From the IMG/VR virus record IMGVR_UViG_3300037882_000456, positions 7,882 through 71,881 of that record: a stretch of DNA of 64,000 nt. One strand, given 5' to 3'. Numbering within the stretch: position 1 is the stretch's first letter; every line of letters starts with the position of its first letter. Below are positions 1 to 64,000 of the stretch, in pieces. Origin of the DNA: a virus. Below the pieces are notes generated by a model, which did not search any database, had not been told where the DNA came from, and saw only the letters and a list, made by a program, of their open reading frames with translations. The translations under genes and the position numbers were made by a program.

Positions 1-44
1 AAGCCACTTCCTTAGGTCAGATGTAATAGAAAGAGTGTAGTCTG

Positions 45-644
45 TCATTTCACCCTCCTCAGATCCATAAGCACCTTGTCTTTTTCAGCCTGGACCGCAG
101 CCTGATATGCAGGATTCTTGATTAGCACGGACGGCCTAAAGTACATCATAAACTCTTCTCGTAATGCATTCTTTACCAAGTCTCCACCTGGATTAGGGAT
201 TACTACGGGATTCGCTGTCACGACCTGCTCTCCATCAATCTCGAACATCAAGACGGATGCATTCTTCGGAGCCACGGTAACCTCAATTCCCTCTTCCATA
301 ATCCTAGCCTTGTCTCTAAAGATGTGACCGCTGTTGGGAACGGGCAGGTTAGACTCTAGGTACTCGTATGAAATCTCAAAAGCATCTGTTCCAAGGTGAC
401 GAGAGATCAGCCTAAATAGACGATCACCGCCCGAACCCGTTTTGTCCCACTCATAGAGGTGATGGAACCTGTCCTTGTTCGCCCTCGCGCGTGCGTCTGT
501 GCGTCCGTAGAAGCCGGTTCTGAGCCCTACAAAAACGTTTCTGCTAAATCTCTCCGCTGATTGCTTAGAAGCCGCCTTAGAGATTACCTTGTTATGAGCA
601 TCCAGAATTCTCAAAGGGAGTTTTGGGTCAGAAAATCGAGCCAT
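45..644 (-). CDS. Neck/tail-completion region protein (virion morphogenesis)
   Basis: 199 aa ORF directly downstream of head-tail adaptor/stopper genes; synteny only. Confidence 0.5.
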   Translation of the reverse strand: MARFSDPKLPLRILDAHNKVISKAASKQSAERFSRNVFVGLRTGFYGRTDARARANKDRFHHLYEWDKTGSGGDRLFRLISRHLGTDAFEISYEYLESNLPVPNSGHIFRDKARIMEEGIEVTVAPKNASVLMFEIDGEQVVTANPVVIPNPGGDLVKNALREEFMMYFRPSVLIKNPAYQAAVQAEKDKVLMDLRRVK

Positions 645-1059
645 CCTGCACCTCCGAGCGGGTCAACATTGTGACGTATTCGATGATCTTGCCGTCTGCT
701 CCAACAACAGGAACAGAGCCGTTGCTGTCGAAGATGGTCGGCTCGCCATCATCTTCCCTCCACATTACGCCATTTGCGTCCTTTAGCAGGGACAACTTGT
801 ATTCCTTGGACACAGTGTTTCTTGTGTACATTCGGATAAAGTCCGTAGCAGAGTAAACGCCGCCGCCGGAATAGTTCTCGTACGTTCCAGGGGTGTCCTT
901 ACCAGATGCTGCAATACCTGCTGCATAACACTTTAGATTCTCTTCAAAGGAGTACCCTCTGACAAACTCTCCCGTATCTGGGTCCTGGGTCAGCACCTCT
1001 GAATACACGGCGACTGACATCGTGTAGCGTGATCCGGTCACGCAACCGAACAGGCTCAT
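628..1059 (-). CDS. Head-to-tail stopper-like protein
   Basis: 143 aa, beta-rich, follows adaptor with ATGA overlap. Confidence 0.6.
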   Translation of the reverse strand: MSLFGCVTGSRYTMSVAVYSEVLTQDPDTGEFVRGYSFEENLKCYAAGIAASGKDTPGTYENYSGGGVYSATDFIRMYTRNTVSKEYKLSLLKDANGVMWREDDGEPTIFDSNGSVPVVGADGKIIEYVTMLTRSEVQDGSIF

Positions 1060-1937
1060 AGTACCCTAAAGTTACCGATGCGGTAAGGCTCTAGGATCCT
1101 GTCTACTGCCATAAGTCCAGTGCCAGCGAATGCAAGCCTGTTGGCCCTTAGACCAGACTCACCAAACTTAACCTGATCGATGTACTGATTCTGCTTCACA
1201 GAATCCTCGCAAAGGTAATGAATGGAGAGCATCTTGCAGGCGAGTTCAACATCGTAAGGAACCGAATTCTCTCCATAGATCCCAGTAACTCTGTACCTGT
1301 ATCCCTCAGGGAAGCCTAGCGGGCTCTCTCCGTCCTTAACGTATAGTAGGTGGCCTGACGGGGAAATCTCTATCGAGTTGCCGTTCGTCTGCGTGTAGAG
1401 AATGTCTCCACCGCCGACCGAGACTGCGCCCACCCAGGAGAAATGCTCGTCGCTGTAAAGCCTGTCTCTATCCGTGCCATCAAACGTGCGGGCCTCGTAG
1501 AATCTACCGAACTGCCTGCCCGTGTACGCATTGATAACGTGGCGGGCAACCGATTCCATATCCCTAATCAGGCTTGGAGACTTGTAGTTCGCAGCGTTGA
1601 TGTCTGTAATGCTGATCCCGCCAGACGCAACAATAGATGCCACTGAAACGTACGGCTGCACAACGGCATAGTAAGACTTAATCACGCGAGGCGTTACGCC
1701 ATCAAGCATGTTAATTTCGACTCTGAACGGAGCAGGCCACGAAGAAAGGCCAGATACATCGACGGTCAGAGTCTTGTCTGTTCCAGAAGTAACAGATGTG
1801 TAAAGAAGGGGCGTCATAACCTCTTCCGGCATCGAGCGGTCATCGTACAGGGTTTGATACCCTCTGACGTTTTGGATGGTGTATGAGTCTTTTACGATGA
1901 AAGAAACATTGATCTCACCCTCGTAAATCTCAATCAT
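1056..1937 (-). CDS. Head-to-tail adaptor with N-terminal extension
   Basis: C-terminal half has 'INAYTGRQF...VPYDVELACKML...DRILEPYR', typical of gp15/gp6-like adaptors. Confidence 0.7.
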   Translation of the reverse strand: MIEIYEGEINVSFIVKDSYTIQNVRGYQTLYDDRSMPEEVMTPLLYTSVTSGTDKTLTVDVSGLSSWPAPFRVEINMLDGVTPRVIKSYYAVVQPYVSVASIVASGGISITDINAANYKSPSLIRDMESVARHVINAYTGRQFGRFYEARTFDGTDRDRLYSDEHFSWVGAVSVGGGDILYTQTNGNSIEISPSGHLLYVKDGESPLGFPEGYRYRVTGIYGENSVPYDVELACKMLSIHYLCEDSVKQNQYIDQVKFGESGLRANRLAFAGTGLMAVDRILEPYRIGNFRVL

Positions 1938-1992
1938 TCAGCCCACCCCTTAAAGTATTCATAGGTTGATTATAGCATGTTTGGGCACATGA

Positions 1993-2014
1993 GAAAGCCC
2001 CGCCGAAGCGGGGC
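1993..2014 (-). terminator. Intrinsic terminator
   Basis: GCCCCGC-TTCG-GCGGGGC followed by TTTC on minus strand. Confidence 0.7.
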
Positions 2015-2028
2015 CGTCTCTAGGTCTT

Positions 2029-2439
2029 TCAGTTGTAGAAAGCCTCAACCTCTGTGTCGCTAGCGACCTCAAACAAACCGGGCATTTCATCGATCATACC
2101 ATCAGCAACGGACTTCGCTACGATGAAGAACGGAGACTTAACGCTCCAGTTTCCGTAGACGTTTCCGTAACTACCCTGGTTAGACCTGTATGCAAGGACA
2201 GTATCCTCTCCCTCTACAAGGCCGTACACGCCGTACTCTCCGACGACCTCCGTGGGCTCGGGTGCAGTTTCGGCTCCCTCATCGTCACCACCGGCCTTTT
2301 CTAGGCTCTGATAAAGTTCAAATGTGACGCCATCTGCTTCTAGTTCTGCAAGGATGGTTTCCTTGGTCCCGGCGCTTGAAACACCAAACTCTTCCGCCAC
2401 GGCGACCAAGTCCTTCTTGCTCATTTTCTCAAAAGACAT
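2029..2439 (-). CDS. Acidic protein with N-terminal HeH/Rho-N-like motif
   Basis: 'MSKKDLVAVAEEFGVSSAGTKETILAEL'; located after the major capsid gene. Confidence 0.55.
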   Translation of the reverse strand: MSFEKMSKKDLVAVAEEFGVSSAGTKETILAELEADGVTFELYQSLEKAGGDDEGAETAPEPTEVVGEYGVYGLVEGEDTVLAYRSNQGSYGNVYGNWSVKSPFFIVAKSVADGMIDEMPGLFEVASDTEVEAFYN

Positions 2440-2482
2440 TTTAACCTCCTCTCGCTGTCTAGATCAATTCTACCATATAACA

Positions 2483-2509
2483 GAGAAGGAGGGCCGTTTC
2501 CGGCCCTCC
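2483..2509 (-). terminator. Intrinsic terminator after major capsid gene
   Basis: GGAGGGCCG-GAAA-CGGCCCTCC then TTCTCT on minus strand. Confidence 0.7.
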
Positions 2510-2535
2510 CGCTCCTATTAAGTTATACCGCCTAA

Positions 2536-3582
2536 TCAGGCAGCCTTGACGCGCACGTTCTTGATAGAGACGTATGCTTCCCAGTTCTCAACCTGGACAC
2601 CAAAGCGCATGTACATGGTGTACTCGGTCGAGTCCTTACGAGGCTTAAACTCGTCATAGAACTCGATGTCACGCTTGATACCCCAGATACGGTTACCTGG
2701 AACGGTCAACTCCACACGACCACGGTAGTCAGTGGTAGGTGCCACGACGGTCGGCTTCTCCTCATCGAAGAGGGGAACCTCAACGATTGGAACACCGAAC
2801 GCTAGTGGGTACCTGCCGCCACCTGATCCCTGAGGACCACCGATTGCGCCGCGAAGCACATCAGCGGAGATCTGCTCATTGGTTACACCCTGACCACTCT
2901 CAACGAGAGTCATCGAAGATAGGTAATCCTGAACAATACCGGAACCAGCATAGAAACGAAGCGCAGAGCGGTTAGCCTTGTACTTACGAGGCAACTGCTT
3001 TAGAGCCCTGTCGAAGGTTGCACGAGTAACGGCAAGATCTCCACCGTCTAGCGTGTTAGCCTTACCAACCGACCTCTTTACGAAGCCGTCGAGGATGTCA
3101 AGTCCATCGATAGCCACAGCAGTGTCACCGTTGATCGCTAGATCCTCGATGTCATTACCTGCCTGTGCAGCGAACAACTGAGCGATGTGCGTGGCAGTGC
3201 CTGCACCCTCAATGCTGTCCTCCTTGGCTTCCGTTGAAACTTCCCAGTCCAAACGAATCTTCTCTGTTACAAGAGAAATCTTCGAGAACACAACTGGGCT
3301 TGCAGCACTTGTGTCAGTTGCCTCAGTTGCCCTGCGGATGATACGCTCACCCACGGCAATCTTGTCAAGGTCCACAGTGTTCGACCTCATGGTGACCTTA
3401 CGCCCCTCCTTTGCAAGAGTGGTAGCGTCCCACATGTAATCGATGAATGCTGCTGCCTGCTCTGCGTTAAGTAGACCAGACGACTCAGCCATTGTAGTAA
3501 TGCCAGCGTTGCCTGTGCCAAGTCCGTTGAAGCCACCGGCTACAACATTGTCAACAGCCTTTTCTAGAATTTCATCAGCCAT
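2536..3582 (-). CDS. Major capsid protein (HK97 fold)
   Basis: 348 aa, 'GLLNAEQA..FID', 'NDIEDLAINGD', 'DGF'; follows protease/scaffold; strong RBS. Confidence 0.9.
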   Translation of the reverse strand: MADEILEKAVDNVVAGGFNGLGTGNAGITTMAESSGLLNAEQAAAFIDYMWDATTLAKEGRKVTMRSNTVDLDKIAVGERIIRRATEATDTSAASPVVFSKISLVTEKIRLDWEVSTEAKEDSIEGAGTATHIAQLFAAQAGNDIEDLAINGDTAVAIDGLDILDGFVKRSVGKANTLDGGDLAVTRATFDRALKQLPRKYKANRSALRFYAGSGIVQDYLSSMTLVESGQGVTNEQISADVLRGAIGGPQGSGGGRYPLAFGVPIVEVPLFDEEKPTVVAPTTDYRGRVELTVPGNRIWGIKRDIEFYDEFKPRKDSTEYTMYMRFGVQVENWEAYVSIKNVRVKAA

Positions 3583-3614
3583 TTTGTTTTTTCAACTCCT
3601 TTCGTTTTGGTTTT

Positions 3615-4871
3615 TTATAGTGATCGAACGGTGAAGCGATCCGCCCAAATATCGGACTGCGACTTCTCAATGACAGGGGCTACCTCGTCACGATCCGCAG
3701 ACTTGCGACCAACGATGGACTTTTCCACACTGCCCAAACGCTCGGTGACGGCAGCGAGTGCCTCAACCGATGCTCCCTGTGACTTGGTCACAGTCTCGTT
3801 GATTGTTGAACCAAGGGCTTCAACCTTGGCGTTTGTCTCTGTAGCGTTAAGGGCAAGACCCTCAACTGCCTTGGTGATACTCGAAAGAGTACCGGATAGC
3901 GAACCGACAGCCTCAGTGAGACTTGCTAGTTCGGCCTTCCAATCAATTTCCTCGACCGCAGCCTCGGGAGCGGTTGTCTCTGCGACAACTGCTTCTGCGC
4001 CAGCCTCAGCGGTGGCAACTACGGTGTCGGAAGTGTCGGACTTCTCTACAACGACCTCTTCGAGTACGGCTACCGTCTCGACGGCCTTTTCTACTGTTTC
4101 ATCAGCCATAACTTGTTCAACACCTTCTTCCTTTTGTACCGCTGGCAATGCGGTCATGTTTTTTAGTAATCCGGCAATTGCTTGTGCCTTTTCTGTGGAT
4201 GAGCCCTCGGATGCAATCCAACCGACCTTTTCCCCAGACGTTCCACAAACAGAACAGCCATCTGTCCCAATTGTAGCAAGTTTATCGTCAGAACACCAGA
4301 AAACATCCTGAGTTTCGACATCAACTGCAATACCGGAAATCTGTGTGTCACCATTGTCCATCTTTTGAACGGAGAATACGTTCGCAAGATGATTGGCTGG
4401 TGAGTCCACCAAACTTAATTCGTTAAGGATATACGCCTTGATAATGGTAATCCAGGTATTCAATTCCTCACTGAATACATCTTCCTTTTCAGTAACAAGG
4501 CCACCAATGGAGAAACCCGTGAGCGTCTTGTCTAGAACCTTTTCCCAGGTGGAAGCCGCGCCGCGAGAAACGTAAACATCAACATAGATGCCTTCGTACA
4601 TCTTCTCTGTGGCTGGATCGTAGTACATCTTCTCTCTGATAGAAACAACTCGACCGGCTGCGATCTTGTCGTGCATTTCACGAACGTTACCGCCCCATGC
4701 TTCGAACGCGGCCTTAGATGCAGAGGAAAGGACAATGTCGCCTTGGCGATCCAAATTGTCCAGCGTGGCAAAACCAGAAACGATTCTTCGCTCCTGGTCA
4801 ACCTTCATAATCGGGACGCTTAGATTAAGCGCGCCGTCATGGGATTCCCAGTGGCTCTTAGTAATTTCCAT
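3615..4871 (-). CDS. Prohead maturation protease fused to acidic scaffold
   Basis: 'VSGFATLDNLDRQGDIV', 'REMH', 'GFSIGG', 'ELSLVDSPAN'; Glu/Ala/Val-rich helical C-terminus. Confidence 0.88.
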   Translation of the reverse strand: MEITKSHWESHDGALNLSVPIMKVDQERRIVSGFATLDNLDRQGDIVLSSASKAAFEAWGGNVREMHDKIAAGRVVSIREKMYYDPATEKMYEGIYVDVYVSRGAASTWEKVLDKTLTGFSIGGLVTEKEDVFSEELNTWITIIKAYILNELSLVDSPANHLANVFSVQKMDNGDTQISGIAVDVETQDVFWCSDDKLATIGTDGCSVCGTSGEKVGWIASEGSSTEKAQAIAGLLKNMTALPAVQKEEGVEQVMADETVEKAVETVAVLEEVVVEKSDTSDTVVATAEAGAEAVVAETTAPEAAVEEIDWKAELASLTEAVGSLSGTLSSITKAVEGLALNATETNAKVEALGSTINETVTKSQGASVEALAAVTERLGSVEKSIVGRKSADRDEVAPVIEKSQSDIWADRFTVRSL

Positions 4872-4914
4872 TTGATGTCAGTATAACACAATAAGTTTAC
4901 GAGTTATTCGCAAA

Positions 4915-6489
4915 TTAAGGTGTTGCTCTTCCCTCACCCTTTGGTTGTCTCGCCTCACCAGAACTATCTGGTGAATTAGCGGAGCGATTAGCAGCGCGTG
5001 CGCTACCAGCCGATGGGCCACCGCCTGCTGGGGCTGGCTTTAGATCAACGACAGAGTCGCCACCGTCAATTCCAGGCATCCCCTTTCTGGCCCTAACCTC
5101 ATTAGGAACAATTACCTGCATTCTCAAATAACGCTCGTCAATCTTCGACTGAGTATCCTCGTCTGTTAGAGACAATTCATTCAGCGTGAAAACGAATACG
5201 TCACTCTTTTCCTTTACGATCATATTGATTCTCTTCTCAATAAGATCCTGCAACGGACGGGTTACCTGCTCCTTGAAAGTCTTGTCTGCATCGCGTGCAG
5301 CAGCAAGGGATACGCCGGGGAGCAGGGTGATCTTCGTGATCGGCGTGCGGTGTGCAGCCAAGATCTCGTCCCTGTTGTTGTCCTTATACTTGATGAAGGA
5401 AGCGTCTTGAATACCGGCCTCGATTGGCTTGATCTCAATTTCAACCTTGCGGTCTGGATCATCAGCAGGAAGCGGAACGTAAAGTGTCCTGTGGTGCTTG
5501 CCCTTCAACTTAACATCGAAGAACTCGTACATCGCCTGCTCGGCGGCTGTGGAAAGAGTTGCACCCTTTACCACGATCATGTGACGAGGGACCGCCTTGT
5601 TCTCAAAGTAGTCAAGGTTGAACAGGGTTGCGAAGCGCGAGCCCAGCACAGAGCCTACCGCTGGAATTATGTCGGGGACACCATAGAAGTCGTTGTTTGG
5701 AGCGTACTTCTTGAAGTGGATAACCTCGTTAGGCTCTGGGTCACCATTAATTGGGTCGGAGTAGTCAGTCTCTCCGAAGTTGCGGAAGAACACAGCCTTA
5801 TTGCCCTGTGCAATCTGAACGTAGCCGTCGCGTAGGCGACGCACTCGCATTGTTGTGGCAGGGATGTGACCAAGGTAAGCAATTTCGCCTCGTGCTGTGC
5901 GACCGATTTCTAGATAGCCACTACCAAGCGCGTCGTAATCCTTGAAGAACTTAATCAGAATCTCAACGATTGTGTCCTCTTGATTAAGTGCATCGAGCCA
6001 CTCAAAGTGCTCCTGCTTGATTCTCTCCAACTTCTTGCGGAACTTGTTTAGTTGATCCTTCTTGCCCTCTAGGTCATCCAACTTCTGAGTTGTGGCCGAG
6101 GTGGGTGCAAAGTCATAGCCAAGACCAACCGTGTTGTACGTCTTGGCGTTTACTGCTGCGTAGTGGTGGACGTTCTGCTCATAGAAGGATGCTAGCACGG
6201 CCATATTGAATGGCGGCTGCACTACATCAAAGAGCCCGTATGCTGTAAGACCGTTGTCGATCCTGGTAGAGGCAGCGCCTCCTGCACCGATATAACGCTT
6301 GTTGAGTGTCGCGGCCTTTCTCTTCATCTTTGGAGAGCCTGCGGCCTGCTTTAGTTCTTCGCCAGTCATCAAAAAGATGTCGCTTGCTCTTAACGCCGAC
6401 TCCTTCAAGACTGGGGACTCAGCGGTGTTTACCCTAACATCTGCAATCTCGTATACGCCATCATCGGGGCGCTCGTCTGCCTTAATCAC
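4915..6489 (-). CDS. Portal protein (PBSX-like)
   Basis: 'NEVIHFK...FYGVPDI', 'YFENKAVP', 'DASF..Y...NRDEI..AH', 'PNEVR'. Confidence 0.9.
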   Translation of the reverse strand: MIKADERPDDGVYEIADVRVNTAESPVLKESALRASDIFLMTGEELKQAAGSPKMKRKAATLNKRYIGAGGAASTRIDNGLTAYGLFDVVQPPFNMAVLASFYEQNVHHYAAVNAKTYNTVGLGYDFAPTSATTQKLDDLEGKKDQLNKFRKKLERIKQEHFEWLDALNQEDTIVEILIKFFKDYDALGSGYLEIGRTARGEIAYLGHIPATTMRVRRLRDGYVQIAQGNKAVFFRNFGETDYSDPINGDPEPNEVIHFKKYAPNNDFYGVPDIIPAVGSVLGSRFATLFNLDYFENKAVPRHMIVVKGATLSTAAEQAMYEFFDVKLKGKHHRTLYVPLPADDPDRKVEIEIKPIEAGIQDASFIKYKDNNRDEILAAHRTPITKITLLPGVSLAAARDADKTFKEQVTRPLQDLIEKRINMIVKEKSDVFVFTLNELSLTDEDTQSKIDERYLRMQVIVPNEVRARKGMPGIDGGDSVVDLKPAPAGGGPSAGSARAANRSANSPDSSGEARQPKGEGRATP

Positions 6490-6842
6490 TTCTTCTTGTC
6501 CCTTCTGATGTCATCCTTTAGCGATCCGAGGTCCCAGTCTGGAACCTGTCCGTTGAGCATCTGCTCGATCTGCACATCATTTTCGGTCGAGGTCAACTGG
6601 GTTGCGCCGTCAAGAAAGTGTGGTGCGCCCTCAGTGATACCGAGTTCCTTGGTCACATACTCTCTGATGCGGGCCATATTACTAATGTCGCCTACGCGGG
6701 AGTTGACAGAAAGAACATTTCCGGCTGAGTCACCAATGATATTGCCATCTGGCATCTTCCAGGTGTATACACCAACGCCAATATTGTCGCTTACCTTACG
6801 CCTGCGGTGGTTTACACCGGGCATGTTGCTGTTAATGGTCAT
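6486..6842 (-). CDS. Hypothetical protein coupled to portal
   Basis: 118 aa; leaderless TATACT-N6-ATG; overlaps portal start. Confidence 0.7.
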   Translation of the reverse strand: MTINSNMPGVNHRRRKVSDNIGVGVYTWKMPDGNIIGDSAGNVLSVNSRVGDISNMARIREYVTKELGITEGAPHFLDGATQLTSTENDVQIEQMLNGQVPDWDLGSLKDDIRRDKKK

Positions 6843-6875
6843 GCTATTAGTATAGCATATTGTTACGCCAATGTA

Positions 6876-7628
6876 CTAAAGTTCGATCCAGTCGGCTGGA
6901 AGTGTCACTGCGTTGTCATTTGGGACCGAAGTAACGCCAGTATCTGTCAAAACAGTCTCAACTGAGGGCTTCCTGTAGAACAACCTTGCATGCGTGGCTG
7001 CATCTGTAGCATCCAAAAGTCTCTGAGTTGCCGAGAACTGGTGCAAATAGAACGATCCGGTGCCAGTAGACATTCCAACGGTTACTGGTGAGGCTGCCTT
7101 CGCCGTGTACGCAATAGTGACGAGGCGGGAGTATGGAAAGGCTCGTGAGGTTGCGGTTGCCCATACCGCGCCATTTGCGTAAACAGTGGCAGCGCCTGTA
7201 ACAGTCAGGAGGCCAGCAGATGAGATATCTACGGTAATCGCTCCTCGTGCGATCCTGACCGTTCCAGAGACTGGCTTTACCATGAAAGAAACAGAACCAA
7301 CATCTACCTGATCTTGCCCTGCGATTAGCGGCTTGCAGAATGCGATTCCAGTTGTGCTAGTTTCCACTAGCACGCCATGCTGGTGCATGAGTTGTGGGCG
7401 CTTCTTGGGAACAATGGTTATCGTTGACGTTCCAATGTCGTGAGCGCCGCCCGAGGATAGGATGTTGTTTGCCGTAGCACCACCCTGGGCGAAAGCCCTG
7501 AATTGTAGGCTCTTGATGTCGCAGGTGTCACCGGAGAATGTGGACTTCAACGGAATATTCAGGGAGACAACCTTTCCGTCAGCGGGAACCGTATAGTTGC
7601 CAGTAATGGTAGTTGACTTCCTAATCAC
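6876..7628 (-). CDS. Putative minor structural protein
   Basis: 250 aa, beta/Thr-rich, coupled to upstream gene. Confidence 0.5.
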   Translation of the reverse strand: MIRKSTTITGNYTVPADGKVVSLNIPLKSTFSGDTCDIKSLQFRAFAQGGATANNILSSGGAHDIGTSTITIVPKKRPQLMHQHGVLVETSTTGIAFCKPLIAGQDQVDVGSVSFMVKPVSGTVRIARGAITVDISSAGLLTVTGAATVYANGAVWATATSRAFPYSRLVTIAYTAKAASPVTVGMSTGTGSFYLHQFSATQRLLDATDAATHARLFYRKPSVETVLTDTGVTSVPNDNAVTLPADWIEL

Positions 7629-9112
7629 TGTAGAACCTCCGTGATACCTGAGATTTCTGCATCGATGTAGAAGTAGGGCTGCCTAATGGTCAGTCCCTCA
7701 CGAAGGGCGACATCAAAGTTGATCGCCTTTTCAGCACGCACCGGGCGAGACGCTGAGGCGTACTCGGAAGTGAAGAATGTGTGAGCGCCCCAAGACGTAG
7801 AGGATACGGTTGGTGCCGCGTCGTCGAAACTATCCCATAGCCTCAACTGCCAAGTCCAGTTTGCCTGACTCGTGTAGTACGGCTGGTCGAAGGCCCCGTT
7901 GGCAGTGGATCGAGTGTTGCCAAATGTAACCTCGTAGTCTCTAAAGTTAATCCCAGCAGTTCCAGCAACAAGCATCGCGGTGCTTCCATAAACAACGTAT
8001 AGGCCGTTAGGGTTCCAGCCAAACCCAACATTTACTGCCGTCGCGTTACCAATCGCTGTAGCCGGTGTCGCTTGCTGAGTTACGGTCACAGAAGATGTGT
8101 CGATAAAGTTTGCATCTACAGAAAAGACAGTCCTGAGAAGATCCAGCCTATTGCCAGTGTTAAACCTGAGAGCGAACTGGTCAAGCCCTGGCCTTGCCGA
8201 GCGCAGATGAACAATGCCTCTGTTCGTTGCCGATGTGGTGTAGGACGGAATCTGAACGTTTGCGATTCCAGCGTTGGCTCCCCAAAAACCGGATGCACCG
8301 ACAGTAAAGTAGGAGTTTGTTGCAGTATCATATTCCTCCACCACGCCAAGATCCAAACCAAGAGCGCCATTCTCAACTGCCAGCCCGCTCACTAGGAACT
8401 CTGACCATGGAAGAGCCTTTGGAATGTCGTACTTAACGGCGTAGTCCTGAGAGAAGTCTGAAATATCGTAATCGACAAAGTCGTATCTTGCGCTGGCGTC
8501 AGGCGTTCCAAAGACCGCCTCTACCTGCCTAGACTGTACGAGAGGATCTGTCTGGAAAGATCGGTACAGGCCAAACGCGCCGAACACAAGTGTGCCTGCG
8601 GCAGGAGAGGTCATGGAGACAGTTGTGTGCGGCTTGAAATCTAGGTTGGCTACATCCCCTGATGCAACCAAAACTGCATCTACCCAAATTGAGTAGTTAG
8701 ATCGAGTCATGCTAATCGAAATCTGAGTCGTATCATCAGGCGTGAACTCTACTGGAACGACTTTCAGGGTAGTGTAAGGAAGTGTAATGTTGGCTAGGCC
8801 AGTAGACACGAATTCGATTAGGTTGTCTGCACCGGCCTTTGCTACCGTGAAGCCTGCCGACCCGGCCATGTACAGATAGAACTCTAGACACACAGAATCG
8901 TAAGTGTACAGGGACGGAATCGGAATGGACATTGACTTTGATGCCGCTGCGCCGTCAAACAGATATGCAAAATCAGACCCTGATACTATCGGGTCAACCT
9001 GCACTGGCGAGCCAGTCAAAGAAACAGCAGCACCAGATACCGCATCCACTAGAGACGCGTCGTGTAGAACCAGAACGTCGGCATCTACAATGGCTCTATC
9101 AAGTAGGGCCAC
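7625..9112 (-). CDS. Putative minor tail protein with LamG/ConA-like domain
   Basis: N-terminal pattern 'AYLFDG...CLEFYL...YSIWVDAVLV'. Confidence 0.5.
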   Translation of the reverse strand: MALLDRAIVDADVLVLHDASLVDAVSGAAVSLTGSPVQVDPIVSGSDFAYLFDGAAASKSMSIPIPSLYTYDSVCLEFYLYMAGSAGFTVAKAGADNLIEFVSTGLANITLPYTTLKVVPVEFTPDDTTQISISMTRSNYSIWVDAVLVASGDVANLDFKPHTTVSMTSPAAGTLVFGAFGLYRSFQTDPLVQSRQVEAVFGTPDASARYDFVDYDISDFSQDYAVKYDIPKALPWSEFLVSGLAVENGALGLDLGVVEEYDTATNSYFTVGASGFWGANAGIANVQIPSYTTSATNRGIVHLRSARPGLDQFALRFNTGNRLDLLRTVFSVDANFIDTSSVTVTQQATPATAIGNATAVNVGFGWNPNGLYVVYGSTAMLVAGTAGINFRDYEVTFGNTRSTANGAFDQPYYTSQANWTWQLRLWDSFDDAAPTVSSTSWGAHTFFTSEYASASRPVRAEKAINFDVALREGLTIRQPYFYIDAEISGITEVLQ

Positions 9113-9117
9113 TTAGT

Positions 9118-9414
9118 TCATGCCCCTAGAAGTTCCAGAGTCACTGGGGTTGGGATTCCTTCGTCCATACCTCGGATACCTGCGCTTAGTTGAAACTCAG
9201 TAAGTGCAGCCCTTACGTCTGGAAAACTAGAGTCTCCGTCAACATCATATCCAGCCTCAATAAGGCCTGCGAGTGCGGCCTGCCATTCTGGCAACGAGAG
9301 CGTGGTTACGCGCGTGGGAGCCTCCGGTGTCTCATCGACTACAACCTCTAGAACAGTCTCTACTGTCGTCTCGGCGTAATCCTCGAATACCTCATCAAAA
9401 TTCTTGCTTGCCAT
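9118..9414 (-). CDS. Small peptidoglycan-binding-domain protein
   Basis: 'WQAAL...GY..DG...AALTEFQ...G...GIP.PVTL'. Confidence 0.6.
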   Translation of the reverse strand: MASKNFDEVFEDYAETTVETVLEVVVDETPEAPTRVTTLSLPEWQAALAGLIEAGYDVDGDSSFPDVRAALTEFQLSAGIRGMDEGIPTPVTLELLGA

Positions 9415-9432
9415 GTTTCCTCCTAGTTAGTG

Positions 9433-9735
9433 TTATCGACCGATCAGGAAGTGAACCGTAAGCCATGAAAGAAACACAACTATACCCACTCGCCAGAAAA
9501 TCGCCCAATACAGAGTCTTGGACCTCGTTCCAAGCCAGATCTGCTCAGATAGTGTATCAAGTTTGCCCGAACGCCTAAGACCGTACCACTCCATTGTACC
9601 AAAGATTAGACCCCAGCCTACCCAGGCAAGGAAGAAAGCGTCTAGGGCGAAGGCGGTGACGGTAAGCGTACACGCTGCTATTAGAATCAGAACTGAAACC
9701 TTCTTAAACACTAAACCTCCTCCTGTAAAACTCAT
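9433..9735 (-). CDS. Membrane protein
   Basis: Three hydrophobic segments; 'DTLSEQIW'. Confidence 0.65.
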   Translation of the reverse strand: MSFTGGGLVFKKVSVLILIAACTLTVTAFALDAFFLAWVGWGLIFGTMEWYGLRRSGKLDTLSEQIWLGTRSKTLYWAIFWRVGIVVFLSWLTVHFLIGR

Positions 9736-10108
9736 GTGCTTCCATCATTCCCTCATCAGTATATAGCCTTGGGCGGCGGTGCTGATAATTCCAAGTAATA
9801 AAGAGTGTCCAGGTACCGGGCTTTAACTCGCTGATATAGTGTGCGTCAGTATTCTTCATTTTGTGGAATGAAAGTGCGCGGCGCTTGACAAACCTAGAAT
9901 CGTCCAAGCCCTCTGCCGGATTCTTAAACAGCCTCTCTGTGTACCAGCCCCACAGACCAACGGATAGGAAATCGCTCGGATGATCGTGCGGGACCTCGAT
10001 CATTTCCGAGGCTGGGTCGAGTCGGTGCAGAGAAAGCGTGAAAAAGCGATTCATCACAAAAAGATACTCTGTGATCTCGCCACGGATGCTCTTTTTCATA
10101 ACTTCCAA
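9704..10108 (-). CDS. Cupin/cysteine-dioxygenase-like protein (copy 2)
   Basis: 'PHDHP.DFLS.GL.GWY.E', 'H.I', 'WTLFIT'. Confidence 0.65.
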   Translation of the reverse strand: MEVMKKSIRGEITEYLFVMNRFFTLSLHRLDPASEMIEVPHDHPSDFLSVGLWGWYTERLFKNPAEGLDDSRFVKRRALSFHKMKNTDAHYISELKPGTWTLFITWNYQHRRPRLYTDEGMMEAHEFYRRRFSV

Positions 10109-10111
10109 TCT

Positions 10112-11269
10112 CTAGACGGAGACGAATCTCTCGGGAATAGAATACGACGGCAGACCGTCATTTTCAAGGTACAGACGTAGGGCCTGCTCATCAATTGTAC
10201 CACGATGGGCGCAGACCAGAGAGCCCTCCTCGACGTACACGGACTTGACGTTGTACCCGCGAGCGCGAAGCATATTGCAAATCTCTACAGGGAACACAGA
10301 AAAGCCACTCACCTTTGCCTTGCCTCTACCGATCAACTCGATCAAATCGCCATGAGCCTCTATAACGTCGCCGGTATCTACAAAGTCCTTCTTTTGATAA
10401 CCGGAACCATCAATGGTCCCGACAGTCATCTCGCTAACAAGTCTGTCGCCAGAGCCCTCTACCATTGGTGCCATCCAAAAGAAAGGCTCGCTCGCCATGC
10501 GTGCGCCTAAGATTCCTGCCTCGGTACACGAGTAAACGTCTACGATCTCTGGGTTGCCGAATACAACCTTGGCTTGCTCAATCGAATCCTCACCTAGTGG
10601 GGCCGATGCGGATAGAAAGCAGCCAAACTTTCGCTGATATCCTGCTGACCACAACTTGCTGACAACCATGCCCTTCGTCATAATAGAAAGGTCATCTGCC
10701 TGGACAAATGCGCTCAGGCTGTCTGCCGTTGGTCTTTCTGTCATCATAGACAGGGGAACCTCTAGGGCAAGTGCGGCGAGATAAGAAAGAACCGTCGTTT
10801 GGAGTGGAGCCGTCATAAAGGCGCGACCGATGAGCAGGGCGGGCATTGTCTTTTCTCCCCAATCAATCATCTTCTCGATCATATCTGGCTGCATGAAATA
10901 CGGCTCTACGATGTTGATCTTTGGCGTTCCAGATGTGCCAGACGACACGGACGCAAGAGAGCCGTCAGGAAACCCTGAGGCGTGTGCCAGAAACTGACCA
11001 GTGAGGCGATCCGCCACTTCTCCACGAAAGAAGTTGGGAAGGGCAAAGACCCTTGCGCCGCCTGCGAGAAGCCCTAAAACCTGGGGGATTTGAATAGGGT
11101 CGCCCGTAATGGAAAGAACAACAGCCTCTCCCTTTACACCTTCCGATGAGCGAAGGGCTGCCGCCTCGAACTCCCTGCCAGACATTGCTTCGCCGTCAAG
11201 CCTGATCGGCTCGGGCATCTGACTAATCTTGTCAATCAGATAAAGAGCATCAAGCGACGGTGGCACCAT
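10112..11269 (-). CDS. ANL-family adenylate-forming enzyme (acyl-CoA synthetase-like)
   Basis: AMP-binding motifs SSGTSGTPK, YSCTEAG, TGD, GR, 'VFPVEI'; probable start MVPPS at 11269. Confidence 0.8.
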   Translation of the reverse strand: MVPPSLDALYLIDKISQMPEPIRLDGEAMSGREFEAAALRSSEGVKGEAVVLSITGDPIQIPQVLGLLAGGARVFALPNFFRGEVADRLTGQFLAHASGFPDGSLASVSSGTSGTPKINIVEPYFMQPDMIEKMIDWGEKTMPALLIGRAFMTAPLQTTVLSYLAALALEVPLSMMTERPTADSLSAFVQADDLSIMTKGMVVSKLWSAGYQRKFGCFLSASAPLGEDSIEQAKVVFGNPEIVDVYSCTEAGILGARMASEPFFWMAPMVEGSGDRLVSEMTVGTIDGSGYQKKDFVDTGDVIEAHGDLIELIGRGKAKVSGFSVFPVEICNMLRARGYNVKSVYVEEGSLVCAHRGTIDEQALRLYLENDGLPSYSIPERFVSV

Positions 11270-11666
11270 GACCGAGTCTCGTGTACATCTCGCCCATCGT
11301 TTCAACTTCGCCGTTTGGGCCGTATGCCAGAGGCGGCTTGTGTGCATAGTTAAACGTGATGAACAGAGTGTACGCTGGGGTGTCAGAAACCGATGCAATC
11401 TTGTGCAACTGAGTGTTGTTCATCCTATGGATGTTAAACCTGCGCCTCATGTGGTTTACAAAGCCATCTTCTACAGCGTCTGCCTTGAAAACATTCTCTG
11501 AGTACCAGCCCTTTAGACCGATGGAGACAAAGTCACATCCATGGTTGTGAGGAAATGCCTCCTCGTCATCAGGAACCGTGATCCTATTAAGCATCACACT
11601 AAAGAACCTGTTATGAATGTACTGCTTGCGAGACATACTTGATCCGCCTCGGTCGTCAAACTTCAC
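11250..11666 (-). CDS. Cupin/cysteine-dioxygenase-like protein (copy 1)
   Basis: 'PHNHG.DFVSIGL.GWY.E', 'H.I', 'YTLFIT'; paralog of 9704..10108. Confidence 0.65.
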   Translation of the reverse strand: MKFDDRGGSSMSRKQYIHNRFFSVMLNRITVPDDEEAFPHNHGCDFVSIGLKGWYSENVFKADAVEDGFVNHMRRRFNIHRMNNTQLHKIASVSDTPAYTLFITFNYAHKPPLAYGPNGEVETMGEMYTRLGHGATVA

Positions 11667-11761
11667 TGTGTCACCTCCGTGTCAATTCCAACGAACGAAT
11701 CCGCTGGTGCTTCTGCGGGTGGTGCGTCGAGTGCCACCACCCAAGTCTTTGTGCCCTCCAT
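11663..11761 (-). CDS. 32-aa peptide MEGTKTWVVALDAPPAEAPADSFVGIDTEVTQ (not in ORF track)
   Basis: TAATG overlap with upstream gene and GTGA overlap with downstream gene. Confidence 0.6.
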   Translation of the reverse strand: MEGTKTWVVALDAPPAEAPADSFVGIDTEVTQ

Positions 11762-12195
11762 TACAGAATGCCCTCCAAGAAGATCGCGCGTTCGGCGTCC
11801 TTCCTCTGCTCCTGCATTGCGTTATCAACGGGAGGGAAGTCGTCAATGTTCTTTGGGATAGCGAACCCATACCTGTCAGCAACCAGCCTGCCAGCGGGTG
11901 AGGGATCGTGGATGTAGATCCTCTTAATTCCTGCGGCCTCTTTGGTGTAGTAGAACAACTTGGTAAAGATGCCCTGCTCCTGGTACATCGGAGATGTCCA
12001 AACAATCCCGCCAGTAACACACGAGCCAACACAATTATCGCACATGGTCCCTGCGCGCGCGGTCTTAAAGGTCACAATGGAGACGACTTCGCCTGATTCG
12101 TTCTGCGCTACGCCGACGACTGCGCCACCACCCCATAGGTGAATAGACTGCTGGACCTCGTCCTGCGTAAGTAACCTGTACTGAATTTCACTCAT
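11761..12195 (-). CDS. GNAT-like acetyltransferase
   Basis: 'IVWTSPMYQEQGIFTKL' (motif A) and 'SPAG..V...YGF'; leaderless TATAAT-N6-ATG. Confidence 0.7.
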   Translation of the reverse strand: MSEIQYRLLTQDEVQQSIHLWGGGAVVGVAQNESGEVVSIVTFKTARAGTMCDNCVGSCVTGGIVWTSPMYQEQGIFTKLFYYTKEAAGIKRIYIHDPSPAGRLVADRYGFAIPKNIDDFPPVDNAMQEQRKDAERAIFLEGIL

Positions 12196-12228
12196 GGGTC
12201 AATTATACCATGGGACAAAGCAAACTGC

Positions 12229-12747
12229 TTACGGTTCTAGGGCTAGAATGCGCGCTTCAAGGGCATCCATGCGGTCATCTAGGCCCTGTGCTCTCACGTT
12301 TAGATTGAGCACGGCATTCGCCTGAATGCCAGTTGAGCGTGCGCCTGATGCAAGCAGCATACTGTACGCATAAGAAACCTGAGTTAGAACCAGGAAGGCA
12401 AGTTTGTCTACGGTGTCAGACCTATAGTTGAACGCGCTATAGTTTCTCAGAGCAACCTGGACGGGTGTGTTGGCTGTGGCGAACTCTGTCGGCGTCACAG
12501 AACCGTCCTCCGTTGCCACCCTAAGCGCCTCTAGTGCGGCCATAAGTTGTCCAGACATAACGCTAATCGCCGTGATCTCTTCTGCGGGGGCAGAAGGGAA
12601 GTTTGCTAGATACTCAGCAAGGTCATCCTGGTTTCGTGGTCGAACGGCTTCGACAATAAGCCTGCTTTGATCCACGACCTGAACCGTTTGTGTAACGGTG
12701 TCGTAAACCTTAATGTTGCCTGTTGGCAACAGCCACTCTCTAATCAT
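12229..12747 (-). CDS. Helical protein with C-terminal coiled coil (tail-fibre accessory?)
   Basis: Likely start MIREW at 12747 (TAATG overlap); ends 'DALEARILALE'. Confidence 0.5.
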   Translation of the reverse strand: MIREWLLPTGNIKVYDTVTQTVQVVDQSRLIVEAVRPRNQDDLAEYLANFPSAPAEEITAISVMSGQLMAALEALRVATEDGSVTPTEFATANTPVQVALRNYSAFNYRSDTVDKLAFLVLTQVSYAYSMLLASGARSTGIQANAVLNLNVRAQGLDDRMDALEARILALEP

Positions 12748-13700
12748 TACACTCCCGTCCCCTTCTTGATATAAATGTTCGGTCCACCATTTGAAATGCC
12801 CGGTGTTCCAGAGTTTGTTCCCTGTGCTGTAGTCGTGGCAATCGCATTCACGCCAAGTGGAGAGAACCCAATCGTTCCAGATGCAGAAGGATAGTAACAA
12901 GGAAGGGTTCTGGCGTACCTTAGACCATTAACCACAAGTTCAGTCTTGTTTGCAAGTTGTCCTGACTGGTCACCCGAACCGGCGAGATAGTTGTCGCCTG
13001 CGAAGAAGCAGTTGTTCACTCTACCAATTAACCCACTCGTTCCACCAATTATAACATAGGGCCACAGGATGTCGCCACCAAGAAACTTCTTTGATGGTGC
13101 GAGATCTCCAACTGCTGGCTGATCTTGGATGGCTGGACGCATAGTAGCCAACTCAATTGTTTCCTGGGCGGCGTCCTGATTGATTGCCCTACCGGAAGAT
13201 GAAAATGCCGCTGTGCCTGCGGAAGCAGAGGTCCAGGTTCCAGGGTCAGATGAGAATGACGCGAGCATAACCTTGTGGTTCGCGGCATTTGAGTTAGAAG
13301 CGGAATACGGAGTGTACTTGGTAAGCAGCACGAATGAGGACGGCGAGCCATATGTAACATCATTGGCTCCAGTCAATGCCTGTGACGGCCCCATAATCTT
13401 TAGGTAGAAGTGGTCCGGGGAAATAGACAATTCAACTTCCATGTACGAGCCAGAAAAAGTCGTGTTGCCTGAAATAAGATAGAACGAAGCGCCAGAGAAG
13501 TCGGGGCTTGTAAACAACATCTTTCCGTTGGTACCGAACGCTACCGGAGGAGTAATGCTCAGGGTCGTTCCACCAGATGTAGAAGAGTACGTTCCTGCCG
13601 CATTTGTCCAGCCAGATGCGGCCAGTTGTGTCGTGATGATGTTAAGCAGGGCAGAGCCGTCTGCTGTACCAGAATACGTGCTTGACTTTGTGTACGTCAT
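12747..13700 (-). CDS. Putative minor tail/virion protein
   Basis: 317 aa, G/S/T-rich; 'L...GWT' N-terminus. Confidence 0.55.
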   Translation of the reverse strand: MTYTKSSTYSGTADGSALLNIITTQLAASGWTNAAGTYSSTSGGTTLSITPPVAFGTNGKMLFTSPDFSGASFYLISGNTTFSGSYMEVELSISPDHFYLKIMGPSQALTGANDVTYGSPSSFVLLTKYTPYSASNSNAANHKVMLASFSSDPGTWTSASAGTAAFSSSGRAINQDAAQETIELATMRPAIQDQPAVGDLAPSKKFLGGDILWPYVIIGGTSGLIGRVNNCFFAGDNYLAGSGDQSGQLANKTELVVNGLRYARTLPCYYPSASGTIGFSPLGVNAIATTTAQGTNSGTPGISNGGPNIYIKKGTGV

Positions 13701-14149
13701 GTTGTTTCACCCACCTCGTATATCTTATCAGTTCCTAGATATGGAACGCCGGTCGGGACAAAGTTAGTATTGACAGGGCTTTCGTTGACGCCCGTTTCGT
13801 GTTGAGTCGGTGCCCACTTAAACCCCGAGTCAGCAGAACGAAAGGCCCAGTAATCCTCTAGTGTCCACTCTAACCTATCCCAGTACATAGTGGTCCCCCT
13901 CGCAATGATCCCAATGGTATCAAACGAGGATCCGCTGACCGCTTCTGTGTGCCACGGGGTATCGGCAGATGTTGGCTTGTTTGTCTGTACATAGATCTTC
14001 AAAGTAAGAGAGCCTGTGTTTGAAGGCGGATAGGACCCTGTGGTGTTTGTGACTCCACCGGGGTCAATAACAAACCAAACCCTCGAAGGATTTGGAAGGT
14101 CTGTCTGTGTACTGTATGTGTACGATGTGCTAACTCCGTTGCCACCCAT
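13697..14149 (-). CDS. Putative virion protein
   Basis: 150 aa, translationally coupled. Confidence 0.5.
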   Translation of the reverse strand: MGGNGVSTSYTYSTQTDLPNPSRVWFVIDPGGVTNTTGSYPPSNTGSLTLKIYVQTNKPTSADTPWHTEAVSGSSFDTIGIIARGTTMYWDRLEWTLEDYWAFRSADSGFKWAPTQHETGVNESPVNTNFVPTGVPYLGTDKIYEVGETT

Positions 14150-15135
14150 TACGCTGCACCCGACTCGATTGTGATTGCCTTGACGCCGAGGGCAGCGATG
14201 TCAGAGTTAAAGTAGATATTCTTCATGGCTCCACCAATGGTTAGTTTGATTGCTCCACCACCGCCGTTGTAATCAAGACAGATCATTTGGAATGGGTGGT
14301 CAGCCGATACCAAGCCCTTCGGGGCAGACCTGTTAGATGTCACAATGGAATACCCTGGTGCGGCACCGGTGCAAGTAAGATAAGAAGAGTAGATCGTCTG
14401 TGCGCCAGTGATCGCTCCGTATGGAGTTACGAGTTCTGTATCTCCTGGCGTCGAGGCATTGGCAGTATTGTACTGCGTTGCTGACTCTGGCCCAACAAAG
14501 TGATCGCTGAACAGGACTCTAGGCCCAGGGCCATTGTTGTACACAAGGCCAACGCGGTACATCTTGATCAGATCAAATATCACGCCCGTCTTTGTGGCGA
14601 AAACACCTGCATACCTGTTGTTTCCTGTCATTGAATTGAGCAACTGGCTATACTGAAATGGAGTGCTAAAGTTCAAGTCCATTAACTTCAACCATGTTGC
14701 GCCGCTCTTGTAGTGAACTACCCAGCCATATTGACCTGGCGACATCTTTATTGTCTGAACGGATCCGCGCGCGAATGGGCATGGAATCTCGGTAACTGAC
14801 GCAACACCGGGGCCGAGCACCGAGGGAGTTGTGCCTGCAAGTTTCAGCGTTAGAAGAGTGTCGCTACCAACATAAGAGATTTCAAACTTCACGCCCGTGG
14901 TGAAGTTAAGGCTGTTTGTGTTTGTAAAGAGGCCAGCACCGTCCTGAATTGCGAACGTGGATTCGACTGTCATTGGGCTAGAGTTGATCACGCTACTTGC
15001 GGCTACCATTGCCAAAGTTCCATTAGCGGAGTTATTGACCACGCCGGTTGCTCCGCTTGTGCCCCACGAACCCGCGATCTCAGTGACGCCTAGGATTCCT
15101 GGGACCGAGCCATCAATCATAAAGAATGGCTTCAT
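14149..15135 (-). CDS. Putative virion/receptor-binding protein
   Basis: 328 aa, beta-rich, coupled to collagen gene. Confidence 0.5.
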   Translation of the reverse strand: MKPFFMIDGSVPGILGVTEIAGSWGTSGATGVVNNSANGTLAMVAASSVINSSPMTVESTFAIQDGAGLFTNTNSLNFTTGVKFEISYVGSDTLLTLKLAGTTPSVLGPGVASVTEIPCPFARGSVQTIKMSPGQYGWVVHYKSGATWLKLMDLNFSTPFQYSQLLNSMTGNNRYAGVFATKTGVIFDLIKMYRVGLVYNNGPGPRVLFSDHFVGPESATQYNTANASTPGDTELVTPYGAITGAQTIYSSYLTCTGAAPGYSIVTSNRSAPKGLVSADHPFQMICLDYNGGGGAIKLTIGGAMKNIYFNSDIAALGVKAITIESGAA

Positions 15136-16682
15136 GGAGTTGTCCAGTCTAGCCTGAAAGTGACCTTAGTTGGAGCAGTTCCTGTAATCGAGGTTGCGGC
15201 GATCTGAATTACGCTGCCTGCTGTACCTGCATGAGAGACGCTAAATGCCTGATATGTTACACCGGCGGTTACTGTCATCGGTGCTCCAAAGTTTGTTCCA
15301 TCCTTTACCAACTGGATGTTAAATGAATCCGAGCCTGCGACTGCGGTGTAAACCACCCTGGTGATTGTGAAAGCATCTGGCATTGGGAGTCTTGCATCAT
15401 ATGTCTTTGACGCTAGCGTGCCGATGCCGCCGAATTGCGCCGTTACTGCACCGTTAGTGCCGTTGGTTCCAGCAGCGCCATCAGATCCGTCAAGTCCTGG
15501 GTCGCCCTGGATACCTTGAATACCCTGGATTCCTTGATCACCTTGGATTCCTTGAATGCCCTGAGCGCCGTCGCTGCCATCGAGGCCTGCATCACCCTGA
15601 ATTCCCTGGATTCCTTGAATACCCTGATCGCCTTGATCGCCCTGGGGGCCAGGAACCGTAGAGTCTGCGCCTGGGATGCCCTGAATTCCTTGGATTCCTT
15701 GGATTCCTTGATCACCCTCTGGACCTGGAACTGTAGAGTCTGCGCCGTCAGCGCCATCGACACCTGGAATTCCCTGAATGCCTTGGATTCCCTGGATACC
15801 CTGGTCACCTTCTGGTCCCGGTACGGTCGAGGCAGCGCCAGTCTCACCTTGAATGCCCTGGATTCCCTGAATGCCCTGGATTCCTTGATCTCCGGTGTCA
15901 CCCTTATCACCTTTGTCACCCTTGATTCCCTGGATGCCCTGATCTCCCTGGTTTCCGAGATCGCCCTTTAAGCCCTGAATTCCCTGATTACCCTGGATTC
16001 CCTGGATCCCCTGGTCACCAGTGTCACCCTTAACACCCTGAATGCCTTGATCGCCAGTGTCACCCTTAATGCCCTGAATTCCTTGAATACCCTGAATTCC
16101 CTGCTCACCCTGAGGGCCTCTGATCTGACCAGCGTTCGTCCACTGAGTCCCAGTCCAAACCATACCATCGCCTGCGATGCCGACACCAGACTGAGAAGCA
16201 GCAAGGATCCACATATCACCTGACTGTGGTGACTCTAGAGCGATTGCAGACCAAGTTGCCGTTCCCTTGACAACAATTCCAGAGCCGTCTTGTCCATCAA
16301 GACCATCCACACCGGGCTCGCCACGGAACGTTCCAACGTCAATCCAAGAAGAACCATCCCAAACCCAAAGGTTATCTCCAACAACATAAGAAACTACGCC
16401 GTTTCCAGATGGGTACGCTGCAATAAGGTCGCCAGAGGTCGGGAATGATCCGCCGATAGTTCCGTAGCCAAGCGTCTTAAGACCATAGGTTCCGTCTGTA
16501 CGACGGAAAAGAACCTGATAAGCGCGGCCACCAGATGTGCTTACATCAGCCAAGTCGTCAAGCGAAATAGTCGCGCCGGTGCTTGTGGTGGGCTGGCCTC
16601 CTACTGGGGCCGTTGAAGAAAACCCTGGAAGGCCTGGGGAAGTTACAATTCCCGATTCTTGGGACTCATCGTATACAGGCAT
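15132..16682 (-). CDS. Collagen-like fibre protein
   Basis: Long Gly-X-Y run (GIQ/GDQ/GDT); leaderless TATAAT-N6-ATG. Confidence 0.9.
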   Translation of the reverse strand: MPVYDESQESGIVTSPGLPGFSSTAPVGGQPTTSTGATISLDDLADVSTSGGRAYQVLFRRTDGTYGLKTLGYGTIGGSFPTSGDLIAAYPSGNGVVSYVVGDNLWVWDGSSWIDVGTFRGEPGVDGLDGQDGSGIVVKGTATWSAIALESPQSGDMWILAASQSGVGIAGDGMVWTGTQWTNAGQIRGPQGEQGIQGIQGIQGIKGDTGDQGIQGVKGDTGDQGIQGIQGNQGIQGLKGDLGNQGDQGIQGIKGDKGDKGDTGDQGIQGIQGIQGIQGETGAASTVPGPEGDQGIQGIQGIQGIPGVDGADGADSTVPGPEGDQGIQGIQGIQGIPGADSTVPGPQGDQGDQGIQGIQGIQGDAGLDGSDGAQGIQGIQGDQGIQGIQGIQGDPGLDGSDGAAGTNGTNGAVTAQFGGIGTLASKTYDARLPMPDAFTITRVVYTAVAGSDSFNIQLVKDGTNFGAPMTVTAGVTYQAFSVSHAGTAGSVIQIAATSITGTAPTKVTFRLDWTTP

Positions 16683-16711
16683 GAATTCATTATACCATTA
16701 AGCCGATCAGA

Positions 16712-19015
16712 TTACACCCAGGTAGAGCCGTCATACTTCTTAATGCCCGACACCGTTACCCATGAGTTTCCATCCCATGACTTAACGGCCACGGCGGCTA
16801 CAAAGGAGGAGCCGTTGTGGAACTTGATCGACACCTGACCGGGGATTCCATTCATGGATTCCGAAGTCTTGATCTTTGCCTGATCAGAAACTGGGATAGA
16901 TACGGAGATTGTGATTGACTCAGTGACCTTTGGACTTATCTGCTCGCTAACAGGAACGTCGATGTTTCCAATTGCTACCGAGGCTGATTCAACAGACTTT
17001 GGCTTTGCAGAGTCAGAAACTGGAATGCTAGCCGCTACCACTGCGGCGTCTACGGCCTTCGGCCTTGAAGTATCGGATAGCGCGAGGCCTACAGTGGGTA
17101 CGGCAAAAACTTCGGCAGTCTTTGGCTTCGCCGTATCCGTCACCGCGACGCTAACAGCGACCGTTATGGACTCAACGGCCTTAGGTGCCAGTCCATCTGA
17201 AACCGGAACAGCAGTCTCGCCCGTAGAAGCGTTAACCGACTCACTTACCTTGCCCAGCAGCGTGTCAGTTAGTGATACAGACGCGGGTGCGCTCAATAAC
17301 TCAACGGCCTTGGGGCTGGCTGTATCCGTTAGAGAAATGGATACTTCAATCGTTGCAGAGTCTACCACCTTCGGCTTTGCTGCATCCGAAGTAGGAACAG
17401 CGGTTCCTGCACCAGTGTCTACACTAACAACATCTGCAATCTTTGGCTTAACAAGGTCGGAGACAGGAGCGTTAACCGTTATAGTTATCGATTCCGCTGC
17501 CTTCGGCTTTGCGCTGTCAGATAGAAGGATGGCGACTTCTGTGACAATTGACTCAGAAACCTTGGGCTTAATGGAGTCAGACAGGGATACGGCATTCTCA
17601 ACGAGTACGGACTCAGCGATCTTCGGCTTGGCGAGATCTGAAACCGCCGGTGCGTTTGCGATGGCTACAGATTCGACAACCTTAGGCTTTACATTATCTG
17701 CCAATGGCGAGTCGGCGGTGATCGTAATAGACTCTACGGACTTCGGCTTGGCACCATCGGAGATGTTAGTTCCCCCACCAAGTCCAGTGTCGGTGATGTA
17801 GGCGTTCCAGTTTGAGATCTCCCAGTAACCACCAACTCCATCTCCACGAAGATACAGCCTGACGTACCTTGCCTCGGCTGGCAGGGTGAAAGTTTCTGTC
17901 TCTACAACTGTCTGGGTTGGGGTAATGTTCCCATACCTAAGATCAAGGTAATTGATGTCCGTGGTGTTGGTGTACGAAACGTTGGCGTTCGTCGCTGACC
18001 ACACACCAGTAAGAAGTGAAGTTAGGTTGTTTACATTCGAGCCATCGTTGCGATAGTCAGCCTGAACAACAAGGTTTCTTCCAAGACCATTGGTGTCAAC
18101 AACGTAGCCCGCAAAGGCGGTCATTTCAGATGCTGATGTAAGAACTCCTAGCCTGTCATCGGGCTGGGTGTTCGAATACCATGTAGTTGTTGCATTAGAA
18201 GTGTGAACCCAATCGCTTTGACCTGGGCTTCCTAGCCACGGTGGAGGAAAGAACCTTGGCCCCTGGTTAGCGTACTCAACCGCCTTGGGCTTGATCGTAT
18301 CAGAAACGCTGATACTTCTATTGGCGGGCTGTAGCCTGAGTGCGATACCTGAGAAGTCCTTGGCGGTACCATAATCGCTAGCATACTCTGCGCTGCCGCC
18401 AGGAAGACTTGTGTGAAAACCAACATCAAGGCAAACATTCGATGCCGCGCCGCCGCTGATTGTTGAAACGCGGTTGGCTGTCCAGCCAGTTGTGGGATTG
18501 TTCGTGTAACTTACCCAGTCGGAATCTGGCGCTTCTACTGCCAGGGCTACGAGGGCGGCGTCGCCGGTGTTGGCACCGGACCCTGAGTAAATACCGGCAA
18601 AGGTCGGATCGAATGAGCCGCTATTAGACTCGCTAGTTACTACCCCTACACCGGAGAAAACAAAATAGCGCATCGCCTTAGCGGTGATGGATGGAGAAAA
18701 GGTCGCTGTCAGGATGCCGATATTTCCGGCGGCTGTAACTGTAGCGTACGCTATGTTAACTTGCGCGGAGTTGCCTGCCGAGGCATTGCCGTTCGCGCCG
18801 ACGACATACGTCCAGGCGCTCAACGTCGCCAACCCCGAGCCAGATTGCGTTATGGCAATGGTTGGGGTTGACGCTGAGGCGTTGTCAGAAGACGTTGAAA
18901 CAATTACTACGTCGCCAATTGCCGATGGGGCATCCGTGCCAGCGCCATCCGATAAAGTAGTACCGGCAGCCTTAAGCGAAATTCCGCCCGAAACAAAAGT
19001 GTTTAGAATAGCCAT
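16712..19015 (-). CDS. Large virion protein with tandem 'SDxxKPKxxES' repeats
   Basis: About 16 imperfect 21-26 aa repeats; C-terminal 'WDGNSWV/YDGSTWV'. Confidence 0.7.
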   Translation of the reverse strand: MAILNTFVSGGISLKAAGTTLSDGAGTDAPSAIGDVVIVSTSSDNASASTPTIAITQSGSGLATLSAWTYVVGANGNASAGNSAQVNIAYATVTAAGNIGILTATFSPSITAKAMRYFVFSGVGVVTSESNSGSFDPTFAGIYSGSGANTGDAALVALAVEAPDSDWVSYTNNPTTGWTANRVSTISGGAASNVCLDVGFHTSLPGGSAEYASDYGTAKDFSGIALRLQPANRSISVSDTIKPKAVEYANQGPRFFPPPWLGSPGQSDWVHTSNATTTWYSNTQPDDRLGVLTSASEMTAFAGYVVDTNGLGRNLVVQADYRNDGSNVNNLTSLLTGVWSATNANVSYTNTTDINYLDLRYGNITPTQTVVETETFTLPAEARYVRLYLRGDGVGGYWEISNWNAYITDTGLGGGTNISDGAKPKSVESITITADSPLADNVKPKVVESVAIANAPAVSDLAKPKIAESVLVENAVSLSDSIKPKVSESIVTEVAILLSDSAKPKAAESITITVNAPVSDLVKPKIADVVSVDTGAGTAVPTSDAAKPKVVDSATIEVSISLTDTASPKAVELLSAPASVSLTDTLLGKVSESVNASTGETAVPVSDGLAPKAVESITVAVSVAVTDTAKPKTAEVFAVPTVGLALSDTSRPKAVDAAVVAASIPVSDSAKPKSVESASVAIGNIDVPVSEQISPKVTESITISVSIPVSDQAKIKTSESMNGIPGQVSIKFHNGSSFVAAVAVKSWDGNSWVTVSGIKKYDGSTWV

Positions 19016-19034
19016 AACTTATAGGCTACTAGAC

Positions 19035-19424
19035 TTATGCTCCGACAGAGAACGTAATAGTTGCAGTTACAGTCCAAGTCTGACCGGCTGACTTTGTACC
19101 CAGAGCCTCAACCTTGCGGCAAAGCATTGTCGCGCCGGAAGCGGAGTTAAAGACTCCCCACTCGTTCCAAACGTAGTTTGCTTCGGCAGAGCCGAATACA
19201 CTCTTGAACTGAGTTGCGCTTGCTGTGAGTGCGGTTGGGAAGGTTGCTTCCATAATTCTACGGAACTTGTTGGTTGCAGCCTGTAGGTCAACATAGGTTA
19301 GAGGGGTCGCATTGGTTGTGCTGTCACCGACGCCAATTCTTGCGTTCGCGTTGTTGAAAAACGTAACAGCCTCTCCAAGCACAGCCTTAGCCATGATATC
19401 TGAACCAGCATTAACTAGTGGCAT
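19035..19424 (-). CDS. Minor tail/baseplate-like protein
   Basis: 'IGVGD', 'F...EANYVWNEWGVFN', 'GTK...TW'. Confidence 0.6.
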   Translation of the reverse strand: MPLVNAGSDIMAKAVLGEAVTFFNNANARIGVGDSTTNATPLTYVDLQAATNKFRRIMEATFPTALTASATQFKSVFGSAEANYVWNEWGVFNSASGATMLCRKVEALGTKSAGQTWTVTATITFSVGA

Positions 19425-19426
19425 TA

Positions 19427-19600
19427 CTAGACCTCCTTCCCATTTACAGTATGTTCTACTAGTATACCATCAACATAGGTAAGAACATGCTCTTCGTAAG
19501 GAGTTGCACCCTCGCCTAGTTCGTCGTAATCGTCAGAAATGTACTTCTTGAATTCGTACACCTCTTTTGCGATTCCAATCTTAGTCTCTTCGGTTTCCAT
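19427..19600 (-). CDS. Small acidic hypothetical protein
   Basis: Likely start METEET at 19600. Confidence 0.5.
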   Translation of the reverse strand: METEETKIGIAKEVYEFKKYISDDYDELGEGATPYEEHVLTYVDGILVEHTVNGKEV

Positions 19601-19602
19601 TA

Positions 19603-19821
19603 TTATCCTGTCTGAATCCAAATATCGTTTGTGGCCGGTGCTAGCGGGGTGCCAGAAGATGGGCCAATGTAAACCTTTGTGCCTGTTGCTGCCATTCCTG
19701 TGCCGGTGCCCTTTTGCCATCCAGTCTGCACTGCACCCGTGGCGACGACCTTGATCACCGCTGGGGCCGAGACTCTGATGACTGGCTTTGCCACCACGGA
19801 AACCTTAATAACATCAGCCAT
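19603..19821 (-). CDS. Small virion-like protein
   Basis: 72 aa; 'P....NDIWIQT' tail-fibre-type motif. Confidence 0.5.
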   Translation of the reverse strand: MADVIKVSVVAKPVIRVSAPAVIKVVATGAVQTGWQKGTGTGMAATGTKVYIGPSSGTPLAPATNDIWIQTG

Positions 19822-20177
19822 TAGGAAGCATATCCCTTAGACACAACGATCTCGCCTTTGAGAATAACATCCTTCTCTGTTGCCGCGTTGGTCGTTAGAA
19901 TGTCGAAGTAGTATGAGCCCACAGCCCACCCTGCGGTTGTAGCCGAGGGGACTGTTACTCCGATGGTGCCTCCGGTTAGCGGGGCTGTGTAGGACGCGTA
20001 TGAGTTCGATGCATTGTTAACACCTGGAACCGCAGTTCCGGTGTTATCCACAATACCGATGCGTACAGCCGTGAAGCCAGTAAAGTTTACCGGCGTGGCC
20101 TCTGTCTCATCCGTATAGAGGACTACAGAGAACTTAAGGGTCGCCCCTGTGCTGGCATATACGATAACGTCACTCAT
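19821..20177 (-). CDS. BppU-like/virion structural protein
   Basis: 'G.T..F', 'NFTG', 'YYFDI', 'ILKG.I.V' pattern. Confidence 0.55.
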   Translation of the reverse strand: MSDVIVYASTGATLKFSVVLYTDETEATPVNFTGFTAVRIGIVDNTGTAVPGVNNASNSYASYTAPLTGGTIGVTVPSATTAGWAVGSYYFDILTTNAATEKDVILKGEIVVSKGYAS

Positions 20178-22225
20178 ACTAGGATTATATCACTTTCTAC
20201 CATCTCATCCACGGAACCCAGGCCTGGAATCTCACAGACATCGGTGGTGCAATACTTGTCGCCTTCTGCTTCCTTGCCATTGGCGTAGAGCAGCGAGTGA
20301 TCAACCCTCTGCAACTTTCCGATGTACGACTCGTACTGCTCTTGTGTTATTTGGGTATAGGGCTGCTGCTTGTACACCCCGCCCATTGGCAGGAAGGAAA
20401 CCGTCTTTAGTTTGCCTTCGTACATCTTTAGGACCGTGGCGATGTGCTTACCCTCGGTTTCAGGATCAAACGAGACGGTAACCGAAACGGAGTTGTCTGC
20501 CCAATAACGCTGAGTCTCAGAGGCTAGAGCAATCTTCTCGAAGATCGTAACCTCGCGCTCGCTGCGCTTGTTGTCAGAGTGAATCGGGAAGTACGCAACC
20601 TTTGTGTTAGCGGAAACGAGATCGTCCTCTACCGTGTACCCTGCGCCTTCAAGCGCGTGAACGATTGGCTCATCCTTAGAGAATCGGACGGCGCGGAGGA
20701 AGTATTCACCACCGGGCGTCCAGTGAACACCAGGGGAAGCGCCAGATAGCAGCGAGACAGTCCCAGACGGCTTCACAGTGGTCGTTTTAATTGACTCGCG
20801 GATTCCTAGCCATTCCGAATACTTCTTGTCTAGAATCTGAACGTAGTCGTACCCCTCGTTAAACCACTCGCGCAGAGTTGTCAGCCCGTGAATATCGGAG
20901 AACTGAGAAATGCCAGTCATTGAAGTTCCAATGCGGCGGTTGCGCTGAATGACAGCGTTCGTCTCGGGCCAGTGTGTCGGCAAGAGGGTGATCGACTTGG
21001 CGTAGAGGTACGCGAACTTTAGCGTGCGCTGCAAGTCCTCTGCGTCATCGATGTTGTTCAAATGGATCTCAACGAGGTTGCACAACTCGTATGACTCCAA
21101 GGTAATCTCAGCGCAAGGGTTCGTGCCCTTCGCGCGGGAATCCTTGTAGTTGGGAGGATCAACCATGCGACCATACTCCTGCGATGTGTCCAGCCACATA
21201 AAGCCCGGTTCGCCATTATTCAGGATTCTCTCTGCTGCGTCCTCGTAGTTCGGGACAGAGTCCTTGTCTAGGCTGAGAGTGTTGTTAGACATCCAGCCCC
21301 AGCCTGTCTTGAAGTGATTGCGCTCAGGGAAAACCTCTTCGCTTTTCAAGTCGATGAAGTAGGTGTCTGCCGTAGAACCAAGGGCAATCGTAGCCGAGCG
21401 GCGAACGTTGCCAGCAACGACACAGGTTCCAATGAGGTTCACCGTGTCAACGATTGCACGCGAGTCGAAACGCTCGCCTACACGACCACCGATAACCCTA
21501 CGAAGATCTTCGTGCAACTTGTACAGGGGCTCCATGCCAGAAGAGGTTCCACCGAATCCGCGAATGGGCGCACCCGCTGGGCGGATCAAGGAGTAATCAA
21601 ATTCCTGTGGGCGACCATCGGTACGAAGCAAAGAGTTCACCAGGAGGCGCACGCTCTCAGCCCAACCCTCACGAGAGTCAGGGATCACATAGGTCTGAAC
21701 TTCACCCTCAGGCTTGCGAATCGTAATGTTCTTGTTCTCGCCGCGAGTGTCGAAACCGACACCGATTCCGCACATGAGAGCATCTGCAACCCAGCCAAAG
21801 ATAGCGCCAGGATCGTTGCGCGTCATATCGTCAGTGGAAATAAAAGAGCAGTTGTAGAGGGCAGCGGTCAGGCCACGCTCGTGTACCGCTTCGGTGCCAG
21901 TAACCCACAAGCCTCTTCCGGGCGGGGTCCACTTTAGGTTGAACATCCTGTCGAATGCTTCCTGCGCGCTAGCCTGCGCCTTCCTGTCGTTCCAGGGTAG
22001 TCGATTGGACTTACACCAGTCCTTTTGGATCGAGTACATTCCTTCGATCACTCGGCGGCACACCTCAGGCCACGTTTCCTTCGTTCCATCGGCCTTTACA
22101 CGGGAATATGTCCTGATGAAGATCAGTTCTCCGACAGAGTTTCCTCCTGCGTCCGTATTGCCCCACGGTGTCTCGATTACCCCGTAAGGGGCCATAAATT
22201 CGTCAGAGAGTCTGAAAGTCAACAA
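20174..22225 (-). CDS. nrdJ: Class II (B12-dependent) ribonucleotide reductase, monomeric RTPR type
   Basis: 'RTYSR', 'PPGRGLW', 'NC', 'GNVRRSA', 'TNPCAE', 'CNL', 'KPSGTVS', C-terminal C-x4-C. Confidence 0.95.
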   Translation of the reverse strand: MLTFRLSDEFMAPYGVIETPWGNTDAGGNSVGELIFIRTYSRVKADGTKETWPEVCRRVIEGMYSIQKDWCKSNRLPWNDRKAQASAQEAFDRMFNLKWTPPGRGLWVTGTEAVHERGLTAALYNCSFISTDDMTRNDPGAIFGWVADALMCGIGVGFDTRGENKNITIRKPEGEVQTYVIPDSREGWAESVRLLVNSLLRTDGRPQEFDYSLIRPAGAPIRGFGGTSSGMEPLYKLHEDLRRVIGGRVGERFDSRAIVDTVNLIGTCVVAGNVRRSATIALGSTADTYFIDLKSEEVFPERNHFKTGWGWMSNNTLSLDKDSVPNYEDAAERILNNGEPGFMWLDTSQEYGRMVDPPNYKDSRAKGTNPCAEITLESYELCNLVEIHLNNIDDAEDLQRTLKFAYLYAKSITLLPTHWPETNAVIQRNRRIGTSMTGISQFSDIHGLTTLREWFNEGYDYVQILDKKYSEWLGIRESIKTTTVKPSGTVSLLSGASPGVHWTPGGEYFLRAVRFSKDEPIVHALEGAGYTVEDDLVSANTKVAYFPIHSDNKRSEREVTIFEKIALASETQRYWADNSVSVTVSFDPETEGKHIATVLKMYEGKLKTVSFLPMGGVYKQQPYTQITQEQYESYIGKLQRVDHSLLYANGKEAEGDKYCTTDVCEIPGLGSVDEMVESDIILV

Positions 22226-22571
22226 GTTGTCACGTTCCTTTTCTGCCCTGTACGCAGGGCGACGGTAAGAGTAATGTAACCATCATACCATCACTCTTTC
22301 CTGAGTGCAAGTAGTTCGTGCGTGGCGAAAGATGGCTGAATGTAACGATTGTGTAACGCCGCGGCGACGGCGGGCGGCCTGGAAAGAAGCATTCGAAAAG
22401 CAGCAATAAGGACTTGACATCGAGAAACCACTGTGCTACAATCTTCTTTATAAGAAGCACTTAGGATCCTAAGGATCTAAACAAAGATCATAATGATCTA
22501 CTAGAATCAGATAGGATCTTACCATTAGATTACGAGTAAATACGCCAGACGTTCTCAGAGCCTTCAACACT

Positions 22572-22754
22572 GTGAAGGCAACTCTATCATGCCCTATGGA
22601 CGAAGGTCAACTTGAACCGCGCGTCACATACGAGGATGATGTGGAGATCTACTGCCTCTCTTGCTCATGGAAGCAGACGCTGGGCCTTGATGCTGTCCAC
22701 AACCTCGTCAACCTTGCCGATGTGACCTCCGTCACGCCCTTGACTTCTGACTGA
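22572..22754 (+). CDS. Small Zn-ribbon-like protein
   Basis: CPMD...CLSC. Confidence 0.55.
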   Translation: MKATLSCPMDEGQLEPRVTYEDDVEIYCLSCSWKQTLGLDAVHNLVNLADVTSVTPLTSD

Positions 22755-22801
22755 ATCCATGGTAGGATAGATCCCATGTTCCCAAACATAAGGGAGGTAA
22801 C

Positions 22802-23425
22802 ATGCGATATGAGAAAACTAGACAGGCATTCGTCACCATCACGGCCAGCGCACTTATTGCTGCTGGTCTTGTTAGTTTCGGGCCTGCGACGACAGCGACA
22901 CCAGTTGAGCCAAACGCACCGATCCAGTCCGTCAGGGCTGCGACACACGAGGGGCACCAAAGGGTTTCGCGTTCATCTACCCGCGTAGCACCGCCGCAAG
23001 TGAAGAAGAACATTGTGGTGAAAAAGAAGGCTGTGAAGCCTACTAAAAAGGTCGTCAAGAAGAAGAAGTCTATCAGCAAGTCGAGCGCAACCCACACGGC
23101 AAGCGGTAGGAAGATGACGACAAGTTCTGCTGGCAACAGGGCGTTGGGTAAAAAGATGGCAGCATCCAGAGGTTGGACGGGCAGGCAGTGGTATTGCCTA
23201 GAAGATCTTTGGAGCCACGAGTCTCAGTGGTCTACTACGTCGGGTTCGACAAGTAAGGCCTATGGGATTCCTCAGGCACTTCCAGGTACGAAGATGGCTA
23301 CAGCCGGATCAGACTGGAAGAGCAACCCTGCTACACAGATCAAGTGGGGCTTTAAGTACATCAGTGGCCGATACGGGACTCCTTGCGGAGCCTGGGGTCA
23401 TTTCCAGTCACACGGCTGGTACTGA
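22802..23425 (+). CDS. Secreted lytic transglycosylase (SLT-like)
   Basis: Signal peptide, Lys-rich linker, 'CL..LW.HES.W', 'AYGIPQALP', 'NPATQI.WG..YI..RYG.PC.AW......GWY'. Confidence 0.9.
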   Translation: MRYEKTRQAFVTITASALIAAGLVSFGPATTATPVEPNAPIQSVRAATHEGHQRVSRSSTRVAPPQVKKNIVVKKKAVKPTKKVVKKKKSISKSSATHTASGRKMTTSSAGNRALGKKMAASRGWTGRQWYCLEDLWSHESQWSTTSGSTSKAYGIPQALPGTKMATAGSDWKSNPATQIKWGFKYISGRYGTPCGAWGHFQSHGWY

Positions 23426-23457
23426 TGCTATAATCGTATAGACCGAGAGGAAATGCG

Positions 23458-24048
23458 TTGACCATCATTGTCGCCGTCGAACATAAGGACGGCGTAGTAG
23501 TTGCCTGCGACAGTCAAGTTACCGATACGGGAACGTCGTTCTTGATGCATAAGTCGCAGAAGAAGGTCGGCCACCGAGGTCCATACATTATCGGAACGGC
23601 AGGTCGTTTGCGTACTGGGCAAGTCCTATTGAACGCAGACGATCTGCCTGTTCCTGATGAGAACCTAAACGATGACGAACTTAACCGATTTATGATCACG
23701 AAGTTCGCGCACGCAGCACAGGAAGCCATGAAGGATTCGGGAACCGAGCAGGTTCTTGATCACGAGCGCCTGCTGACTGAATCCGAATTGATCGTCTGTG
23801 TACAGGGCCGCTCCTACATGATTGGTGAGGATTACTCTGTCATGCGCGCAGGAGACGAGTCGAAGGTAGCCAACGGTATTGCTATTGCTGGCTCTGGGTT
23901 CAAGTTTGCTCTTGGAGCCTACTACGCACTCTCCCTCCGCAATCGAAAGATGGATCCTGTTGAGGTTGCTACGACGATGGTTGAGGCTGCTTTACGCTGG
24001 GATCAGTATTGTGGCGGCGACATTGAGGTTCACGAACAGCCGAAGTGA
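23458..24048 (+). CDS. Proteasome beta/HslV-like Ntn protease
   Basis: Thr at position 2, 'VVVACDSQ', conserved K, 'AGSG..FALGA', 'D..CGG'. Confidence 0.8.
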   Translation: MTIIVAVEHKDGVVVACDSQVTDTGTSFLMHKSQKKVGHRGPYIIGTAGRLRTGQVLLNADDLPVPDENLNDDELNRFMITKFAHAAQEAMKDSGTEQVLDHERLLTESELIVCVQGRSYMIGEDYSVMRAGDESKVANGIAIAGSGFKFALGAYYALSLRNRKMDPVEVATTMVEAALRWDQYCGGDIEVHEQPK

Positions 24049-24084
24049 CTTGACAGATCTTTTTCTGTCGTGTACGATGGTCGC

Positions 24085-24492
24085 ATGAAACAATACTTCC
24101 TGATCACAGGTTCACGGGACTGGCCGAACGATCCAGTCAGCGTGAAGATCATTACAGACAAACTTGACTCTCATCTGCGCTGGCATCCAGACACGGTGAT
24201 GATTAACGGTCGGTGCCCAACGGGTGTCGATCAGATCTGCTACGAGTGGGCCATTCTCAATAAGGTTGAACTGCTGACGTACCCTGCCGAGTGGGAGAAG
24301 TACGGGAAGGCAGCAGGCCCTAAGCGCAACATGGAGATGTTGCAAATGCTTATGTCCAAGAAGTCGTCCATTGTTTACGCGTTCTTCTACGGCGATCCTG
24401 CGACCTCTCGCGGTACTGCCAACATGGTTCGCGCCTGCCGAATGCAGGGAATCGAGCCAACAGAGAAGGTGCTACCTCGTGTACAAGTATAA
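24085..24492 (+). CDS. SLOG-family (DUF2493-like) protein
   Basis: 'ITGSRDW', 'GVD', 'YGKAAGPKRN..M', 'SRGTANM'; leaderless start MKQ. Confidence 0.8.
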   Translation: MKQYFLITGSRDWPNDPVSVKIITDKLDSHLRWHPDTVMINGRCPTGVDQICYEWAILNKVELLTYPAEWEKYGKAAGPKRNMEMLQMLMSKKSSIVYAFFYGDPATSRGTANMVRACRMQGIEPTEKVLPRVQV

Positions 24493-24838
24493 GGCTAAGT
24501 TAGTTAGAGTTGTAGATGGCGACACAATCATTCTAAACTTCGATCTGGGATTTCAGATCCATGTGGAGAAGCGAGTTCGACTGGCAGAGATTGACGCTGT
24601 TGAGCGCAAGGACGATCCCGAGCGACTCGCCACGATTGCTGTGCAAAAGTGGTTTGAGGGTACGAATAACGAGTGCTTCGTCTCAACAACCCTTGACAAG
24701 ACTGACAAGTATGGTCGGGTGATTGGTGTTGTCACTCAGACGTACATCGGCAAGGACAATATCGCTGACCAACCGAACCTTAGTTACCATATGGTTGATC
24801 TTGGCTACGCCTCATTTAAGGATTACGGCATCGTCTGA
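24479..24838 (+). CDS. Thermonuclease/SNase-like nuclease
   Basis: 'RVVDGDT', 'RVRLAEIDAVE', 'DKYGR'. Confidence 0.85.
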   Translation: MYKYKAKLVRVVDGDTIILNFDLGFQIHVEKRVRLAEIDAVERKDDPERLATIAVQKWFEGTNNECFVSTTLDKTDKYGRVIGVVTQTYIGKDNIADQPNLSYHMVDLGYASFKDYGIV

Positions 24839-25023
24839 TGGATATGACACCCGCCGAAGAAGATCTTTGGACTTGGACAGATAAGCAGGGCTTGGAGGTT
24901 CTCCAGTCTGCCTTTCTCAAACTAGAACTTGGGATGGCGACCTCAGAAGAACAGATCGTTATGGCAGAGTTTATGAAGAAGTTAAGGAATCTACTTAGAG
25001 AGGGCTCTGATGCCGAAATTTAG
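24838..25023 (+). CDS. Hypothetical protein
   Basis: Coupled 61 aa ORF. Confidence 0.55.
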   Translation: MDMTPAEEDLWTWTDKQGLEVLQSAFLKLELGMATSEEQIVMAEFMKKLRNLLREGSDAEI

Positions 25024-25351
25024 AAAGCGCCCGGTGGTTATCGAGGCTGTTCAACTACGTTGGGACAACTGGAACGAAATGTGCGAGTTTGCCAATGTTG
25101 GTCATCTCGAAGCCGGTCAACCTCAGGGTTGCTACGTTCAAGAGGACGGCACTGGAAGTATCGACTCCGTTACGGATACCATTGGCCTCCACATCCCCAC
25201 CCTTGAAGGCCTCATGCTGGGTATTGAGAACGATTGGATCATTCGCGGGGTGCAGGGTGAACTTTACCCCTGTAAGCCAGACATCTTTGAGCAAACGTAC
25301 GAGGCTGTAGACGAGAGCAAGATCCTTGGTAAGGCAGAGGTTCGTGGCTAA
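25010..25351 (+). CDS. Conserved phage protein
   Basis: 'KFRKRPVVIEAVQ...IPTLEG...DWII.G..GE.YPCKPDIFEQTY'. Confidence 0.75.
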   Translation: MPKFRKRPVVIEAVQLRWDNWNEMCEFANVGHLEAGQPQGCYVQEDGTGSIDSVTDTIGLHIPTLEGLMLGIENDWIIRGVQGELYPCKPDIFEQTYEAVDESKILGKAEVRG

Positions 25352-25679
25352 GAAAAAGTCTGAGAAAGAATCTGCAAAGTCCTTTTGGGAGGACATTAAG
25401 CGCACCGCCGACGAGTTTGACAAGCAGAACCCAGTCGTTGACACGAAGTACATCGTGGTTGAGGGCTGGTATGCGGGAAACGAGTACGACTACAACATTG
25501 ACTGGTTCAAGTGGAAAGAATACGAATTTGACTCGCTTGATGCCCGCGAAGAGTGGGTTGGTGAGCACGAGCCAGACAGAGGACACGAGTTTCGTCTAGC
25601 AAAGCAAGACGTTCGTAAGTTTCACCCGAAGCCCTACACAAGCCGAACGCCTATGACCTGGGAGCGCACGAATGACTAA
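25344..25679 (+). CDS. Hypothetical protein
   Basis: GTG start after AGAGG; overlaps thyX start. Confidence 0.55.
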   Translation: MAKKKSEKESAKSFWEDIKRTADEFDKQNPVVDTKYIVVEGWYAGNEYDYNIDWFKWKEYEFDSLDAREEWVGEHEPDRGHEFRLAKQDVRKFHPKPYTSRTPMTWERTND

Positions 25680-26367
25680 GATTGATGTTCTTGACAAGGG
25701 GTATGTCCGTCTGGTAGACTCCATGGGCGATGACCTCCGTATCGTCAACGCAGCCCGTGTGTCCTACGACAAGGCCTCAACTAATTGGGGTGACCGAGAC
25801 GCTAGCCTACTTTCTTTCCTCATGCGAGAGGGGCACACAAGCGTCCTGAGGCATGCATCGTTTACCTTTGAGTGCTACGCACCGCTCATGGTTGCTCGTC
25901 AATGGTATAAGCATGCTGTCGGATCGACGTATCTGGAAGATCAGAACGGTTGGAACGAATCTAGTCGCAGGTATGTGACTGAGAATGAGGAATTCTACGT
26001 TCCTACCGAGTGGCGATCCAAGCCAGAGAACTCCAAGCAGGGTTCCGGCTTTGGAGAGATTGCAGAGTCTGATATGGTAGAAAACTGGACAGGCGTTTTG
26101 GAGTCGTATCAGAGGTTCGGTACCAGTCTTTACGAAGAGGCTATGCGAGTTGGCATCGCTCCCGAGCAGGCAAGGCTGTTTCTACCCGCTAATGGGCTGT
26201 ATGTCCGATTCTACTGGACAACCAGCCTAGCAGCACTCATCCATTTTCTGAATCTTCGAGACGAAAGTCATGCACAGTACGAAATTCAACTATACGCGAA
26301 GGCACTCCGTGAACTTTCGGAGCCCATCTTCCCTGAAACCTTCAAGGCGGTGTTTGGTGAAGGTTAA
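25672..26367 (+). CDS. thyX: Flavin-dependent thymidylate synthase
   Basis: 'AARVSY', 'H.S', 'ARQW..H', 'NE.SRRY', 'EQAR..LP', 'HAQYEI'. Confidence 0.95.
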   Translation: MTKIDVLDKGYVRLVDSMGDDLRIVNAARVSYDKASTNWGDRDASLLSFLMREGHTSVLRHASFTFECYAPLMVARQWYKHAVGSTYLEDQNGWNESSRRYVTENEEFYVPTEWRSKPENSKQGSGFGEIAESDMVENWTGVLESYQRFGTSLYEEAMRVGIAPEQARLFLPANGLYVRFYWTTSLAALIHFLNLRDESHAQYEIQLYAKALRELSEPIFPETFKAVFGEG

Positions 26368-26707
26368 ACTGATGGGTGGCCCTTCGATGGGAAAGGTTGT
26401 CGAACTCCCAAACTCGTCCGTGAGAGATCAGAGGTTCTACGTTGCATGGTCGAATCCTGCTGCGGCGCAGTGGAGTCGGTTCGATATTGCGCCCACCACA
26501 GACATTTTGGTGCAGCGAGGCTACTATAAGCCCTCTCGCGTGCGCGGGGTGTGGACATTTGTAGGCGACTACAAGGCTGACCCCTGGGTTTCCTTTGACA
26601 GGAGGTACAAGAAGTGGAAAAGAGAAGTCAATCGTCTTTCTAAAGACGGCGTTTTCGCTGATACCGTCATTCCACCACGACCAATTCCACCTGGGAGGAA
26701 CCCATGA
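26357..26707 (+). CDS. Hypothetical protein
   Basis: Likely start MKVKLMGGP. Confidence 0.55.
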   Translation: MKVKLMGGPSMGKVVELPNSSVRDQRFYVAWSNPAAAQWSRFDIAPTTDILVQRGYYKPSRVRGVWTFVGDYKADPWVSFDRRYKKWKREVNRLSKDGVFADTVIPPRPIPPGRNP

Positions 26708-26895
26708 GAGAAGCAATAGGTAGTATCACGTATTTCGTCGTCATTTTGCTGATGTCGCTGATCCTAACTGTGACATTGGTCACTTATTTGTGGCTAGTTG
26801 TCCTTATGGCAGCAGCACTTGGCATCTGGACGCTCATTCCTGCGATCCTGTTCCCCGCCGGGTGCATTTGGGCAGCGTATAAGGTTGCTCAGTGA
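26704..26895 (+). CDS. Small membrane protein
   Basis: Hydrophobic 63 aa, ATGA coupling. Confidence 0.6.
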   Translation: MREAIGSITYFVVILLMSLILTVTLVTYLWLVVLMAAALGIWTLIPAILFPAGCIWAAYKVAQ

Positions 26896-27122
26896 TAGAA
26901 ACCAAGACCGCTCTCATTGGTCAGCACAGTAGCGCCCTGCATTGGTGCCGTGAGCACGATATCAATCCAAGGGACAGAAGCATCATCATGGTTACGTCTG
27001 TAAGAGACGTTCAAGGGTACGCCTGCAAGATCGAGCCGATCTTCCTGACGCCTCCGCTCCCTAGCGTGATCGAAGCCGAAGTATACTGGCAGATCCAGAC
27101 GATCAACGCGAGATATAGGTGA
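26892..27122 (+). CDS. Hypothetical protein
   Basis: Coupled ORF. Confidence 0.55.
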   Translation: MIETKTALIGQHSSALHWCREHDINPRDRSIIMVTSVRDVQGYACKIEPIFLTPPLPSVIEAEVYWQIQTINARYR

Positions 27123-27388
27123 ACACAGCGGTCCAGTTCCTCCTTGCGGCAGGGTCCATCTACGGGCTCTGGCTTGTGTCGAAGAATCCTAAGGCTGGAT
27201 GGCGCTGGTGTGCTGTCATGGAGATTCCTTGGACCATCTGGGCCATATCGGTTGACGCATGGGGGTTCATGGTGCTATGCTGGGTCTATGGCGGCATCTA
27301 CGTCCACAACCTAGTGAAGGCGTCCCGTCCCCAACCGCGAACATGGCGTGAAACCACACCCGAAGAAGAGGAGGCCGACGTATGGTAA
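27119..27388 (+). CDS. Three-helix PnuC-like membrane protein
   Basis: 'G.I.GLWL..K....GW...........W..WA......G' pattern. Confidence 0.5.
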   Translation: MNTAVQFLLAAGSIYGLWLVSKNPKAGWRWCAVMEIPWTIWAISVDAWGFMVLCWVYGGIYVHNLVKASRPQPRTWRETTPEEEEADVW

Positions 27389-27537
27389 AGTCCCGCGAAA
27401 GTAGGGCATCCTGTGCATCCTGTGGGCATGATAAGGAGATTCATCTTCACTATCGGAACGGTACAGACTGTTCTACCCTTGGATGCAACTGTTTTAGATA
27501 TCGAAAAATAGGGTGGTGGAAGCGACTATGGCGTTAA
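27382..27537 (+). CDS. 51-aa Cys/His protein (not in ORF track)
   Basis: GAGGAGG RBS; CASCGH...H...C....CNC. Confidence 0.55.
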   Translation: MVKSRESRASCASCGHDKEIHLHYRNGTDCSTLGCNCFRYRKIGWWKRLWR

Positions 27538-27815
27538 CGACAAGATCTCGTAGAATCGACTACATGGTAGTCGGAAGTCATATGTGGGATGCGGAACGGT
27601 GGGTTAAGACCCGTCTAGGCGAAACTAAGGTGACCACTGATGGCAAAGCCATTACTGTCTATGACACTACGCGCATACCGTATACCTTCGGTGAAATTGT
27701 CGGTAACGTTTGGGCCACAGCGCGCACAGGAGACTATATCTTGCATAACGGCTATGGTCAGTTCAGAATTCTGAATAAGGCTCAATTCGACTATTGGTAT
27801 GAGGAAAAAGAATGA
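27528..27815 (+). CDS. Hypothetical protein
   Basis: 'A..GDYI......F......F...YE'. Confidence 0.55.
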   Translation: MALTTRSRRIDYMVVGSHMWDAERWVKTRLGETKVTTDGKAITVYDTTRIPYTFGEIVGNVWATARTGDYILHNGYGQFRILNKAQFDYWYEEKE

Positions 27816-28075
27816 TCACATTGACTACGAATGAAGATGGAACCGTAACCTATGAGTGGCCTGAGGGTCTAGTCTCGGCACCTATCTCAGAAGAACTGTT
27901 TGCCCTGCTCGTAAAGGCCCACAACCAAAACATCAAGTTAACTAGGGATTCTATCCGACTTAACTCTGCTGGATGGAAAATCGCGGAGGCGCTCGGAAAA
28001 GTAGGACCCGACGATGATGAAATTGAAACAGACCTAGAAGAAGATTTAGACGAACTGATTAGGAGAGCACAGTGA
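27812..28075 (+). CDS. Hypothetical protein
   Basis: Coupled ORF. Confidence 0.55.
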   Translation: MITLTTNEDGTVTYEWPEGLVSAPISEELFALLVKAHNQNIKLTRDSIRLNSAGWKIAEALGKVGPDDDEIETDLEEDLDELIRRAQ

Positions 28076-28269
28076 AATTCGTTATTAACCTAGAGCAGGA
28101 TGACCTTGTAGATGACCTAAAGGTTGCTTTGGATCAATTGACGGAACTTGGCTTTGATCTAGACAGCATCACTATCAACAGTTTTAAGTTCAACACTGGC
28201 GGAATCATTCGTCCGAACACGACCGTAACATCCATTCGTAACGGCTGACGCCGTTGGACCGCAATAAGG

Positions 28270-28551
28270 ATGAGCATGAATCAAATGCAGGATCTGCGCG
28301 ACGAATTAGACGAACTTCAACGCGCATTTGACCACCTATGGGAAGAGCATCAGCACTGTGGCTACTCCATGGACTCACCTGAGGTTACCATTGAGGTTAA
28401 TACGCTAGAGCCTAGGTGGGAATTTGCACCTGGACTGGATACCGCCCTGATTTCTACAGCCTCACGCTCAGAAGCGACTGTCACCATTGTTCAAAATGGC
28501 ACAAGGTGGACTCTCACCACAGATAGATGGACAGTGGAGAAACTCTCGTAA
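28270..28551 (+). CDS. Hypothetical protein
   Basis: 93 aa ORF with AAGGA RBS. Confidence 0.5.
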   Translation: MSMNQMQDLRDELDELQRAFDHLWEEHQHCGYSMDSPEVTIEVNTLEPRWEFAPGLDTALISTASRSEATVTIVQNGTRWTLTTDRWTVEKLS

Positions 28552-28682
28552 TATCACACCCGTGATACATTACTTGTATTGGAAATGTTAGAATATTTTG
28601 TTGATGTATGATGACAGTTTAGGGCACCCTTACCCATTCCAGAATAGTGCGCCCTTCGTTATCATTCCGTTACCTAATGGGC

Positions 28683-28717
28683 TTGACTCTGTCGGTGCCT
28701 CATGCTATGGTTACACC
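28683..28717 (+). promoter_or_regulatory. Dual sigmaA / PafBC-type promoter, leaderless
   Basis: TTGACT-N17-TATGGT and TGTCGG-N10-TATGGT; ATG 6 nt after the -10. Confidence 0.75.
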
Positions 28718-28870
28718 ATGAACAACATCGAGAACGTCATCAGGAACATCGAAGCGGCAGACCGTATCGAGCGCGAGTGCGCCGAACGTGTCTCGTCGAT
28801 CCTCCGTACTGCGGTTGAGGAACTTCAATCGCTACAGGATCGCATCGACGCTGGTGAGTTCAATGTCTGA
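28718..28870 (+). CDS. Small early protein MNNIENV...
   Basis: Leaderless start. Confidence 0.6.
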   Translation: MNNIENVIRNIEAADRIERECAERVSSILRTAVEELQSLQDRIDAGEFNV

Positions 28871-28972
28871 TAAGCCTTGCGCTACCGTACGCGGTATGCT
28901 ACGCTCATCGAAAGGCTACATCGAGTGCCCCTGCTGTGGTGCATGGGTATACACAATCAAAGGAATTGAATC

Positions 28973-29155
28973 ATGCTAGATGCTATTGAGGCCCGCGACC
29001 TGTCCACTGGTGACTACCTCACTGCTGGTGTGGTGACTGACATCACCACTGGCCCTACTGGTCTGCTCATGGTAGAGTGTGCTGCCTACCCTGGTAGTGT
29101 CATCACCAACACTGTCACCCTGTCCCCTGTAGATGTGGTGTACATCACATCCTAG
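28973..29155 (+). CDS. Small early protein
   Basis: AAAGGA RBS; 'A.DL..GD' motif. Confidence 0.55.
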   Translation: MLDAIEARDLSTGDYLTAGVVTDITTGPTGLLMVECAAYPGSVITNTVTLSPVDVVYITS

Positions 29156-29223
29156 GGTATTGACATACCCACCCACCCATGCTACCCTATGGGTACAAGG
29201 TCAAACGAACTAAGGAATACACC

Positions 29224-29385
29224 ATGGTACACACTCTCACCCACACCGCCCAGGCTAGTGCTGCCAATGGGTACATGGATACGCTCTCATGCTCCTGTGG
29301 CTGGTCCTACACCGACCCCACCTTCCCATGGCTGGTGTCCTACGCGCGTCAGCACGCCGCCCGTGGTAACGCAGAGTGGGCCTGA
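29224..29385 (+). CDS. Small CxC...H protein
   Basis: Own TTGACA-N17-TACCCT promoter, AAGGA RBS, 'CSCGW...ARQH'. Confidence 0.55.
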   Translation: MVHTLTHTAQASAANGYMDTLSCSCGWSYTDPTFPWLVSYARQHAARGNAEWA

Positions 29386-29608
29386 TATGCGCCTCACCCG
29401 TAGGGCATATGTGCTCATCTACGGTACTGCCCTCATGGTGGGCATGTGGTTCCCATGGGAGAGCATGCCCTGGTATGGGCTAGACCTTAGGTAACAATAT
29501 CGTTACCTAACCATCGGCGTGTCGCCTTGACATACCGGCCCTAGCGGGCAAGACCTTGCCCGAGTGTACACGCGTACACTGTCTTAAGAAGGTCACTCAG
29601 GGTCACCG

Positions 29609-29678
29609 GAGAATCTGTTGCTCTGTATAGGGATACTCACCCTATACCGAGTATCTGTTGCTATATATAGGGATTCTC
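29609..29678. repeat. Two 30-bp units (GAGAATC-core-GATTCTC), 40-bp period
   Basis: 29609-29638 and 29649-29678. Confidence 0.85.
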
Positions 29679-29760
29679 ACCTTCGCATATGGTCACACAG
29701 GGTAGCATCTAGCGTTACACAAACGTTACATAAAATGTCCGGTATATGCCCATTCTAGAG

Positions 29761-29795
29761 TTGATTCTGTCAGACCCCCATGCTATGATCATTCC
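29761..29795 (+). promoter_or_regulatory. PafBC-type promoter, leaderless
   Basis: TGTCAG-N10-TATGAT-N6-ATG; also TTGATT-N17. Confidence 0.7.
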
Positions 29796-30065
29796 ATGAT
29801 AGAGATTAGCAAGCAAGCAAGCACCCTAGCGGTGGCCCTCCCCTCATCGTGCGAGATCATGGTGAAGGGCGTTCCTACCCTAGTCCGTATCCACAACGCA
29901 AAGCGCGTTGGTCAGATTTGGGCCTTTGGTATGGACCCCGCCGTGGAAACGGTAGCCATTGTGGACGGCGTTCACTATGGAAAGATCGTCGGGAAGGTCG
30001 GCCCCATCGCGCGGTTCGATTACCTTGACGTTGTGGAAATGCTCATTCCTGAGGGGGTGATTTGA
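29796..30065 (+). CDS. Early hypothetical protein
   Basis: Leaderless start. Confidence 0.6.
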   Translation: MIEISKQASTLAVALPSSCEIMVKGVPTLVRIHNAKRVGQIWAFGMDPAVETVAIVDGVHYGKIVGKVGPIARFDYLDVVEMLIPEGVI

Positions 30066-30247
30066 TAATGGCAAAGAATATCGCATTCGAATGCGGTGAA
30101 TGCAATTCCGGCGTCGTCCTTTGGGACGGTTGGAAAGAATCCATCTTTGATGAGTCGGAAATCGACGAATTCGAAGAAATTGTTTCTGAATTCGGAATTC
30201 CGATGGATATCGGAATGTGTTCACCGTGTGACCTTAGGTACAACTAA
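30062..30247 (+). CDS. Acidic Zn-ribbon-like protein
   Basis: CGEC...CSPC, Glu/Asp-rich. Confidence 0.55.
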   Translation: MIMAKNIAFECGECNSGVVLWDGWKESIFDESEIDEFEEIVSEFGIPMDIGMCSPCDLRYN

Positions 30248-30357
30248 GGTTTACCAAATCGTTACCTGAATGTCCTTGACATCTCAGGGCGAGCGGGCAA
30301 GATCTTACCCGCGCGGGCGCGCGTGTCAAGTCTTACGAGTGTCACAGAAAGTCACGG

Positions 30358-30427
30358 GACTTTCCCCTTATATACCAACAGATTCTCGCCTCGTGCCGAG
30401 AATCCCCTTATATAGCAACAGATTCTC
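30358..30427. repeat. Two 30-bp units, core inverted relative to 29609-29678
   Basis: 30358-30387 and 30398-30427. Confidence 0.85.
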
Positions 30428-30516
30428 GCCATCACTTTCGGTCACTCTCAGTGAGAAATCCCGTTACACAACCGTTACATTAGATGTCCGTTTTGCACCC
30501 CTAAAACGGCCTCGAC

Positions 30517-30544
30517 TGTCAGACCCCTATGGTACGCTTACACT
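30517..30544 (+). promoter_or_regulatory. PafBC-type promoter, leaderless
   Basis: TGTCAG-N10-TACGCT-N6-ATG; no consensus -35. Confidence 0.7.
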
Positions 30545-30748
30545 ATGAAAGAGAAGGGAGAAAGCATGATGATCAACAAGACTTACGCGATTGGCGCATG
30601 GTCGGCACCTTGCACCGTGTCCTATGGACACCCTGTAAATGTCACCCGCTATGAGCGCGTGCGCGTCGGTATCAAGAATGATACCTACGTTGCCACTTGT
30701 GAATGCGGCGCTACTCAGCGTCGGTTCTCATACGCAAAGCGTAAGTGA
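30545..30748 (+). CDS. Early hypothetical protein
   Basis: Leaderless ATG, or second ATG at 30566 with GGGAG RBS. Confidence 0.55.
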   Translation: MKEKGESMMINKTYAIGAWSAPCTVSYGHPVNVTRYERVRVGIKNDTYVATCECGATQRRFSYAKRK

Positions 30749-30843
30749 ATTCAGCCGACTAGGGCGGGATATCCCCTAGCCACAATAGGACCGGTGCCTA
30801 TTCAAATCCACCGGCAGCAAATCTAAGCAGTAAGGAAAGTGAA

Positions 30844-31062
30844 ATGGCTCGTTCAGTAAAGCAAGTGCCGGTAAAGTCCCTCAATTCGTGGGATCGAATT
30901 CAGATTGACGGTTTCGGTCGTCAGACTTTCACCATCATTAGCATTCGTGAGGATGCCGCTAATCAAATGCGATTCTTCCGAATTGCAGGATACAATGAGG
31001 GCGCGTTGCCGTCGCCCGTGGGAATTGCTTATGGTTCAATGGTTCGGAAGGTGAATTCATAA
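30844..31062 (+). CDS. Early hypothetical protein
   Basis: AAGGA RBS. Confidence 0.55.
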   Translation: MARSVKQVPVKSLNSWDRIQIDGFGRQTFTIISIREDAANQMRFFRIAGYNEGALPSPVGIAYGSMVRKVNS

Positions 31063-31352
31063 TGGCTCGCACCACGCCTTGCAGCGATGCAAAGAAAAGC
31101 CTTCGCAATATTGCTACCGCTGCGGTGGAATGCAATTGCTGCGGAATGTGGGTCAAGGAAAGGCGCACTAACGCTCACCGTGAATTGCAATTGTTCGCGG
31201 TGAATGAAGATACTAGAAAGGCGGTGCGTCTCTAATGGGATACATCGAAGTACAAAATGATCAGGGTGAATTCGTTCCGTTCGAATTCATCGACGCTAGC
31301 GTTCGCATTGATATCGAATGGGCGCTAATGAATATTGAGAAAGGAGAATGAA

Positions 31353-31538
31353 ATGGAATTCATCATGGTAGATGGAAAGCCTGCGGATATTGCTAAGTCA
31401 TATTCGCGCTTTGACACCTATTCGCCATTCCGTTACCGCGTATTGCGTAATGGTCGGCTAATCGGTAATGGCGTTACTAGGGAATTGGCAATTGCCGATA
31501 CCAATAAGCGACTAACCCAAATGGGTTATGCAAAGTAA
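31353..31538 (+). CDS. Early hypothetical protein
   Basis: AAGGAG RBS, start MEFIM. Confidence 0.5.
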   Translation: MEFIMVDGKPADIAKSYSRFDTYSPFRYRVLRNGRLIGNGVTRELAIADTNKRLTQMGYAK

Positions 31539-31558
31539 TGCAATTGTTACACACAGGG

Positions 31559-31579
31559 TTATCCACACCCTGTGGATAA
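31559..31579. promoter_or_regulatory. Inverted pair of perfect DnaA boxes
   Basis: TTATCCACA-ccc-TGTGGATAA. Confidence 0.7.
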
Positions 31580-31682
31580 CCGGGCAGGGTCTTGCCCGCT
31601 GTTACCAAAACGTTATTTAAGATGGCTTGACAACCTCACGGGGATCTGGTAGGGTGGTGCTAACACCAACCAAGGAGTGACC

Positions 31683-31883
31683 ATGTTCTACGTTTTCGCT
31701 GAGTTCGACGGTGACTTTGGCCGTAACCGCATCTCGCGTGGCTTTGCCACCGCCGAGGAGCGCGCAGCGTTCGCGTCCACGCTCGCCCCGGCCCCTGGTG
31801 AGGGCTGGTCGGACTACGAGGAGTGGGAGGCCCCTCAGAGTGAGTGGCCCCATACCCCCATCGGCTTCCCTCGGGGCTGGTGA
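31683..31883 (+). CDS. Early hypothetical protein
   Basis: Own TTGACA promoter, AAGGAG RBS. Confidence 0.6.
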   Translation: MFYVFAEFDGDFGRNRISRGFATAEERAAFASTLAPAPGEGWSDYEEWEAPQSEWPHTPIGFPRGW

Positions 31884-32012
31884 CGGGCAAGATCTTGCCC
31901 GCGCAGCGGGAAATGTCAATTTAAGAAGATCTGAAATACTCACGGGAAACGCTTGACAACCCTTGCCCATGCTGGTAGGCTGGCGGTACGCCAACCAGAG
32001 AGGAACCACCAC

Positions 32013-32210
32013 ATGCCCCCCTTCGACCCCGACTTCGACGCTGACAACCCGTACATCACCGACATTCCCGCGCGCTTCGTGTCCCCCGAGGACGAGGACG
32101 CTGACTTCGAGGACGCCTACGGCGTGTTCGCTGAGGCCACCTACGACCCCGATGGCGACTGGGGTGGCGAGGACGCTGGCATGGAGTTCGGCCTCTTCGG
32201 AGACTGCTGA
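32013..32210 (+). CDS. Highly acidic 65-aa protein (DNA-mimic candidate)
   Basis: About 20 D/E versus 1 R; own TTGACA-N17-TAGGCT promoter; GAGG RBS. Confidence 0.65.
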   Translation: MPPFDPDFDADNPYITDIPARFVSPEDEDADFEDAYGVFAEATYDPDGDWGGEDAGMEFGLFGDC

Positions 32211-32304
32211 CCCCAACGCTACCCCTTCGGGGGTAGCGCGGGCATGATCTTGCCCGCCTGCGGGCGGTTGTCAAGTTAAGATCATATGCTGAGACTCACG
32301 GGAA

Positions 32305-32332
32305 TGTCAGACCCATGTGCTAGGATGTCTCT
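32305..32332 (+). promoter_or_regulatory. PafBC-type promoter, leaderless
   Basis: TGTCAG-N10-TAGGAT-N6-ATG. Confidence 0.7.
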
Positions 32333-32524
32333 ATGAGACGAACCAAGCAAGCAGGAAATGATCACGGTATGCGTGCGATCTTCGACCGTGATGATCACAC
32401 GATCACCCTGACTACACACGGTAGCGGTGATGACCTGTTCATGTGGACCGAGCCGCAGGAACCGACTAACAAGCAACTGAAAAACATTCTGGAAAGTCAC
32501 CCCTGTACGGCGTGTCGCGTGTAG
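32333..32524 (+). CDS. Early hypothetical protein
   Basis: 63 aa, ends HPCTAC. Confidence 0.55.
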   Translation: MRRTKQAGNDHGMRAIFDRDDHTITLTTHGSGDDLFMWTEPQEPTNKQLKNILESHPCTACRV

Positions 32525-32527
32525 GAC

Positions 32528-32549
32528 TGTCGGACCCCTGTGCTACAAT
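32528..32549 (+). promoter_or_regulatory. PafBC-type promoter upstream of whiB-like gene
   Basis: TGTCGG-N10-TACAAT. Confidence 0.7.
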
Positions 32550-32578
32550 GGCATCATCAACCAAACGAAAGGCACGAA

Positions 32579-32800
32579 ATGCTCACTCCATGCCAGTCTC
32601 TCGCCGCGAACGAGGGTCACGACGTTGTGGACAAGTTGCTGTTCACGACCAAGCGCCGCGCTCTGATCGCCATTGAGTCACTCTGTGACCGATGCCCCGA
32701 TGAGGCCAAGTCGGACTGTGGCAAGCGTGCTCAGTCCATCGTCACGCCTGCCGGTGTGATCCCTGCCGAAGGCGTGTTCGGCGGTGTCTATTATGCGTGA
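32579..32800 (+). CDS. whiB: WhiB-like Fe-S transcription factor
   Basis: C...CDRC-x7-C...GVFGG; GAAAGG RBS. Confidence 0.7.
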   Translation: MLTPCQSLAANEGHDVVDKLLFTTKRRALIAIESLCDRCPDEAKSDCGKRAQSIVTPAGVIPAEGVFGGVYYA

Positions 32801-33014
32801 GATCGAAATGGCGCTAGACACCATCGAGCATATTGCTGGGCAAATGCGGATCGCTGCCCCGATGTTCGAGCAGTTTCCGTTCCTCAACTCCATCAACGTG
32901 ATGCGCGAAGAGGAATGTCTCGGTCAGATTGAGCGATGCGATGACTTCGTTGAGGGTTGCCGCTTCGTTCTAAACGCTTACTTCTTCGAGGTGCCCAATG
33001 AGTTCAGGATTTGA
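32793..33014 (+). CDS. Hypothetical protein
   Basis: Overlaps whiB-like gene. Confidence 0.5.
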   Translation: MREIEMALDTIEHIAGQMRIAAPMFEQFPFLNSINVMREEECLGQIERCDDFVEGCRFVLNAYFFEVPNEFRI

Positions 33015-33207
33015 GAACTACGATGACGAAACGCTCCGTATCATCGAGGCTAATCTCTTGCGTGGATTGGATCGCGTTGCAGATTCTATTGCCAACGGCA
33101 CGTTCACGCTGGTAGGCGAAAAGGGGTCAGCACCTCCCTGTGAGGGAGGGCAAATTACCCTCATCCTTCTCAGAGGCGTTCAAGCAGAACTTGACTCGCG
33201 CCTCTGA
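32998..33207 (+). CDS. Hypothetical protein
   Basis: GAGGTG RBS. Confidence 0.55.
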   Translation: MSSGFENYDDETLRIIEANLLRGLDRVADSIANGTFTLVGEKGSAPPCEGGQITLILLRGVQAELDSRL

Positions 33208-33292
33208 GTCGGGCAAGTTCTGCCCGCTGATCGTTATCTTCCTGTTATGACGAGGGCTTGACTTCACGGGAAATCCTTGATAGTATCGCGTC

Positions 33293-33658
33293 ATGCGAGT
33301 TTACAGGATTCAACATGAGGCCCGAGGTCATGGACCGTACATCATCCCGTTCTTTGAGGGTGACTACGATGACGAGAATGACAATGCGTACGACGATCTC
33401 ACTTCGCTGGCATACTGCCTGATCCGTGATCACCAAGACGATGACCACAAGGCACCTGACGTTATCCCTTCGCGCAAGGTGTGCGGGTTCGATTCTATGG
33501 CAGCACTTGAAACTTGGTTCGAGGGTTATCTCTCGGAGTTGTTCGAGGCTGGCTATGTTGTCATGGAGTTCGAGGGCGTGGACGTTCGCGTGCATGGTAA
33601 CGGTCAGGTAACGTTCGATAAAGAGTTGAGTATTCGCTTGACTTCCGCTGCGATCTAG
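33293..33658 (+). CDS. Hypothetical protein ('YRI.H...GPY...CGF' family)
   Basis: Leaderless TTGACT-N17-TAGTAT-N6-ATG. Confidence 0.65.
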   Translation: MRVYRIQHEARGHGPYIIPFFEGDYDDENDNAYDDLTSLAYCLIRDHQDDDHKAPDVIPSRKVCGFDSMAALETWFEGYLSELFEAGYVVMEFEGVDVRVHGNGQVTFDKELSIRLTSAAI

Positions 33659-34140
33659 GATACAATCATCCCATGAAGAAAAACAAGCGTCCCCAGAGTC
33701 CGAAGTCCAACGCACGCGTTCAGCGTGTCCAAGAGTTGAGGCAGGGTAGCACCACCAGCCCTCACCGCTCTGCGGCAGACTATCGCCGCAAGCCGAAGCA
33801 CGTTGGGCGTGGTTGGGATGAGTGATCGCAAGATGTCCCACGTTGATGTGCTCACCCGTGGAATGGAGCAGGGCCTCTCGTATGAGGATGCCGAGGCACT
33901 GGCCTTTCACCTTTGCCCCGAGTACCGCATGTGCTCCACCGCCCGCTATGTGAATGCGATCAACCGCATCCTCTCATAAACCTGTGTTGGCGCTTAGGGT
34001 CCGTCCCCATCATCCACGATGGGGGTAGCGGGCAAGATCTTGCCCGCGCCAGCGGGCTTGTCAAGGTCTTTATGATAACGATTTGATATCACGGAAGTTA
34101 CCTAACCGTTACCTAATCCCCTGCCGTATGGCTTGCGCTA

Positions 34141-34168
34141 TGTCGGTCCCCTATGCTAGAATCATCCC
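34141..34168 (+). promoter_or_regulatory. PafBC-type promoter, leaderless
   Basis: TGTCGG-N10-TAGAAT-N6-ATG. Confidence 0.7.
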
Positions 34169-34924
34169 ATGATGACAACGACGAACACCCTAGGCCTGCG
34201 CCGCTCCACCGACCGTAAGACCACCCCCTCCGCTAACAAGGCTGGCAAGGTTGCCAATATCGCTAACGCCTTCGGAATGCTCTCAGGGCGCGATTTCTCG
34301 TGTCCTGGTCAGACTGCCGCGTGCGAGGCTGTTTGCTATGCGGGGAAACTCGAACGCATCTTCGGCGGCTTTCGTGCCGTAATGACCGATAACTGGAATG
34401 CGCTTAGTAATGCGTCGTATTCCGATATGGTCGCGTCCCTTGATGCTATTGTCAAGGATTTCATTGTGGACGCGGATAAGCGGGAATGCGATAAGGTATT
34501 CCGCATTCACCACGATGGGGATTTCTTTAGCCGTGATTACGCGAGCGCGTGGGCTAATGTCGTGAAGCGTAATCCGTCCGTTCATTTCTGGGCCTACACG
34601 CGCTCATTCATTCCTGGCTGTAATGTCGTGGATATCCTTGCGGATATTCCCAATCTCACGCTTTACCTTTCGGTGGACGTCAATAACCTGGAATGGGCTA
34701 AGGTTATTACTGCGGAATACAATAGCGTCAAGGTCGCAACGCTTACCGATACCGCCGATGAGGGAACGGATATGATGCTTTCATTCCGTGAGCGTAAGGG
34801 TGGCGCGTGCCCCGAGGTTATGGGCCGTATCGAACTCATTACACCCGAGGGTGGCGCGTGCGTTACTTGTGCGCTTTGTGTATTCGGCAAGGCCGATATC
34901 CGTTTCGCTGCGAAGGGAAAGTAA
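34169..34924 (+). CDS. Gp88-like protein (Cys-cluster, radical-SAM-like fold)
   Basis: 'CPG...C...CYA', 'FRIH.DGDF', 'FWAYTR', 'C..C.LC'. Confidence 0.75.
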   Translation: MMTTTNTLGLRRSTDRKTTPSANKAGKVANIANAFGMLSGRDFSCPGQTAACEAVCYAGKLERIFGGFRAVMTDNWNALSNASYSDMVASLDAIVKDFIVDADKRECDKVFRIHHDGDFFSRDYASAWANVVKRNPSVHFWAYTRSFIPGCNVVDILADIPNLTLYLSVDVNNLEWAKVITAEYNSVKVATLTDTADEGTDMMLSFRERKGGACPEVMGRIELITPEGGACVTCALCVFGKADIRFAAKGK

Positions 34925-34926
34925 TC

Positions 34927-35157
34927 ATGGAACTCGGAACTATTGTTATGGCGACCGTTAGCCTAATGATTGCCGGAATGCTGACGGGATTGTTTATCTG
35001 GCTAACCGATGGTTGGTTTAGTCCTGGTATTGCCGTCGTGCTAATGGGGATTAGCGTCGTGTTTCTATTCACCGTATTCGGGTGGATTCTGCTAATCGGT
35101 TTGGGCGTTATCTGCGCCGCATTTGCCGGTATTCTATTCACAGATTCCGAGGGGTGA
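34927..35157 (+). CDS. Membrane protein
   Basis: Start MELGT; very hydrophobic. Confidence 0.6.
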   Translation: MELGTIVMATVSLMIAGMLTGLFIWLTDGWFSPGIAVVLMGISVVFLFTVFGWILLIGLGVICAAFAGILFTDSEG

Positions 35158-35933
35158 TAAAGGCTGCCCACGCCGAAAGGCGCGGGCAGGTTTTGCCCGC
35201 TGGGCAAAGCCTTGTCAAGTTACGAAGATCCTGAAAACTCACGGGAATTCCACTTGACATCCTAGCAGTTTGCTGGTAAGATCATGGCATGAACCTGATG
35301 AGGAAGCAAACGGCCAGAGCAGCGTCAAAGAATTCCCGTTTCACGGGCTGTGAGTGCTGCAATCCGTTGCCGTCCGTAAAGGTTCTTCGCAAGCGTGAGG
35401 AAAGAAAATGGAGAAAGGACTGGACAACCAGCCCATAGTCTGCTAGACTAGCATCTCCACCAACCGAAAGGACAGCATCATGCTGGGTTACACCGAGGCC
35501 ACCATTGAGCGTAAGGCCACCGCTCGCAACCTGACCGTCGATGAGTACAAGGCGGTTCTCATCACCAAGCGCAAGACTCGCGCGGAGCGTTCGCGCAAGG
35601 CTCGTGCAGAGCGCAAGGCGGCAGCCAATGCCTAAGCCCATCCGTGTCAGGGTCACCGACTCCAATGGTAAGGCGTACCTCTACATTGGTACGCTCTCCG
35701 ACTGGCGTGGTGAGAATCCTCACTTTGATCCGGTCGTGTATGGGTCAGGCGTATTCGTCCTGAACTGCGATCAGATCGTGAGCGTTGAGGTTCTTTACCC
35801 TGGACACCTTGACAACTCGTAACTAGTGTGCTACACTAGTTAGATAACTTCACAGAGTTTACGGTTGGTCTTAGTTCGTACTTGCTCGCCAACCGTCAAG
35901 CGATGGGGAAGATAAGATAAGCCCATCATTCTA

Positions 35934-36005
35934 GGTCGATTAGTGTAGAGGTTCGCACAGGTCCCTGTCAAGGATCTAGTACGGGATCGTTCCCCGTATC
36001 GACCG
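35934..36005 (+). tRNA. tRNA-Asp(GTC)
   Basis: Cloverleaf, loop CTGTCAA, atypical T-loop ATCGTTC. Confidence 0.8.
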
Positions 36006-36016
36006 CGTAAGTTCGA

Positions 36017-36098
36017 GCGTCGTGGCTCATGGAGAGCAGGGAGGTTGTAACCCTTCCGTCGTTAGACAAAGGTGGTTCGATTCCATCACGGCGCACCA
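36017..36098 (+). tRNA. tRNA-Tyr(GTA)
   Basis: Loop TTGTAAC, long variable arm, CCA. Confidence 0.85.
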
Positions 36099-36099
36099 C

Positions 36100-36174
36100 A
36101 CCGCCATCGTATAATGGACAATACGGGAGACTTTCAATCTTCTAATCGGGGTTCAATTCCCCGTGGCGGTACCA
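36100..36174 (+). tRNA. tRNA-Glu(TTC)
   Basis: Loop CTTTCAA, CCA. Confidence 0.88.
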
Positions 36175-36175
36175 T

Positions 36176-36249
36176 GGGAGTATGGTGTAGTGGTAACACA
36201 GAAGATTCCAAACCTTCTGCCTGAGGTTCGATTCCTTGTACTCCCGCCA
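36176..36249 (+). tRNA. tRNA-Trp(CCA)
   Basis: Loop TTCCAAA, G73, CCA. Confidence 0.85.
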
Positions 36250-36400
36250 CCGCCCTATCGGGCAAGGGTTTGCCCGCGCGAAGCGCGGTGTCAAGCCCTT
36301 TAAGAACTTCAAACAAACTTCACCGGATCCTGAGAATCGCTTGACTTCGAGGCCACATGCTGCTAGACTAGCATCACACCAACAAGGAAGAAGGATTCAA

Positions 36401-37375
36401 ATGCCTGCTCTTATCGATTCATTCGCCTCGCGTGCTCAGGTCGCGTGGCATGGCCTCGGCACCGTGTTCGATGCCGATGAGAACGTGAACACCTCCAAGA
36501 TGCTCGAACTGTCCGGTCTGGATTGGACCGTTGACCTCGTGCCGCTCGTCACCAACGACGCAACCAAGATGGACGCTGGCGCGTTCGCCTCTGTCCGTAC
36601 CAACAAGGACGGCGCTCAGGCTGTCCTCGGTGTCGTGGGTGAGCGTTACACCGTGGTTCAGAACTCGGACGCTCTCGCGTTCGCTGACAACATCCTCGAT
36701 GGTGGTGGCCGATGGGAAACTGCCGGTGGCCTAAAGGGTGGCGCTGTCGTGTTCGGCTCCATGGCTGTCCTCGATGACATTGTGCTCGACCCGCAGGGTG
36801 CGGCTGACAAGATCAAGACGTACCTGCTCATCAGCACTTCTCACGATGGTTCGTCTGCCATTCAGGTGTCCTCGACTCCTGTTCGCGTGGTTTGCTCGAA
36901 CACTCTCAACATGGCCCTAAAGGGTACCAAGAACTCCGTCAAGTTCCGCCACACGGCGAGCATTGAGGGCAAGGTTCTTCACGCTCGCCAGTCGCTCGGC
37001 ATGGCTTCGACGTACTTCGATGCGTTCGAGGTTGAGGCTCAGGCGCTGTTCGCTCAGGCTGTCACGAACGACAAGTTCGACAAGATCGTGAAAGCGATCT
37101 ACCCTGAGCCCAACCGCGTCGATGCTGCCAAGGTCGCCGTGACCAAGTGGGACAACCGCCGTGAGCGTCTGTTTGGCCTGTGGAATGGCCCGACCAACGC
37201 CAACATCAGCGGCACCGCTTGGGCTGCGCTCAACGCTGTGACCGAGGAAAACCAGTGGTACCGTCAGGTTCGCGGTGGCAACACTGAGAACGGTCTGGCT
37301 GCTGGTGCTGGCTTCGATGACGCTACCAACGCGTTCCGCTCGAAGGCCCTGAGCGTCGTCAAGGCGTTCGCCTAG
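36401..37375 (+). CDS. DUF932 / TIGR03299-like protein
   Basis: 'AWHGLG', 'GLDW.V', 'LG.VG.RY..VQN', 'SHDGS', 'TPVRVVC.NTL', 'RHT', 'GTAW...NAV.E'. Confidence 0.88.
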   Translation: MPALIDSFASRAQVAWHGLGTVFDADENVNTSKMLELSGLDWTVDLVPLVTNDATKMDAGAFASVRTNKDGAQAVLGVVGERYTVVQNSDALAFADNILDGGGRWETAGGLKGGAVVFGSMAVLDDIVLDPQGAADKIKTYLLISTSHDGSSAIQVSSTPVRVVCSNTLNMALKGTKNSVKFRHTASIEGKVLHARQSLGMASTYFDAFEVEAQALFAQAVTNDKFDKIVKAIYPEPNRVDAAKVAVTKWDNRRERLFGLWNGPTNANISGTAWAALNAVTEENQWYRQVRGGNTENGLAAGAGFDDATNAFRSKALSVVKAFA

Positions 37376-37545
37376 TCTCCGGTGGGGGCACCTGGGAAGA
37401 TCCCCTCGTGTCCCCACTGGTTTCACCTTGACAGCCCGCCTGCGGCGGGCAGTCTTTGCCCGATGTCAAACTCTTCTAATTACGAACCCCTTGACATTTC
37501 ACGGGAGTTCTGGTAGGCTGTGCCCAACAAACAAGGGAGCGAATC

Positions 37546-37911
37546 ATGGACAAGCGAGCATATCTCGTATCGGCTGGGCTAGCACAAGGAACTCGTGGCA
37601 GGTTTTCTGCTGAGGCTGAGGCTGCTTGGACTGCTCATCTGATCGAGCAGGGTAATGATGAGATCACGCCTAGTGACTCAGAGGTTCCTGACCTCCCTCG
37701 TGATGGATTCCATCTTGCCACGCTCCCTCCTGTTTATAACATTGTAAGAGAGCAAGAGAGCGCGTACACGGTGGATGAGCAGGGTCATCTTATTGGTCAC
37801 AGCGCATGTGGTGACTGTAAGCGACAGATCCGCAACTGTGAGTGTGCTGGTGGGCCTTGGGGCTTGTCATACATCGCTCCCCGTCAGAAGGCCTACCTAG
37901 TGTCCAACTAG
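37546..37911 (+). CDS. Hypothetical protein with 'RGRFS' and Cys motifs
   Basis: Own promoter; 'GLAQGTRGRFS'; C..C......C.C. Confidence 0.6.
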   Translation: MDKRAYLVSAGLAQGTRGRFSAEAEAAWTAHLIEQGNDEITPSDSEVPDLPRDGFHLATLPPVYNIVREQESAYTVDEQGHLIGHSACGDCKRQIRNCECAGGPWGLSYIAPRQKAYLVSN

Positions 37912-38053
37912 GGCGGGCAACATCTGCCCGCCAGGGCCAGATGTCAAGCCATTACGAACCTTTACGAAGATCGCGGGAATCCACCTGAATCACTTGACAT
38001 ACACCCCGCCTGCTGGTAGACTTACCTCACACCAACAGAAAGGAACCACCCGC

Positions 38054-40066
38054 ATGAAGCCCACCGCCTCATCCGTACTGAACACCGGCAATCTCGGTGG
38101 ACCCAGTAAGACCATGACCATCATGCGTGACGCTATGGCGCACATTATGAGCGTTCTGACGAACCTCTACTCCGATGCGAAGTTGGCCGTGCTGCGCGAG
38201 TACGCGACGAACGCGCTTGACGCTCACCGCGAGGCTGGCGTCACCCGTCCCATCACAATCGTTCTGCCCTCTGACTACAAGCCTACCCTTGTGATTGAGG
38301 ATTACGGTGTGGGTATGTCCACCGATGAAATCCTCAACCTCTACTCGTCCTATGGCGCAAGCACGAAGCGCGACACGAATGAGCAGACTGGTATGCTCGG
38401 TCTAGGTTCTAAGTCTGCCCTTGCTTACTCGTCTCAGTTCACCGTGCGCTCGCGCAAGGGTGGCGTGGAAACCTCTGCCCTGATCTACCTGAATGACCGT
38501 GGCGAGGGTGAAATCAAGATCGTGGACACGAAGGCCACGAATGAGACTGGCACGCGCATCGAAATCCCTGTGACTCCGAAGGACATTGGCGCGTTCTCTA
38601 AGGCTGCTCGCGGTCTGTTCGTGTTCTGGAATCCCGCTGATGTTGAGGTCAAGGGAACCGACCAGTCTTTCGGTCGCACCGAGAAGTCGTGGGAGTGGGT
38701 CACCGATAGCATCGCTCTCGCCCCGCGTGGTCTGAACAACGATCCGGCAGTTTATCGCTACCGCTACGATCCTGCCGATGTGTACGTTGTCATGGGTGGC
38801 GTGCCGTACAAGGTGGACAAGGATCGCCTGTCGGACGATGCGAAGAAGGCTTACGCTGGCCTCCCGCTGGAACACCACGACGTTGTGTTCATCGCTCCCA
38901 TCGGTTCGGTCCAGTTCGTTCCGTCTCGTGAGGCTCTGTATTACACGAACGTCACGAACGCCACGCTGGAAACCCTGTTCACGGATTACGTCACCAGCAT
39001 CGGTGCGTACATCACGAATCAGGTCGCGGCCTCTAAGGATCGCCCCGAGGCTCTGCGAACGTATGACAAGTTCCGCAAGTTGGTTCCGACTGGTGCGCCT
39101 GTGACGTATCAGGGTGCCGTGGTCCCGTCAAGCGTTCCCTGTGCCTGTTTCTCTGCCTCCACCGCGAAGCGAACGGCTGGCAGTTCTCACAAGGCTCTGC
39201 CGCTGCTGGAAAATGTCGAAGCGATGGACCTCGTGATCTATGGCGCAACGTCAAGTCAGTTGGGCGACAAGGGTGCGTATGCTCTGCGCGTCTCTGCCGC
39301 AGGCTACCTGACTGGTGCCTACGCTCTGTCGGATCGCTACTACGGAGCAAATGCTGGCAAGACTAAGAGCATCCTCATTATTGAGGGCGACCTGCCTGAC
39401 GGCTGGGACTGGTACAATGTCAAGTCTGTCAAGGCATCTGACCTGCGTGCGAAGGGCAGCCGTGGTTCTGGCAGCACTTCCCAGGCTAAGACTGAGTACC
39501 AGGAACGTACCTGGGAAAAGGTCGGCGCATCGTGGGGATCGGTCGTCAAGGTTGATCCTGCCGATGACAAGGTTGTGTATGTCGATGCTCAGGGTCGGTA
39601 CGCGATCAACGGCAGCGACATTCCCCAGGGCTGGACTGTGGTTATGGTCCCTGGAAATCAGCACGGTCGGTTCGCTCGTGAGTTCCCTCTTGCTCGCACT
39701 CCTGAGCAGGTTCGCAAGGAAGCCATGCTCAACAACAAGGTTGTGCTGGACGAAGAATCTTCGACCTACCTTGCCTCTGCTCCGTTCTACCGTCCCGTCA
39801 ATCAGACTAGCAAACTGCTTGACCCTGACCTTGTGACTGTGCTAGACTGGAAGCAAGGAAAGAAGCCCGCGCTCGTCGTCAAGATGGAGAAGGTCAATGC
39901 GGATTACGCTTGGCTCAAACTCCGTGCCGATGTTGAGCAGGCAAAGACTCCGACTCTGGATCGTGTGACCAAGAAGTACGGTTCATACCGTGGCCTTGAT
40001 AGCAACGTCCTGATCGACACCCTCAACGCGATCTACACCTACAAGTACCTGGGAGGTACACCTTGA
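38054..40066 (+). CDS. rIIA: RIIA-like protein (GHKL/HSP90-type ATPase)
   Basis: 'LYSD...VLREY..NA.DAH', 'D.G.G', 'YGASTK', 'GLGSKS', 'PSRE.L.Y'. Confidence 0.85.
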   Translation: MKPTASSVLNTGNLGGPSKTMTIMRDAMAHIMSVLTNLYSDAKLAVLREYATNALDAHREAGVTRPITIVLPSDYKPTLVIEDYGVGMSTDEILNLYSSYGASTKRDTNEQTGMLGLGSKSALAYSSQFTVRSRKGGVETSALIYLNDRGEGEIKIVDTKATNETGTRIEIPVTPKDIGAFSKAARGLFVFWNPADVEVKGTDQSFGRTEKSWEWVTDSIALAPRGLNNDPAVYRYRYDPADVYVVMGGVPYKVDKDRLSDDAKKAYAGLPLEHHDVVFIAPIGSVQFVPSREALYYTNVTNATLETLFTDYVTSIGAYITNQVAASKDRPEALRTYDKFRKLVPTGAPVTYQGAVVPSSVPCACFSASTAKRTAGSSHKALPLLENVEAMDLVIYGATSSQLGDKGAYALRVSAAGYLTGAYALSDRYYGANAGKTKSILIIEGDLPDGWDWYNVKSVKASDLRAKGSRGSGSTSQAKTEYQERTWEKVGASWGSVVKVDPADDKVVYVDAQGRYAINGSDIPQGWTVVMVPGNQHGRFAREFPLARTPEQVRKEAMLNNKVVLDEESSTYLASAPFYRPVNQTSKLLDPDLVTVLDWKQGKKPALVVKMEKVNADYAWLKLRADVEQAKTPTLDRVTKKYGSYRGLDSNVLIDTLNAIYTYKYLGGTP

Positions 40067-40911
40067 CCGCCATTCAGTTCCAGATGACGCAGGCCGCAGA
40101 AGGTCAGCGAACCGTCACCTTCGTCGGTGAGGATGGACAGTTTCATTCCATCAACTCCGATACCGTGGGCTTCGATGAGACGCTAAATGCCATTCTCATC
40201 AACGACCTGCCTACTGCCACCGCCGCTGCTGTGCCGCTTGGCACTATCGTGGCTCGCCTCGCCGCTGTCTCGTCTGACTTCGGCACCGATGGTGACGTTG
40301 TGACTCGTCATGGCGTCCCGCTGGCTACTCGCCTGTCGAAGATGTTGCTGGGCTATGCTCGCAACGGCTCCGATGCTCTCACGGCTCTGTGCCTGTTCAT
40401 CGCTCGCCTTGACAACAACCCGTCGAAGCGTTCGGTGGAGAACCTGTACGACTGGATCGAGGCTAACGGTCTGACGATCAACGCCGAGGGCCACATCGTT
40501 GCCTACAAGGGCGTGACCAACGATAGCAAGTCGGTTCACTCTGGCGTGGCTTTCGTGAATGGCACGAAGGTCGAAGGTCAAATCCCGAACGCGGTCGGTG
40601 ACGTTATCACGATGCCTCGCAATCAGGTTCAGGATGACCCGTCCATCGGCTGTCACCAGGGGCTTCACGTTGGCTCGCACGGCTACGCTTCGTCCTTCGG
40701 GCGTCGCCTCCTGACGGTCACCATTGACCCGCAGGATGTTGTGTCGGTCCCGACTGACTGTGGCGCTGCGAAGATGCGCGTCTGCCGCTACACCGTTCGT
40801 GCGATCAACGAGGCTAAGGCTGAGTACGCGCACTACACCGTGGTCGATGACTACGACGAGTACGGTAGCGATGACTACTGCGACTGTCCTAACTGCGACG
40901 GCGATCACTGA
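40063..40911 (+). CDS. rIIB: RIIB-like protein
   Basis: 'NPS...V..LY', 'G...AYK.V', 'N.VG....M.R..V.DD....C..GLHVG...YA', 'DVVSVP.D....KMR.C.Y'. Confidence 0.88.
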   Translation: MTAIQFQMTQAAEGQRTVTFVGEDGQFHSINSDTVGFDETLNAILINDLPTATAAAVPLGTIVARLAAVSSDFGTDGDVVTRHGVPLATRLSKMLLGYARNGSDALTALCLFIARLDNNPSKRSVENLYDWIEANGLTINAEGHIVAYKGVTNDSKSVHSGVAFVNGTKVEGQIPNAVGDVITMPRNQVQDDPSIGCHQGLHVGSHGYASSFGRRLLTVTIDPQDVVSVPTDCGAAKMRVCRYTVRAINEAKAEYAHYTVVDDYDEYGSDDYCDCPNCDGDH

Positions 40912-41134
40912 GGGTGGTGATGGGGTAGGGAGTGGTGTCCCTGCCCCGCCTGCTCCCCTCCCCTTCGGGGGAGGGAGAGCGGGCAAGATCTTGCCCGCCA
41001 AAGGCGGGCTGTCAAGGTCTTTACGATGATCAAAGAAATTCACGGGAATTGCTCTAAAACACTTGACGTTATCCCGATATTCTGATACACTTCTGCCATA
41101 ACGAGAAACCACCACCTCTCCCGCAGGAGGAACC

Positions 41135-41479
41135 ATGCTTCACACCTACACCGTGCGCCGCACCTCAGGCTGCCAGGGCCTTGTCGATGTGACCGTTCGA
41201 GTCGCCAATGGTGACATTAAGGTTCTACAGAATGTGGTTGCAGTCTACCACAAGAATGATGGAACCATCACTGTTCAGACAAACCCAGGTTCGTATGATT
41301 ACTGGGACCGGAGCACGAACGTTATTCGCAATATCCGTATCGTGCTCGATGTATCCACTGCCGCTAGCCTCGTGCTCGGTGGCTGGGTTCCGAACAAGGA
41401 TCAGAAGTTGGCTCGTGCGTCTGCGCTTGCCCTCGAAATCCTTGCAGATTCCGCTGCACATCGTGGAGTTGAGGCCTAA
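41135..41479 (+). CDS. Hypothetical protein
   Basis: Own promoter, AGGAGG RBS. Confidence 0.65.
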   Translation: MLHTYTVRRTSGCQGLVDVTVRVANGDIKVLQNVVAVYHKNDGTITVQTNPGSYDYWDRSTNVIRNIRIVLDVSTAASLVLGGWVPNKDQKLARASALALEILADSAAHRGVEA

Positions 41480-41545
41480 AACACCTTGACATATCGATGA
41501 AATTCCTGTACACTAGTGCTACACCCCAACAAGAGGAGACATACC

Positions 41546-41692
41546 ATGGCTACCAAGACCATCACCCGCAAGACCCGCGTCAAGGTCAACTCGAAGATCG
41601 AGGCCTGGGACACCCGCTTCGGTGCTTCCGCCCGCGTCGTGACGCGAACGACTGACGGCAAGTTCGTCACGAACGTTTCGCTCGGCAAGTAA
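41546..41692 (+). CDS. 48-aa basic protein (not in ORF track)
   Basis: Own promoter, GAGGAG RBS, MATKTITRKTRVKV... Confidence 0.6.
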   Translation: MATKTITRKTRVKVNSKIEAWDTRFGASARVVTRTTDGKFVTNVSLGK

Positions 41693-41737
41693 CACCAGAT
41701 CTACCAACACACCCGCATTCACCCTTAGGAGAAAACC

Positions 41738-41950
41738 ATGATCAGTTCCACTGAAATCCGTACCTGGGCCAACAGCAACGATGTCCCGGTGGGCTCGCGT
41801 GGCCGTCTCGGTCCCGTCGTGAAGGGTGCCTACTTCAAGGCCAACCCCGCCATCGCGCGTGAGGTTGCTAGCGAGGCTGGCATCGAGGTCGGTCATCGGG
41901 GACGCATCAAGGACGAGACAATCGCCCTGATCGCAAACGTCCTCCCGTAA
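41738..41950 (+). CDS. lsr2: Lsr2-like DNA-binding protein (tandem RGR AT-hooks)
   Basis: 'IRTWA..N..PV..RGRL' and 'GIEV..RGRI'. Confidence 0.8.
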   Translation: MISSTEIRTWANSNDVPVGSRGRLGPVVKGAYFKANPAIAREVASEAGIEVGHRGRIKDETIALIANVLP

Positions 41951-42024
41951 GGGATTAACGCCACGGGGTGGGTACCTTGACAGGTGCCCACCCTATGTGG
42001 TACACTTTCCTTCGGAGGCCAACC

Positions 42025-42273
42025 ATGACAGAAATCCACGCAAACAGCAAGAAGGTGGCAGACAAGATCGTGAAGGCGCTAGACGTTCTCTCGTTCTCAC
42101 CCGCTATCGCAGCACAGGTTCTCGCTTCCGCACCAGGGCCGGTACAGCACAGGCTTTGGCTCACAGTGAAGGCTTTGATCCATCTGTGGGCCATTGACGC
42201 AAAGCACCGGACCTACGATCCAGAGTATCAGCAAATCCACGATTGGGCAGAAAGGGCAGACGACAATGGCTAA
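42025..42273 (+). CDS. Hypothetical protein
   Basis: GGAGG RBS, own promoter. Confidence 0.6.
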   Translation: MTEIHANSKKVADKIVKALDVLSFSPAIAAQVLASAPGPVQHRLWLTVKALIHLWAIDAKHRTYDPEYQQIHDWAERADDNG

Positions 42274-42511
42274 GGTCACACCAGCAGAGGCCGATGAGTA
42301 CCTGCGCGACGTTGGCACAGTCTACGTCCCGCAGATGGACGATGCCGAGTGGGTCAAGGTTATCGGGTTCCTACTGGCATCCGGTTTCATCGCTGACGCT
42401 GACTACTCCACCGACGTAGGCCAGACAATGCTCCAAATCGTGGGCGATGTGAACGCTGATTATCAGGCGTGGAAGGCTGACAACTACACAGAATCAGGAG
42501 AAGATGCCTAA
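42266..42511 (+). CDS. Acidic hypothetical protein
   Basis: Start MAKVTP. Confidence 0.55.
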   Translation: MAKVTPAEADEYLRDVGTVYVPQMDDAEWVKVIGFLLASGFIADADYSTDVGQTMLQIVGDVNADYQAWKADNYTESGEDA

Positions 42512-42595
42512 GGGCTCTTCAAGTTCGTTGCAGGAGGGTCTTGACAGGCCCGCCTGCGGCGGGCAAGATCCTACCCGAGATGTCAAGTGAAAATC

Positions 42596-42680
42596 CCTTT
42601 ACGATCCGACTTAGAAAAGTCACGGGAACTTTTCATAGATCTACCTTTACGATCCGACTTCAAAATCTCACGGGAGTTTG
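42596..42680. repeat. Tandem direct repeat CCTTTACGATCCGACTT...TCACGGGA
   Basis: Two copies about 47 bp apart. Confidence 0.8.
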
Positions 42681-43143
42681 TATGAAACCTCTAAGTGAAT
42701 GGCCTACTAGATCTAAGATTACCTTCACTACAGTGTATTTAATCAGTTTGTTAAACGCGGTGTTCTCAGGACACGGTGTACTATCCTTCTTATCTCCTAT
42801 TGCTATGTTACTAATAGTCTCTATAGGTCCAATGATATCTTCTTTGTATGATTCCTACAAAGAGGCAAGAGGTAATGATTTAGAGCGTGCAATAAGGAGA
42901 TATCATGGTGGCACCGGCCCCAGATGACGCTAAAATGCCCTAATGGAGGGCTAGTGGAGGGAAACATCTAAAAAAGAGGCCATAAATGGTGAGTTTTCCC
43001 TGTTAACATCGGGAAAAAACAGCCAAAGTGGAGGGAATGCCCTAGAAGCAGTCAGTTTCTAGGGTTATTTCATGCCCAGAATCTTCTGAAAATGCCTTGA
43101 CAGGCGGGTATATATATGCTACCAAAACACATCTACTCTTGGG

Positions 43144-43163
43144 TTATCCACAGTTTATCCACA
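43144..43163. promoter_or_regulatory. Two direct perfect DnaA boxes in AT-rich convergent junction
   Basis: TTATCCACA at 43144 and 43155. Confidence 0.65.
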
Positions 43164-43332
43164 GGTTTTCATTCTTGTTAGGTTTTCTTTGTAGGAAACC
43201 TACAAATTTCCTCTGATTTACTGTCTGAATCCTACAATATCTGCCATATATAGTCGCATAGACGACCTATTACAAGATCTGCTGATGCTACGCATAACCT
43301 GATCATATCAACGGTTCATGCATAGGTTACTC

Positions 43333-43908
43333 TTACTTAGAAGGTCTAGACCATTCTGAGAAGAGGGCTACACTCACCGCCGCTAAAGATACGAACGTGA
43401 TGTTCACAATAGGGATACCCTCACCTACAATGTTAAGGTAGAACAACTGGTATAGATATACCATGAACAAGAACAACGCCGCCCTGCGCTTTCTTGCACG
43501 CCTCTTGGTGAACAGAGCATAGAATGAATACGTTGCTACTCCTAGACCAATAAGGATTAGTACACTGAGTAATGGAGTAGGGACTACAGACTCGATTGCC
43601 ACCGCCCCGGCGATTGTCCTGATAAGGAAGTAGGACGACACGAGAAACATAGTCGTGGTGATGATGCCCTGGATGTGCCAGAAAGCATTCTCGGTTCTGA
43701 ATGTATTAGAGGCACGACGATACCAAGTCTCGTCGGCCTTAGCCTTCTTATACAACTGCTCTAAAATCTCCTGGCCTGAATCTTCCATCTCGTGGACCAG
43801 CAGAGAATCCAGCAGATTTTCCTCAACGGAAACGACAGCAGTTTTTTCCAGATTCGGCTTTGTCAGCAGATATCCGGTAGCAGTTTTTCTGATACCAATT
43901 GTTGGCAC
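43333..43908 (-). CDS. Multi-pass membrane protein
   Basis: Four TM-like segments. Confidence 0.65.
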   Translation of the reverse strand: MPTIGIRKTATGYLLTKPNLEKTAVVSVEENLLDSLLVHEMEDSGQEILEQLYKKAKADETWYRRASNTFRTENAFWHIQGIITTTMFLVSSYFLIRTIAGAVAIESVVPTPLLSVLILIGLGVATYSFYALFTKRRARKRRAALFLFMVYLYQLFYLNIVGEGIPIVNITFVSLAAVSVALFSEWSRPSK

Positions 43909-44196
43909 TATTTTTCACCACTCCCGGCAGACGTCATTTCTTCAATCTTGGTTAGAGCAGCGAGGTACTTGACACGGAGAGAATCAATCTCTTCCCTCAA
44001 CTCACGAGCCTCGTCCTTTAGTTCCTTATTCTCCTCGCGCAGTTCACCTCTAAGTTCGGTGCCATAGTCACGCTTCTCCTTAGACCTCTGTAGCCAGTTG
44101 TTAGCAGTGGTTAGACCCACACCGCCGAACACCGCGCCTAGCAGTGAAAAGAGTGGGGCATATTCTTGGAAAATGCTTGGTTCAGGAGCGGCCATC
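43908..44196 (-). CDS. Single-TM coiled-coil protein
   Basis: Likely start near MAAPEP; 'ELREENKELKDEARELREEID'. Confidence 0.55.
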
Positions 44197-44640
44197 GTTA
44201 TACCACCAACTGTTTGAGACGTAGGCTGTGCCCATGATAAGGGAATACACAACGGGCTGGATCCAAAGGTAGTCTGAGAACGTACCGAAGATGATAGACA
44301 GCCAAACGATGTAGAAGAATAGGATTGCTAGCGTAAAGTCAGCACGCACACGATATTTCAGGTATTTTCTCGGAGCATTTTTTCTCGGGAAGCAGAAAAG
44401 GATCACAAGTGCCGCCACAATGCTCACCAGACGTAGCCAGAAAGACGCTGTGAACGGTCCTACGCCCGTAAGAAATGTTTCTAGTCCTTCTCCTATGCCA
44501 TTTCCGTTAAAGCCGTCTGTGCCGTTGTCAAGGAGCGGCTTACCTGATAGGTACAGGACGTTGATGGCAAGGACGGCTTCGATTGTCCACAGGGTAAACT
44601 TGGATCTGTTATTCATGGTCGGCATATTGCTTTCCCTCAT
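44182..44640 (-). CDS. Multi-pass membrane protein
   Basis: Four hydrophobic segments. Confidence 0.65.
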   Translation of the reverse strand: MRESNMPTMNNRSKFTLWTIEAVLAINVLYLSGKPLLDNGTDGFNGNGIGEGLETFLTGVGPFTASFWLRLVSIVAALVILFCFPRKNAPRKYLKYRVRADFTLAILFFYIVWLSIIFGTFSDYLWIQPVVYSLIMGTAYVSNSWWYNDGRS

Positions 44641-45055
44641 ATACTGCTAAGATTACTGCGATCAAGGCCAGGGTTCCTGTGTAGAACCACTGAGCGTCTG
44701 AGATCACTGCGATAACAAAGTAATAGACGGCCATGCAGGAGAAAAGAACCGTCAAGGCAATCACCGAAGGAGAAGAATATGGAGCCACATGACCGAAACG
44801 CTTGTTCTGTGTTAGCACTTCTCTAATGGTTAAGGTCACAAGCGCACCGGAGATCAAAATGCCTAGGCTGATGGCGATTCTAGCAAACGTTGGGTTAGTT
44901 GAGATTGGAGTGTTTAATGTCACAGCCACCGCCGCTGGTACACCCAAAAGAGGGGACGCGTCAGGTGCGATAAACAACTTTAGCAGGCCATACACCAAAG
45001 CCACTGTCGCCACGATCAGGCGTACAGTGACTAAGGCGAGGCGCTGAGTAATCAT
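44609..45055 (-). CDS. Multi-pass membrane protein
   Basis: Leaderless TATAAT-N6-ATG; four hydrophobic segments. Confidence 0.65.
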   Translation of the reverse strand: MITQRLALVTVRLIVATVALVYGLLKLFIAPDASPLLGVPAAVAVTLNTPISTNPTFARIAISLGILISGALVTLTIREVLTQNKRFGHVAPYSSPSVIALTVLFSCMAVYYFVIAVISDAQWFYTGTLALIAVILAVYEGKQYADHE

Positions 45056-45075
45056 ATACCCATTATAACACTAGA

Positions 45076-45318
45076 TCAGTTAGACTTAAGGATATCCGAG
45101 GCCACGATAGAGTCCCCTTCATACAGGTGACCAGTGATGAACGGAGTGGCATCTCTCACCTTGCCCGAGCGTGCAGCAAGGATGATCAGGTGCCTCGGCT
45201 CGTGCCCCTTACGGATACAAGTCTTGCACATTAGAATCTTCATGGAAGGGATAAGTGCAGAGTTACGACCATGAACCTCGTACTTCTGCTTCCTGCAATT
45301 AGCGCAAACGCCCTTCAC
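45076..45318 (-). CDS. Zn-finger hypothetical protein
   Basis: CANC...CKTC...EPR. Confidence 0.6.
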   Translation of the reverse strand: MKGVCANCRKQKYEVHGRNSALIPSMKILMCKTCIRKGHEPRHLIILAARSGKVRDATPFITGHLYEGDSIVASDILKSN

Positions 45319-45518
45319 TGGTGTTCCTCTCGTTCAATCGGGATGTGGATTTCTTTAAGTGGGATGATATCTTCGATATCAAATAGTTCTTCGTATTGGA
45401 CTCCGTGCTTTTCGTACAGAACGGTCACGGAATAGGCTTGCTCTGCTATGATTTGACCAGTGAGTTGCTCATCAGGAATCCAGCAGAATTGAACATAGAC
45501 ACCATCTTCATCGATCAT
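45315..45518 (-). CDS. Hypothetical protein
   Basis: Coupled ORF. Confidence 0.55.
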   Translation of the reverse strand: MIDEDGVYVQFCWIPDEQLTGQIIAEQAYSVTVLYEKHGVQYEELFDIEDIIPLKEIHIPIEREEHQ

Positions 45519-45865
45519 CTCTTGGGTGGCGAGCCCAGCACCTTTTCTAGAGAGCAGGAGACGCCATAACCCCTGAGAATGCTCTGCATGAGATTCATTC
45601 GGTCGATAACCTTCATCTTATCGGGAAGGTCAAGTGGTGCGATCTGATCAAGGTAAACTCTGATTCCAATGTGCTGCATTTCAGGCATTTCAATAAGGTC
45701 GATTGTCACCGGCACCTTTAAGCCGATGGGACCAAGGTTGTGAATCGCTCTGCGTGCTGCAATAGGAACATTGACGGTACTAGCAAAGGGATTCAATGTT
45801 ATCTCTCCAAACCTTCCAGTCGTCCTCGGACTTATGCTTATTAAGTTTACCATCGATTGAGCCAT
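45515..45865 (-). CDS. Hypothetical protein (true start probably downstream)
   Basis: Overlaps whiB 3' end. Confidence 0.45.
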   Translation of the reverse strand: MAQSMVNLISISPRTTGRFGEITLNPFASTVNVPIAARRAIHNLGPIGLKVPVTIDLIEMPEMQHIGIRVYLDQIAPLDLPDKMKVIDRMNLMQSILRGYGVSCSLEKVLGSPPKR

Positions 45866-46121
45866 CTGTCAAATAGACACCGCCCCACACGCCCCACCGC
45901 TTCTCTTTAACCCCAACCTCGTGACAGTCAAGATTCACAGGGCAGGAGAGGCAAACCTGATCAACCGCTGAGGCTGTCACAGAATCACTGTATGTCAGCG
46001 AGCCCTCAGGAGCGTCCGTGTCGTCAAAGAAAAGGTTCGGGTCCATCCGATTGCACGAGGCCATCGCTTCCCAACGAAGATCGTCAGGGTCAATCCCTAG
46101 TTCATCTAGAATTGACGACAT
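45780..46121 (-). CDS. whiB: WhiB-family transcription factor
   Basis: 'W..MASC..MDPNLFF...CLSCPV..DC...GVWGG'. Confidence 0.9.
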   Translation of the reverse strand: MSSILDELGIDPDDLRWEAMASCNRMDPNLFFDDTDAPEGSLTYSDSVTASAVDQVCLSCPVNLDCHEVGVKEKRWGVWGGVYLTDGSIDGKLNKHKSEDDWKVWRDNIESLC

Positions 46122-46332
46122 TTACATCCCTGTCATCAAAGATCCATCTGCCCTGAGTGTCACACGAGACGCGCTTCTGTGTATGCCAGAAGCCATCAAC
46201 CTGAACACCGGCCTTCTTCATCCACCCAGCATAATCCTTACGAGTGATGAGAACGTCCCAGCCCTCAAAGGCCATGTTGGGCTGCTTCTCAACGAATTGA
46301 TCAATCTCATCATAGATTACGAAGTGAGACAT
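46102..46332 (-). CDS. Hypothetical protein
   Basis: 76 aa ORF in operon. Confidence 0.55.
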   Translation of the reverse strand: MSHFVIYDEIDQFVEKQPNMAFEGWDVLITRKDYAGWMKKAGVQVDGFWHTQKRVSCDTQGRWIFDDRDVNVVNSR

Positions 46333-46333
46333 C

Positions 46334-46666
46334 TTAATACTCCAATACAGTTAACTTGCGATTCGCCTTGGCCTCTTTGACCTTGGCCTTGTATGGGTAA
46401 TAGGATAGCGGGTTAATAGCAACCACTGTGGTGATGTCCCTCAGAACAGAATCCTTGCGCCTCACAACAACGCGGTACAAGGTCGTGTATTCATTTGTGA
46501 TATCTGCCAACTGGTATAGTTGATCGGTCAAACGCTTATTGTCATAGGCAGCGACGAACACCCTGCCCACTTCATCGCGTCGTTCGCCTTCGATAGCGAC
46601 CATAAACGCGCGAGTGAGCAGGGTGAAGTCGTTAAACGACCGATCCGCTACAAAAAGAATGCTCAT
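46334..46666 (-). CDS. Hypothetical protein (degenerate SLOG-like)
   Basis: N-terminal 'RSFNDF'. Confidence 0.5.
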   Translation of the reverse strand: MSILFVADRSFNDFTLLTRAFMVAIEGERRDEVGRVFVAAYDNKRLTDQLYQLADITNEYTTLYRVVVRRKDSVLRDITTVVAINPLSYYPYKAKVKEAKANRKLTVLEY

Positions 46667-46863
46667 GTATCTATTCTACCTTCCCAATGAGCGAATTGTC
46701 AAGCGAAAATGCACTATCACGCCCAATTAGTGCATAACGTGACTCACAATCCTCACTTCCACAGAGCGACAGTATGATTAGCGTTCCATCACCAGTGTCA
46801 GCAAGAACCTCAAACTTCCATTTGTTGCGCTTGCAGATATCACACTTATCCACAGGGCACCTC

Positions 46864-47376
46864 CTAGTATTCGATATAGCGTGTGGTTCTAGGCATTACG
46901 CCTGGGCCACCACACATCCAGCACCAACTGTGAGCATCGTGCCCACACTCATCTGCTGACCTTCTGGCCCACCAGGGCCACTTCTGAGGACCAGCCTCGT
47001 GACCACAGACAGGACAGAAGCAGTCCTTTTGCAGCATTCTACCGTTCATACACGTTTCGCAAACCTGCTCGCGCTCTGCCTTGGGAACCTTCGGCCTACG
47101 GCTGTTAGCCTTAGGCTCTAGCGTACCGTCTGGAAGAAAAAGCCTGTTGTCCTTCTCCTGGTTGCAGGGAAAGTGCGCCAACTTGTAGTTATCAACGTGG
47201 TCAAGACCACCGCGAGAGCGGGGCAAAACGTGGTCAATTGTGTAATCTGAGTAGTCATCCTCGGAGTCCCTCTCGAAAGGTTCAGGACAGAGATAGCAAA
47301 AGTCGCCATCCCTTTCAACAAGGAACTGAACAACTTGGACTCTCGTAGTCAGCAGGCTAGTTTGATCTAACAACAT
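46864..47376 (-). CDS. HNH endonuclease
   Basis: 'RDG..CYLC', 'TIDHVLPRSRGG', 'N...AH..CN..K.N'. Confidence 0.9.
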   Translation of the reverse strand: MLLDQTSLLTTRVQVVQFLVERDGDFCYLCPEPFERDSEDDYSDYTIDHVLPRSRGGLDHVDNYKLAHFPCNQEKDNRLFLPDGTLEPKANSRRPKVPKAEREQVCETCMNGRMLQKDCFCPVCGHEAGPQKWPWWARRSADECGHDAHSWCWMCGGPGVMPRTTRYIEY

Positions 47377-47557
47377 GATCTAGCCTTTCTACTTGGGAGT
47401 TAGGGTAAACTCCTTGCCAATGGATTCGATAACTGCAAGTGCCTCTTCGGTTGTTTCAATGTCTGCGGCGAGGTTGATCAAAAGAATGGTGCCGCCATCC
47501 TCGTCAAGACTGAATGATGCGTCTAGCAGGGTAAACATTGATTCTCCTTATAGGTTA

Positions 47558-47634
47558 TGGAGCGAGTACGGGGATTCGAACCCCGACTAAATGATTGGAA
47601 GTCACTTGTGCTGACCATTGAACACTACACTCGC
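47558..47634 (-). tRNA. tRNA-Gly(TCC)
   Basis: Loop CTTCCAA, U73, CCA. Confidence 0.9.
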
Positions 47635-48288
47635 GTGAGTCTCTATTGTAGCACGTTTGAGCGTGGCTGTCAAGCCGATGTAACGTTCCCACAGCGACAG
47701 CAGTGACCGCCCTGGCTCTTCCAAACCCACACATGACCACCACTAAACAAGCAGTCCATGGAGTCAATGTAGTCATTTCGCCAGCGGTACTGCGTCTCAA
47801 CACCCTGGTGATCGCCCTCGTGGAACACAGGGAACGTACACCAAATGTCATTAGCGTTAAGCGAGGGGCAGCGTTGTGGCCTACTCATCAACACCACCGA
47901 CAAGTTCAATCAGAGTATCGAGTTCGGGTTCGTCACCGAAAGCGTTGCATTCACCAACATACTGACGAATTGCGTTGAACTTGTCCTTGTATTCAGCAAT
48001 CATGGCGTCAATCTCTGACTCTCTCAGGGTCCAAAGGTCGTCACTCATTGTCTTTTCCTCTCAGCCAAGCCCACACAGCAACAGCGGTGCCAGCAATTGC
48101 TAGCCAGATAGCGTGCCAGTGGATCAGAAGGTGTAAATTGTGTGTAACCCATTCAGGTAGCGTGACATTCGCATTCACAGGTTAAAATCCTATCTCCGAT
48201 GTCCCTGCCATTCCAGCACTTCTTGTGGTTACCGTCCAGGCACCACCCAAGTTTATGAGTGGTGCCTGGACTTGGCCTTCGTGCCAAC

Positions 48289-48843
48289 TTACTTCTTGCT
48301 GTTGAGGCGCGGCACATCAATCGGCAGCGGCTGGTCAGCGTAGATGTAATCGAGGTTGGTAGCAACGTACGCACCCTCGGTGGTGAAGAAGAATACGCCA
48401 TCTTCGTTAGGACCGTACGAGCCGTCATCACCAGGAGCATTCACAACGGTCGGGCAGCGACCATCGCCACCACCAGGGCAACCATCGATCACGAGGCTGT
48501 CAGTGGTCATCTGCGAGCCGTTGGACGAAACCTTGCCCTTAACGGCGTAGTATCCAACAATGTTTCCGTAGTTCATCACATAAACATAGCCAAGTAGGTT
48601 CGGCTTGTTCGTGCGGAGCAGACGCTCCTTGATGTTGCGACGCTCCTGAGAGTCCTTCAACTGCGCGACAGGATACGGAACGGCGTCCGACTGCTGCTTA
48701 AAGGCAGTCTCAGTCTGCTTCTGGCCTTCGCCCTGAGCAGTGTTGGGCTTTACCTCGTCCATGCAAGCGGTCAGGGGAAGCATCAGGGCGAGAGCACCGA
48801 TGGCGAGGCCGATCTTACGCTTGTTGTTTGAAAAGATATTCAT
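48289..48843 (-). CDS. Lipoprotein
   Basis: Lipobox LTAC; 'DGSYG.N..G.FFFT'. Confidence 0.75.
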   Translation of the reverse strand: MNIFSNNKRKIGLAIGALALMLPLTACMDEVKPNTAQGEGQKQTETAFKQQSDAVPYPVAQLKDSQERRNIKERLLRTNKPNLLGYVYVMNYGNIVGYYAVKGKVSSNGSQMTTDSLVIDGCPGGGDGRCPTVVNAPGDDGSYGPNEDGVFFFTTEGAYVATNLDYIYADQPLPIDVPRLNSKK

Positions 48844-48864
48844 GTTTATCCTAACGTTTGTGGA

Positions 48865-49311
48865 CTACTTGCAGTCCGTGGCTGGGTCTTGGTCATCGAT
48901 GACCTGGGGAAGATCAGTCGAGCGGAAATCCTCACGACTGTACTTGCGAGCATCAGCGTTGTAGGTTTCTACAGCACCGACACAGAACTGCTGGACGCCT
49001 GTGTAGTTGGTACGCAGGGTCGGATCAGTAGGATCGAGGTCAAGAGCCTCCTTAGCGATGGCAACCTTCTTGTCTGCTGCCTTGATGTCAGCGTAGGACT
49101 GCTCGAAAGCCTCCTGCGCTTGAATGCGGTTATTGGCCGTGTTCTTCTGCTTGATAGCATTTCCCTTGCCCGCTACGTTCGACGTAGCAACGCCGATGTA
49201 CCAAATGACAGCGGGAAGAATGATGATCACGATAACGGCAACAACGATGGCAACGACGACGCCAGCACTACCAGCGTCTCTGCGATTCTTAAGCATATTG
49301 CTCCTAGTCAT
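48865..49311 (-). CDS. Membrane-anchored protein
   Basis: N-terminal TM; 'C...V..YNA'. Confidence 0.7.
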   Translation of the reverse strand: MTRSNMLKNRRDAGSAGVVVAIVVAVIVIIILPAVIWYIGVATSNVAGKGNAIKQKNTANNRIQAQEAFEQSYADIKAADKKVAIAKEALDLDPTDPTLRTNYTGVQQFCVGAVETYNADARKYSREDFRSTDLPQVIDDQDPATDCK

Positions 49312-49915
49312 TGTAGTCTGAGTTGAATAGATCAGTTAGCGTTTGTGCTTCAACAGGGAACCAGTCCCAAACATCAACGCCAACGTTTACATCCGTACCA
49401 CGCTTTTTCCACATGCTGTGAACGTGGCCGTGAATTGTGGGGCCAGTAGGTCGGTACTCAGCGAACCTATCTGGCTCGTACTCAAAGTCCTGACCAGTCT
49501 TGTCCCTAGCCTGCCTGCGGAAATCGCATTGAGCAGGGAAGTGACTGAGCCAAACCTTTTTCGTTCCAAGGAAGTGAGGCACCGGACCTTGCTGAATCTC
49601 TAGACCAGCATCCTGATAACGCTCAACAAACTTGGCGTACTTCTTGTTACCAATCCAACATTCGTCATGGTTGCCAGGGATGAAGGTCTTGATACCCTTC
49701 ATCTTCTCGACCCAACTGAGAGCGTTGGTCACCGAGCCAAGGGACAGGTCGCCTACAATGTAGACGCTGTCATTCTCTTGAACTCTGTCGTTGTACCGAG
49801 CCACCAGTTCACGATCCATCTGCTCAACGCTGTTCCACGGGCGGTCAGGCTCGTGGCGCAGGATGTTCTTGTGACCGAAGTGCTGGTCTGCGGTGTACCA
49901 AGTCGTTGTCGTCAT
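49304..49915 (-). CDS. Metallophosphoesterase
   Basis: D.H, GD, GNHD, H, HGHVH, NVGVD. Confidence 0.9.
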   Translation of the reverse strand: MTTTTWYTADQHFGHKNILRHEPDRPWNSVEQMDRELVARYNDRVQENDSVYIVGDLSLGSVTNALSWVEKMKGIKTFIPGNHDECWIGNKKYAKFVERYQDAGLEIQQGPVPHFLGTKKVWLSHFPAQCDFRRQARDKTGQDFEYEPDRFAEYRPTGPTIHGHVHSMWKKRGTDVNVGVDVWDWFPVEAQTLTDLFNSDYND

Positions 49916-49946
49916 AGGAGTATCCTACCAGAGTCGGGGCTGTGTG

Positions 49947-51044
49947 TCAAGAGGTTCGTACTGCGTCTACCCAGGTCTGAGGAACCCTTGTGGCAGGCCA
50001 ACCTGTGCCCCACCAGTCATGCTGCTCAGTATAAACCCAGGCGTACTTATCTGACGTTTGCTTGGCGAGGGTGATCGTGGGACCGAACTGTGTAACGTCC
50101 ATCGTGACACCGCGATATCCAAGATCGAACACTCCATGACTTACAGACACGCCAGGAGATAGCGTGCGCTGCCAACTAGATGTAGACTGGAATTGAGACA
50201 GGGTGCGCTCTGTATAAAGTTCTCCACCATCAACAAGGTTCACTCCAACATCTAGGCCAGATACGAATGGACCGTGATCCTCATTGGCCCATGAGACATC
50301 ATTGTAGTTGGCCGTTACATTGTTGATTGTCCTAGGATCACTAATCCATGGACCAAAGGTGGAGAGCACCGTTACACCGGGCCAGCCTGCTGCAAACCCA
50401 GCGCCCACCTGTGAGCCTCTATCAAATGCTGCGGCCTGACAGATGGCTACCGTGGAATTGCAACCGTTAGGAACGTCCCACGAGCCTCCAAAGTAACGCT
50501 CTCCGTCATAGAAGATGCCCTCAAAGCCAGCATCCTTAGCGGCTGCGGCCAGATTCTTAGCATTCTGTGCTGGAATCGTCCAGTCACCTAAAACGCCAGG
50601 GTCGTTTCCAGCATAAACCATTACGAAGTTATGCTTTACCTTCTGGAACGGCGCGCCCTTCATTGGTGCAAGTGCGGTAGCGTACTGTGCTTGACTAACC
50701 GGAGTGTTCGTCAGAACAGTCGAAGATAGATTCGGCATTGTTACAACAACACCATCAAACGGCATTTGATCCATGCTCGCAACGTGGGAGCCCGCAAATG
50801 CCACAGATGGAATATCCCACCCGTGCTTGATTAGCAACTTCCCACTAGACGTAGCGGTAGGAGTTGGCGTGGAGGTTGTAGTTGGCGTAGGAGTTGGCGT
50901 CGTGGTAGGTGTCGGAGTTGCTGTTGCAGTAGGCGTTGGCTTAGGCTTTGGGCCGCGGCCCCTACCTGCCTCTGCCGGTGAGGACAGCAAGAAGAATCCA
51001 ACTACAAGAATAGCAGAGGCGAGAACTGCGATTACCTTTCTCAT
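49947..51044 (-). CDS. Secreted protein with Pro/Thr linker and glycoside-hydrolase-like domain
   Basis: Signal peptide, (PT)n linker, 'PFDGVV', 'GFEGIFYDGE.Y'. Confidence 0.6.
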   Translation of the reverse strand: MRKVIAVLASAILVVGFFLLSSPAEAGRGRGPKPKPTPTATATPTPTTTPTPTPTTTSTPTPTATSSGKLLIKHGWDIPSVAFAGSHVASMDQMPFDGVVVTMPNLSSTVLTNTPVSQAQYATALAPMKGAPFQKVKHNFVMVYAGNDPGVLGDWTIPAQNAKNLAAAAKDAGFEGIFYDGERYFGGSWDVPNGCNSTVAICQAAAFDRGSQVGAGFAAGWPGVTVLSTFGPWISDPRTINNVTANYNDVSWANEDHGPFVSGLDVGVNLVDGGELYTERTLSQFQSTSSWQRTLSPGVSVSHGVFDLGYRGVTMDVTQFGPTITLAKQTSDKYAWVYTEQHDWWGTGWPATRVPQTWVDAVRTS

Positions 51045-51463
51045 TCCTCTACATCCTCAACCATGATCGTGAATCCATAGCCGTAGTAGAATGGGTTTCC
51101 ACATGACCAGCCAACAGTCAGTTTAAGGATGTCTCCCATATCTGCGTAGATGTGCCACGTTGAGTAACCGTCTGTCGTACCGACGCCTGTGATCAAGTGA
51201 CCGACCATTTCAGGGTTCAAGAGGAACGCCTGAACTTCGGTGAACGCACAGCAGTCAGCCTCACCAATCAACTTGACGCGCTTGCCGTTGTCAAGGGTAA
51301 TGATCGTAGCCTGATCCGTGCCGTAATACTGTCTCTGTGCCTCGCCTCTTTCAACACTGACGATCTTATGACCGACCAGTACGCTCTCTAGGCTGTCACG
51401 GCTTTCAACCATGGTGCCGTCATCTTCCCATTCGTCAAGAATTTCAGGTTCGTAGATCGTCAT
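51041..51463 (-). CDS. Conserved actinophage hypothetical protein
   Basis: 'DCCA', 'GN..YYGYG'. Confidence 0.65.
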   Translation of the reverse strand: MTIYEPEILDEWEDDGTMVESRDSLESVLVGHKIVSVERGEAQRQYYGTDQATIITLDNGKRVKLIGEADCCAFTEVQAFLLNPEMVGHLITGVGTTDGYSTWHIYADMGDILKLTVGWSCGNPFYYGYGFTIMVEDVEE

Positions 51464-51485
51464 TAGTTTCTCCTAAGTTTGTAGG

Positions 51486-51561
51486 TGGTACCCCTTGTCG
51501 GATTCGAACCGACACCGTAACGGGCTTAAACCGTCTGCCTCTACCGTTGGGCTAAAGGGGC
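51486..51561 (-). tRNA. tRNA-Leu(TAA), short variable arm
   Basis: Loop TTTAAGC, CCA. Confidence 0.85.
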
Positions 51562-51718
51562 TTGTGCATAGGGGGCCTGGGTCCATCGACCAGCAGAGTG
51601 CGACTCTACCTGTAGGCCTATCCTCGGCTACCCTTTGTCATCTGTTGCCGCAACCCACGAAGTTTGCTTTAACATCTGAGTCATCTGGAATTATTGTTAC
51701 GGCCATCCAGCCTATGCG

Positions 51719-51791
51719 TACCCCGCCAAGGTATCGATCCCTGTTCCATCGGTTAAAAGCCGATTGCATCAACCTTAAATGCTTGCGAGGC
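51719..51791 (-). tRNA. tRNA-Lys(TTT)
   Basis: Loop CTTTTAA; T-loop ATCGATA. Confidence 0.8.
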
Positions 51792-51847
51792 TTACTGATA
51801 ACGTCCATTTCTAGGCCCTCGTGCGCGGCTGTCGTTATCTGCACCAG

Positions 51848-51920
51848 TGCCCCTGGCTGGAATCGAACCAGCGTATAACACTTTAGAAGAGTGCCGCGTC
51901 ATCCACTACGCTACAGGGGC
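51848..51920 (-). tRNA. tRNA-Arg(TCT)
   Basis: Loop CTTCTAA. Confidence 0.9.
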
Positions 51921-51953
51921 GTATAACTATACTACCACAGTCGCTTGGTGGTG

Positions 51954-52706
51954 TCAAGCAACCTTGGCTGCGGCTTTAACCCTGGTGACGTAGTTGGCTG
52001 CCTGAGTCGTTGGGTAAACGCCTGAGACTACGAACTTCCTGGCATTTACAGGAGAGTTGTGAGACAGGATCGCGGCGTCCCAAGCCCTATCTGAGTCAGT
52101 CGTCATCGTACGGTACTCATTGTATCGAGTACGAAGGCGCTTGGCAGACAGAGGGATAACAAATAGCGGATCAGTCATTTGATCAACGCTAAGAGACTGG
52201 TTGTAGTAGGTGTTGAACTGGCAGATGCCAATGTCCTTGGGAGTGTAATAGCCAACAGCACCCATATCCCAGTTTGCCTCGGCACCGATCTGACCCCATA
52301 GGAATCGACCAGGAATACCGTTAACCTTCTCGTGCTCTGCGATGAATGCACGCAATAGGGCCTTCGATGTAGTTGGGCCAACAACTCCGTCAGCGGGTGC
52401 TGCATAAACAGCCTGGAACGCACGAACGTTCTTGTCTGTAAGAGGACCGAATACACCAGGGTTAGTCGAATACTCAAACGTATACCCGGCCTTATTCAGC
52501 ATCTTCTGAATAGCAAAGACAGCGCGGTTAACCGCCCACTTGTCCTGCGTTTCGCATGACGCCAAGCCTGCGGAACTTCCGGCAACGTACATGCTCTTGC
52601 CGAGCAGGTTACCTCTCTTTGTCCAGGCTCCACGACCAGTGGGCCCAGGTGTTGGCATTACGCTCATTCTAATTCCTCCAAAGTATGTTGGGCCGTTTAT
52701 ACTCAT
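51954..52706 (-). CDS. Lysin-like protein: PG-binding domain plus lysozyme/SLT-like domain
   Basis: 'IQKML..AGY...GVFGPLT...VRAFQ...DGVVGPTT'; 'AE..D..AVG', 'GICQ', 'HN', 'NYV..V'. Confidence 0.7.
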   Translation of the reverse strand: MSINGPTYFGGIRMSVMPTPGPTGRGAWTKRGNLLGKSMYVAGSSAGLASCETQDKWAVNRAVFAIQKMLNKAGYTFEYSTNPGVFGPLTDKNVRAFQAVYAAPADGVVGPTTSKALLRAFIAEHEKVNGIPGRFLWGQIGAEANWDMGAVGYYTPKDIGICQFNTYYNQSLSVDQMTDPLFVIPLSAKRLRTRYNEYRTMTTDSDRAWDAAILSHNSPVNARKFVVSGVYPTTQAANYVTRVKAAAKVA

Positions 52707-52743
52707 GCCCAGGAGATATTGCTTCCCTGATATAACCAGTATA

Positions 52744-52929
52744 TCAGAGGTTGAGGTAGGATGCCCACAGAATCTTGTTCGCTGCTTCGCGCTCTGCCTG
52801 TGCCTTGCGGCGGGCTTCCTTCCTCTTTTCGCCCCTTGCCCAGCACCTTGCTCGACGTGCCTTGCGGTTCGGGTTGCTCATGCGGGTTGAAGCGGGATTT
52901 CCCTTCAACCCATTAGGACTGCTTGCCAT
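52744..52929 (-). CDS. Small basic protein
   Basis: AGGAGGTG RBS, Arg/Lys-rich. Confidence 0.55.
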   Translation of the reverse strand: MASSPNGLKGNPASTRMSNPNRKARRARCWARGEKRKEARRKAQAEREAANKILWASYLNL

Positions 52930-53318
52930 GTATAGTCACCTCCTCAGGTTACCTATAACATGGCAGTCCTCCAATTGAATTCATCGCTTTCCTTCCGTCT
53001 TGCCTGTGTAAAGCCTGCCTCGATTTCGCAGATGGTCGCGCTTACGCAACCTTACGAAATACGTGCCGACTAGGTTGTTGTGCCTTTCGGCCCAGACCCA
53101 ACCATACACCAACGACCTGTCCCCATTTGGGGCAGAATTTGGTCCTGGCATGTAAATCACCTCCTAACAGTATCGTTAGAAAGTTAAGTCATGGTTTGAT
53201 CCTTTCTCCACGCGCGATTCTCGCGCTGGCGGTCGATTTTCTTAGTGATACGCTTGTGACGCTTGCCTCCACAGATAGGGCAGCCATACGTCCAAGACTT
53301 CGGAACCTTTATCATAAG

Positions 53319-53390
53319 TGCGGTAGACGAGAATCGAACTCGCTTGACAACGTTGGCAACGTCGCATAATATCCAGTATATGACTACCAC
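53319..53390 (-). tRNA. tRNA-Gly(GCC)
   Basis: Loop TTGCCAA; weak D arm. Confidence 0.75.
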
Positions 53391-53394
53391 TGAG

Positions 53395-53465
53395 AGCCAA
53401 GGGAGAGAATCGAACTCTCTTTGAATGCGTACCATGCACTCGTAATACCATTATACTACCCTGGC
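53395..53465 (-). tRNA. tRNA-Thr(GGT)
   Basis: Loop ATGGTAC (atypical positions 32/38). Confidence 0.75.
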
Positions 53466-53467
53466 GG

Positions 53468-53538
53468 GGTGACTAGTGGGAATCGAACCCACACTGATTG
53501 GGACACAACCAATCGTGATACCATTTCACTATAGTCAC
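53468..53538 (-). tRNA. tRNA-His(GTG)
   Basis: Loop TTGTGTC, C73; G-1 not encoded. Confidence 0.8.
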
Positions 53539-53540
53539 AG

Positions 53541-53611
53541 TGACCCGTGGGGGTATCGATCCCCCGCCTTTTGGTTGAGAACCAAAGGGACTACCTTTAT
53601 CCTAACGGGCC
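53541..53611 (-). tRNA. tRNA-Glu(CTC)
   Basis: Loop TTCTCAA; T-loop ATCGATA. Confidence 0.8.
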
Positions 53612-53691
53612 TTACGATTTCACTGAACGAGGAGTGTCGCAGTCCTGGCCTAGTTCACAAATCTCTGCTGGCGCGTAGTTCCAACAGCGAG

Positions 53692-53762
53692 TGCCGATGT
53701 AGGGAATCGAACCCCAGCCACTTGATTACGAAACAAGCGTACTACCACTATACTACAAAGGC
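53692..53762 (-). tRNA. tRNA-Thr(CGT)
   Basis: Loop TTCGTAA; acceptor-stem mismatches. Confidence 0.75.
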
Positions 53763-53863
53763 GGGTGTGGGCTTAGAATTCACATCGCGCGATGCTTCAT
53801 CCGTTGTTCCCCTAATATCCCACCAGGGACCGGAATCGAACCATACTAGGGAATGACCCAACG

Positions 53864-53934
53864 AGCCTCGTGACGTAATCGAAACGTCGCCAATGCTTTA
53901 CAAGAGCATCGCACTACCACTATGCTAACGAGGC
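53864..53934 (-). tRNA. tRNA-Thr(TGT)
   Basis: Loop CTTGTAA. Confidence 0.88.
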
Positions 53935-54005
53935 AAGATAACCTAGCCGTGAGTCCAGAGGACTAGGTGTTTATGTAACAACTATACCACAAGAGAAACC
54001 TTGTG

Positions 54006-54599
54006 TCAAGCAGATCTGGCCTTTCGTGCTGCCATGATCTTAGCAAACGCATCGCTGTTGTCAGGGATGCTCAACTGAATCTTGCGAGAAATCGGTGCTG
54101 GTGCGAAGATATGTTCCCTGCCTCGCAGACCATATGTTGTAGACATTAGGGGCTCATCAATAACAGGAGAGTTGAACTCAACAATGTCTAGGATGATGTA
54201 GGCGGCGAGGTCCGTCGTTGTAACAGAGTTGTATCGGCAGATCATGGACTGGAATGCTTCCTTTAGCACACCGTCCCCACGAACCTCCCAGGGCATCCTA
54301 GCATCCCTGTCTGTGTGATTGTTAAAGTGATTGCCTAGAAACGAAATAGTCTCTAGTTCATCTTCATTGTGCTCTATGTAGTTAAGCGTACACCCACCGT
54401 TGTTCTTGATGTTGCGGAACGTTCTAGAGCCCACCTGTGTAGACAGAACCACCTGCGGCGTTCCATCAACACGATAAGGAAGGGCCAATTGATACGGCCT
54501 CACGTTCCAGGTGCCGTCTGTGTTCTTTGAAGAAATGATCGCGTAAGAGGAAGCAAAGAAGATATCCCTCTGCAACCAGTTCTTATGAGGAGAACTCAT
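54006..54599 (-). CDS. Flavin-reductase-like (split-barrel FMN-binding) protein
   Basis: 'IISS...DG..N..PY', 'TF.NI...G..TLN'. Confidence 0.6.
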   Translation of the reverse strand: MSSPHKNWLQRDIFFASSYAIISSKNTDGTWNVRPYQLALPYRVDGTPQVVLSTQVGSRTFRNIKNNGGCTLNYIEHNEDELETISFLGNHFNNHTDRDARMPWEVRGDGVLKEAFQSMICRYNSVTTTDLAAYIILDIVEFNSPVIDEPLMSTTYGLRGREHIFAPAPISRKIQLSIPDNSDAFAKIMAARKARSA

Positions 54600-54619
54600 T
54601 GAATCTCTTTCTACTAAAG

Positions 54620-54690
54620 TGGGAAGCCATGGAATCGAACCATGTTTCGTAGGACTTCACTCTACTGTAATACCAATATACGAGCAACCC
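54620..54690 (-). tRNA. tRNA-Phe(GAA)
   Basis: Loop GTGAAGT (atypical); mismatched stems. Confidence 0.7.
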
Positions 54691-54704
54691 TTAGGTAAAT
54701 CAAG

Positions 54705-54778
54705 TCGAGATACAAGGATTTGAACCTTGATCGGGTGCGTATCAGACACCTGTTCTAACCAGATTGAACTATATCTCG
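54705..54778 (-). tRNA. tRNA-Ile(GAT)
   Basis: Loop CTGATAC. Confidence 0.85.
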
Positions 54779-54926
54779 TGGCCCCTAAGTACAGTCAACA
54801 CTTCCTAGAGGGAACTGGCTTGGCGAATGCGACAACCGCCGCTCTGTTGAACCAGCCTCCATACTATCTCACTCCCGCCAAGAAGTGATACCCTTTGGAG
54901 TAATTAGGGATCCAATCCCCAACTTG

Positions 54927-54997
54927 TACCGGGTGAGGGAATCGAACCCCCGCTAAGTGGATGTAAGCCACACGCCCTACCATTAGACTAACCCGGC
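54927..54997 (-). tRNA. tRNA-Val(TAC)
   Basis: Loop CTTACAT. Confidence 0.85.
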
Positions 54998-55095
54998 CTA
55001 TGATCTTTTCCGCACGCGCGATTGGAGGGTGATCAAACCCAGTCCCGTTTTGTAAGGCGCGAACTAAATCCGCCGTTGGAATCAGGACCAACACG

Positions 55096-55166
55096 TACCC
55101 CTAGATCGTACCGACCGATCTTCCCTTGGTTAAGAGCCAAGTGCATCACCTTAATGCTTTAGGGGC
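55096..55166 (-). tRNA. tRNA-Lys(CTT)
   Basis: Loop CTCTTAA; T-loop GTCGGTA. Confidence 0.78.
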
Positions 55167-55177
55167 CTAACTCTGCG

Positions 55178-55259
55178 TACTCTCGGTCGGATTCGAACCG
55201 ACAAGCCTCTCGGCGTTGCGTTCTAAGCGCAGTGCGTTTACCAGTTTCACCACGAGAGC
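55178..55259 (-). tRNA. tRNA-Leu(TAG)
   Basis: Loop CTTAGAA; long variable arm. Confidence 0.88.
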
Positions 55260-55260
55260 G

Positions 55261-55331
55261 TGGACCCGAGGGGAATCGAACCCCTTACAGTTTCCTTGCA
55301 AAAGAAACCCGCTACCTTAGCAGTCAAGCCC
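55261..55331 (-). tRNA. tRNA-Ala(TGC)
   Basis: Loop TTTGCAA; G3-U70 pair. Confidence 0.78.
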
Positions 55332-55400
55332 TAGTACGCCCGAGGAACGCAATCGCCTCCCTCGGGGTACTTACTACTATACACTATTCGGTTCTGTGTG

Positions 55401-55760
55401 TCAAGCAGTTTCCTTGGTTTCCCAGAATCCTTCTACTCGACCATCTGCGTAGTGAACGAAAATCTCTGCGCCATCCATCCACTTCCACTTGTTGCCTACG
55501 CCGAACGTAGCAACGGGCTCGTCGTAAATCTTAGGCTCTTCGTCACCCTTGTCAGCGCCCCAGTACGAATCTGCTGCGCTCCAACGATCACCGCAACACG
55601 AGCAGTCGCCATCACCATCGAAGTACAGACCGATCATTTCTGCTCGCTCGTCTGCTTCCTTGGCGGTGTCTGCCTCAACTACAACGTAGTGTGAGATTCC
55701 ACGGCCAGGGTTGAAATCGAACGATCCACCACTGTTGTTCTGATTGTAAGTGTAAAACAT
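55401..55760 (-). CDS. Conserved phage hypothetical protein
   Basis: 'FYTYNQNNSGG.F...VVVEA...G.YFDG..DCSCCGDRW'. Confidence 0.75.
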   Translation of the reverse strand: MFYTYNQNNSGGSFDFNPGRGISHYVVVEADTAKEADERAEMIGLYFDGDGDCSCCGDRWSAADSYWGADKGDEEPKIYDEPVATFGVGNKWKWMDGAEIFVHYADGRVEGFWETKETA

Positions 55761-55848
55761 AATGACCCCTCCTTGGAATCTGTAGGTTACCTCTTTTAGG
55801 TAAGTAGATTAGTCTATCAGATCCAAGTGCTGGTGTCAAGCGGTTTCG

Positions 55849-56307
55849 CTACTTCCTCGTTACCGCTGTAACCTCAATGTCCTTGGTCGCACCAAAGACG
55901 CCATCAAGGATATAGGTCACACGCTCCCACTCTAGCCCACCGATGCCACAGCCAATTCTTGGGAGGCCAATGGAGCGAACGTTATTTCTCAAAGCATGAT
56001 CCCACATATTGTGAGCAGCAAGGGCGACTAGAACGTAGTTAGCGTTGCGGCCCTGCTTGACCTGGGTGGCACAGTTATAAATCCACCTAGGCTTTGCGTT
56101 CTCCGCGAACTCCCAGGCCATAACATCACCAGGAAGCATTTCGTTTCTGAGACAGGTCTGACGATAAACCTGATACATCGCCTCAGACTTCTTGCGAAAG
56201 AACGGAGCAATACCAGAACCCATAACACCTTCAAGGTTTACACCGTGGCCGATTGCATCGAATCCCCACTTGGGATCGAATAGGTCGCCCTCAACTTCTC
56301 TATACAT
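55849..56307 (-). CDS. Macrodomain ADP-ribosylglycohydrolase (DarG-like)
   Basis: 'GDLF', 'VN..GVMG.GIA..F', 'PRIGCGIGGL.W'. Confidence 0.88.
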   Translation of the reverse strand: MYREVEGDLFDPKWGFDAIGHGVNLEGVMGSGIAPFFRKKSEAMYQVYRQTCLRNEMLPGDVMAWEFAENAKPRWIYNCATQVKQGRNANYVLVALAAHNMWDHALRNNVRSIGLPRIGCGIGGLEWERVTYILDGVFGATKDIEVTAVTRK

Positions 56308-56367
56308 GGGTCCTCCTGAGTAGGTCAGGGCACAAGCGTACCACTTTCGGTACGCTTTGTCAAGCGA

Positions 56368-57162
56368 TCAGAGGTAACGCTTCGCGTAGACGCGCTTCTG
56401 AACGTCAAGCCACATGCCAGGGCCAACAGCACCGCCAACGGACTTGTACTTGCGCGACTTCTGGAAGGCGACGATGGCAGCGTGTGTGCGATCACCAACG
56501 AACCCATCTACGGTTCCCTTGTAGAAACCAAGATACTTCAACCAAGTCTGTAGCCTAGCAACATTCTTCTTGTCGGTAGCATTCAGGTGTCCGTTGTGAA
56601 TCCTTGGCCTGACACTCGCTGCAAACTTCAACTTCTTGCCGAAGTAATTGATCGGCACCTTCTTTAGAGGGTAAGCGAGGGCAACAAACTTGGGAGCCAC
56701 AGGGTACTTGTCACGGAGTTTGACATATCCAGTGATCTCATAGTTGCGTCTGAAAGTCTTAGCGACTGTACCGCCCGCCCATGGCTCGCTGCCACCAGTG
56801 TTTCCACCATAGCACCATACACCGCTCGTGGTTCCGCTAGTAGCAGCCAGTTCAACGTGCTTGCTACCAAACAGGATAATGGCATCGCCAGGACGAATTC
56901 CCGTACCGCCACCGCGACGGTAGCGAAGGCGAGCCTTGCCCCAGCCAACAATGTAGTACACAGAGACGAATCTCCATGGGAGTTTCAATCCACCGTGATA
57001 AGCACAGTCAATAAGGAAGGCTCCGCACCAGGGCTGGCCTGAAAGATTCACGCCCCAATGCTGGGAAACGTGCGTCCAGAACCAACCACGGTTGGATCTA
57101 GGAGGATACTCGTTGTCACCGACACGAGACTTGGCATACGCAAGGGTCTTTTGGATTGTCAT
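56368..57162 (-). CDS. Endolysin: CHAP domain plus PG-binding domain
   Basis: 'PWCGAF', 'PGD', 'HV', 'GGNT'; 'LQ..L..LG.Y...VDG..G..T...I..FQ'. Confidence 0.85.
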   Translation of the reverse strand: MTIQKTLAYAKSRVGDNEYPPRSNRGWFWTHVSQHWGVNLSGQPWCGAFLIDCAYHGGLKLPWRFVSVYYIVGWGKARLRYRRGGGTGIRPGDAIILFGSKHVELAATSGTTSGVWCYGGNTGGSEPWAGGTVAKTFRRNYEITGYVKLRDKYPVAPKFVALAYPLKKVPINYFGKKLKFAASVRPRIHNGHLNATDKKNVARLQTWLKYLGFYKGTVDGFVGDRTHAAIVAFQKSRKYKSVGGAVGPGMWLDVQKRVYAKRYL

Positions 57163-57192
57163 ACCCTAATTATACCATATGTCCCTATCAAC

Positions 57193-57276
57193 TGGTAGCC
57201 CTGGCGGGATTCGAACCCGCATGCCGTGAAGCAATGGTTTTTGAAACCACCGTGTATGCCATTCCACCACAAGGCC
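57193..57276 (-). tRNA. tRNA-Leu(CAA)
   Basis: Loop TTCAAAA, CCA. Confidence 0.9.
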
Positions 57277-57277
57277 G

Positions 57278-57352
57278 TGGTGCCCCTACCAGGAATCGAA
57301 CCTGGAATTATTCCTTAGGAGGGAATCGTGAGATCCTTTTCACTATAGAGGC
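57278..57352 (-). tRNA. tRNA-Arg(CCT)
   Basis: Loop CTCCTAA, CCA. Confidence 0.9.
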
Positions 57353-57362
57353 GTACGACCAA

Positions 57363-58280
57363 TTATAGCACGAACTGGTCGATAGTGCAATCTGATGGAT
57401 TCTTGTCAACCCGAACGCAGACGAACTGAGGGTGGCGAGGAGTGCCGTGCTTACCCGAACCAACCAGTTCATTCGCCTTGATTTCAATGACCTTTGTGAG
57501 AGGCTTGTCCTTCCAGAAAGCCTCACGCTGCTCGTCAGACAGTCCACCACCGACGCGGCCAATCTCAACCAACTCATCATTCTCAAACACGCTGTAGATC
57601 AGCCCACCAAGGCGACCCTCGTGCTTGCCTTCGCCTTCGTAAGTGCCAGTCACTACAACATCGTAAGTAGAAACTGCCTTAAACTTGTACCAAGTGTCAC
57701 GAGGACGACCGCCCTGCTCGTACAAACCCTCGATGTTCTTCAAGATAGATCCCTCAATACCCGCATCCATGAGCGCCTGATGGGTTTCAGAGAAGTTAAT
57801 GTAGAAAGCAGGATTAACGTGAACGTGCTTGGGGACGCGCAGGGCGATATCCATAGCAGTCCTACGACTGATCTGCTGCGTGCCGTGTAGAGGGATGTCA
57901 AATACAATGAACTCAATGCTCTGGCCGTATTCTTCCTGGCGCAGACGAGCCTTCTGCATCCCGCTACCCATGATCCTCATGGTCTTGTTGAAGTCTACGA
58001 TGGGCACCTGAGTTCCCTGCACATCTTCCCAGCGATCAATGAAGGCAAGTTCGCCATCAAGCACCGTGCCGATGGGCAGGGTCATCAGCGAGGCCTCTAG
58101 TTCGGGGCACTTGCCCACCTGAGTCTTGCCGGTGCGACTGTAGATTTCAAGTCCATCCTTGGTGCGCTCAACGATACAGCGCATTCCATCATGCTTTGGC
58201 TCTAGGTAGTAGCCACCCCACTCGGAGTCAACGATGACATCGGACGAGTACGGGCGGGCCAGCATGGGCTTGATGGTCAT
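57363..58280 (-). CDS. lig: ATP-dependent DNA ligase
   Basis: 'PMLA', EPKHDG.R, DGE, FD, EG..LK, W.K.K, 'GLS', 'RHP.F..R.DK'. Confidence 0.92.
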   Translation of the reverse strand: MTIKPMLARPYSSDVIVDSEWGGYYLEPKHDGMRCIVERTKDGLEIYSRTGKTQVGKCPELEASLMTLPIGTVLDGELAFIDRWEDVQGTQVPIVDFNKTMRIMGSGMQKARLRQEEYGQSIEFIVFDIPLHGTQQISRRTAMDIALRVPKHVHVNPAFYINFSETHQALMDAGIEGSILKNIEGLYEQGGRPRDTWYKFKAVSTYDVVVTGTYEGEGKHEGRLGGLIYSVFENDELVEIGRVGGGLSDEQREAFWKDKPLTKVIEIKANELVGSGKHGTPRHPQFVCVRVDKNPSDCTIDQFVL

Positions 58281-58361
58281 AGCGGGTTCCTAACGTAGAA
58301 GGGTGAGCCTTTTCAGTCATGCTCAGGACTGGGCGATGGGTCTAGTATAGCACCCAAGCCT

Positions 58362-59102
58362 CTAGTTGTCAAGCAGTCTACAGGTCCGAAGATTGCCGTA
58401 GTTGCCATCCATGTGCAGCCCGATCACCTTCACGAAAGGATCGTACTCAGGGTACGAGTATTCCTTCTGATAGTGGTAGTGACCGTGATACCAAACGCTC
58501 GGGCGTGTAGCGTCAGCAACCCTGCTGACAGACTGCCTCTGCGCCTGACTCTCATAGTCAGTTTTCCACAGGTCCATCGGGATGTTCGTGGGAGCATCGT
58601 GAGTGAACAGGAAGTCGATCTTGCCCCGACTGATAGCCAAAGCCTCTTCCTCTGGCGTGATCGTTTCCTCAGCCCAGTAAGACTCACCGAACTTCCTCCA
58701 CTCACGGTCGATGCTGAAAGCACCACCAAGCGTCATCAGACGCTTGCCGTACCACTCCCAAACATTGGCACGAGGACTGTACCAAATGTTTTCCCTGATC
58801 TTCCAGAAGCCCTCCTCGGACCTCTCAGCGTCAGCGTACTTCTCCCGAAGCATGGTGTGATTCTCGTGGTTGCCGTCAAGCCAAACAACCTGGACCCCGC
58901 GAAGAACGGCGTTGTCGCTCAACCTGTCAAGGTAGAACTTGCCGTCTGCGGTGTGCTCCCAATAACCAAAGTCACCGACCTGTAGGATCAAGTCAATGTC
59001 ATTAGCCTTCGCCTCACGCAAGCAGGAACTAGCCCACGAGAAGTTCCCGTGCCAGTCACCCGCGACATAGAAATCTGGCGTGAGTGGTGCGACGCTAACC
59101 AT
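58362..59102 (-). CDS. Metallophosphoesterase
   Basis: GDWHG, GDFG, DGNHE, 'GGA.SID', TH, GHYH. Confidence 0.9.
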   Translation of the reverse strand: MVSVAPLTPDFYVAGDWHGNFSWASSCLREAKANDIDLILQVGDFGYWEHTADGKFYLDRLSDNAVLRGVQVVWLDGNHENHTMLREKYADAERSEEGFWKIRENIWYSPRANVWEWYGKRLMTLGGAFSIDREWRKFGESYWAEETITPEEEALAISRGKIDFLFTHDAPTNIPMDLWKTDYESQAQRQSVSRVADATRPSVWYHGHYHYQKEYSYPEYDPFVKVIGLHMDGNYGNLRTCRLLDN

Positions 59103-59104
59103 GA

Positions 59105-59434
59105 CTAAATCCTTTCGTATCCTGTCGTAACAACCGGCTTGGCTGTTACCTCGTAGAAATCACCCTCCCAAGAACTGCCAGTCCAAGACTGATAGTACCC
59201 GTCCTTGCGATACAAACGCCCCTCAATTTCAAGGATGATGTAGAGGGTGGAACCCTGATCCATGCCGCCGAACGAGTCAACCAGTTTGGCAGAGATCATT
59301 TCACCATCTACAGGGAAGGTAATAACCTCGCCCTTTCGGTACCAACTGTACCATCCATCTTCCAGACCAGGAACCCCACCCTCGTCCTCGGCCTCTTCGA
59401 CTACCTCAGCGATACGTTCCAGCGAGGCAATCAT
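59105..59434 (-). CDS. Hypothetical protein (one copy of a GYYxSWxG domain)
   Basis: Paralogous to both halves of 59431..60048. Confidence 0.65.
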   Translation of the reverse strand: MIASLERIAEVVEEAEDEGGVPGLEDGWYSWYRKGEVITFPVDGEMISAKLVDSFGGMDQGSTLYIILEIEGRLYRKDGYYQSWTGSSWEGDFYEVTAKPVVTTGYERI

Positions 59435-60048
59435 GGGCGCTCATAGCGAATCTCAGTGACGGGCGTACCAACAACCTCGTAGGGCTTGCCGTTCAACTCG
59501 ACACCCTCCCACGAACTGTAGTAGCCGTCCCAGCGGAAGATCTTTCCGCCAACCGTGAACACGCGAGAAACCTGCTCCCCGTCACCGTCGCGGTCGCCCC
59601 AACGAGAGAGCAACTTAACAGTACCCAAACCGAAAACGGTAAGCGGATCGGAGCCAACCGTCATGTTGGCGAGTTCGCTCCGAGTCTCTCCCTCAATGGC
59701 ACGCATAACCAGAGTGCCATCGATCTCAGGAGCCACAGAGGGCTCGTAAACGATCTGCTCGACAGTCTTGGCAGCAACCTCGTTGAGAGTGCTGTCCCAG
59801 GTCTGACCGCTCCATGAGTCAGAGTAGCCAGCCTTACGGAACAGGCGACCGTCAATCTGGAAAACAACCCAGGCGCTAGTCGTCTCTTCGTCAGCCCAGG
59901 AGTTATAGTCCGTCTCCTTGAACGAGTCGTGAACCGCCGCATTCAGATCAAACTTAGGAAGAAAGAACGTCTGCCCCTTCTCAAAGTCAAGGGTGTCCCA
60001 TGCACCAGCGCCAGTAAGCGCCTCATCAAACTGCTTTGCTGTAATCAT
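59431..60048 (-). CDS. Hypothetical protein (two copies of a GYYxSWxG domain)
   Basis: Internal duplication. Confidence 0.65.
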   Translation of the reverse strand: MITAKQFDEALTGAGAWDTLDFEKGQTFFLPKFDLNAAVHDSFKETDYNSWADEETTSAWVVFQIDGRLFRKAGYSDSWSGQTWDSTLNEVAAKTVEQIVYEPSVAPEIDGTLVMRAIEGETRSELANMTVGSDPLTVFGLGTVKLLSRWGDRDGDGEQVSRVFTVGGKIFRWDGYYSSWEGVELNGKPYEVVGTPVTEIRYERP

Positions 60049-60057
60049 CTGCTCTCC

Positions 60058-60813
60058 TTAGAGTCTGACAAGGCGATCTGCCTTGGCGTGGTGTCTTGCT
60101 ACATAGTCTACATCAGGTGCCCACAGTTCGTCAAGGTGTTCTGCACAGAAAAGTGCAAACCATCCCTTCGTGAGAGAGGTCAGCGTTCTACGCAGGGTAG
60201 CGAAGTACGCCAGTCTCGGTGACTCTGTGTAATCAGAGGGAATCAGGATACGTTCCAGAGCGGTTGCGTAAACCTCCTCCATGACCATGTGGATCTGCTC
60301 ATCAAAGGGAAGGGCGTTCCACTTGTCTCTGTCCACAGCCACCCGGCCAGGAATAACAATCTTCTCGTAGAGAGGACGATCACCGTAAGCAACGGATTCG
60401 TGAACAGAATCGTGGTCGTACACACGCTCAATGATGTCATCAAAGAACGAGGCTTTATCACCCTTTAGGCTGGCAGACTTAGCACCGTAGTGGTCAACCC
60501 AAATCGGGTAGAGAATATCGTACAGTTCAGGAACCAACTTGGCACCAGCGCGCTGCATGAAACGAATGTCGTTTGCGTGCTTGTTCCACTTGTTGACCCA
60601 GAAGATATGCGAAACCTTGATCGTGTAGAGTTCATTCAGCGAAGGCTGAACCGGATCAAGGCCATGACGCCAGTGAGTGTATTCAAGGATACGATCATCC
60701 CAGAAAGTCTCTGCTCCGTCAATGGGATGCGGTGAGAAGTAGTCCCAATCCTTCGGCTCACGGAAGGAGGGAAGAACATTTTTGATGGCCCTAGAGCCTA
60801 CGAGAACCTCCAT
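60058..60813 (-). CDS. Nucleotidyltransferase-like conserved phage protein
   Basis: 'VGSRA......REPKDWDY' (GS...DxD), 'YTIK.SH', 'YDHD.VH'. Confidence 0.6.
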   Translation of the reverse strand: MEVLVGSRAIKNVLPSFREPKDWDYFSPHPIDGAETFWDDRILEYTHWRHGLDPVQPSLNELYTIKVSHIFWVNKWNKHANDIRFMQRAGAKLVPELYDILYPIWVDHYGAKSASLKGDKASFFDDIIERVYDHDSVHESVAYGDRPLYEKIVIPGRVAVDRDKWNALPFDEQIHMVMEEVYATALERILIPSDYTESPRLAYFATLRRTLTSLTKGWFALFCAEHLDELWAPDVDYVARHHAKADRLVRL

Positions 60814-60817
60814 GAGA

Positions 60818-61000
60818 TTACTCCTTGTCGCTGATAGTTACCTGACCGGACACGAGTACCGCTGCTACGACCTCTAGCGCGATTTGCACCTGATACATAG
60901 CATCTTCTGGGTGCATGGGTTGGTTTGGATACTTGTCAAAGCCAGACTCTAGAGTGGCTGTGACGATCTTTGAAAGGGCGGTTGGAGTAATCTGGATCAT
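60818..61000 (-). CDS. Hypothetical protein
   Basis: GGAG RBS. Confidence 0.5.
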   Translation of the reverse strand: MIQITPTALSKIVTATLESGFDKYPNQPMHPEDAMYQVQIALEVVAAVLVSGQVTISDKE

Positions 61001-61020
61001 TTCTGCTCCAATGATAGAAG

Positions 61021-61094
61021 TGGCTTTCCCTGCTGGATTCGAACCAACATTCTAGGATTCAAAGTCCTCTGTCCTGCCATTAGACGAAGGGAAA
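61021..61094 (-). tRNA. tRNA-Gln(TTG)
   Basis: Loop CTTTGAA, CCA. Confidence 0.9.
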
Positions 61095-61099
61095 TCAAA

Positions 61100-61168
61100 T
61101 GGTGGCGTGCTACCTTTACACCAACCCAGGGCTTGGCCCTGGGTAAGGAATCGAACCTTACTACCACC
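61100..61168 (-). ncRNA. Circularly permuted tRNA-like RNA (T arm, closed acceptor-like stem, D arm)
   Basis: GGTGGT-AG-TAAGG TTCGATT CCTTA-CCCAGGG CCAAG CCCTGGG-TTG-GTGT AAAGGTA GCAC-GCCACC. Confidence 0.7.
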
Positions 61169-61244
61169 TGGCTCTCACGCTAGGATTCGAACCTAGACTG
61201 TATTCCTTAACAGGGAACTGCACTGCCAGTTATGCTACGCGAGA
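61169..61244 (-). tRNA. tRNA-Asn(GTT)
   Basis: Loop CTGTTAA, CCA. Confidence 0.9.
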
Positions 61245-61285
61245 TTAACTTCGGGTTTGTTTAAATGGAGAGCCCGTGTCCACAG

Positions 61286-61359
61286 TCGGGATGCTCGGAT
61301 TCGAACCGAGAGTCTCATCGCCCCAAACGACGCGGATTGCCAAATTTTCCCACACCCCG
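61286..61359 (-). tRNA. tRNA-Pro(TGG)
   Basis: Loop TTTGGGG. Confidence 0.88.
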
Positions 61360-61401
61360 TGGTGTTGTTCTACTAGTCTAGCACACTTCATGCTGTCTGT
61401 C

Positions 61402-61476
61402 AAGACAAACGGTGGAGATTGGTGTCGGGCGGGTGTTCTTAGTACCGCCGGATCTTCCAACCCCCACCGCTGCCTT
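61402..61476 (-). ncRNA. Promoter-driven ~75 nt rod-like hairpin RNA
   Basis: TTGCGT-N17-TAGACT promoter; ~20 bp stem, internal loop, apical GGCGG/CCGCC. Confidence 0.5.
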
Positions 61477-61493
61477 ACTGACAGTCTAGCACA

Positions 61494-62249
61494 CTATCCT
61501 GCTACACGCAAGCCAATCCTTCTACAGAACGTAGGACCAACCTTCTTGTTTGTGTTAGCAGCCCACTTGGGATTCTTAGTCTCCCTAGCGATGAGAGTGT
61601 TAGCGATGTCCACCAACTTCTCAGTCTGCGAACCGTAAAGACCTGTCGCACCCGCTGGGTTATATCTGTCAGGGTTGTATCCCCTGGCCTTGATAAACTT
61701 CCTGAGAGCGATCTGCAAAGCCTTTACATCAGAATTCTTCTTACCTGCCTGCAAGTTAATCAACTTCACACCGCCACGAATGGCTGGCTTGACTGGCAAA
61801 CGAACCTTCTTAGAACGAAGATACGCCCCCCATGTAGTCGGCTTAACCTTTAGGTACCTCTGTGGGTCTAGGCGATTGCTCGCTAGACCATTTCTTCCAC
61901 GCGCTAGAGAACGGACTTGGCCTGCGGCCACTCTTGGTAGCCCAGGTGTTCCATTCCTAATAGCGTGAATGTGAGGAGCGAAGCCATCGCCTCTACCACG
62001 AGCCCAGGCCGAAAACCCGATCTGACGTAGAATCTTAACGAGACGATCCTGCTTTGTCCTTCCCCAGCCACGAACGGAAATATCAATCGCTCCTGGCCCT
62101 GAGTGAGTTCCAGCACTCTTTGCTCCGAGTGAATAGGAGCCTTGCGTAGGACGAATCCTTGACCCAAAAAGCCTTTCGGCTTCTTGCAACGCTTGCGCCG
62201 TAGGCTTATCAAAACGAAACCCACGCCACCTGACGCGCGGAAGGGCCAT
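61494..62249 (-). CDS. Endolysin-like Zn peptidase (LAS/M15-like) with C-terminal binding domain
   Basis: 'QGSY....SAGTH...GAID', 'LR..GF.AW.R', 'PHIHAI'; 'V..LQ.AL', 'G.YG..T'. Confidence 0.8.
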   Translation of the reverse strand: MALPRVRWRGFRFDKPTAQALQEAERLFGSRIRPTQGSYSLGAKSAGTHSGPGAIDISVRGWGRTKQDRLVKILRQIGFSAWARGRGDGFAPHIHAIRNGTPGLPRVAAGQVRSLARGRNGLASNRLDPQRYLKVKPTTWGAYLRSKKVRLPVKPAIRGGVKLINLQAGKKNSDVKALQIALRKFIKARGYNPDRYNPAGATGLYGSQTEKLVDIANTLIARETKNPKWAANTNKKVGPTFCRRIGLRVAG

Positions 62250-62659
62250 CAGTTAGCGCCCTCAACCGCACTCTCGTCAACAATCTCTTCCAGTTCCTCA
62301 GCCTCTAGTTCAAGGTCGAAGTCACCGTCGCCCTCTTCTGGAAGTTCATCCACTGTACCAAGGCCACCGGGAATGGCAGCCTGAATTGCAGCAGTTGCGC
62401 CCTGAGGCTTGTAAACACCCAGGTAGGTTAGCACAGAAGTGCCAAAGATTGTAACGAATGAAGTAACCACGGCCTGAACATCAAACGTGTCTGAGCCCAG
62501 GAGCGGGATCAACACGGCAGAAGCGGCAGAAAGTGCCAACAGAACAGTGTTCTTGAACTTGCTAGAAGCGAGTTCCTTCGTGACCAAGGCCACGAGTGCC
62601 GGTAGGACTACACCTACGACAATGGCGAGCGTGGTCGCCGTATCTAGATTATCAAACAT
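62249..62659 (-). CDS. Holin
   Basis: Three TM segments, acidic tail, TGATG-coupled to lysin. Confidence 0.75.
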   Translation of the reverse strand: MFDNLDTATTLAIVVGVVLPALVALVTKELASSKFKNTVLLALSAASAVLIPLLGSDTFDVQAVVTSFVTIFGTSVLTYLGVYKPQGATAAIQAAIPGGLGTVDELPEEGDGDFDLELEAEELEEIVDESAVEGAN

Positions 62660-62703
62660 GAATTGTTTGTCTCCCTTTTCTTATATTTGTGTTTTACCAC
62701 AAG

Positions 62704-62786
62704 CGGTGGGTCAAGGGTTCGAACCTTGGAGGCTGTTACACCTTACGATTTAGCAAACCGCTGCATTACCACTCTGCCAACCCACC
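62704..62786 (-). tRNA. tRNA-Ser(GCT)
   Basis: Loop TTGCTAA, long variable arm. Confidence 0.9.
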
Positions 62787-62791
62787 TAGCG

Positions 62792-62864
62792 AGCCCTCGG
62801 AGAGAATCGAACTCCCGTATAGTTGGTTCGTAGCCAACCGCGTTATCCCCTACGCTACGAGGGC
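62792..62864 (-). tRNA. tRNA-Arg(ACG)
   Basis: Loop CTACGAA. Confidence 0.9.
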
Positions 62865-62868
62865 AAAG

Positions 62869-62940
62869 CACCTGGACAAGGATTCGAACCTCAATTAATG
62901 GATTCAGAGTCCATTGACTTGCCGATTAGTCGATCCAGGT
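62869..62940 (-). tRNA. tRNA-Gln(CTG)
   Basis: Loop CTCTGAA. Confidence 0.88.
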
Positions 62941-62945
62941 ATAGA

Positions 62946-63035
62946 TGGAGGAAGGTGGAGGTATCGCGCCCCGAAAGTGTTCTACACCGTTCCCTTGGTT
63001 TTCAAGACCAATTTGTGCCTTGCACGGCACCTTCC
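62946..63035 (-). tRNA. tRNA-Ser(TGA), atypical D and T arms
   Basis: Loop CTTGAAA, long variable arm, T-loop CGCGATA, CCA. Confidence 0.7.
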
Positions 63036-63076
63036 CTATCCATCGTTATCCATTTTAGCACATAATCAACTTACTG

Positions 63077-64000
63077 TCAAGCAATCGCAGTGAGGACTCG
63101 CGCCCTAATCTCATCGAAGCCCTGGTAGTTGATGAACGTGCCATCCTTCCAGACCGTCGCCAGGAGCGACTGTGCTTCCTGCTCAGGCGTTGCATTGTCA
63201 ATCAGAGCCAGTCGGCCACGCTCATTTACTTCGACAGCGAGGCGACCAACAGCCGACTTCTTGAATCCACTATCTGTAACTGGATCCTTGAAGATTGCAG
63301 TCTGAACACCGTCAATAACAATGCTCGTAGCCTTCATAGCGAATCCGTAGGTGTCACGAGTCGTGTACTGGTAGAGGTACGAACCCATACCGAATACCAC
63401 CGCGCCCGATGCAAAGCCCTTTGCTTCCAGACCAGCGAGGATCTGAGTCGCACGAGCCTCGGTGATCGAGTCACCGTAGATAACACCAAGGTGGCTGTCA
63501 AGCAACTTGTAGCCAGTCTCAGTAATCGTTCCACCGAACTCATCCCACAGAACCTCAATGGTTCCCTTGTATTCAGGGCTACCAATGGGAGCGTCAGGAT
63601 CACCAACGAGAACCTTTACGGGATCGCCACTGTCAGGACGGACAACCAACTTGCCATCGCGCTGCATGATCTTCTCGTGCAACTTCGGCAGAGTCTCAGT
63701 GAGAACCTTCCAGTAGTCCCATGTGTCCGACACAATGCTGACAATACCAGCAGGGTAAAGATCGAGCAGACGGATGTAGGTGTCAATCTCGCTTTCCTTA
63801 CCGCCCGCACACATAACGCTGTGCTCAGTAGCAGGAACGCTAGCGCCGATCAGGAACTCAGGATCGGTAGGCTGGTAATACTTCTCGATAGTCTCAATGG
63901 CAGGAATCGTGTCCGTACCAATGAACGAGGTAAGGTGACCAATTCCGCTGAGGCATGCGGCCTCAACACCGGCCATACCACGCATCGAGAAGTCGTGACC
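63077..64000 (-). CDS. nadV: Nicotinamide phosphoribosyltransferase (5' truncated by window)
   Basis: 'HDFSMRG', 'HL.SF.GTD', 'SVPATEHSVM', 'VSDTWD', 'RPDSGDP', 'IYGDSI', 'TRDT.GFAMKA', 'KDP.TD.G.K.S'. Confidence 0.93.
   Translation of the reverse strand, partial: GHDFSMRGMAGVEAACLSGIGHLTSFIGTDTIPAIETIEKYYQPTDPEFLIGASVPATEHSVMCAGGKESEIDTYIRLLDLYPAGIVSIVSDTWDYWKVLTETLPKLHEKIMQRDGKLVVRPDSGDPVKVLVGDPDAPIGSPEYKGTIEVLWDEFGGTITETGYKLLDSHLGVIYGDSITEARATQILAGLEAKGFASGAVVFGMGSYLYQYTTRDTYGFAMKATSIVIDGVQTAIFKDPVTDSGFKKSAVGRLAVEVNERGRLALIDNATPEQEAQSLLATVWKDGTFINYQGFDEIRARVLTAIA

What the first reader, a model, noticed from the sequence alone, without database searches (positions are those of the whole stretch)
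9433..12195. Mini biosynthetic/modification operon among virion genes: GNAT, hidden 32-aa peptide, cupin, adenylate ligase, cupin, membrane protein
Seen: a leaderless promoter drives tightly coupled ORFs. These are a GNAT-like gene, an unannotated peptide (11761-11663, TAATG and GTGA overlaps), two paralogous HxH cupins flanking an ANL enzyme (SSGTSGTPK, YxxTE, TGD) and a 3-TM protein. Established: ANL enzymes adenylate carboxylates, cupins are often Fe-dioxygenases and GNATs transfer acyl groups. Inference: a pathway that acylates or hydroxylates a substrate such as the peptide (RiPP/carrier-like), the nearby collagen or fibre proteins, or a small signal molecule. ANL enzymes are unusual phage cargo.
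Basis: partly seen in the sequence, partly recalled or inferred. Interest (0 to 1): 0.8.

Follow-up and report, generated by a model that had tools for sequence, protein, structure and literature searches.

The report
Phage acyl-transfer cassette with conserved micropeptide
An uncultured freshwater phage related to large Streptomyces phages carries a rare gene cassette for an acid-activating enzyme, an acyl-transferring enzyme and a conserved 32-residue peptide, which probably work together to attach an acyl group to a peptide or protein, though the chemistry is untested.

Summary
The six tightly packed minus-strand ORFs, their TAATG and GTGA overlaps and the ANL motifs are all present. The TGGTATAAT-N6-ATG element in front belongs to a recurrent, statistically enriched leaderless-type promoter class in this phage.

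Fold searches confirm an ANL adenylate-forming enzyme (weak model) and a GNAT acyltransferase (good model). The two "cupins" match only PHROG 4786 and the cupin metal motifs.

Seven distinct phage or metagenome contigs carry the module. The conserved core is not cupin-ANL-cupin. It is GNAT plus an ORF that overlaps the GNAT stop, plus ANL. GNAT and ANL occur in 7 of 7 contigs, although gene order changes and ANL identity falls to about 25%.

The 32-36-aa peptide is homologous in 4 of 7 contigs and shows more synonymous than non-synonymous change. Cupins occur in only 3 of 7, and the second cupin only in this window.

The ANL lacks the canonical A10 lysine. The GNAT has an invariant CxxCxxxC loop.

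Best reading (about 0.4): the ANL activates a carboxylate, the GNAT transfers it, and the peptide is acceptor or partner. No relatives were found in cultured phages or bacterial genomes, and my literature searches found no description.

The parts
12202..12210 (-). Extended -10-like element TGGTATAAT, 6 nt upstream of the GNAT ATG (leaderless-type promoter candidate)
   Evidence: Sequence. The motif class is enriched: 9 found against 1.07 expected. TATAAT-N6-RTG: 6 found against 0.43 expected, five of them on ORF starts. Not experimentally shown and not conserved in L001 or L004.
11761..12195 (-). GNAT-fold acyltransferase, 144 aa, with an invariant CxxCxxxC loop (C52, C55, C59) before strand beta4 and a QxQGIF motif-A-like segment
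   Evidence: AF2 model pLDDT 83. Foldseek top hits are GNATs, e.g. AAC(6')-Iy, E 5.5e-5. VIA-align top rows are GNATs, Z 6.2-7.5. The Cys triad is invariant in 14 of 14 homologues. Pfam is below threshold (PF13508, 12.8 bits against 27).
11663..11761 (-). 32-aa acidic microprotein ORF (pI about 4). Its ATG overlaps the GNAT stop (TAATG) and its stop overlaps the cupin 1 GTG (GTGA).
   Evidence: Homologous 33-36-aa ORFs sit in the same position after the GNAT gene in L001, L004 and L007. Leave-one-out HMM finds each left-out copy at E 1e-7 to 9e-10 among 3567 six-frame pieces, with the next best at 0.018 or worse. pN < pS in 6 of 6 pairs. GGAGGG lies 9 nt upstream.
11250..11666 (-). Cupin-like protein 1 (138 aa) with candidate metal ligands H40, H42, D45/E57 and H80(x)3N84
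   Evidence: PHROG 4786 'cysteine dioxygenase', E 2.7e-14. Invariant residues. GGAGGTG lies 6 nt before GTG 11666. The N-terminal KF(D/N)DRGGSS is conserved against L001 with mostly synonymous DNA changes. No Pfam hit. Fold not predicted.
10112..11269 (-). Short ANL-superfamily adenylate-forming enzyme (385 aa). Motifs A3 SSGTSGTPK, A5 YSCTE, A7 TGD and A8 GRGKAKVSGF are present; there is no A10 lysine.
   Evidence: Alignments. AF2 model pLDDT 60. Foldseek gives 474 matches at E <= 0.001, all of the listed rows ANL-superfamily adenylate-forming enzymes or adenylation domains (MenE, McbA, benzoate-CoA ligase, NRPS A domains), prob 1.0, TMq 0.42-0.55. 15 of 20 family members hit PF00501, best E 2.5e-22. 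The window protein itself scores only 15.6 bits against the 29.9 cut-off.
9704..10099 (-). Cupin-like protein 2 (131 aa from ATG 10099), a paralogue of cupin 1 and specific to this lineage
   Evidence: 38% identity to cupin 1, E 9e-27. PHROG 4786, E 1.6e-11. Absent in L001, where ANL and the membrane gene overlap.
9433..9735 (-). Small membrane protein (100 aa from ATG 9735, 92 aa from GTG 9711), two or three hydrophobic segments
   Evidence: PHROG 3555 (unknown function), E 3.7e-9. Hydropathy. Homologue after the ANL in L001, E 3.6e-15. L008 has only a positional analogue, E 0.025.
9118..9414 (-). Downstream neighbour: 98-aa protein with a weak peptidoglycan-binding-domain resemblance. Membership of the module is uncertain.
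   Evidence: PF01471, E 0.015, 15.9 bits against the 23 cut-off. Conserved after the membrane gene in L001, 64% identity, E 1.7e-22. Strong AGGAGG before its ATG.
12229..12747 (-). Upstream neighbour conserved in front of the module in all relatives (about 172 aa from ATG 12747; the mechanical ORF runs from 12900). Function unknown.
   Evidence: tblastn hits directly upstream of the module in L001, L004, L005, L006 and L007, E 1e-18 to 5e-42. PHROG 24907 (unknown function), E 6.9e-5.

Best explanation
This is a dedicated acyl-activation and acyl-transfer cassette of a phage lineage.

The core has three parts:
1. A short ANL enzyme that activates a carboxylic acid with ATP, as acyl-AMP and possibly onward to a thioester.
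2. A small GNAT-fold acyltransferase with an invariant three-cysteine loop, which moves the acyl group onto an amine.
3. A 32-36-aa acidic microprotein translated by coupling from the GNAT stop codon. I take it to be the acyl acceptor, or the specificity or docking partner of the enzymes. Its invariant Met-Glu-Gly N-terminus is the only conserved amine.

The cupins are optional tailoring enzymes (metal-dependent, thiol-dioxygenase-like) that some lineages added, and this window added twice. The small membrane protein and the PG-binding-like neighbour suggest the product acts at the envelope or the virion.

Shown: gene structure, folds, motifs, conserved linkage, and purifying selection on the peptide.

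Inferred: every chemical step, the acyl donor, the acceptor and the biological role.
For: Linkage:
- GNAT and ANL are each found exactly once in 7 of 7 distinct contigs (window, L001, L004-L008), by HMM and tblastn.
- This holds although the order changes. It is GNAT-pep-cupin-ANL in the window and L001, ANL-GNAT-pep in L004 and L007, and GNAT-ORF-ANL in L008.
- ANL identity to the window protein falls to 23-29% over the aligned segments in L004-L008.
- An ORF starts on or within 11 nt of the GNAT stop in all 7.

Peptide:
- 4 homologous copies, with pN < pS in 6 of 6 pairs and omega 0.19-0.49 in the 3 pairs where dS is computable.

Folds and motifs:
- ANL; GNAT.
- Cupins are dispensable: 3 of 7 contigs.

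Expression context:
- The cassette has its own promoter-class element.
- 151-nt contigs identical to the window, from two freshwater metatranscriptome libraries, lie on cupin 1 and the 5' part of the ANL gene. This is a weak hint only, since DNA carry-over is not excluded.

Precedent:
- GNATs that acylate ribosomal peptides are established (selidamides; passages of PMC8784127).
Against: - The window's ANL subfamily ends 6 residues after the conserved IPxR and has no A10 lysine. In canonical ANL enzymes this lysine is needed for adenylation (established knowledge, recalled).
- The ANL model is poor (pLDDT 60).
- The peptide has no invariant Lys, Ser, Thr or Cys, so only the N-terminal amine or the carboxylates could be modified.
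- In L005/L006 and L008 the ORF after the GNAT is not detectably homologous to the peptide. The peptide is therefore not universal.
- GNAT motif A is atypical (QxQGIF) and CoA binding is untested.
- No relative of known function exists. Pfam scores for the window proteins are below threshold.
Confidence: 0.4

Rival explanations
1. Small-molecule pathway. The ANL and GNAT (with or without cupin) make or alter a low-molecular-weight compound, such as an N-acyl amine or amino acid, or a modified host metabolite or antibiotic. The microprotein is an unrelated small regulator or structural protein that merely rides on GNAT translation.
For: - Nearest structures for the GNAT are small-molecule acetyltransferases: AAC(6'), GNA1, polyamine and serotonin N-acetyltransferases.
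- Nearest structures for the ANL are aryl or acyl-CoA ligases and an amide-bond synthetase.
- NCBIfam hits of family members are to CoA ligases and A domains.
- The peptide is missing or replaced in 3 of 7 contigs.
- The peptide has no conserved nucleophilic side chain.
Against: - The invariant stop/start overlap of GNAT with a following ORF (7 of 7) and selection on the peptide argue for a functional tie.
- The cassette keeps a fixed place in a late, virion-gene region behind the same upstream gene. It does not sit among metabolic genes.
- Fold neighbours of a generic GNAT say little about substrate.
Confidence: 0.25
2. The peptide is a subunit of the GNAT, not a substrate. It would complete or regulate the truncated acyltransferase, which in the model has no beta6-beta7 hairpin and ends in a long helix. 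Alternatively it would inhibit the enzyme until needed. The real acceptor would be another phage or host protein, or the cell envelope.
For: - The model shows strands only up to about residue 94, plus a C-terminal helix 126-143.
- VIA alignments cover residues 1-128 only.
- The peptide has two short hydrophobic or aromatic segments separated by a Pro-rich linker.
- Translational coupling favours equal stoichiometry.
- The membrane protein and PG-binding-like neighbour follow in the window and L001.
Against: - No structural or binding evidence.
- The peptide is not detectable in 3 of 7 contigs, while the GNAT there is of similar length.
Confidence: 0.12
3. Envelope or host-target modification. 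The cassette acylates peptidoglycan, teichoic-acid-like polymers or a host protein during infection, for lysis timing, superinfection exclusion or counter-defence. The membrane and PG-binding-like proteins would be part of the machine (a Dlt-like logic).
For: - 4 of 20 ANL family members hit DltA models, best E 8.7e-11.
- A small membrane protein and a weak PG_binding_1 match lie directly downstream.
- In Streptomyces phage Wakanda the equivalent variable region holds a LysM endolysin.
Against: - The membrane and PG-binding-like genes are confirmed only in the window and L001. L008 has weak positional analogues (E 0.025 and 0.04), and L005-L007 have none in the fetched flanks.
- The PG_binding_1 score is below threshold.
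- No MBOAT or DltD-like partners were seen.
Confidence: 0.13
4. Regulatory pair of the Pat/AcuA-Acs type. The GNAT would acetylate the ANL to switch it off.
For: GNAT/ANL gene adjacency. A cAMP-binding mycobacterial protein acyltransferase is among the Foldseek hits (4oll).
Against: The known target is the A10 lysine (recalled), which this ANL lacks. The model does not explain the conserved peptide.
Confidence: 0.04

Closest known systems
RiPP-associated GNAT acyltransferases (selidamide KspN/PhaN; goadvionin GNAT)
   Same: A GNAT-fold enzyme is encoded next to a small ribosomal peptide and transfers an acyl group onto a peptide amine. Source: passages of PMC8784127, which also mention goadvionin GNATs using an ACP-bound acyl unit.
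   Different: - Those precursors are long NHLP/Nif11 leader-core peptides with Lys or Orn acceptors, in bacterial BGCs with LanM, arginase, protease and transporter genes.
- Here the peptide is 32-36 aa with no invariant Lys, and the GNAT has a Cys3 loop.
- A dedicated short ANL is linked, and the locus is in a phage late region.
- No sequence relationship to those GNATs was tested.
Mycobacterial mbt-2 locus (mbtL carrier, mbtM/fadD33 ANL, mbtN, mbtK GNAT)
   Same: In Actinobacteria, an ANL, a small acidic protein, a GNAT and a redox tailoring enzyme are encoded together. Gene adjacency Rv1344-Rv1347c was seen in a table passage of PMC4324632. The functional roles (acyl-AMP ligase loads the carrier, the GNAT acylates a lysine amine) are recalled, not read here.
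   Different: - MbtL is a full-size phosphopantetheinylated ACP.
- The phage peptide is about 33 aa, and its only Asp-Ser candidate site is Asp-Gly in L001.
- No sequence similarity was tested.
Short ANL enzymes (TIGR02372 PYP-type 4-coumarate-CoA ligase, MenE, McbA amide-bond synthetase)
   Same: Same fold and the A3, A5, A7 and A8 motifs. Similar length of about 385 aa (TIGR02372 profile length 386).
   Different: - Scores are far below family cut-offs: 21 bits against 334.7 for TIGR02372.
- There is no A10 lysine.
- The C-terminal subdomain has only about 70 residues after the hinge.
Thiol-dioxygenase-type cupins (CDO_I / PCO_ADO; PHROG 4786)
   Same: Match to PHROG 4786, E 2.7e-14 and 1.6e-11. 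HxH...H metal motif. The nearest named Atlas clusters are CDO_I and PCO_ADO, at a score of only 0.79/0.77, which is a lead and not evidence.
   Different: - No Pfam hit at E <= 5 for 7 of 7 members.
- Only about 135 aa.
- The fold was not predicted here.
- The linked peptide has no cysteine.

Membership tests
ANL superfamily (adenylate-forming enzymes) | A3 P-loop motif [ST][ST]G[ST][TS]GxPK | tested here: met
   SSGTSGTPK at residues 109-117. S110, G111, G114 and P116 are invariant or nearly so in 20 homologues. The motif definition is recalled.
ANL superfamily (adenylate-forming enzymes) | A5 (YxxTE), A7 (TGD) and A8 hinge (GRxx.K..G) motifs | tested here: met
   YSCTE 246-250, TGD 299-301, GRGKAKVSGF 314-323. 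D244, G252, D301 and G322 are invariant. A PDB profile aligns the A7-A8 segment to coronafacate ligase at E 0.18.
ANL superfamily (adenylate-forming enzymes) | A10 catalytic lysine in the C-terminal subdomain | tested here: not met
   The window protein and its 3 closest homologues end at ...IPxRFVxV with no Lys. Some distant members end in WGxxK.
ANL superfamily (adenylate-forming enzymes) | Two-domain ANL fold | tested here: met
   Foldseek gives 474 matches at E <= 0.001, with the top rows all ANL enzymes, prob 1.0, TMq 0.42-0.55. The model is weak (pLDDT 60).
ANL superfamily (adenylate-forming enzymes) | Pfam PF00501 above the gathering score | tested here: not met
   15.6 bits against 29.9 for the window protein. 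15 of 20 family members match at E <= 0.01, best 2.5e-22.
GNAT superfamily | GNAT alpha/beta fold | tested here: met
   Model pLDDT 83. Foldseek gives 21 matches at E <= 0.001, nearly all listed rows GNAT-family acetyltransferases. VIA Z 6.2-7.5 over residues 1-128, rows almost all GNATs; Z below 8 is middling.
GNAT superfamily | Motif A Q/RxxGxG/A (acyl-CoA pyrophosphate loop) | tested here: inconclusive
   The sequence is QxQGIF, with G75, I76 and F77 conserved and the last Gly/Ala replaced by Phe. CoA binding is not testable here. The motif definition is recalled.
GNAT superfamily | Pfam GNAT model above the gathering score | tested here: not met
   PF13508, 12.8 bits against 27.
Cupin superfamily / thiol dioxygenases | Two cupin metal motifs (HxH...E/D and H(x)3N) | tested here: met
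   H40, H42, D45, E57, H80, N84 and H88 are invariant in 7 of 7 sequences. The motif definition is recalled.
Cupin superfamily / thiol dioxygenases | Double-stranded beta-helix fold; significant family match | tested here: inconclusive
   PHROG 4786, E 2.7e-14. No Pfam hit. The PDB profile gives only a cupin_2 protein at E 0.92.
RiPP biosynthetic cluster | Precursor with conserved leader and modifiable core residues, plus maturase and protease or exporter | tested here: inconclusive
   The peptide is conserved and coupled to an enzyme gene. It has no invariant Lys, Cys, Ser or Thr. No protease or transporter was recognised in the flanks.
Acyl/peptidyl carrier protein | Invariant Ser (DSL) for phosphopantetheine, on a four-helix bundle of about 80 aa | tested here: not met
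   The site reads DS in 3 of 4 copies but DG in L001, and the length is 32-36 aa.

The most novel reading that the evidence does not exclude
A lineage of large actinophage-like viruses encodes its own ribosomal micropeptide together with a private acyl-activating enzyme and a metal- or cysteine-loop GNAT. The cassette makes an acylated peptide, a phage-made RiPP-like lipo- or acyl-peptide or a covalent acyl tag. That product would be built into, or act alongside, the virion or fibre apparatus during infection. Some lineages would add cupin oxygenases that further tailor it.
Probability: 0.22. Interest if true: 0.85.

Novelty: new variant of a known kind. Interest (0 to 1): 0.62.

Why it matters
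If the reading holds, this would be a virus-encoded post-translational acylation system with its own substrate peptide and its own acid-activating enzyme, placed among late or virion genes of lytic-type phages. I found nothing like it in four literature searches, among 50,697 phage genomes or in one genome for each of 185,579 bacterial and archaeal species.

It also defines three new sequence families:
- A short ANL clade without the A10 lysine, which raises the question of how, or whether, it adenylates.
- A GNAT clade with an invariant CxxCxxxC loop.
- A selected 32-36-aa microprotein that gene callers miss.

It also gives a testable promoter class (TGNTATAAT-N6-ATG, leaderless) for this phage group.

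Tried and rejected
- Complex prediction on GNAT (alignment A6) plus peptide (A8) gave the verdict 'no answer', score 0.01 and 0.00 against a mark of 0.32. This counts neither for nor against binding.
- I suspected that the N-terminus of the 438-aa Ser/Thr/Ala-rich protein that follows the GNAT in L005/L006, and the 53-aa Trp-rich ORF that follows it in L008, were homologues of the peptide. An HMM of the four peptides does not find them at E <= 50. They are only positional analogues.
- The idea that the peptide is a frameshift extension of the GNAT is rejected. The frame offset is +2 in the window, L001, L004 and L008, but +1 in L007 and L005 (coordinates).
- Nothing came from direct sequence searches against solved structures for the ANL (best E 0.29, an aminotransferase), cupin 1 (none) or the GNAT (best E 0.33).
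- The GNAT profile's best PDB hit was a ferredoxin-like Cys motif of HycB3, E 0.021. That is a lead for metal binding, not evidence.
- Scans with P0005, P0041 and P0044 in viral contigs found no further loci. A7 re-found the L005/L006 contigs.
- Four related-loci runs failed because the alignment was not conserved enough.
- Sequencing runs: 11 freshwater runs hold small shares of the stretch's sampled words (0.05-0.22). Of the four laid, none covered the peptide in an RNA library. Absence of cover means nothing.
- L008's membrane protein and 84-aa protein resemble the window's only at E 0.025 and 0.04.


Full report
**What is in the sequence.** On the minus strand between 12195 and 9433 lie six ORFs with almost no intergenic space:
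- A 144-aa protein (12195-11761).
- A 32-aa ORF (11761-11663). Its ATG shares bases with the preceding TAA (TAATG) and its TGA shares bases with the next gene's GTG (GTGA).
- A 138-aa protein (11666-11250).
- A 385-aa protein (ATG 11269-10112, overlapping the previous gene by 20 nt).
- A 131-aa protein (ATG 10099-9704).
- A 100-aa hydrophobic protein (9735-9433).

Shine-Dalgarno-like GGAGG elements precede the peptide, cupin 1 and the membrane gene. The GTG start of cupin 1 is supported by conservation of the first ten residues against L001, where most DNA differences are synonymous. The ANL stop TAG is in frame with cupin 2, 15 nt upstream of its ATG. I did not follow this up.

**The promoter.** TGGTATAAT ends 6 nt before the first ATG. 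This is not a lone match.
- TGNTATAAT occurs 9 times in the window against 1.07 expected; 0 of 100 shuffles reach 9.
- TATAAT-N6-RTG occurs 6 times against 0.43 expected; 0 of 100 shuffles reach 6.
- Five of those six coincide with the start codons of ORFs of 90 aa or more, at 12195, 16682, 20177, 45055 and 57162.
- A further TGCTATAAT lies 9 nt before a tRNA cluster.

The standard two-hexamer scan missed the site because it has no -35. It is not conserved in relatives, where the first module gene overlaps the upstream gene.

**What the proteins are.**
- Direct Pfam scores for the window proteins are below threshold: GNAT PF13508 at 12.8 bits against 27, and ANL PF00501 at 15.6 against 29.9.
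- The ANL call rests on the A3, A5, A7 and A8 motifs conserved across 20 homologues. It also rests on 15 of 20 homologues matching PF00501, best E 2.5e-22.
- A low-confidence AF2 model (pLDDT 60) still retrieves only ANL enzymes at the top of Foldseek: MenE, McbA and benzoate-CoA ligase, prob 1.0, TMq 0.42-0.55.
- The protein is short, and the window's subfamily stops before the A10 lysine.
- The GNAT call rests on a good model (pLDDT 83) whose Foldseek and VIA neighbours are GNATs.
- All 14 homologues carry an invariant CxxCxxxC loop just before beta4. Its meaning is unknown. A weak ferredoxin-motif match at E 0.021 is only a lead.
- The two cupin-like proteins are 38% identical and match PHROG 4786 'cysteine dioxygenase'. 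They keep HxH...H(x)3N in 7 of 7 sequences. They have no Pfam or PDB sequence match and no model was made.
- The membrane protein matches only PHROG 3555, of unknown function.

**Who carries it.**
- The record is a 71.9-kb viral contig judged 56% complete, with 27 tRNA genes in the window.
- Its portal is 55% identical to those of about 127-kb Streptomyces phages such as Wakanda (Stanwilliamsviridae). Protease, capsid and other head genes are collinear.
- The module lies in a variable stretch between a ribonucleotide-reductase homologue and the portal. In that position Wakanda has a LysM endolysin and a 732-aa protein.
- Cultured phages have no match to the region, the ANL, cupin 1 or the GNAT.
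- Pattern scans of one genome for each of 185,579 bacterial and archaeal species found no ANL or GNAT relative.
- An exhaustive profile search of 1.84 billion representatives found 31 ANL relatives at E <= 0.001.
- Runs that share words with the stretch are freshwater metagenomes.

**Comparative anatomy, the key result.** Seven distinct contigs carry the module: the window, L001 (identical to L003) and L004-L008. HMMs find exactly one GNAT and one ANL in each, and cupins only in the window (two), L001 and L004.

| Contig | Gene order |
|---|---|
| Window | up-GNAT-pep-cupin-ANL-cupin-membrane-PGB |
| L001 | same as the window, without the second cupin |
| L004 | up-ANL-GNAT-pep-cupin (contig ends) |
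| L007 | up-ANL-GNAT-pep, then fibre-like genes |
| L005/L006 | up-ANL-GNAT, then a 438-aa Ser/Thr/Ala-rich protein |
| L008 | up-GNAT-53-aa ORF-ANL-membrane-like-84 aa |

ANL identity to the window falls to 23-29%. The two enzymes nevertheless stay adjacent behind the same upstream gene, and the GNAT stop is always overlapped by the next start. The conserved unit is GNAT, the following ORF and the ANL.

**The peptide.** Four copies of 32-36 aa align with invariant M1, E2, G3, W7, A10, D21 and G25.
- With each copy left out in turn, an HMM of the other three finds it at E 1.4e-7 to 8.6e-10 among 3567 six-frame pieces. The best unrelated piece is at 0.018 or worse.
- Length differences are whole codons.
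- pN is below pS in 6 of 6 pairs. Omega is 0.19-0.49 in the three pairs where dS is not saturated.
- The GTGA overlap with the cupin start recurs in L004.

This is a selected coding sequence, not a spacer. It is acidic (pI about 4) and has no invariant Lys, Ser, Thr or Cys. The Asp-Ser that might suggest a carrier site is Asp-Gly in L001. The ORFs that take its place in L005/L006 and L008 are not detectably related.

**Expression.** Contigs from two metatranscriptome libraries, identical to the window, lie on cupin 1 (11319-11621) and the 5' part of the ANL gene (11085-11235). None lies on the peptide. DNA carry-over cannot be excluded, so this is a weak hint only.

**Interpretation.** An acid-activating enzyme is bound in evolution to an acyltransferase and to a co-translated micropeptide. 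The simplest chemistry is activate-then-transfer, with the peptide as acceptor or partner.
- GNATs that acylate ribosomal peptides are known (passages of PMC8784127).
- In Actinobacteria the mbt-2 locus combines an ANL, a small carrier and a GNAT. Adjacency was seen in PMC4324632; the roles are recalled.
- Against a simple reading stand the missing A10 lysine, the atypical motif A, the lack of a conserved side-chain nucleophile, and the absence of the peptide in three contigs.

I put 0.4 on the peptide-linked acyl-transfer reading. The rivals are a small-molecule product (0.25), an envelope or host target (0.13), the peptide as a GNAT subunit (0.12) and Pat/Acs-type regulation (0.04).

**Literature.** Four searches on phage ANL/GNAT modules, phage RiPP clusters and Stanwilliamsviridae returned no description of this module in their listings. 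I read passages only of PMC8784127, PMC11118758 and PMC4324632. Supplements were not consulted.

Noticed in passing
window 16689-16697, 20184-20192, 45062-45070, 57169-57177 (all minus strand), plus 12202-12210: TGNTATAAT followed after exactly 6 nt by the ATG of a long ORF. This is a recurrent leaderless-type promoter architecture: 9 motif copies against 1.07 expected, and 6 TATAAT-N6-RTG against 0.43 expected. A further copy at 57362-57370 lies 9 nt before a tRNA cluster.
   Followed up: partly
window 10099-10114: The ANL stop codon TAG is in frame with cupin 2, with four codons between the TAG and the ATG. Read-through would fuse the two proteins. No suppressor tRNA (anticodon CTA) is among the 27 tRNAs found.
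   Followed up: no
window 35934-36249 and 47558-62940: There are 27 tRNA genes in clusters, which fits the large tRNA-rich Streptomyces phages to which the portal is 55% identical.
   Followed up: partly
window 32001-42000: This stretch has higher G+C (0.56-0.58 in four of its five 2-kb bins, 0.53 in the 34-36 kb bin) than the rest of the window (about 0.47-0.55), on the plus-strand gene block that includes four tRNAs.
   Followed up: no
window 6876-20177 compared with L011 (Wakanda) 8197-11979: The region between the ribonucleotide-reductase homologue and the gp19/portal pair is not collinear with Wakanda. Wakanda has a LysM endolysin and a 732-aa protein there. This virus has a collagen-like protein, several unknown 150-770-aa proteins and the module.
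   Followed up: partly
L008 1624-1785: A 53-aa ORF very rich in tryptophan (9 W) starts on the GNAT stop (TAATG) in the place of the peptide. It is not detectably homologous to the peptide.
   Followed up: partly
L005 6732-8048 (and the same in L006): A 438-aa Ser/Thr/Ala-rich protein with repeated EQP(I/L)xLxQ-like segments starts 8 nt before the GNAT stop. It has no PHROG hit, and Tandem Repeats Finder finds nothing at DNA level.
   Followed up: partly
window 9118-9414: A 98-aa protein with a sub-threshold PG_binding_1 match (E 0.015) and an acidic N-terminus. It is conserved in L001 (64% identity) directly after the membrane gene.
   Followed up: partly

Follow-up and report, generated by a model that had tools for sequence, protein, structure and literature searches.

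The closest known counterparts of the promoters considered here are those that depend on PafBC (RecA-NDp) in mycobacteria and further Actinobacteria. Their published consensus is of the same 22-nt form, tGTCgg(N10)tA(N3)T, where a -26 element that is read by the HTH of PafB takes the place of the missing -35 box, upstream of a sigma-A -10 box (PMC8635444); formation of the PafBC complex has been published to require single-stranded DNA (ssDNA). The same source draws the parallel with the sigma appropriation by MotA/AsiA of phage T4 (PMC8635444). The middle promoters of T4, with a MotA box at -30 and a sigma-70 -10, resemble the promoters described below in that the -35 is replaced by a box further upstream and sigma region 4 is occupied by an adaptor. 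The T4 adaptors, however, are phage-encoded, whereas the box found here is a host regulon motif, and searches for sigma-70 region 2, WYL and PafC HTH domains yielded no phage adaptor candidate.

The SPO1 terminal redundancy and the T5 pre-early region are multi-promoter host-takeover or pre-early modules of large lytic phages, with plain host-sigma promoters. Like these, our locus consists of many short orphan-gene cassettes, each with a strong promoter and a hairpin, but here some of the promoters bear the site of a host activator. Phages wired to LexA/RecA (e.g. by way of LexA-controlled antirepressors) likewise couple their expression to the host DNA-damage signal; their wiring is repressor-based and serves prophage induction, whereas the one proposed here is activator-based and concerns a phage in whose record we found no integrase. 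The WYL regulators BrxR and CapW of defence islands are reported to sense ssDNA or infection; they belong to the host and repress its defence genes, whereas we find the site of a host WYL activator on phage promoters.

With the host PafBC promoters the phage sites further share frequent leaderless starts and the extension of the hexamer by ACCCC or TG. They differ in that they form arrays of 6-17 in a phage of lytic type and combine an extended -10 (TGn) and a stronger -10 box with a near-invariant hexamer and, at 2/6 sites, a -35 box. To our knowledge, PafBC sigma adaptation is known solely as a host DNA-damage response. A literature search found no description of phage promoters with PafBC-type sites, as had been surmised in an earlier interpretation made from the letters of this DNA (hereafter the sequence-only reading).

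The promoter array in the window

The window, i.e. the whole stretch of 64,000 nt that was analysed, is part of IMGVR_UViG_3300037882_000456 (IMG/VR), an uncultured actinobacterial phage. It contains 8 matches to TGTCRG-N10-TANNNT against 0.86 expected; in shuffled versions the largest count was 4 and 0/100 shuffles had 8, and N10 was the sole enriched spacing (0-2 matches at N5-N9 and N11-N17). Six matches lie on the + strand within 28690-34162, each immediately 5' of an ORF. All six have TGTCRG as -26 element, and three contain the exact 11-mer TGTCRGACCCC. A TGn extended -10, which the sequence-only reading does not mention, is likewise present at all six. The two remaining matches, at 4876(+) and 57103(-), have neither a TGn nor an ORF start downstream and represent the chance level. 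The sequence-only reading had listed the six 22-mers (28690, 29768, 30517, 32305, 32528 and 34141, all +), an ATG exactly 6 nt 3' of the -10 at five of them, a -35 at 17 nt for two and the lack of a -35 at three. All of this was confirmed: the two -35 boxes are TTGACT (28683) and TTGATT (29761), the three sites without one are 30517, 32305 and 32528, and the five ATGs open ORFs. The comparison with shuffled controls that it had suggested came out in favour of enrichment in the window.

The first promoter (P1, 28683..28711; this and all following features on the + strand) comprises the -35 TTGACT (28683-28688), the -26 element TGTCGG (28690-28695), TG (28703-28704) and the -10 TATGGT (28706-28711), and precedes a putative leaderless ORF of 50 aa (28718..28870). 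P2 (29761..29789) has TTGATT at 17 nt, TGTCAGACCCC, TGn and the -10 TATGAT, and is followed by a leaderless ORF of 89 aa (29796-30065) and a second ORF of 59 aa (30068-30247). P3 (30517..30538; TGTCAGACCCC, TGn, -10 TACGCT) and P4 (32305..32326; TGTCAGACCCA, TGn, -10 TAGGAT), both without a -35, precede leaderless ORFs of 67 aa (30545..30748) and 63 aa (32333..32524), respectively. The small ORFs behind P1-P4 were not connected to any family in the Pfam and PHROG searches and are considered orphans. P5 (32528..32549; TGTCGGACCCC, TGn, -10 TACAAT), also lacking a -35, is separated by a 29-nt leader from a Cys-rich ORF of 73 aa (32579..32800), called whiB-like in the sequence-only reading. That label is upheld only in part: the ORF, a divergent WhiB-like one, is homologous (E 3e-7) to an ORF of a relative that passes the Pfam WhiB cut-off in a six-frame search, and has no family matches of its own (0 in Pfam at E<=1 and 0 in PHROG). 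P6 (34141..34162; TGTCGGTCCCC, TGn, -10 TAGAAT), with a weak TTGCGC at 18 nt as its only -35-like box, precedes a leaderless gene of 251 aa (34169..34924) of the GP88 family (PF17338, E 1e-41), to which gp88 of L5/D29 belongs.

The cassettes are bracketed by seven GC-rich hairpins of the GGGCAAGATCTTGCCC type (29546..35198, +; at 29546, 31582, 31885, 32240, 33211, 34030 and 35184). They lack a U tract and are putative terminators; a simple terminator scan did not call these repeated hairpins. Interleaved with the cassettes are canonical promoters of the form TTGACA/T-N17-TGnTANNNT (29160..35282, +; at 29160, 31627, 31953, 33258, 33638 and 35254). With its short cassettes and interleaved ordinary promoters the region resembles a host-takeover module, and in the Streptomyces phage Mildred21 the GP88 gene is present in both copies of the terminal repeat.

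The element in related phages

In related IMG/VR contigs the element occurs in 5-17 copies on one strand, within a module of ~10 kb and at N10 only (L009 6, L010 5, L016 10, L017 13 and L018 14 copies), and in complete genomes most sites lie on one strand of such a ~10 kb module (14/15 in G015, 17/18 in G037 and 10/12 in G017). In a further 120 IMG/VR loci (1.10 Mb) the number of sites was 808 at N10, compared with 4-19 at N6-9, 11, 13 and 14 and 53 at N12; at the true spacing the scan returned at least 120 stretches, many of them multi-hit, whereas a control in which the spacing was increased by one returned 54, all single-hit. In another WhiB-encoding phage contig the variant TGTCAC forms an array of 13 sites on one strand.

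These data bear on the idea that the array arose by chance or by recent duplication of a single promoter cassette. Within the window such an origin is suggested by the similar spacers (ACCCCTATGC) and by P2 and P3, which are 77% alike over 39 nt, but the upstream flanks are unrelated, the shuffles never reached the observed count, and the element turns up hundreds of times elsewhere, in contigs of 28-57% GC and with spacers that vary. We find this explanation hardly credible, refuted as it is by the shuffles, the related contigs, the 120 loci and the set of 750 distinct sites. We also rejected the reading of the hexamer as a -35 box of the reverse strand: the promoter scan flagged one such case (32310-32281), but the sequence logos contained no conserved -10 on that side.

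The same promoter type is located directly 5' of the GP88 orthologues in the window, L009/L011, L016, L018, G037, G017 and G057:C1. Being strand-specific, close to ORFs and kept 5' of orthologous genes in diverged relatives, the sites behave as the real promoters that the sequence-only reading took them for. The GP88 orthologue of L010 has a canonical -35 promoter instead, and the two promoter classes may therefore not differ in timing.

In the logos, -35 information was absent both in a set of 54 and in a set of 570 relatives' sites. Among 690 strong extended -10 sites the hexamer was exact in 354 and contained one mismatch in just 12. We know of no base-specific contact that RNA polymerase alone makes at the position of the -26 element, and a rigid hexamer at such a place, in promoters without a -35, points to a sequence-specific reader. 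Alternatively, the sites could be activator-independent extended -10 promoters of sigma-A in which TGTCRG(ACCCC) is kept for some other purpose, e.g. for DNA shape or as a decoy, by which PafBC would be soaked up and the host damage response blunted. Extended -10 promoters in actinobacteria can work without a -35, and given the TGn at 6/6 window sites and the usable -35 at two of these, the sites might indeed fire without an activator. In the low-GC loci a TGn is present at 410/642 sites, with near-consensus -10 boxes, and the PafBC sink would be large if each replicating genome brought in as many as 17 strong sites. However, the exact 10-nt register is needed by sigma adaptation and superfluous for a binding decoy, and the 36% of low-GC sites without TGn still retain the hexamer, which makes activator independence quite improbable.

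Nucleotide and protein searches among cultured phages found no near relative of the window. The five cultured relatives Mildred21, Muntaha, Annadreamy, Trina and D29, whose hosts are known PafBC carriers, contain 0-4 sites, which equals the control level, and no arrays. The arrays are thus lineage-specific, which is also what one would expect if the reader were encoded by the phage.

Host repair promoters and the candidate reader

In 401 Actinomycetota chromosomes the extended word TGTCRGACCCC-N5-TANNNT was matched 110 times, spread over 59 of the genomes, against 3 matches for the reversed control, and the TGTCAC variant was enriched as well (227 vs 2). Of 30 host loci examined, 27 had a downstream ORF, and in 17/27 the distance from the -10 to the start codon was 4-10 nt; the genes downstream include RecA, RadA-like, SbcD, SNF2, DUF222 and an exonuclease, and in 7/24 sampled genomes a motif was found upstream of recA. 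The plain motif was not enriched genome-wide in four host-type genomes (matches vs control: G056 9 vs 14, G057 21 vs 25, G395 12 vs 12 and G298 8 vs 17). The extended phage word is the word of host chromosomal DNA-repair promoters, and the likeness to the PafBC consensus that the sequence-only reading had pointed out holds for sequence, spacing and, in addition, the ACCCC signature. Phage and host sites differ in the TGn, found at 2/30 host sites, and in the hexamer, which is stiffer in the phages than in the published host consensus.

Using Pfam models we found no WYL domain, no PafC-type HTH above cut-off and no sigma factor (sigma-70 r2) in the window's own record and four complete relatives. 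A protein search run without a positive control found no PafB-like protein in these five phage records. A phage-encoded WYL protein, suggested for inspection by the sequence-only reading, is accordingly not among the products recovered from these records, and a phage sigma factor was rejected as the reader. This leaves as main competitor a reader other than PafBC, either a phage protein without a WYL domain or another host factor, that uses the -26 element much like a MotA box; the similarity of the sites to repair promoters of the host would then reflect mimicry of, or competition with, PafBC. Such a reader is compatible with arrays that are confined to certain lineages and missing in the five cultured relatives, whose hosts carry PafBC, and with the greater rigidity of the phage hexamer. 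The canonical promoters of the same module could supply it as an early activator, and most ORFs are orphans beyond Pfam: the scan of 150 ORFs of G002 covered the best 25 of 70 families, and small HTH proteins could escape it. Nevertheless we regard it as unlikely in view of the searches above and of the extended word, ACCCC included, that is enriched before host repair genes; both hexamer variants occur in hosts and phages, and all these features would need to be imitated by a phage factor.

From the motif comparison we consider it probable that host PafBC reads these hybrid promoters of sigma-A, which the phage would have strengthened with an extended -10. The six sites would belong to the hybrid PafBC (RecA-NDp) type of sigma-A promoter, mostly without a -35, and would probably work by sigma adaptation: host PafBC, once activated by ssDNA, would wedge itself between the DNA and region 4 of sigma-A, recognise the GTC within the -26 element and bring in the host RNA polymerase. 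Transcription would start ~7 nt after the -10, which in 5/6 cases is the A of the ATG and predicts leaderless transcripts, and the cassettes would deliver orphan small proteins, the WhiB-like protein and the GP88 protein. The ssDNA may stem from entry of the DNA, resection of its ends, breakdown of the host DNA or phage replication. What we infer in this scheme is that PafBC binds, that ssDNA is required and where it comes from, and when the genes are expressed. The sequence-only reading is in this way partly supported; that these are the first genes expressed and that their orphan products act as counter-measures would be further steps, and with a TGn at 6/6 sites and a -35 at two the wiring to the damage signal may be less than strict. 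With TGn and a better -10 than the host sites, the phage promoters should be the stronger ones, and probably show some PafBC-independent basal firing.

The use of a DNA-damage promoter might also suggest a temperate phage in which prophage induction is switched by PafBC in place of LexA. Searches for tyrosine and serine integrases found none in the window's record or in the four complete relatives. The genome is of large size, the window alone containing 27 tRNAs and RIIA/RIIB genes, and the complete relative G002 encodes its own replication genes. The cultured relatives are lytic. We rejected this switch as very improbable.

At about even odds we extend the PafBC reading to a large, as yet uncultured clade of actinophages of ~105-130 kb, which would have handed a takeover-like module of small genes to the ssDNA-sensing PafBC of the host by way of upgraded repair promoters. 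Its lineages would track the -26 variants of their hosts (TGTCRG vs TGTCAC), the on-switch would be the host alarm that phage DNA entry, nuclease attack or replication raises, and the arrays may drain PafBC away from the promoters of the host. If phages do use PafBC, sigma adaptation becomes a phage-host interface, the host faces a conflict between repairing its DNA and feeding the invader, and pafBC is a candidate host-dependency factor. A 2025 study by Rafique is reportedly concerned with pafBC and mycobacteriophage resistance and may bear on such a dependency. The several hundred natural promoter variants could serve to dissect how PafBC reads its sites, including the ACCCC/TG extension and the TGTCAC variant of the hosts, and the idea lends itself to a direct test in the in vitro system published for M. 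smegmatis.

The element could also serve as a sequence marker of actinobacterial hosts, and perhaps of host lineages, among uncultured phage contigs. Other actinobacterial marks in the window are a WhiB gene at 45780-46121(-) and the GP88 and RIIA genes, which have relatives in phages of Mycobacterium, Streptomyces and Rhodococcus. The phage WhiB protein gave 0 matches when compared with the genome contigs, and an alignment of ThyX matched mainly Firmicutes. The PafC HTH was seen in only 3/17 small Actinomycetota genomes, and PafBC in the hosts of the low-GC clade is therefore putative; a freshwater MAG labelled Aquiluna carries pafB and pafC in tandem, beside an ORF that by eye is TatC-like.

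The six -26 promoters of the window

Matches to TGTCRG-N10-TANNNT, in which a -26 element (the TGTCRG hexamer) stands 10 nt 5' of a -10 box, were found at eight sites in the window against 0.86 expected, with 0 of 100 shuffles reaching eight; six of the eight, P1 to P6, fall within 28690-34162 on the + strand (at 28690, 29768, 30517, 32305, 32528 and 34141). The other spacings from N5 to N17 gave 0-2 matches each in the window; N10 is the only enriched spacing, and the six exactly spaced sites pointed out by the sequence-only reading were recovered in full. That reading was also right about the layout: at five of the six sites a leaderless ATG follows the -10 after 6 nt, each opening an ORF of 50-251 aa, and a -35 at 17 nt is present in two of the six. 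At the remaining site (P5) a leader of 29 nt precedes the ORF, a putative divergent WhiB-like gene (32579-32800). A feature absent from the earlier reading is the extended -10 (TGn), found at all six sites; the two other matches in the window lack both the TGn and an ORF behind. Between 22 and 42.5 kb the + strand holds 17 further TGnTANNNT sites that lack the -26 element and are preceded by a good -35, and the six therefore form a subclass that is interleaved with ordinary promoters. The cassettes are bracketed by GC-rich hairpins without a U tract, which a terminator scan does not call. The ten small ORFs behind P1-P5 gave 0 PHROG hits, and their Pfam hits were all under the curated cut-offs.

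The window is a 64 kb part of an IMG/VR virus record that measures 71.9 kb and whose completeness is put at an estimated 56%; it has a G+C content of ~51% and encodes 27 tRNAs, a class II ribonucleotide reductase, ThyX, RIIA- and RIIB-like proteins, DUF932, collagen-like tail fibres, a WhiB protein (45780-46121, - strand) and, behind P6, a member of the GP88 family (34169-34924, + strand). No near relative was found among cultured phages by nucleotide and protein searches; the top RIIA matches (28-40% identity) come from 125-139 kb phages of Streptomyces and Rhodococcus, and GP88 family members occur in phage records of Mycobacterium (283), Streptomyces (99), Fromanvirus (4) and Synechococcus (2). 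Because of the RIIA matches, the GP88 family distribution and the WhiB gene, the host is very probably an actinobacterium. The sequencing runs that contain parts of the window carry a freshwater label, the shares being small. The GP88 family includes gp88 of L5 and D29, which is situated near the right end and adjoins gene 89. Calling the promoters 'early' would rest on analogy with this position and with the location of the gene in the terminal repeat of Streptomyces phage Mildred21, both presumably regions of early expression.

The element in other phage contigs

Relatives of the GP88 gene provided 24 IMG/VR loci for comparison. On the GP88 strand, and at N10 only, the element was found 6 times in L009 (to which L011 is identical), 5 times in L010, 10 times in L016, 13 times in L017 and 14 times in L018; the rest of the 24 loci, including both ends of Mildred21, contained 0-1 sites. 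L017 has 8 additional hits at N12, which are probably due to -10 regions of the TATATAAT type matched two bases further downstream. In whole-record scans of complete genomes the sites lie on one strand within one module of ~10 kb (14/15 in G015, 17/18 in G037, 10/12 in G017). A stricter word recovered at least 120 stretches from the collection, many with 2-4 hits, against 54 stretches, every one single-hit, for the control with one additional spacer base. The 120 listed loci, which total 1.10 Mb at a median G+C of 0.39, contain the relaxed motif 808 times at N10, against 4-19 times at N6-9, 11, 13 and 14 and 53 times at N12, with a strand bias of 795 to 13. WhiB is encoded by 16 of 50 records tested and by all three complete ones.

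In sequence logos built from 54 sites and from 570 non-seed sites the -35 region carries no information; what stands out is a fixed hexamer followed by T/A and then G/C, the TGn, a -10 close to consensus and, ~7 nt downstream, an A. The motif strand has 690 distinct strong extended -10 sites, of which 354 carry the exact hexamer in register, against only 12 with a one-mismatch hexamer. The element is kept in phage lineages of 28 to 57% G+C, with differing spacers and flanks.

The GP88 orthologues (42-68% identity) are directly preceded by a -26 promoter in the window, L009/L011, L016 and L018, and likewise in the phage genomes G037 and G017 and in contig G057:C1. The GP88 promoter of L010, Mildred21 and L027-29 is of the canonical -35 type; the WhiB-like ORF of L010 also keeps the -26 type. 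The swap to a canonical promoter before GP88 of L010 argues against any necessary difference in timing between the two classes. Contig G057:C1 (85 kb; L153, L234-L250) was binned in a Bifidobacterium-labelled MAG, carries ThyX, GP88 and 9 one-strand motif sites, mostly TGTCGGTGG, and resembles the phage contigs of this group. G002 (L362-L367), a complete relative of 115 kb, carries genes of its own for DNA polymerase III alpha, a DnaB-like helicase, RecA, a Clp protease, a pyrimidine-dimer glycosylase and endonuclease VII.

Host promoters and the putative reader

According to a study in PMC8635444, the in vivo PafBC consensus is tGTCgg(N10)tA(N3)T, with guanines conserved across actinobacteria and a -26 element that is read by the HTH of PafB in promoters without a -35; in a second paper (PMC11804915), both promoter DNA of this kind and ssDNA are required for PafBC to join RNAP-sigma-A. 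We sampled 30 recA loci phylum-wide: in 7 of the 24 readable ones recA is preceded, at a constant position, by.GTC.G-N10-TANNNT, and others have TGTCAC, TGTCGC or TGTCCG variants at N10. As [A/T]CCC continues the hexamer at five of the six window sites, the extended word TGTCRGACCCC-N5-TANNNT was searched in 401 Actinomycetota genomes; it matched 110 times, in 59 genomes, and its reversed control 3 times (103 in 58 after removal of one genome flagged as unpublished, with 7 matches). Behind one match, recA follows after ~83 nt. Of 30 host loci, 27 had an assignable downstream ORF, which starts 4-10 nt after the -10 in 17 of the 27, and the products include: RecA, a RadA-like protein, SbcD (2), SNF2-associated DUF3670 (2), DUF222 (2), ThyX (2), an Exo_endo_phos nuclease and FtsK. 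The hexamer, spacing, downstream extension and leaderless layout all recur before host repair genes, a likeness that exceeds the pattern used by the sequence-only reading; published PafBC logos in supplements may already show the ACCCC extension. Among genomes picked via a ThyX alignment, the Aquiluna-labelled MAG G056 contains tandem WYL-WCX genes, one with a PafC HTH, adjoining an ORF that was judged by eye to be TatC-like, which corresponds to the known pafBC gene order.

Judged from sequence, the simplest account is that the promoters are PafBC-type hybrids, which would be read by host RNAP-sigma-A together with host PafBC. The phage records offered no candidate reader, which would count toward this account: a WYL domain, the presence of which the earlier reading had proposed to check, was not found at E≤1 in the phage's own record, in five relatives' records or in five more (three complete); no PafC-type HTH exceeded the cut-off in phage records (single match of 12.5 bits, cut-off 32); a search of five phage records for PafB-like sequence, run without a positive control, found none; and neither sigma-70 region 2 nor an integrase of either kind was found in the own record and four complete relatives. 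The main doubts include the following. The extended -10 may make the promoters activator-independent: TGn is present at 2/30 host sites, 410/642 sites of low-GC phage loci and 6/6 window sites, and the -10 matches TATAAT at 3.37, 5.13 and 4.33 of 6 positions, respectively. Furthermore, the arrays are missing from cultured relatives on PafBC-bearing hosts, as Mildred21, Muntaha, Annadreamy, Trina and D29 contain 0-4 sites, the control level. A literature search combining PafBC, RecA-NDp and sigma adaptation with phage topics found, in the abstracts and passages covered, no paper tying the motif to phage promoters, in line with the sequence-only reading, which knew of no such case in a phage. 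A 2025 paper reportedly deals with pafBC and mycobacteriophage resistance.

The hexamer also occurs with a C at position 6. TGTCACACCCC-N5-TANNNT gave 227 matches in 115 of the 401 Actinomycetota genomes against 2 for the control (201 in 104 without the 26 matches in 11 genomes flagged as unpublished). Most genomes use one variant, as seen by comparing the two match tables by eye (G135: C form 20, G form 0; G456: G form 7, C form 0), and a few have both (G136, G156, G081, G404). The IMG/VR scan for the C form returned mostly single chance hits, and one 53.9 kb contig of 57% G+C with two WhiB genes and 13 one-strand TGTCAC-N10-TANNNT sites, many of them TGTCACACCCC. Phages and hosts are thus both split by position 6, and with unpaired phages and hosts this is only suggestive of a correspondence in the hexamer variant. 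In the WhiB-encoding contig L438 (record G459), divergent promoters on both strands consist of TTGACA, one base and TGTC..ACC, in which hexamer positions 5-6 vary and TGTC and ACC are constant.

Repeated words around the cassettes

An element of ~30 nt with inverted ends (GAGAATC...GATTCTC) is present in two tandem copies upstream of P2 (29609-29678) and in two copies of opposite orientation upstream of P3 (30358-30428), 77-90% complementary, so that the P2 cassette is flanked; possible functions are a binding site for a regulator, an origin-like iteron or the termini of a mobile cassette. Some 10-25 nt after most of the repeated hairpins stands TGTCAAG (+ strand; 30324, 32269, 34059, 35213, 36289, 37942 and 41010), the reverse complement of CTTGACA, which is the -35 word of canonical promoters on both strands; on the minus strand it is not followed by a good -10. 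In L019-L024 the GP88 homologue is preceded by a hairpin and by a conserved word of the TTTAAATATAGGG type, a different kind of promoter. Between 22099 and 42669 there are 11 copies of CACGGGA on the + strand and a single one on the - strand, which often lie directly upstream of a promoter or within the spacer (e.g. 31941, 32297, 33265, 37500). Finally, GTTAC(C/A)T(A/T)A boxes, often doubled, are found 11-35 nt 5' of several -26 promoters (window 28669, 29502, 29725, 30474, 34097 and 34108; L009 about 2920), the copy common to the window and L009 being CGTTACCTAAT.

Follow-up and report, generated by a model that had tools for sequence, protein, structure and literature searches.

The window analysed here is a 64,000-nucleotide stretch of a 71.9-kb phage contig (IMG/VR record IMGVR_UViG_3300037882_000456), which is incomplete, one gene running past its end. 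Between positions 29545 and 42577 the window contains thirteen copies of the palindrome CGGGCA-N5/6-T(G/A)CCCG, referred to as O1, each within a larger module (Table 1). As an earlier note on this DNA had proposed, the modules lie after one gene group and before the next promoter. Upstream, the palindrome lies 0-3 nt from a variable hairpin or from a stop codon; downstream, a promoter follows every module but the last, being sigmaA-type in eight cases and PafBC-type (-26/-10) in four. The genes between modules are ORFans for the most part. Pfam and PHROG scans of approximately 68 ORF translations returned a WhiB-like protein, two Lsr2-like proteins and otherwise ORFans only, with no helix-turn-helix regulator and no candidate O1-binding protein, which counts against the operator reading given below. 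The terminal design of module 13 is also present in a metagenome locus, L335.

Table 1. Coordinates of the thirteen modules in the window (all on the + strand).
Module	Extent	Upstream context	Left TTGAC box	O1	TGTCAA	TTA box	TCAC-type box	Next promoter
1	29527..29610		TTGACA 29527-29532	29545-29562, centre AGACCT		TTAAGA 29584-29589	degenerate, 29603-29610	PafBC-type 29768-29789
2	30276..30359		TTGACA 30276-30281	30294-30311, right arm TACCCG	30324-30329	TTACGA 30333-30338	TCACGGGA 30352-30359	PafBC-type 30517-30538
3	31581..31655	adjoining inverted DnaA-box 9-mer pair (31559, 31571)	no flanking TTGAC	31581-31598	no flanking TTGAC	TTAAGA 31617-31622	TCACGGGG 31636-31643, in promoter spacer	sigmaA-type 31627-31655
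4	31884..31981	TGA stop codon immediately before O1		31884-31901	31914-31919	TTAAGA 31921-31926	TCACGGGA 31940-31947	sigmaA-type 31953-31981
5	32239..32326	TTCG-loop hairpin		32239-32256	32269-32274	TTAAGA 32276-32281	TCACGGGA 32296-32303	PafBC-type 32305-32326
6	33191..33286		TTGACT 33191-33196	33210-33226, 5-nt centre		TTATGA 33245-33250	TCACGGGA 33264-33271, in promoter spacer	sigmaA-type 33258-33286
7	34029..34162	hairpin		34029-34046	34059-34064	TTATGA 34070-34075	TCACGGAA 34089-34096	PafBC-type 34141-34162
8	35183..35282	GAAA-loop hairpin		35183-35199, 5-nt centre GGTTT	35213-35218	TTACGA 35220-35225	TCACGGGA 35239-35246	sigmaA-type 35254-35282
9	36259..36369	tRNA-Trp end (36249), 10 nt before O1		36259-36276	36289-36294	TTAAGA 36300-36305	TCACCGGA 36320-36327	sigmaA-type 36341-36369, before DUF932 gene
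10	37428..37519		TTGACA 37428-37433	37446-37462, 5-nt centre	37464-37469	TTACGA 37480-37485	TCACGGGA 37499-37506, in promoter spacer	sigmaA-type 37491-37519, before Lsr2-like gene
11	37914..38022	hairpin		37914-37930, 5-nt centre	37942-37947	TTACGA 37952-37957 and 37962-37967	TCGCGGGA 37971-37978	sigmaA-type 37994-38022, before RIIA/RIIB-like genes
12	40980..41091	strong TTCG-loop hairpin		40980-40997	41010-41015	TTACGA 41021-41026	TCACGGGA 41040-41047	sigmaA-type 41063-41091
13 (last)	42541..42675		TTGACA 42541-42546	42560-42577, right arm TACCCG	42581-42586	two tandem TTACGA-N15-TCACGGGA units, 42599-42627 and 42647-42675	within the tandem units	none recognisable 3′ of module

With a centre of 5-7 nt permitted, a scan of the whole 71,881-base genome found no palindrome outside this block, in agreement with the earlier restriction of all copies to 29.5-42.7 kb. 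The form CGGGCA-N6-TGCCCG, with at most one mismatch, has nine matches against 0.16 expected, a number reached by none of 100 shuffles. The constancy of the arms and variability of the centre, also claimed earlier, hold across 44 copies from eight sources: the left arm reads CGGGCA (35) or CGGGTA (9) and the right arm TGCCCG (34), TACCCG (5) or another sequence (5), a conservation that is partly built in for the additional metagenome loci, which were found by a pattern for which one copy or more had to have exact arms. Constant arms around a variable centre form the half-site-plus-spacer pattern of dimeric operators. The conserved dyad comprises 18 bp in an 8-2-8 arrangement, CGGGCAAG-NN-CTTGCCCG, with symmetry extending to the centre, which in the 35 copies with six central nucleotides reads A (31), G (34), N, N, C (33), T (30); the innermost G/C pair would not be possible in a hairpin whose loop has only 2 nt. 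Compensatory changes were found at none of the seven stem pairs in 25 copies from two phages, three pairs being invariant, suggesting that sequence rather than pairing is conserved. Among all 44 copies, no compensated double arm variant was seen where about one was expected, which is not significant. With CGGGTA, the commonest arm variant, + strand RNA can still pair through a U-G wobble, which counts against an operator. TACCCG, altered in one arm only, produces a C-A mismatch in that RNA, yet it recurs in matching modules of other phages (window 42560 and L335 5614; window 30294 and L310 960), and its retention between phages supports an operator at the DNA level. Nevertheless, 5-nt centres (four of 13 window copies, eight of 44 overall) and a 7-nt centre (one of 44) argue against this reading, since a rigid dimer would tolerate them poorly and a hairpin would be unaffected.

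An inward-pointing TTGAC(A/T) lies 11-13 nt from the palindrome in 12 of the 13 copies, as had been noticed earlier, to the left in modules 1, 2, 6, 10 and 13 and to the right in modules 2, 4, 5, 7, 8, 9, 11 and 12; only 31581 has none and 30294 has one on both sides. The chance of such a flank, from the hexamer frequency in the region, is approximately 0.007 per copy. The downstream motif TTA[ACT]GA-N13-15-TCACGGG, previously put at about ten occurrences, has exactly ten + strand occurrences and none on the - strand (mean of 0.03 in 200 shuffles), and all thirteen modules carry the pair when the second box is relaxed to TC[AG]C[GC]G[GA][GA]. In all 33 flanks scored, 11-13 nt separate O1 from xGTCAA, for GC-rich and AT-rich spacers alike. 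In 17 of the 33, GC-rich spacers pair with the O1 arm more stably than in 95% or more of shuffles, suggesting some selection on nucleic-acid structure and thus counting against an operator, and AT-rich spacers are unpaired in five (0.0 kcal); the constancy of the distance in either case supports an operator. Predicted folds at the junctions range from -20 to -57 kcal/mol, and one long alternative hairpin joins the O1 centre with TGTCAAGGTCTT. None of the O1 copies coincides with a hairpin-plus-T-run in a terminator scan. Good sigmaA-like promoters without an O1 in the preceding 200 nt number at least five in the array (33638, 35421, 35809, 41486, 41977); together with the abutment of O1 on the upstream hairpin, this suggests that O1 goes with the ends of units and not with promoters, and it also argues against an operator.

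In uncultured relatives the O1 arms, a 12-13-nt distance to TGTCAAG and the TTACGA box all recur (44 copies from eight sources overall). The modules of the window are 86-90% identical to those of one related phage, G001, against 64% for the sole gene alignable as DNA and 24-56% for the proteins in common, a difference that supports the operator reading. The G001 centre is AGTACT. This hexamer is absent from the window genome (9.4 expected) and AGATCT occurs twice in G001 (16.4 expected); the difference between the centres follows restriction-site avoidance, suggesting that the centre is not specifically read. Only four array genes are common to both phages, encoding a 50-aa protein, GP88, DUF932 and an Lsr2-like protein; the last three are flanked by two modules in both, and the order of the GP88 and 50-aa genes is swapped. 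A WhiB-like gene is also shared. Moreover, the boxes TGTCAAG and TTTACGA, in this order, form a pair found throughout the family, including related phages without the palindrome, and in AT-rich relatives canonical hairpin and T-run terminators lie directly upstream of TGTCAAG. Among 80 related loci, CRP-type palindromes (TGTGA-N6-TCACA, at most one mismatch) occur 542 times, compared with 35 in shuffles, with at least five in 50 loci and 251 of the 542 no more than 150 nt upstream of a PafBC-type promoter; at least two DnaA-box 9-mers are present in 72 of the 80. In examples read among the relatives, such sites directly follow a GC-rich hairpin. These are sites for proteins and not stable RNA stems, which supports the operator reading. 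One G001 module holds both O1 and a CRP-like site, suggesting that O1 is an addition and not a simple replacement. In Streptomyces phage Yaboi, all 43 copies of an analogous junction motif, CCGCCCCGG, lie within the two terminal repeats, which is consistent with an operator in a terminal repeat.

With moderate confidence, O1 is interpreted as a dyad-symmetric operator for a putative dimeric DNA-binding regulator, set in a family-wide terminator/promoter junction that is probably part of a long terminal repeat, which the metagenomic contig would carry in collapsed form at its middle. Each module would join two small units of early transcription in an actinobacterial phage, so arranged that the end of the upstream unit is followed by O1, a 12-13-bp spacer, TGTCAAG, TTTA(C/A)GA, N13, TCACGGGA(AT) and the promoter of the next unit, sigmaA -35/-10 or PafBC-type. 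O1 would act as double-stranded DNA, bound by a phage- or host-encoded protein whose presence on all thirteen junctions could place the early block under joint control, possibly for the shut-off or timing of host-takeover genes. The TGTCAAG, TTACGA and TCACGGGA boxes may be older, family-wide upstream promoter elements, beside which O1 was later added at fixed distance. Of the multi-part operator suggested in the earlier note, the composite nature stands, being conserved in relatives, and an operator is the best-supported reading; the TTGACA is probably not specific to this palindrome, given its box pair in palindrome-less relatives.

Some of the same observations would fit O1 acting as RNA, which is unlikely but has several points in its favour. 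Together with the upstream and spacer hairpins, O1 would form the 3′ end of each early transcript, as a terminator without a U-tract, a protective 3′ stem-loop, or a processing or antitermination site for an RNA-binding protein. The adjoining hairpin or stop codon, the lack of O1 at unit-internal promoters that also lack hairpins, the tolerance of 5-, 6- and 7-nt centres, the retained wobble, the pairing of 17 spacers by different sequences, the strong folds and the terminators upstream of TGTCAAG in AT-rich relatives all agree with this. However, O1 lacks a T-run, its innermost G and C are unable to pair, and its stem is conserved in sequence around variable loops, the reverse of usual RNA-protein recognition; C-A mismatches are retained, the TGTCAA distance is constant even with unpaired spacers, and relatives have AT-rich CRP-type sites and DnaA boxes at similar positions. 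It is improbable that the modules are mainly recombination cassette boundaries, with no binding function and conserved through copy homogenisation and crossover during early-gene swapping, as in the PeSLs of T4-type phages. The ORFans, the module-flanked shared genes with their swapped order, the near-identity of G001 modules over approximately 100 nt (upstream hairpin included) and a metagenome contig joining 29678 to 30441 across a whole unit, with 12 other letters between, point this way. Homogenisation alone fails to explain identical arms, TGTCAAG and TTACGA between phages with such divergent proteins and flanks, and the joint is a single one, in one contig of the 151-nt class at depth 2. 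Possible cassette shuffling at the modules is compatible with the data.

The earlier note had also seen a -35 with a broken -10, and in the window the hexamer after TTGACA-N16/17 is indeed CAAGAT or similar. TTGACA-N12/13-O1 could then be a pseudo-promoter: RNA polymerase holoenzyme would bind the -35-like hexamers through sigmaA region 4, perhaps together with the WhiB-like protein of the phage, but fail to open CAAGAT, so that the site insulates units as a decoy or roadblock or acts as a weak promoter for antisense transcription. The flanking hexamers cannot be told apart from the true -35 elements of the phage (cTTGACA), O1 would span about -17 to +1, its arms read the -35-like CTTGCCC, copy 30294 alone is a consensus promoter (TTGACA-N16-TAAGAT, minus strand), and the WhiB-like gene is shared with G001. 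The shape does not carry over to G001, where the hexamer is CAAGTA or TAAGTA without the conserved final T, and this weakens the promoter or decoy idea; in addition, relatives without O1 have no -10 at promoter distance from TGTCAAG on the minus strand, and eight of the 13 hexamers would drive antisense transcription into the hairpin before them, to no evident use. We consider this reading improbable. Least probable is a DNA-level function of the terminal repeat itself, in protection of the entering end, pausing of injection or recognition for concatemer processing. Restriction of the array to one 13-kb block and the Yaboi distribution fit it, but strict placement between units by promoters, with one coding-strand box order, fits transcription control better, and the terminal-repeat status of the block is itself deduced, the available reads being low-depth contigs.

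Bacillus phage SPO1 has a host-takeover module in its terminal redundancy, with many short early units carrying their own promoters and terminators, and the conserved inverted repeats of phiC31 and the KorB operators of RK2 are cases of one dyad operator at many promoters of a mobile element. The likeness to the modules is at system level only; to our knowledge, there is no sequence or protein relation and none has this box order. A literature search on the phiC31 repeats found nothing relevant. The last seven letters of the stoperator consensus, GGTGGMTGTCAAG, are TGTCAAG, as in the box next to O1. Stoperators of Cluster A mycobacteriophages are described as asymmetric 13-bp sites, distributed genome-wide and bound by the monomeric immunity repressor of temperate phages (PMC9283540, PMC6550527). 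Like the modules they are many-copy sites between actinophage genes, but the modules have a dyad core without the G-rich 5′ half, no repressor homologue was found in the scan of approximately 68 ORFs, and the relatives are lytic-type phages.

To call the modules undescribed, as had been done, is too strong, as PeSL cassettes (PMC4122927) and Cluster O dyad repeats (PMC4351075) are already in print; the modules are a variant of repeated palindromes known in other phages, with these and the stoperators as analogues. PeSLs (promoter-early stem-loops) are composite cassettes between small early genes of T4-type phages (PMC2839356, PMC4122927), where PeSL-mediated indels were shown using close phage pairs (PMC4122927). 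Like the modules, they combine terminator and promoter in a small motif that recurs between variable early genes of mostly unknown function, and both motifs have been put forward as sites of crossover in modular shuffling. The two have no relation in sequence, host phylum or promoter type, and PeSLs are not described as having a separate 18-bp dyad at a set distance from other boxes. The Cluster O mycobacteriophage repeat, TGTTCGGNNNCCGAACA, is 17 bp long with more than 30 copies per genome, and shares with O1 its multiple copies in an actinophage, invariant inverted arms, variable centre and often intergenic position (PMC4351075). It differs in sequence, in its 7-3-7 rather than 8-2-8 arrangement and in its genome-wide distribution, including inside genes, against one block for O1, and a fixed association with -35-like hexamers and other boxes is not described for it (PMC4351075). 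The CRP/FNR-type sites and DnaA boxes of related phages are comparable to O1 in junction placement and many copies. The CRP half-site is wholly different in sequence from the GC-rich O1, but its 5-6-5 geometry is that of the inner GGGCA-N6-TGCCC.

The palindrome CGGGCA-N5/6-T(G/A)CCCG (hereafter O1, with copies named by their start) is present in 13 copies in the whole genome, all within 29545-42577, when a centre of 5-7 nt and one arm mismatch are allowed; a stricter form of the pattern yields 0.16 copies in shuffled sequence. An inward-pointing TTGAC(A/T) lies 11-13 nt from O1 in 12 of the 13 copies, at a chance of about 0.007 per copy, and TTA[ACT]GA-N13-15-TCACGGG occurs ten times on the plus strand and not at all on the minus strand (shuffles 0.03). 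Slight relaxation of the second box recovers the box pair in all 13 modules, with a spacing of mostly N13. The description in an earlier note, made from the sequence alone, of a palindrome repeated with a fixed-distance TTGACA and a bipartite box was thus borne out in all its parts.

Each module is a junction between gene groups. The preceding group usually ends in a variable GC-rich hairpin (with TTCG or GAAA loops in several) or a stop codon, and once in a tRNA; O1 follows 0-3 nt past the hairpin or stop codon and 10 nt past the tRNA. A spacer of 12-13 nt leads to TGTCAA(G), then to TTTA(C/A/T)GA and, after 13 nt, to TCACGGGA(AT), and the module is completed by a promoter, which is of the sigmaA type in eight modules and of the PafBC type in four, the last module having none (12/13 with a promoter). 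Three compact modules (31581, 33210 and 37446) have their -35 hexamer between the two boxes and TCACGGGA within the promoter spacer, with N13 still kept. O1 stands 72-132 nt from the predicted transcription start, and a hand estimate of helical phasing, which is not relied on, shows only weak clustering. At least five good promoters inside units (33638, 35421, 35809, 41486 and 41977) carry neither O1 nor boxes, and the module therefore marks unit boundaries and not promoters as such. The genes between modules are mostly without Pfam matches. For TTACGA-N13-TCACGGGA, a sigmaB/F-like promoter, an ECF-like promoter and a degenerate CRP site were each considered and rejected because the spacings do not agree, and the element is therefore treated as a bipartite box without an assigned class. 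Within the modules there is a single CRP/FNR-type TGTGA-N6-TCACA site (up to two mismatches), overlapping the TTACGA box of module 2. The idea that PafBC binds TGTCAAG was likewise rejected, as the position 10 nt downstream lacks TAnnnT.

Searches for close relatives gave little. Megablast of 14 kb found nothing among 50,697 phage records, distant blastn returned only short pieces in Streptomyces BE-type phages, the exact O1 18-mer had no match in IMG/VR, a single-protein DUF932 search confirmed none of 38 candidates and tblastn with a 767-residue ORF had no match. Among named phages, relatives are limited to distant Streptomyces phages of the Yaboi type (RIIA-like protein 28-40% identical), and near-identical fragments come solely from low-depth assemblies of freshwater metagenomes. 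Scanning IMG/VR with the pattern gave G001, a 102,989-base contig of an uncultured relative, in which 12 copies of CGGG(C/T)AAGTACTTGCCCG lie within a 10.7-kb rightward block. G001 modules keep the same TTACGA, with TGTCAAG at the same 12-13-nt distance, and have in place of TCACGGGA a CRP-like TGTGAC-N-CACA, standing beside O1; the metagenome locus L335 keeps the window's box set. DNA alignments between the window and the searched 40 kb of G001 are confined to the module (86-90% over about 50 nt), the DUF932 gene (64%) and one 57-nt stretch, and the common proteins are 24-56% identical. Four genes of the array are common to both phages; GP88, DUF932 and Lsr2-like genes lie between two modules in each, and the order of GP88 and a gene for a 50-residue protein is swapped. 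A metagenome scan gave at least 118 matches, of which those listed are mostly single chance matches; true relatives among them amount to about nine loci with six distinct sequences carrying real modules (L240, L318, L261, L335, L275 and L310). The correspondence in L335 extends to the special last module, with its TACCCG arm and tandem TTTACGATCC/TCACGGGAA units.

The wider family was approached with a DUF932 profile, from which 80 related loci were kept of 571 confirmed matches, in a very large group of uncultured phages (GC content 35-47% in the 29 loci checked). O1 is found among these only in G001, apart from one chance-like site in the locus L053. Nearly all have junctions in which a GC-rich hairpin is followed by a palindrome or DnaA-box pair, then boxes, then a promoter, the boxes being TGTCAAG, TTTACGA, TTAAGA and TTACGGGA, often with AATGTCCG too. 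CRP-type palindromes number 542 over the 80 loci, against 35 in shuffles, with at least five in 50 of the loci and 251 of them within 150 nt upstream of a PafBC-type motif; at least two DnaA-box 9-mers are present in 72 of the 80. PafBC-dependent promoters are described as tGTCgg-N10-tA-N3-T with no -35 element (PMC8635444). In the window this motif has eight matches, against 0.86 expected in shuffles, six of them on the plus strand at 28690-34162, and the promoters behind modules 1, 2, 5 and 7 match it in sequence. Five of the six plus-strand promoters have an ATG that starts exactly 6 nt past the -10 hexamer, suggesting that their mRNAs are probably leaderless. Among relatives, at least three PafBC-type motifs occur on the coding strand in 61/80 loci, compared with 7/80 on the other strand and 0/80 in shuffles; no link of the PafBC motif to phage promoters was found in the literature searched. 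The junction order in Streptomyces phage Yaboi is hairpin, CCGCCCCGG, TCAAAAGATCTTGA and promoter, and all 43 copies of its CCGCCCCGG lie inside two 12.4-kb terminal repeats. By analogy with Yaboi, we infer that assembly has probably collapsed a terminal repeat into the 13-kb block of the window.

We put at about even the chance that O1 is a dyad operator for a dimeric DNA-binding protein, set at a fixed distance from older family-wide boxes in the terminator/promoter junctions that recur along an early block, itself probably a terminal repeat. Over 44 copies from eight sources O1 has the dyad symmetry expected of an operator, 8-2-8 with a variable centre and arms conserved in 34-35 of 44 copies, a figure biased upward in the extra metagenome loci because their selection required exact arms in one copy or more. 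The symmetry reaches inward to CGGGCAAG-NN-CTTGCCCG, with the inner G kept in 34/35 and the inner C in 33/35 copies although the two could not pair around a 2-nt loop, which argues for a DNA site and against the unlikely alternative that O1 works as an RNA structure. That alternative would account for the tight coupling of O1 to unit ends and for the strong predicted folds, with GC-rich stems at every copy as in a terminator hairpin; the spacer pairs with the neighbouring arm in 17 of 33 flanks, a U-G-compatible variant is frequent (9/44) and 5-nt centres are tolerated (8/44, the others being 6 nt in 35 copies and 7 nt in one). On the other hand, the canonical U-tract of an intrinsic terminator is absent after all O1 copies, the post-stem sequence being GC-rich or TGTCAAG, and none of 19 terminator-like sites in 27000-44000 coincides with O1. 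Compensatory changes are found in no stem pair, the sequence itself being kept; matching modules of other phages retain arm variants whose RNA would carry a C-A mismatch; the O1-TGTCAA distance holds with pairing and non-pairing spacers alike; and relatives have AT-rich protein-binding sites at comparable positions, all of which count for a DNA site. A minority possibility is that TTGACA and O1 together form a promoter or decoy, since the flanking hexamers resemble genuine -35 elements and the -10/+1 region would fall within O1. However, a proper -10 (TAnnnT 16-18 nt past the -35) occurs in only one of 13 copies (30294, minus strand), the others having CAAGAT or similar; the G001 centre gives CAAGTA or TAAGTA, neither of them a -10; and relatives that lack O1 have TGTCAAG as an independent box, from which no -10 lies at the distance of a promoter.

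An operator would need a binder, and no HTH regulator or other O1 binder was found among about 68 scanned ORF translations of the incomplete contig; the binder could equally be a host factor. Cellular genomes scanned for CGGGCAAG-NN-CTTGCCCG gave at least 120 matches. Each of those listed is a single site in an unrelated taxon, and TGTCAA follows at 10-14 nt in none of the 120 listed, so that these scattered matches offer no clue to a host regulon. A broader and quite improbable reading would make the array a new control layer specific to the terminal repeat, in which each early junction offers a 54-bp symmetric element (TTGACA-N12/13-O1-N12/13-TGTCAA) as docking site to a regulator, or to RNA polymerase sigmaA region 4 with the phage WhiB-like protein, and docking insulates or shuts down the entire host-takeover block in one step; the junction would then be an exchangeable socket wiring early transcription to host physiology, filled in related lineages by different host factors (CRP, DnaA, PafBC). 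The O1 centre differs between phages, being AGATCT in the window genome and AGTACT in G001, and each genome avoids the hexamer of the other (AGTACT 0 vs 9.4 expected in the window genome; AGATCT 2 vs 16.4 expected in G001). Because the swap matches this avoidance, the centre looks free to vary rather than specifically read. Avoidance of 6-bp palindromes is strong throughout the window genome, eight hexamers expected 9-23 times each being absent (CGATCG, AGCGCT, TGGCCA, TCATGA, TGCGCA, GGCGCC, CTGCAG and AGTACT); G001 avoids a different set, including AGATCT, and the palindrome centres follow each genome's tolerated hexamer.

Elements of this kind are already known from the promoter-early stem-loop cassettes (PeSLs) of T4-type phages and the Cluster O repeat and stoperators of mycobacteriophages. 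With PeSLs the window modules share a composite stem-loop and early promoter repeated between variable small ORFs; as to indels or replacements that would end in the repeats, a gene-order swap relative to G001 and one metagenome contig joint of depth 2 were seen, close relatives not having been found. The Cluster A stoperator is an asymmetric 13-bp site with a G-rich 5' half that functions with an immunity repressor. It was rejected as the class of O1, as it has only TGTCAAG in common with the window modules, in which the bases 5' of TGTCAAG vary, and as no stoperator-type repressor-like protein was found in the scanned window ORF translations. The module was not found in literature on Streptomyces-phage terminal-repeat motifs, PafBC motifs in phages or phiC31 repeats, and the motif literature found contains no description of this composite, of its being conserved among uncultured phages or of site exchange between lineages. 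The module represents a compact, strongly conserved regulatory grammar in a large, almost unstudied family of phages of Actinobacteria from freshwater and soil. Should O1 prove to be an operator, about a dozen early units would come under the control of a single protein, for which O1 could serve as bait. The family-level picture may interest more widely than the palindrome itself: junction palindromes differ by lineage (O1, CRP-type sites, DnaA boxes) ahead of PafBC-type or sigmaA promoters, which suggests how lytic actinophages couple early transcription to host regulators, and the junction grammar offers predictions ready for use in annotating promoters and terminators of phage genomes from metagenomes.

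Positions of features in the window and, where stated, in other records
Feature	Position	Strand	Remark
Window	7882-71881		bases of a single 71,881-base virus contig
PafBC-type promoter	28690-28711	+	motif match
PafBC-type promoter	29768-29789	+	motif match
PafBC-type promoter	30517-30538	+	motif match
PafBC-type promoter	32305-32326	+	motif match
PafBC-type promoter	32528-32549	+	motif match
PafBC-type promoter	34141-34162	+	motif match
GAGAATCTGTTGCTATATA-like repeat, about 19-30 nt	29609-29667 (+), 30369-30427 (-)		four copies, two direct and two inverted; follow the two leftmost modules
GTTAC-N6-GTTAC direct repeats	29714, 30463, 31601, 34097 and nearby		
ATGTCCG	29735, 30490		after GTTAC repeats
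DnaA-box 9-mers (TTATCCACA)	31559-31579		inverted pair; hairpin adjoining O1 copy 31581
DnaA-box 9-mers	43144-43163		tandem pair in 400-bp AT-rich non-coding gap directly right of array
DnaA-box 9-mers	20044, 46846		
Metagenome contig joint	29678 to 30441		low depth; across unit between two leftmost modules
Proteasome-subunit-like protein	23458-24048	+	weak match
50-residue protein	33673-33825	+	strongly basic on reading its sequence; no family match; 49% identical to 51-residue G001 protein directly after a G001 module
WhiB-like protein	45780-46121	-	common to G001, 44% identity
Macro-domain protein	55849-56307	-	
NAMPT-like gene	63077-64000	-	cut by contig end
tRNA genes	35934-36249, 47558-62940		
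Yaboi CCGCCCCGG regions	744-12496, 119562-131168		positions in record NC_048730 (L001)

The window encodes portal, protease, tail-fibre, ribonucleotide reductase, RIIA/RIIB-like, ligase and NAMPT-like proteins, with 27 tRNA genes in its 64 kb, and the genome is incomplete, as one gene runs off the contig end. Genes run leftward over 1-22 kb and from 43.3 kb onward, and rightward over the 22.5-42.9 kb between. An actinobacterial host is suggested by a WhiB-like gene, two Lsr2-like genes, a weak proteasome-subunit match, promoters of the TTGACA-N17/18-TAnnnT type and promoters matching the PafBC motif. Four of the tRNAs form a unit of their own inside the array, from promoter 35809 to O1 copy 36259. 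The arrangement of GTTAC repeats and ATGTCCG corresponds to the TTACGA/AATGTCCG boxes of AT-rich relatives, and relatives likewise have DnaA-box pairs near their junction palindromes. In Yaboi, CCGCCCCGG, followed by TCAAAAGATCTTGA and a promoter, stands at nearly every junction between small genes.
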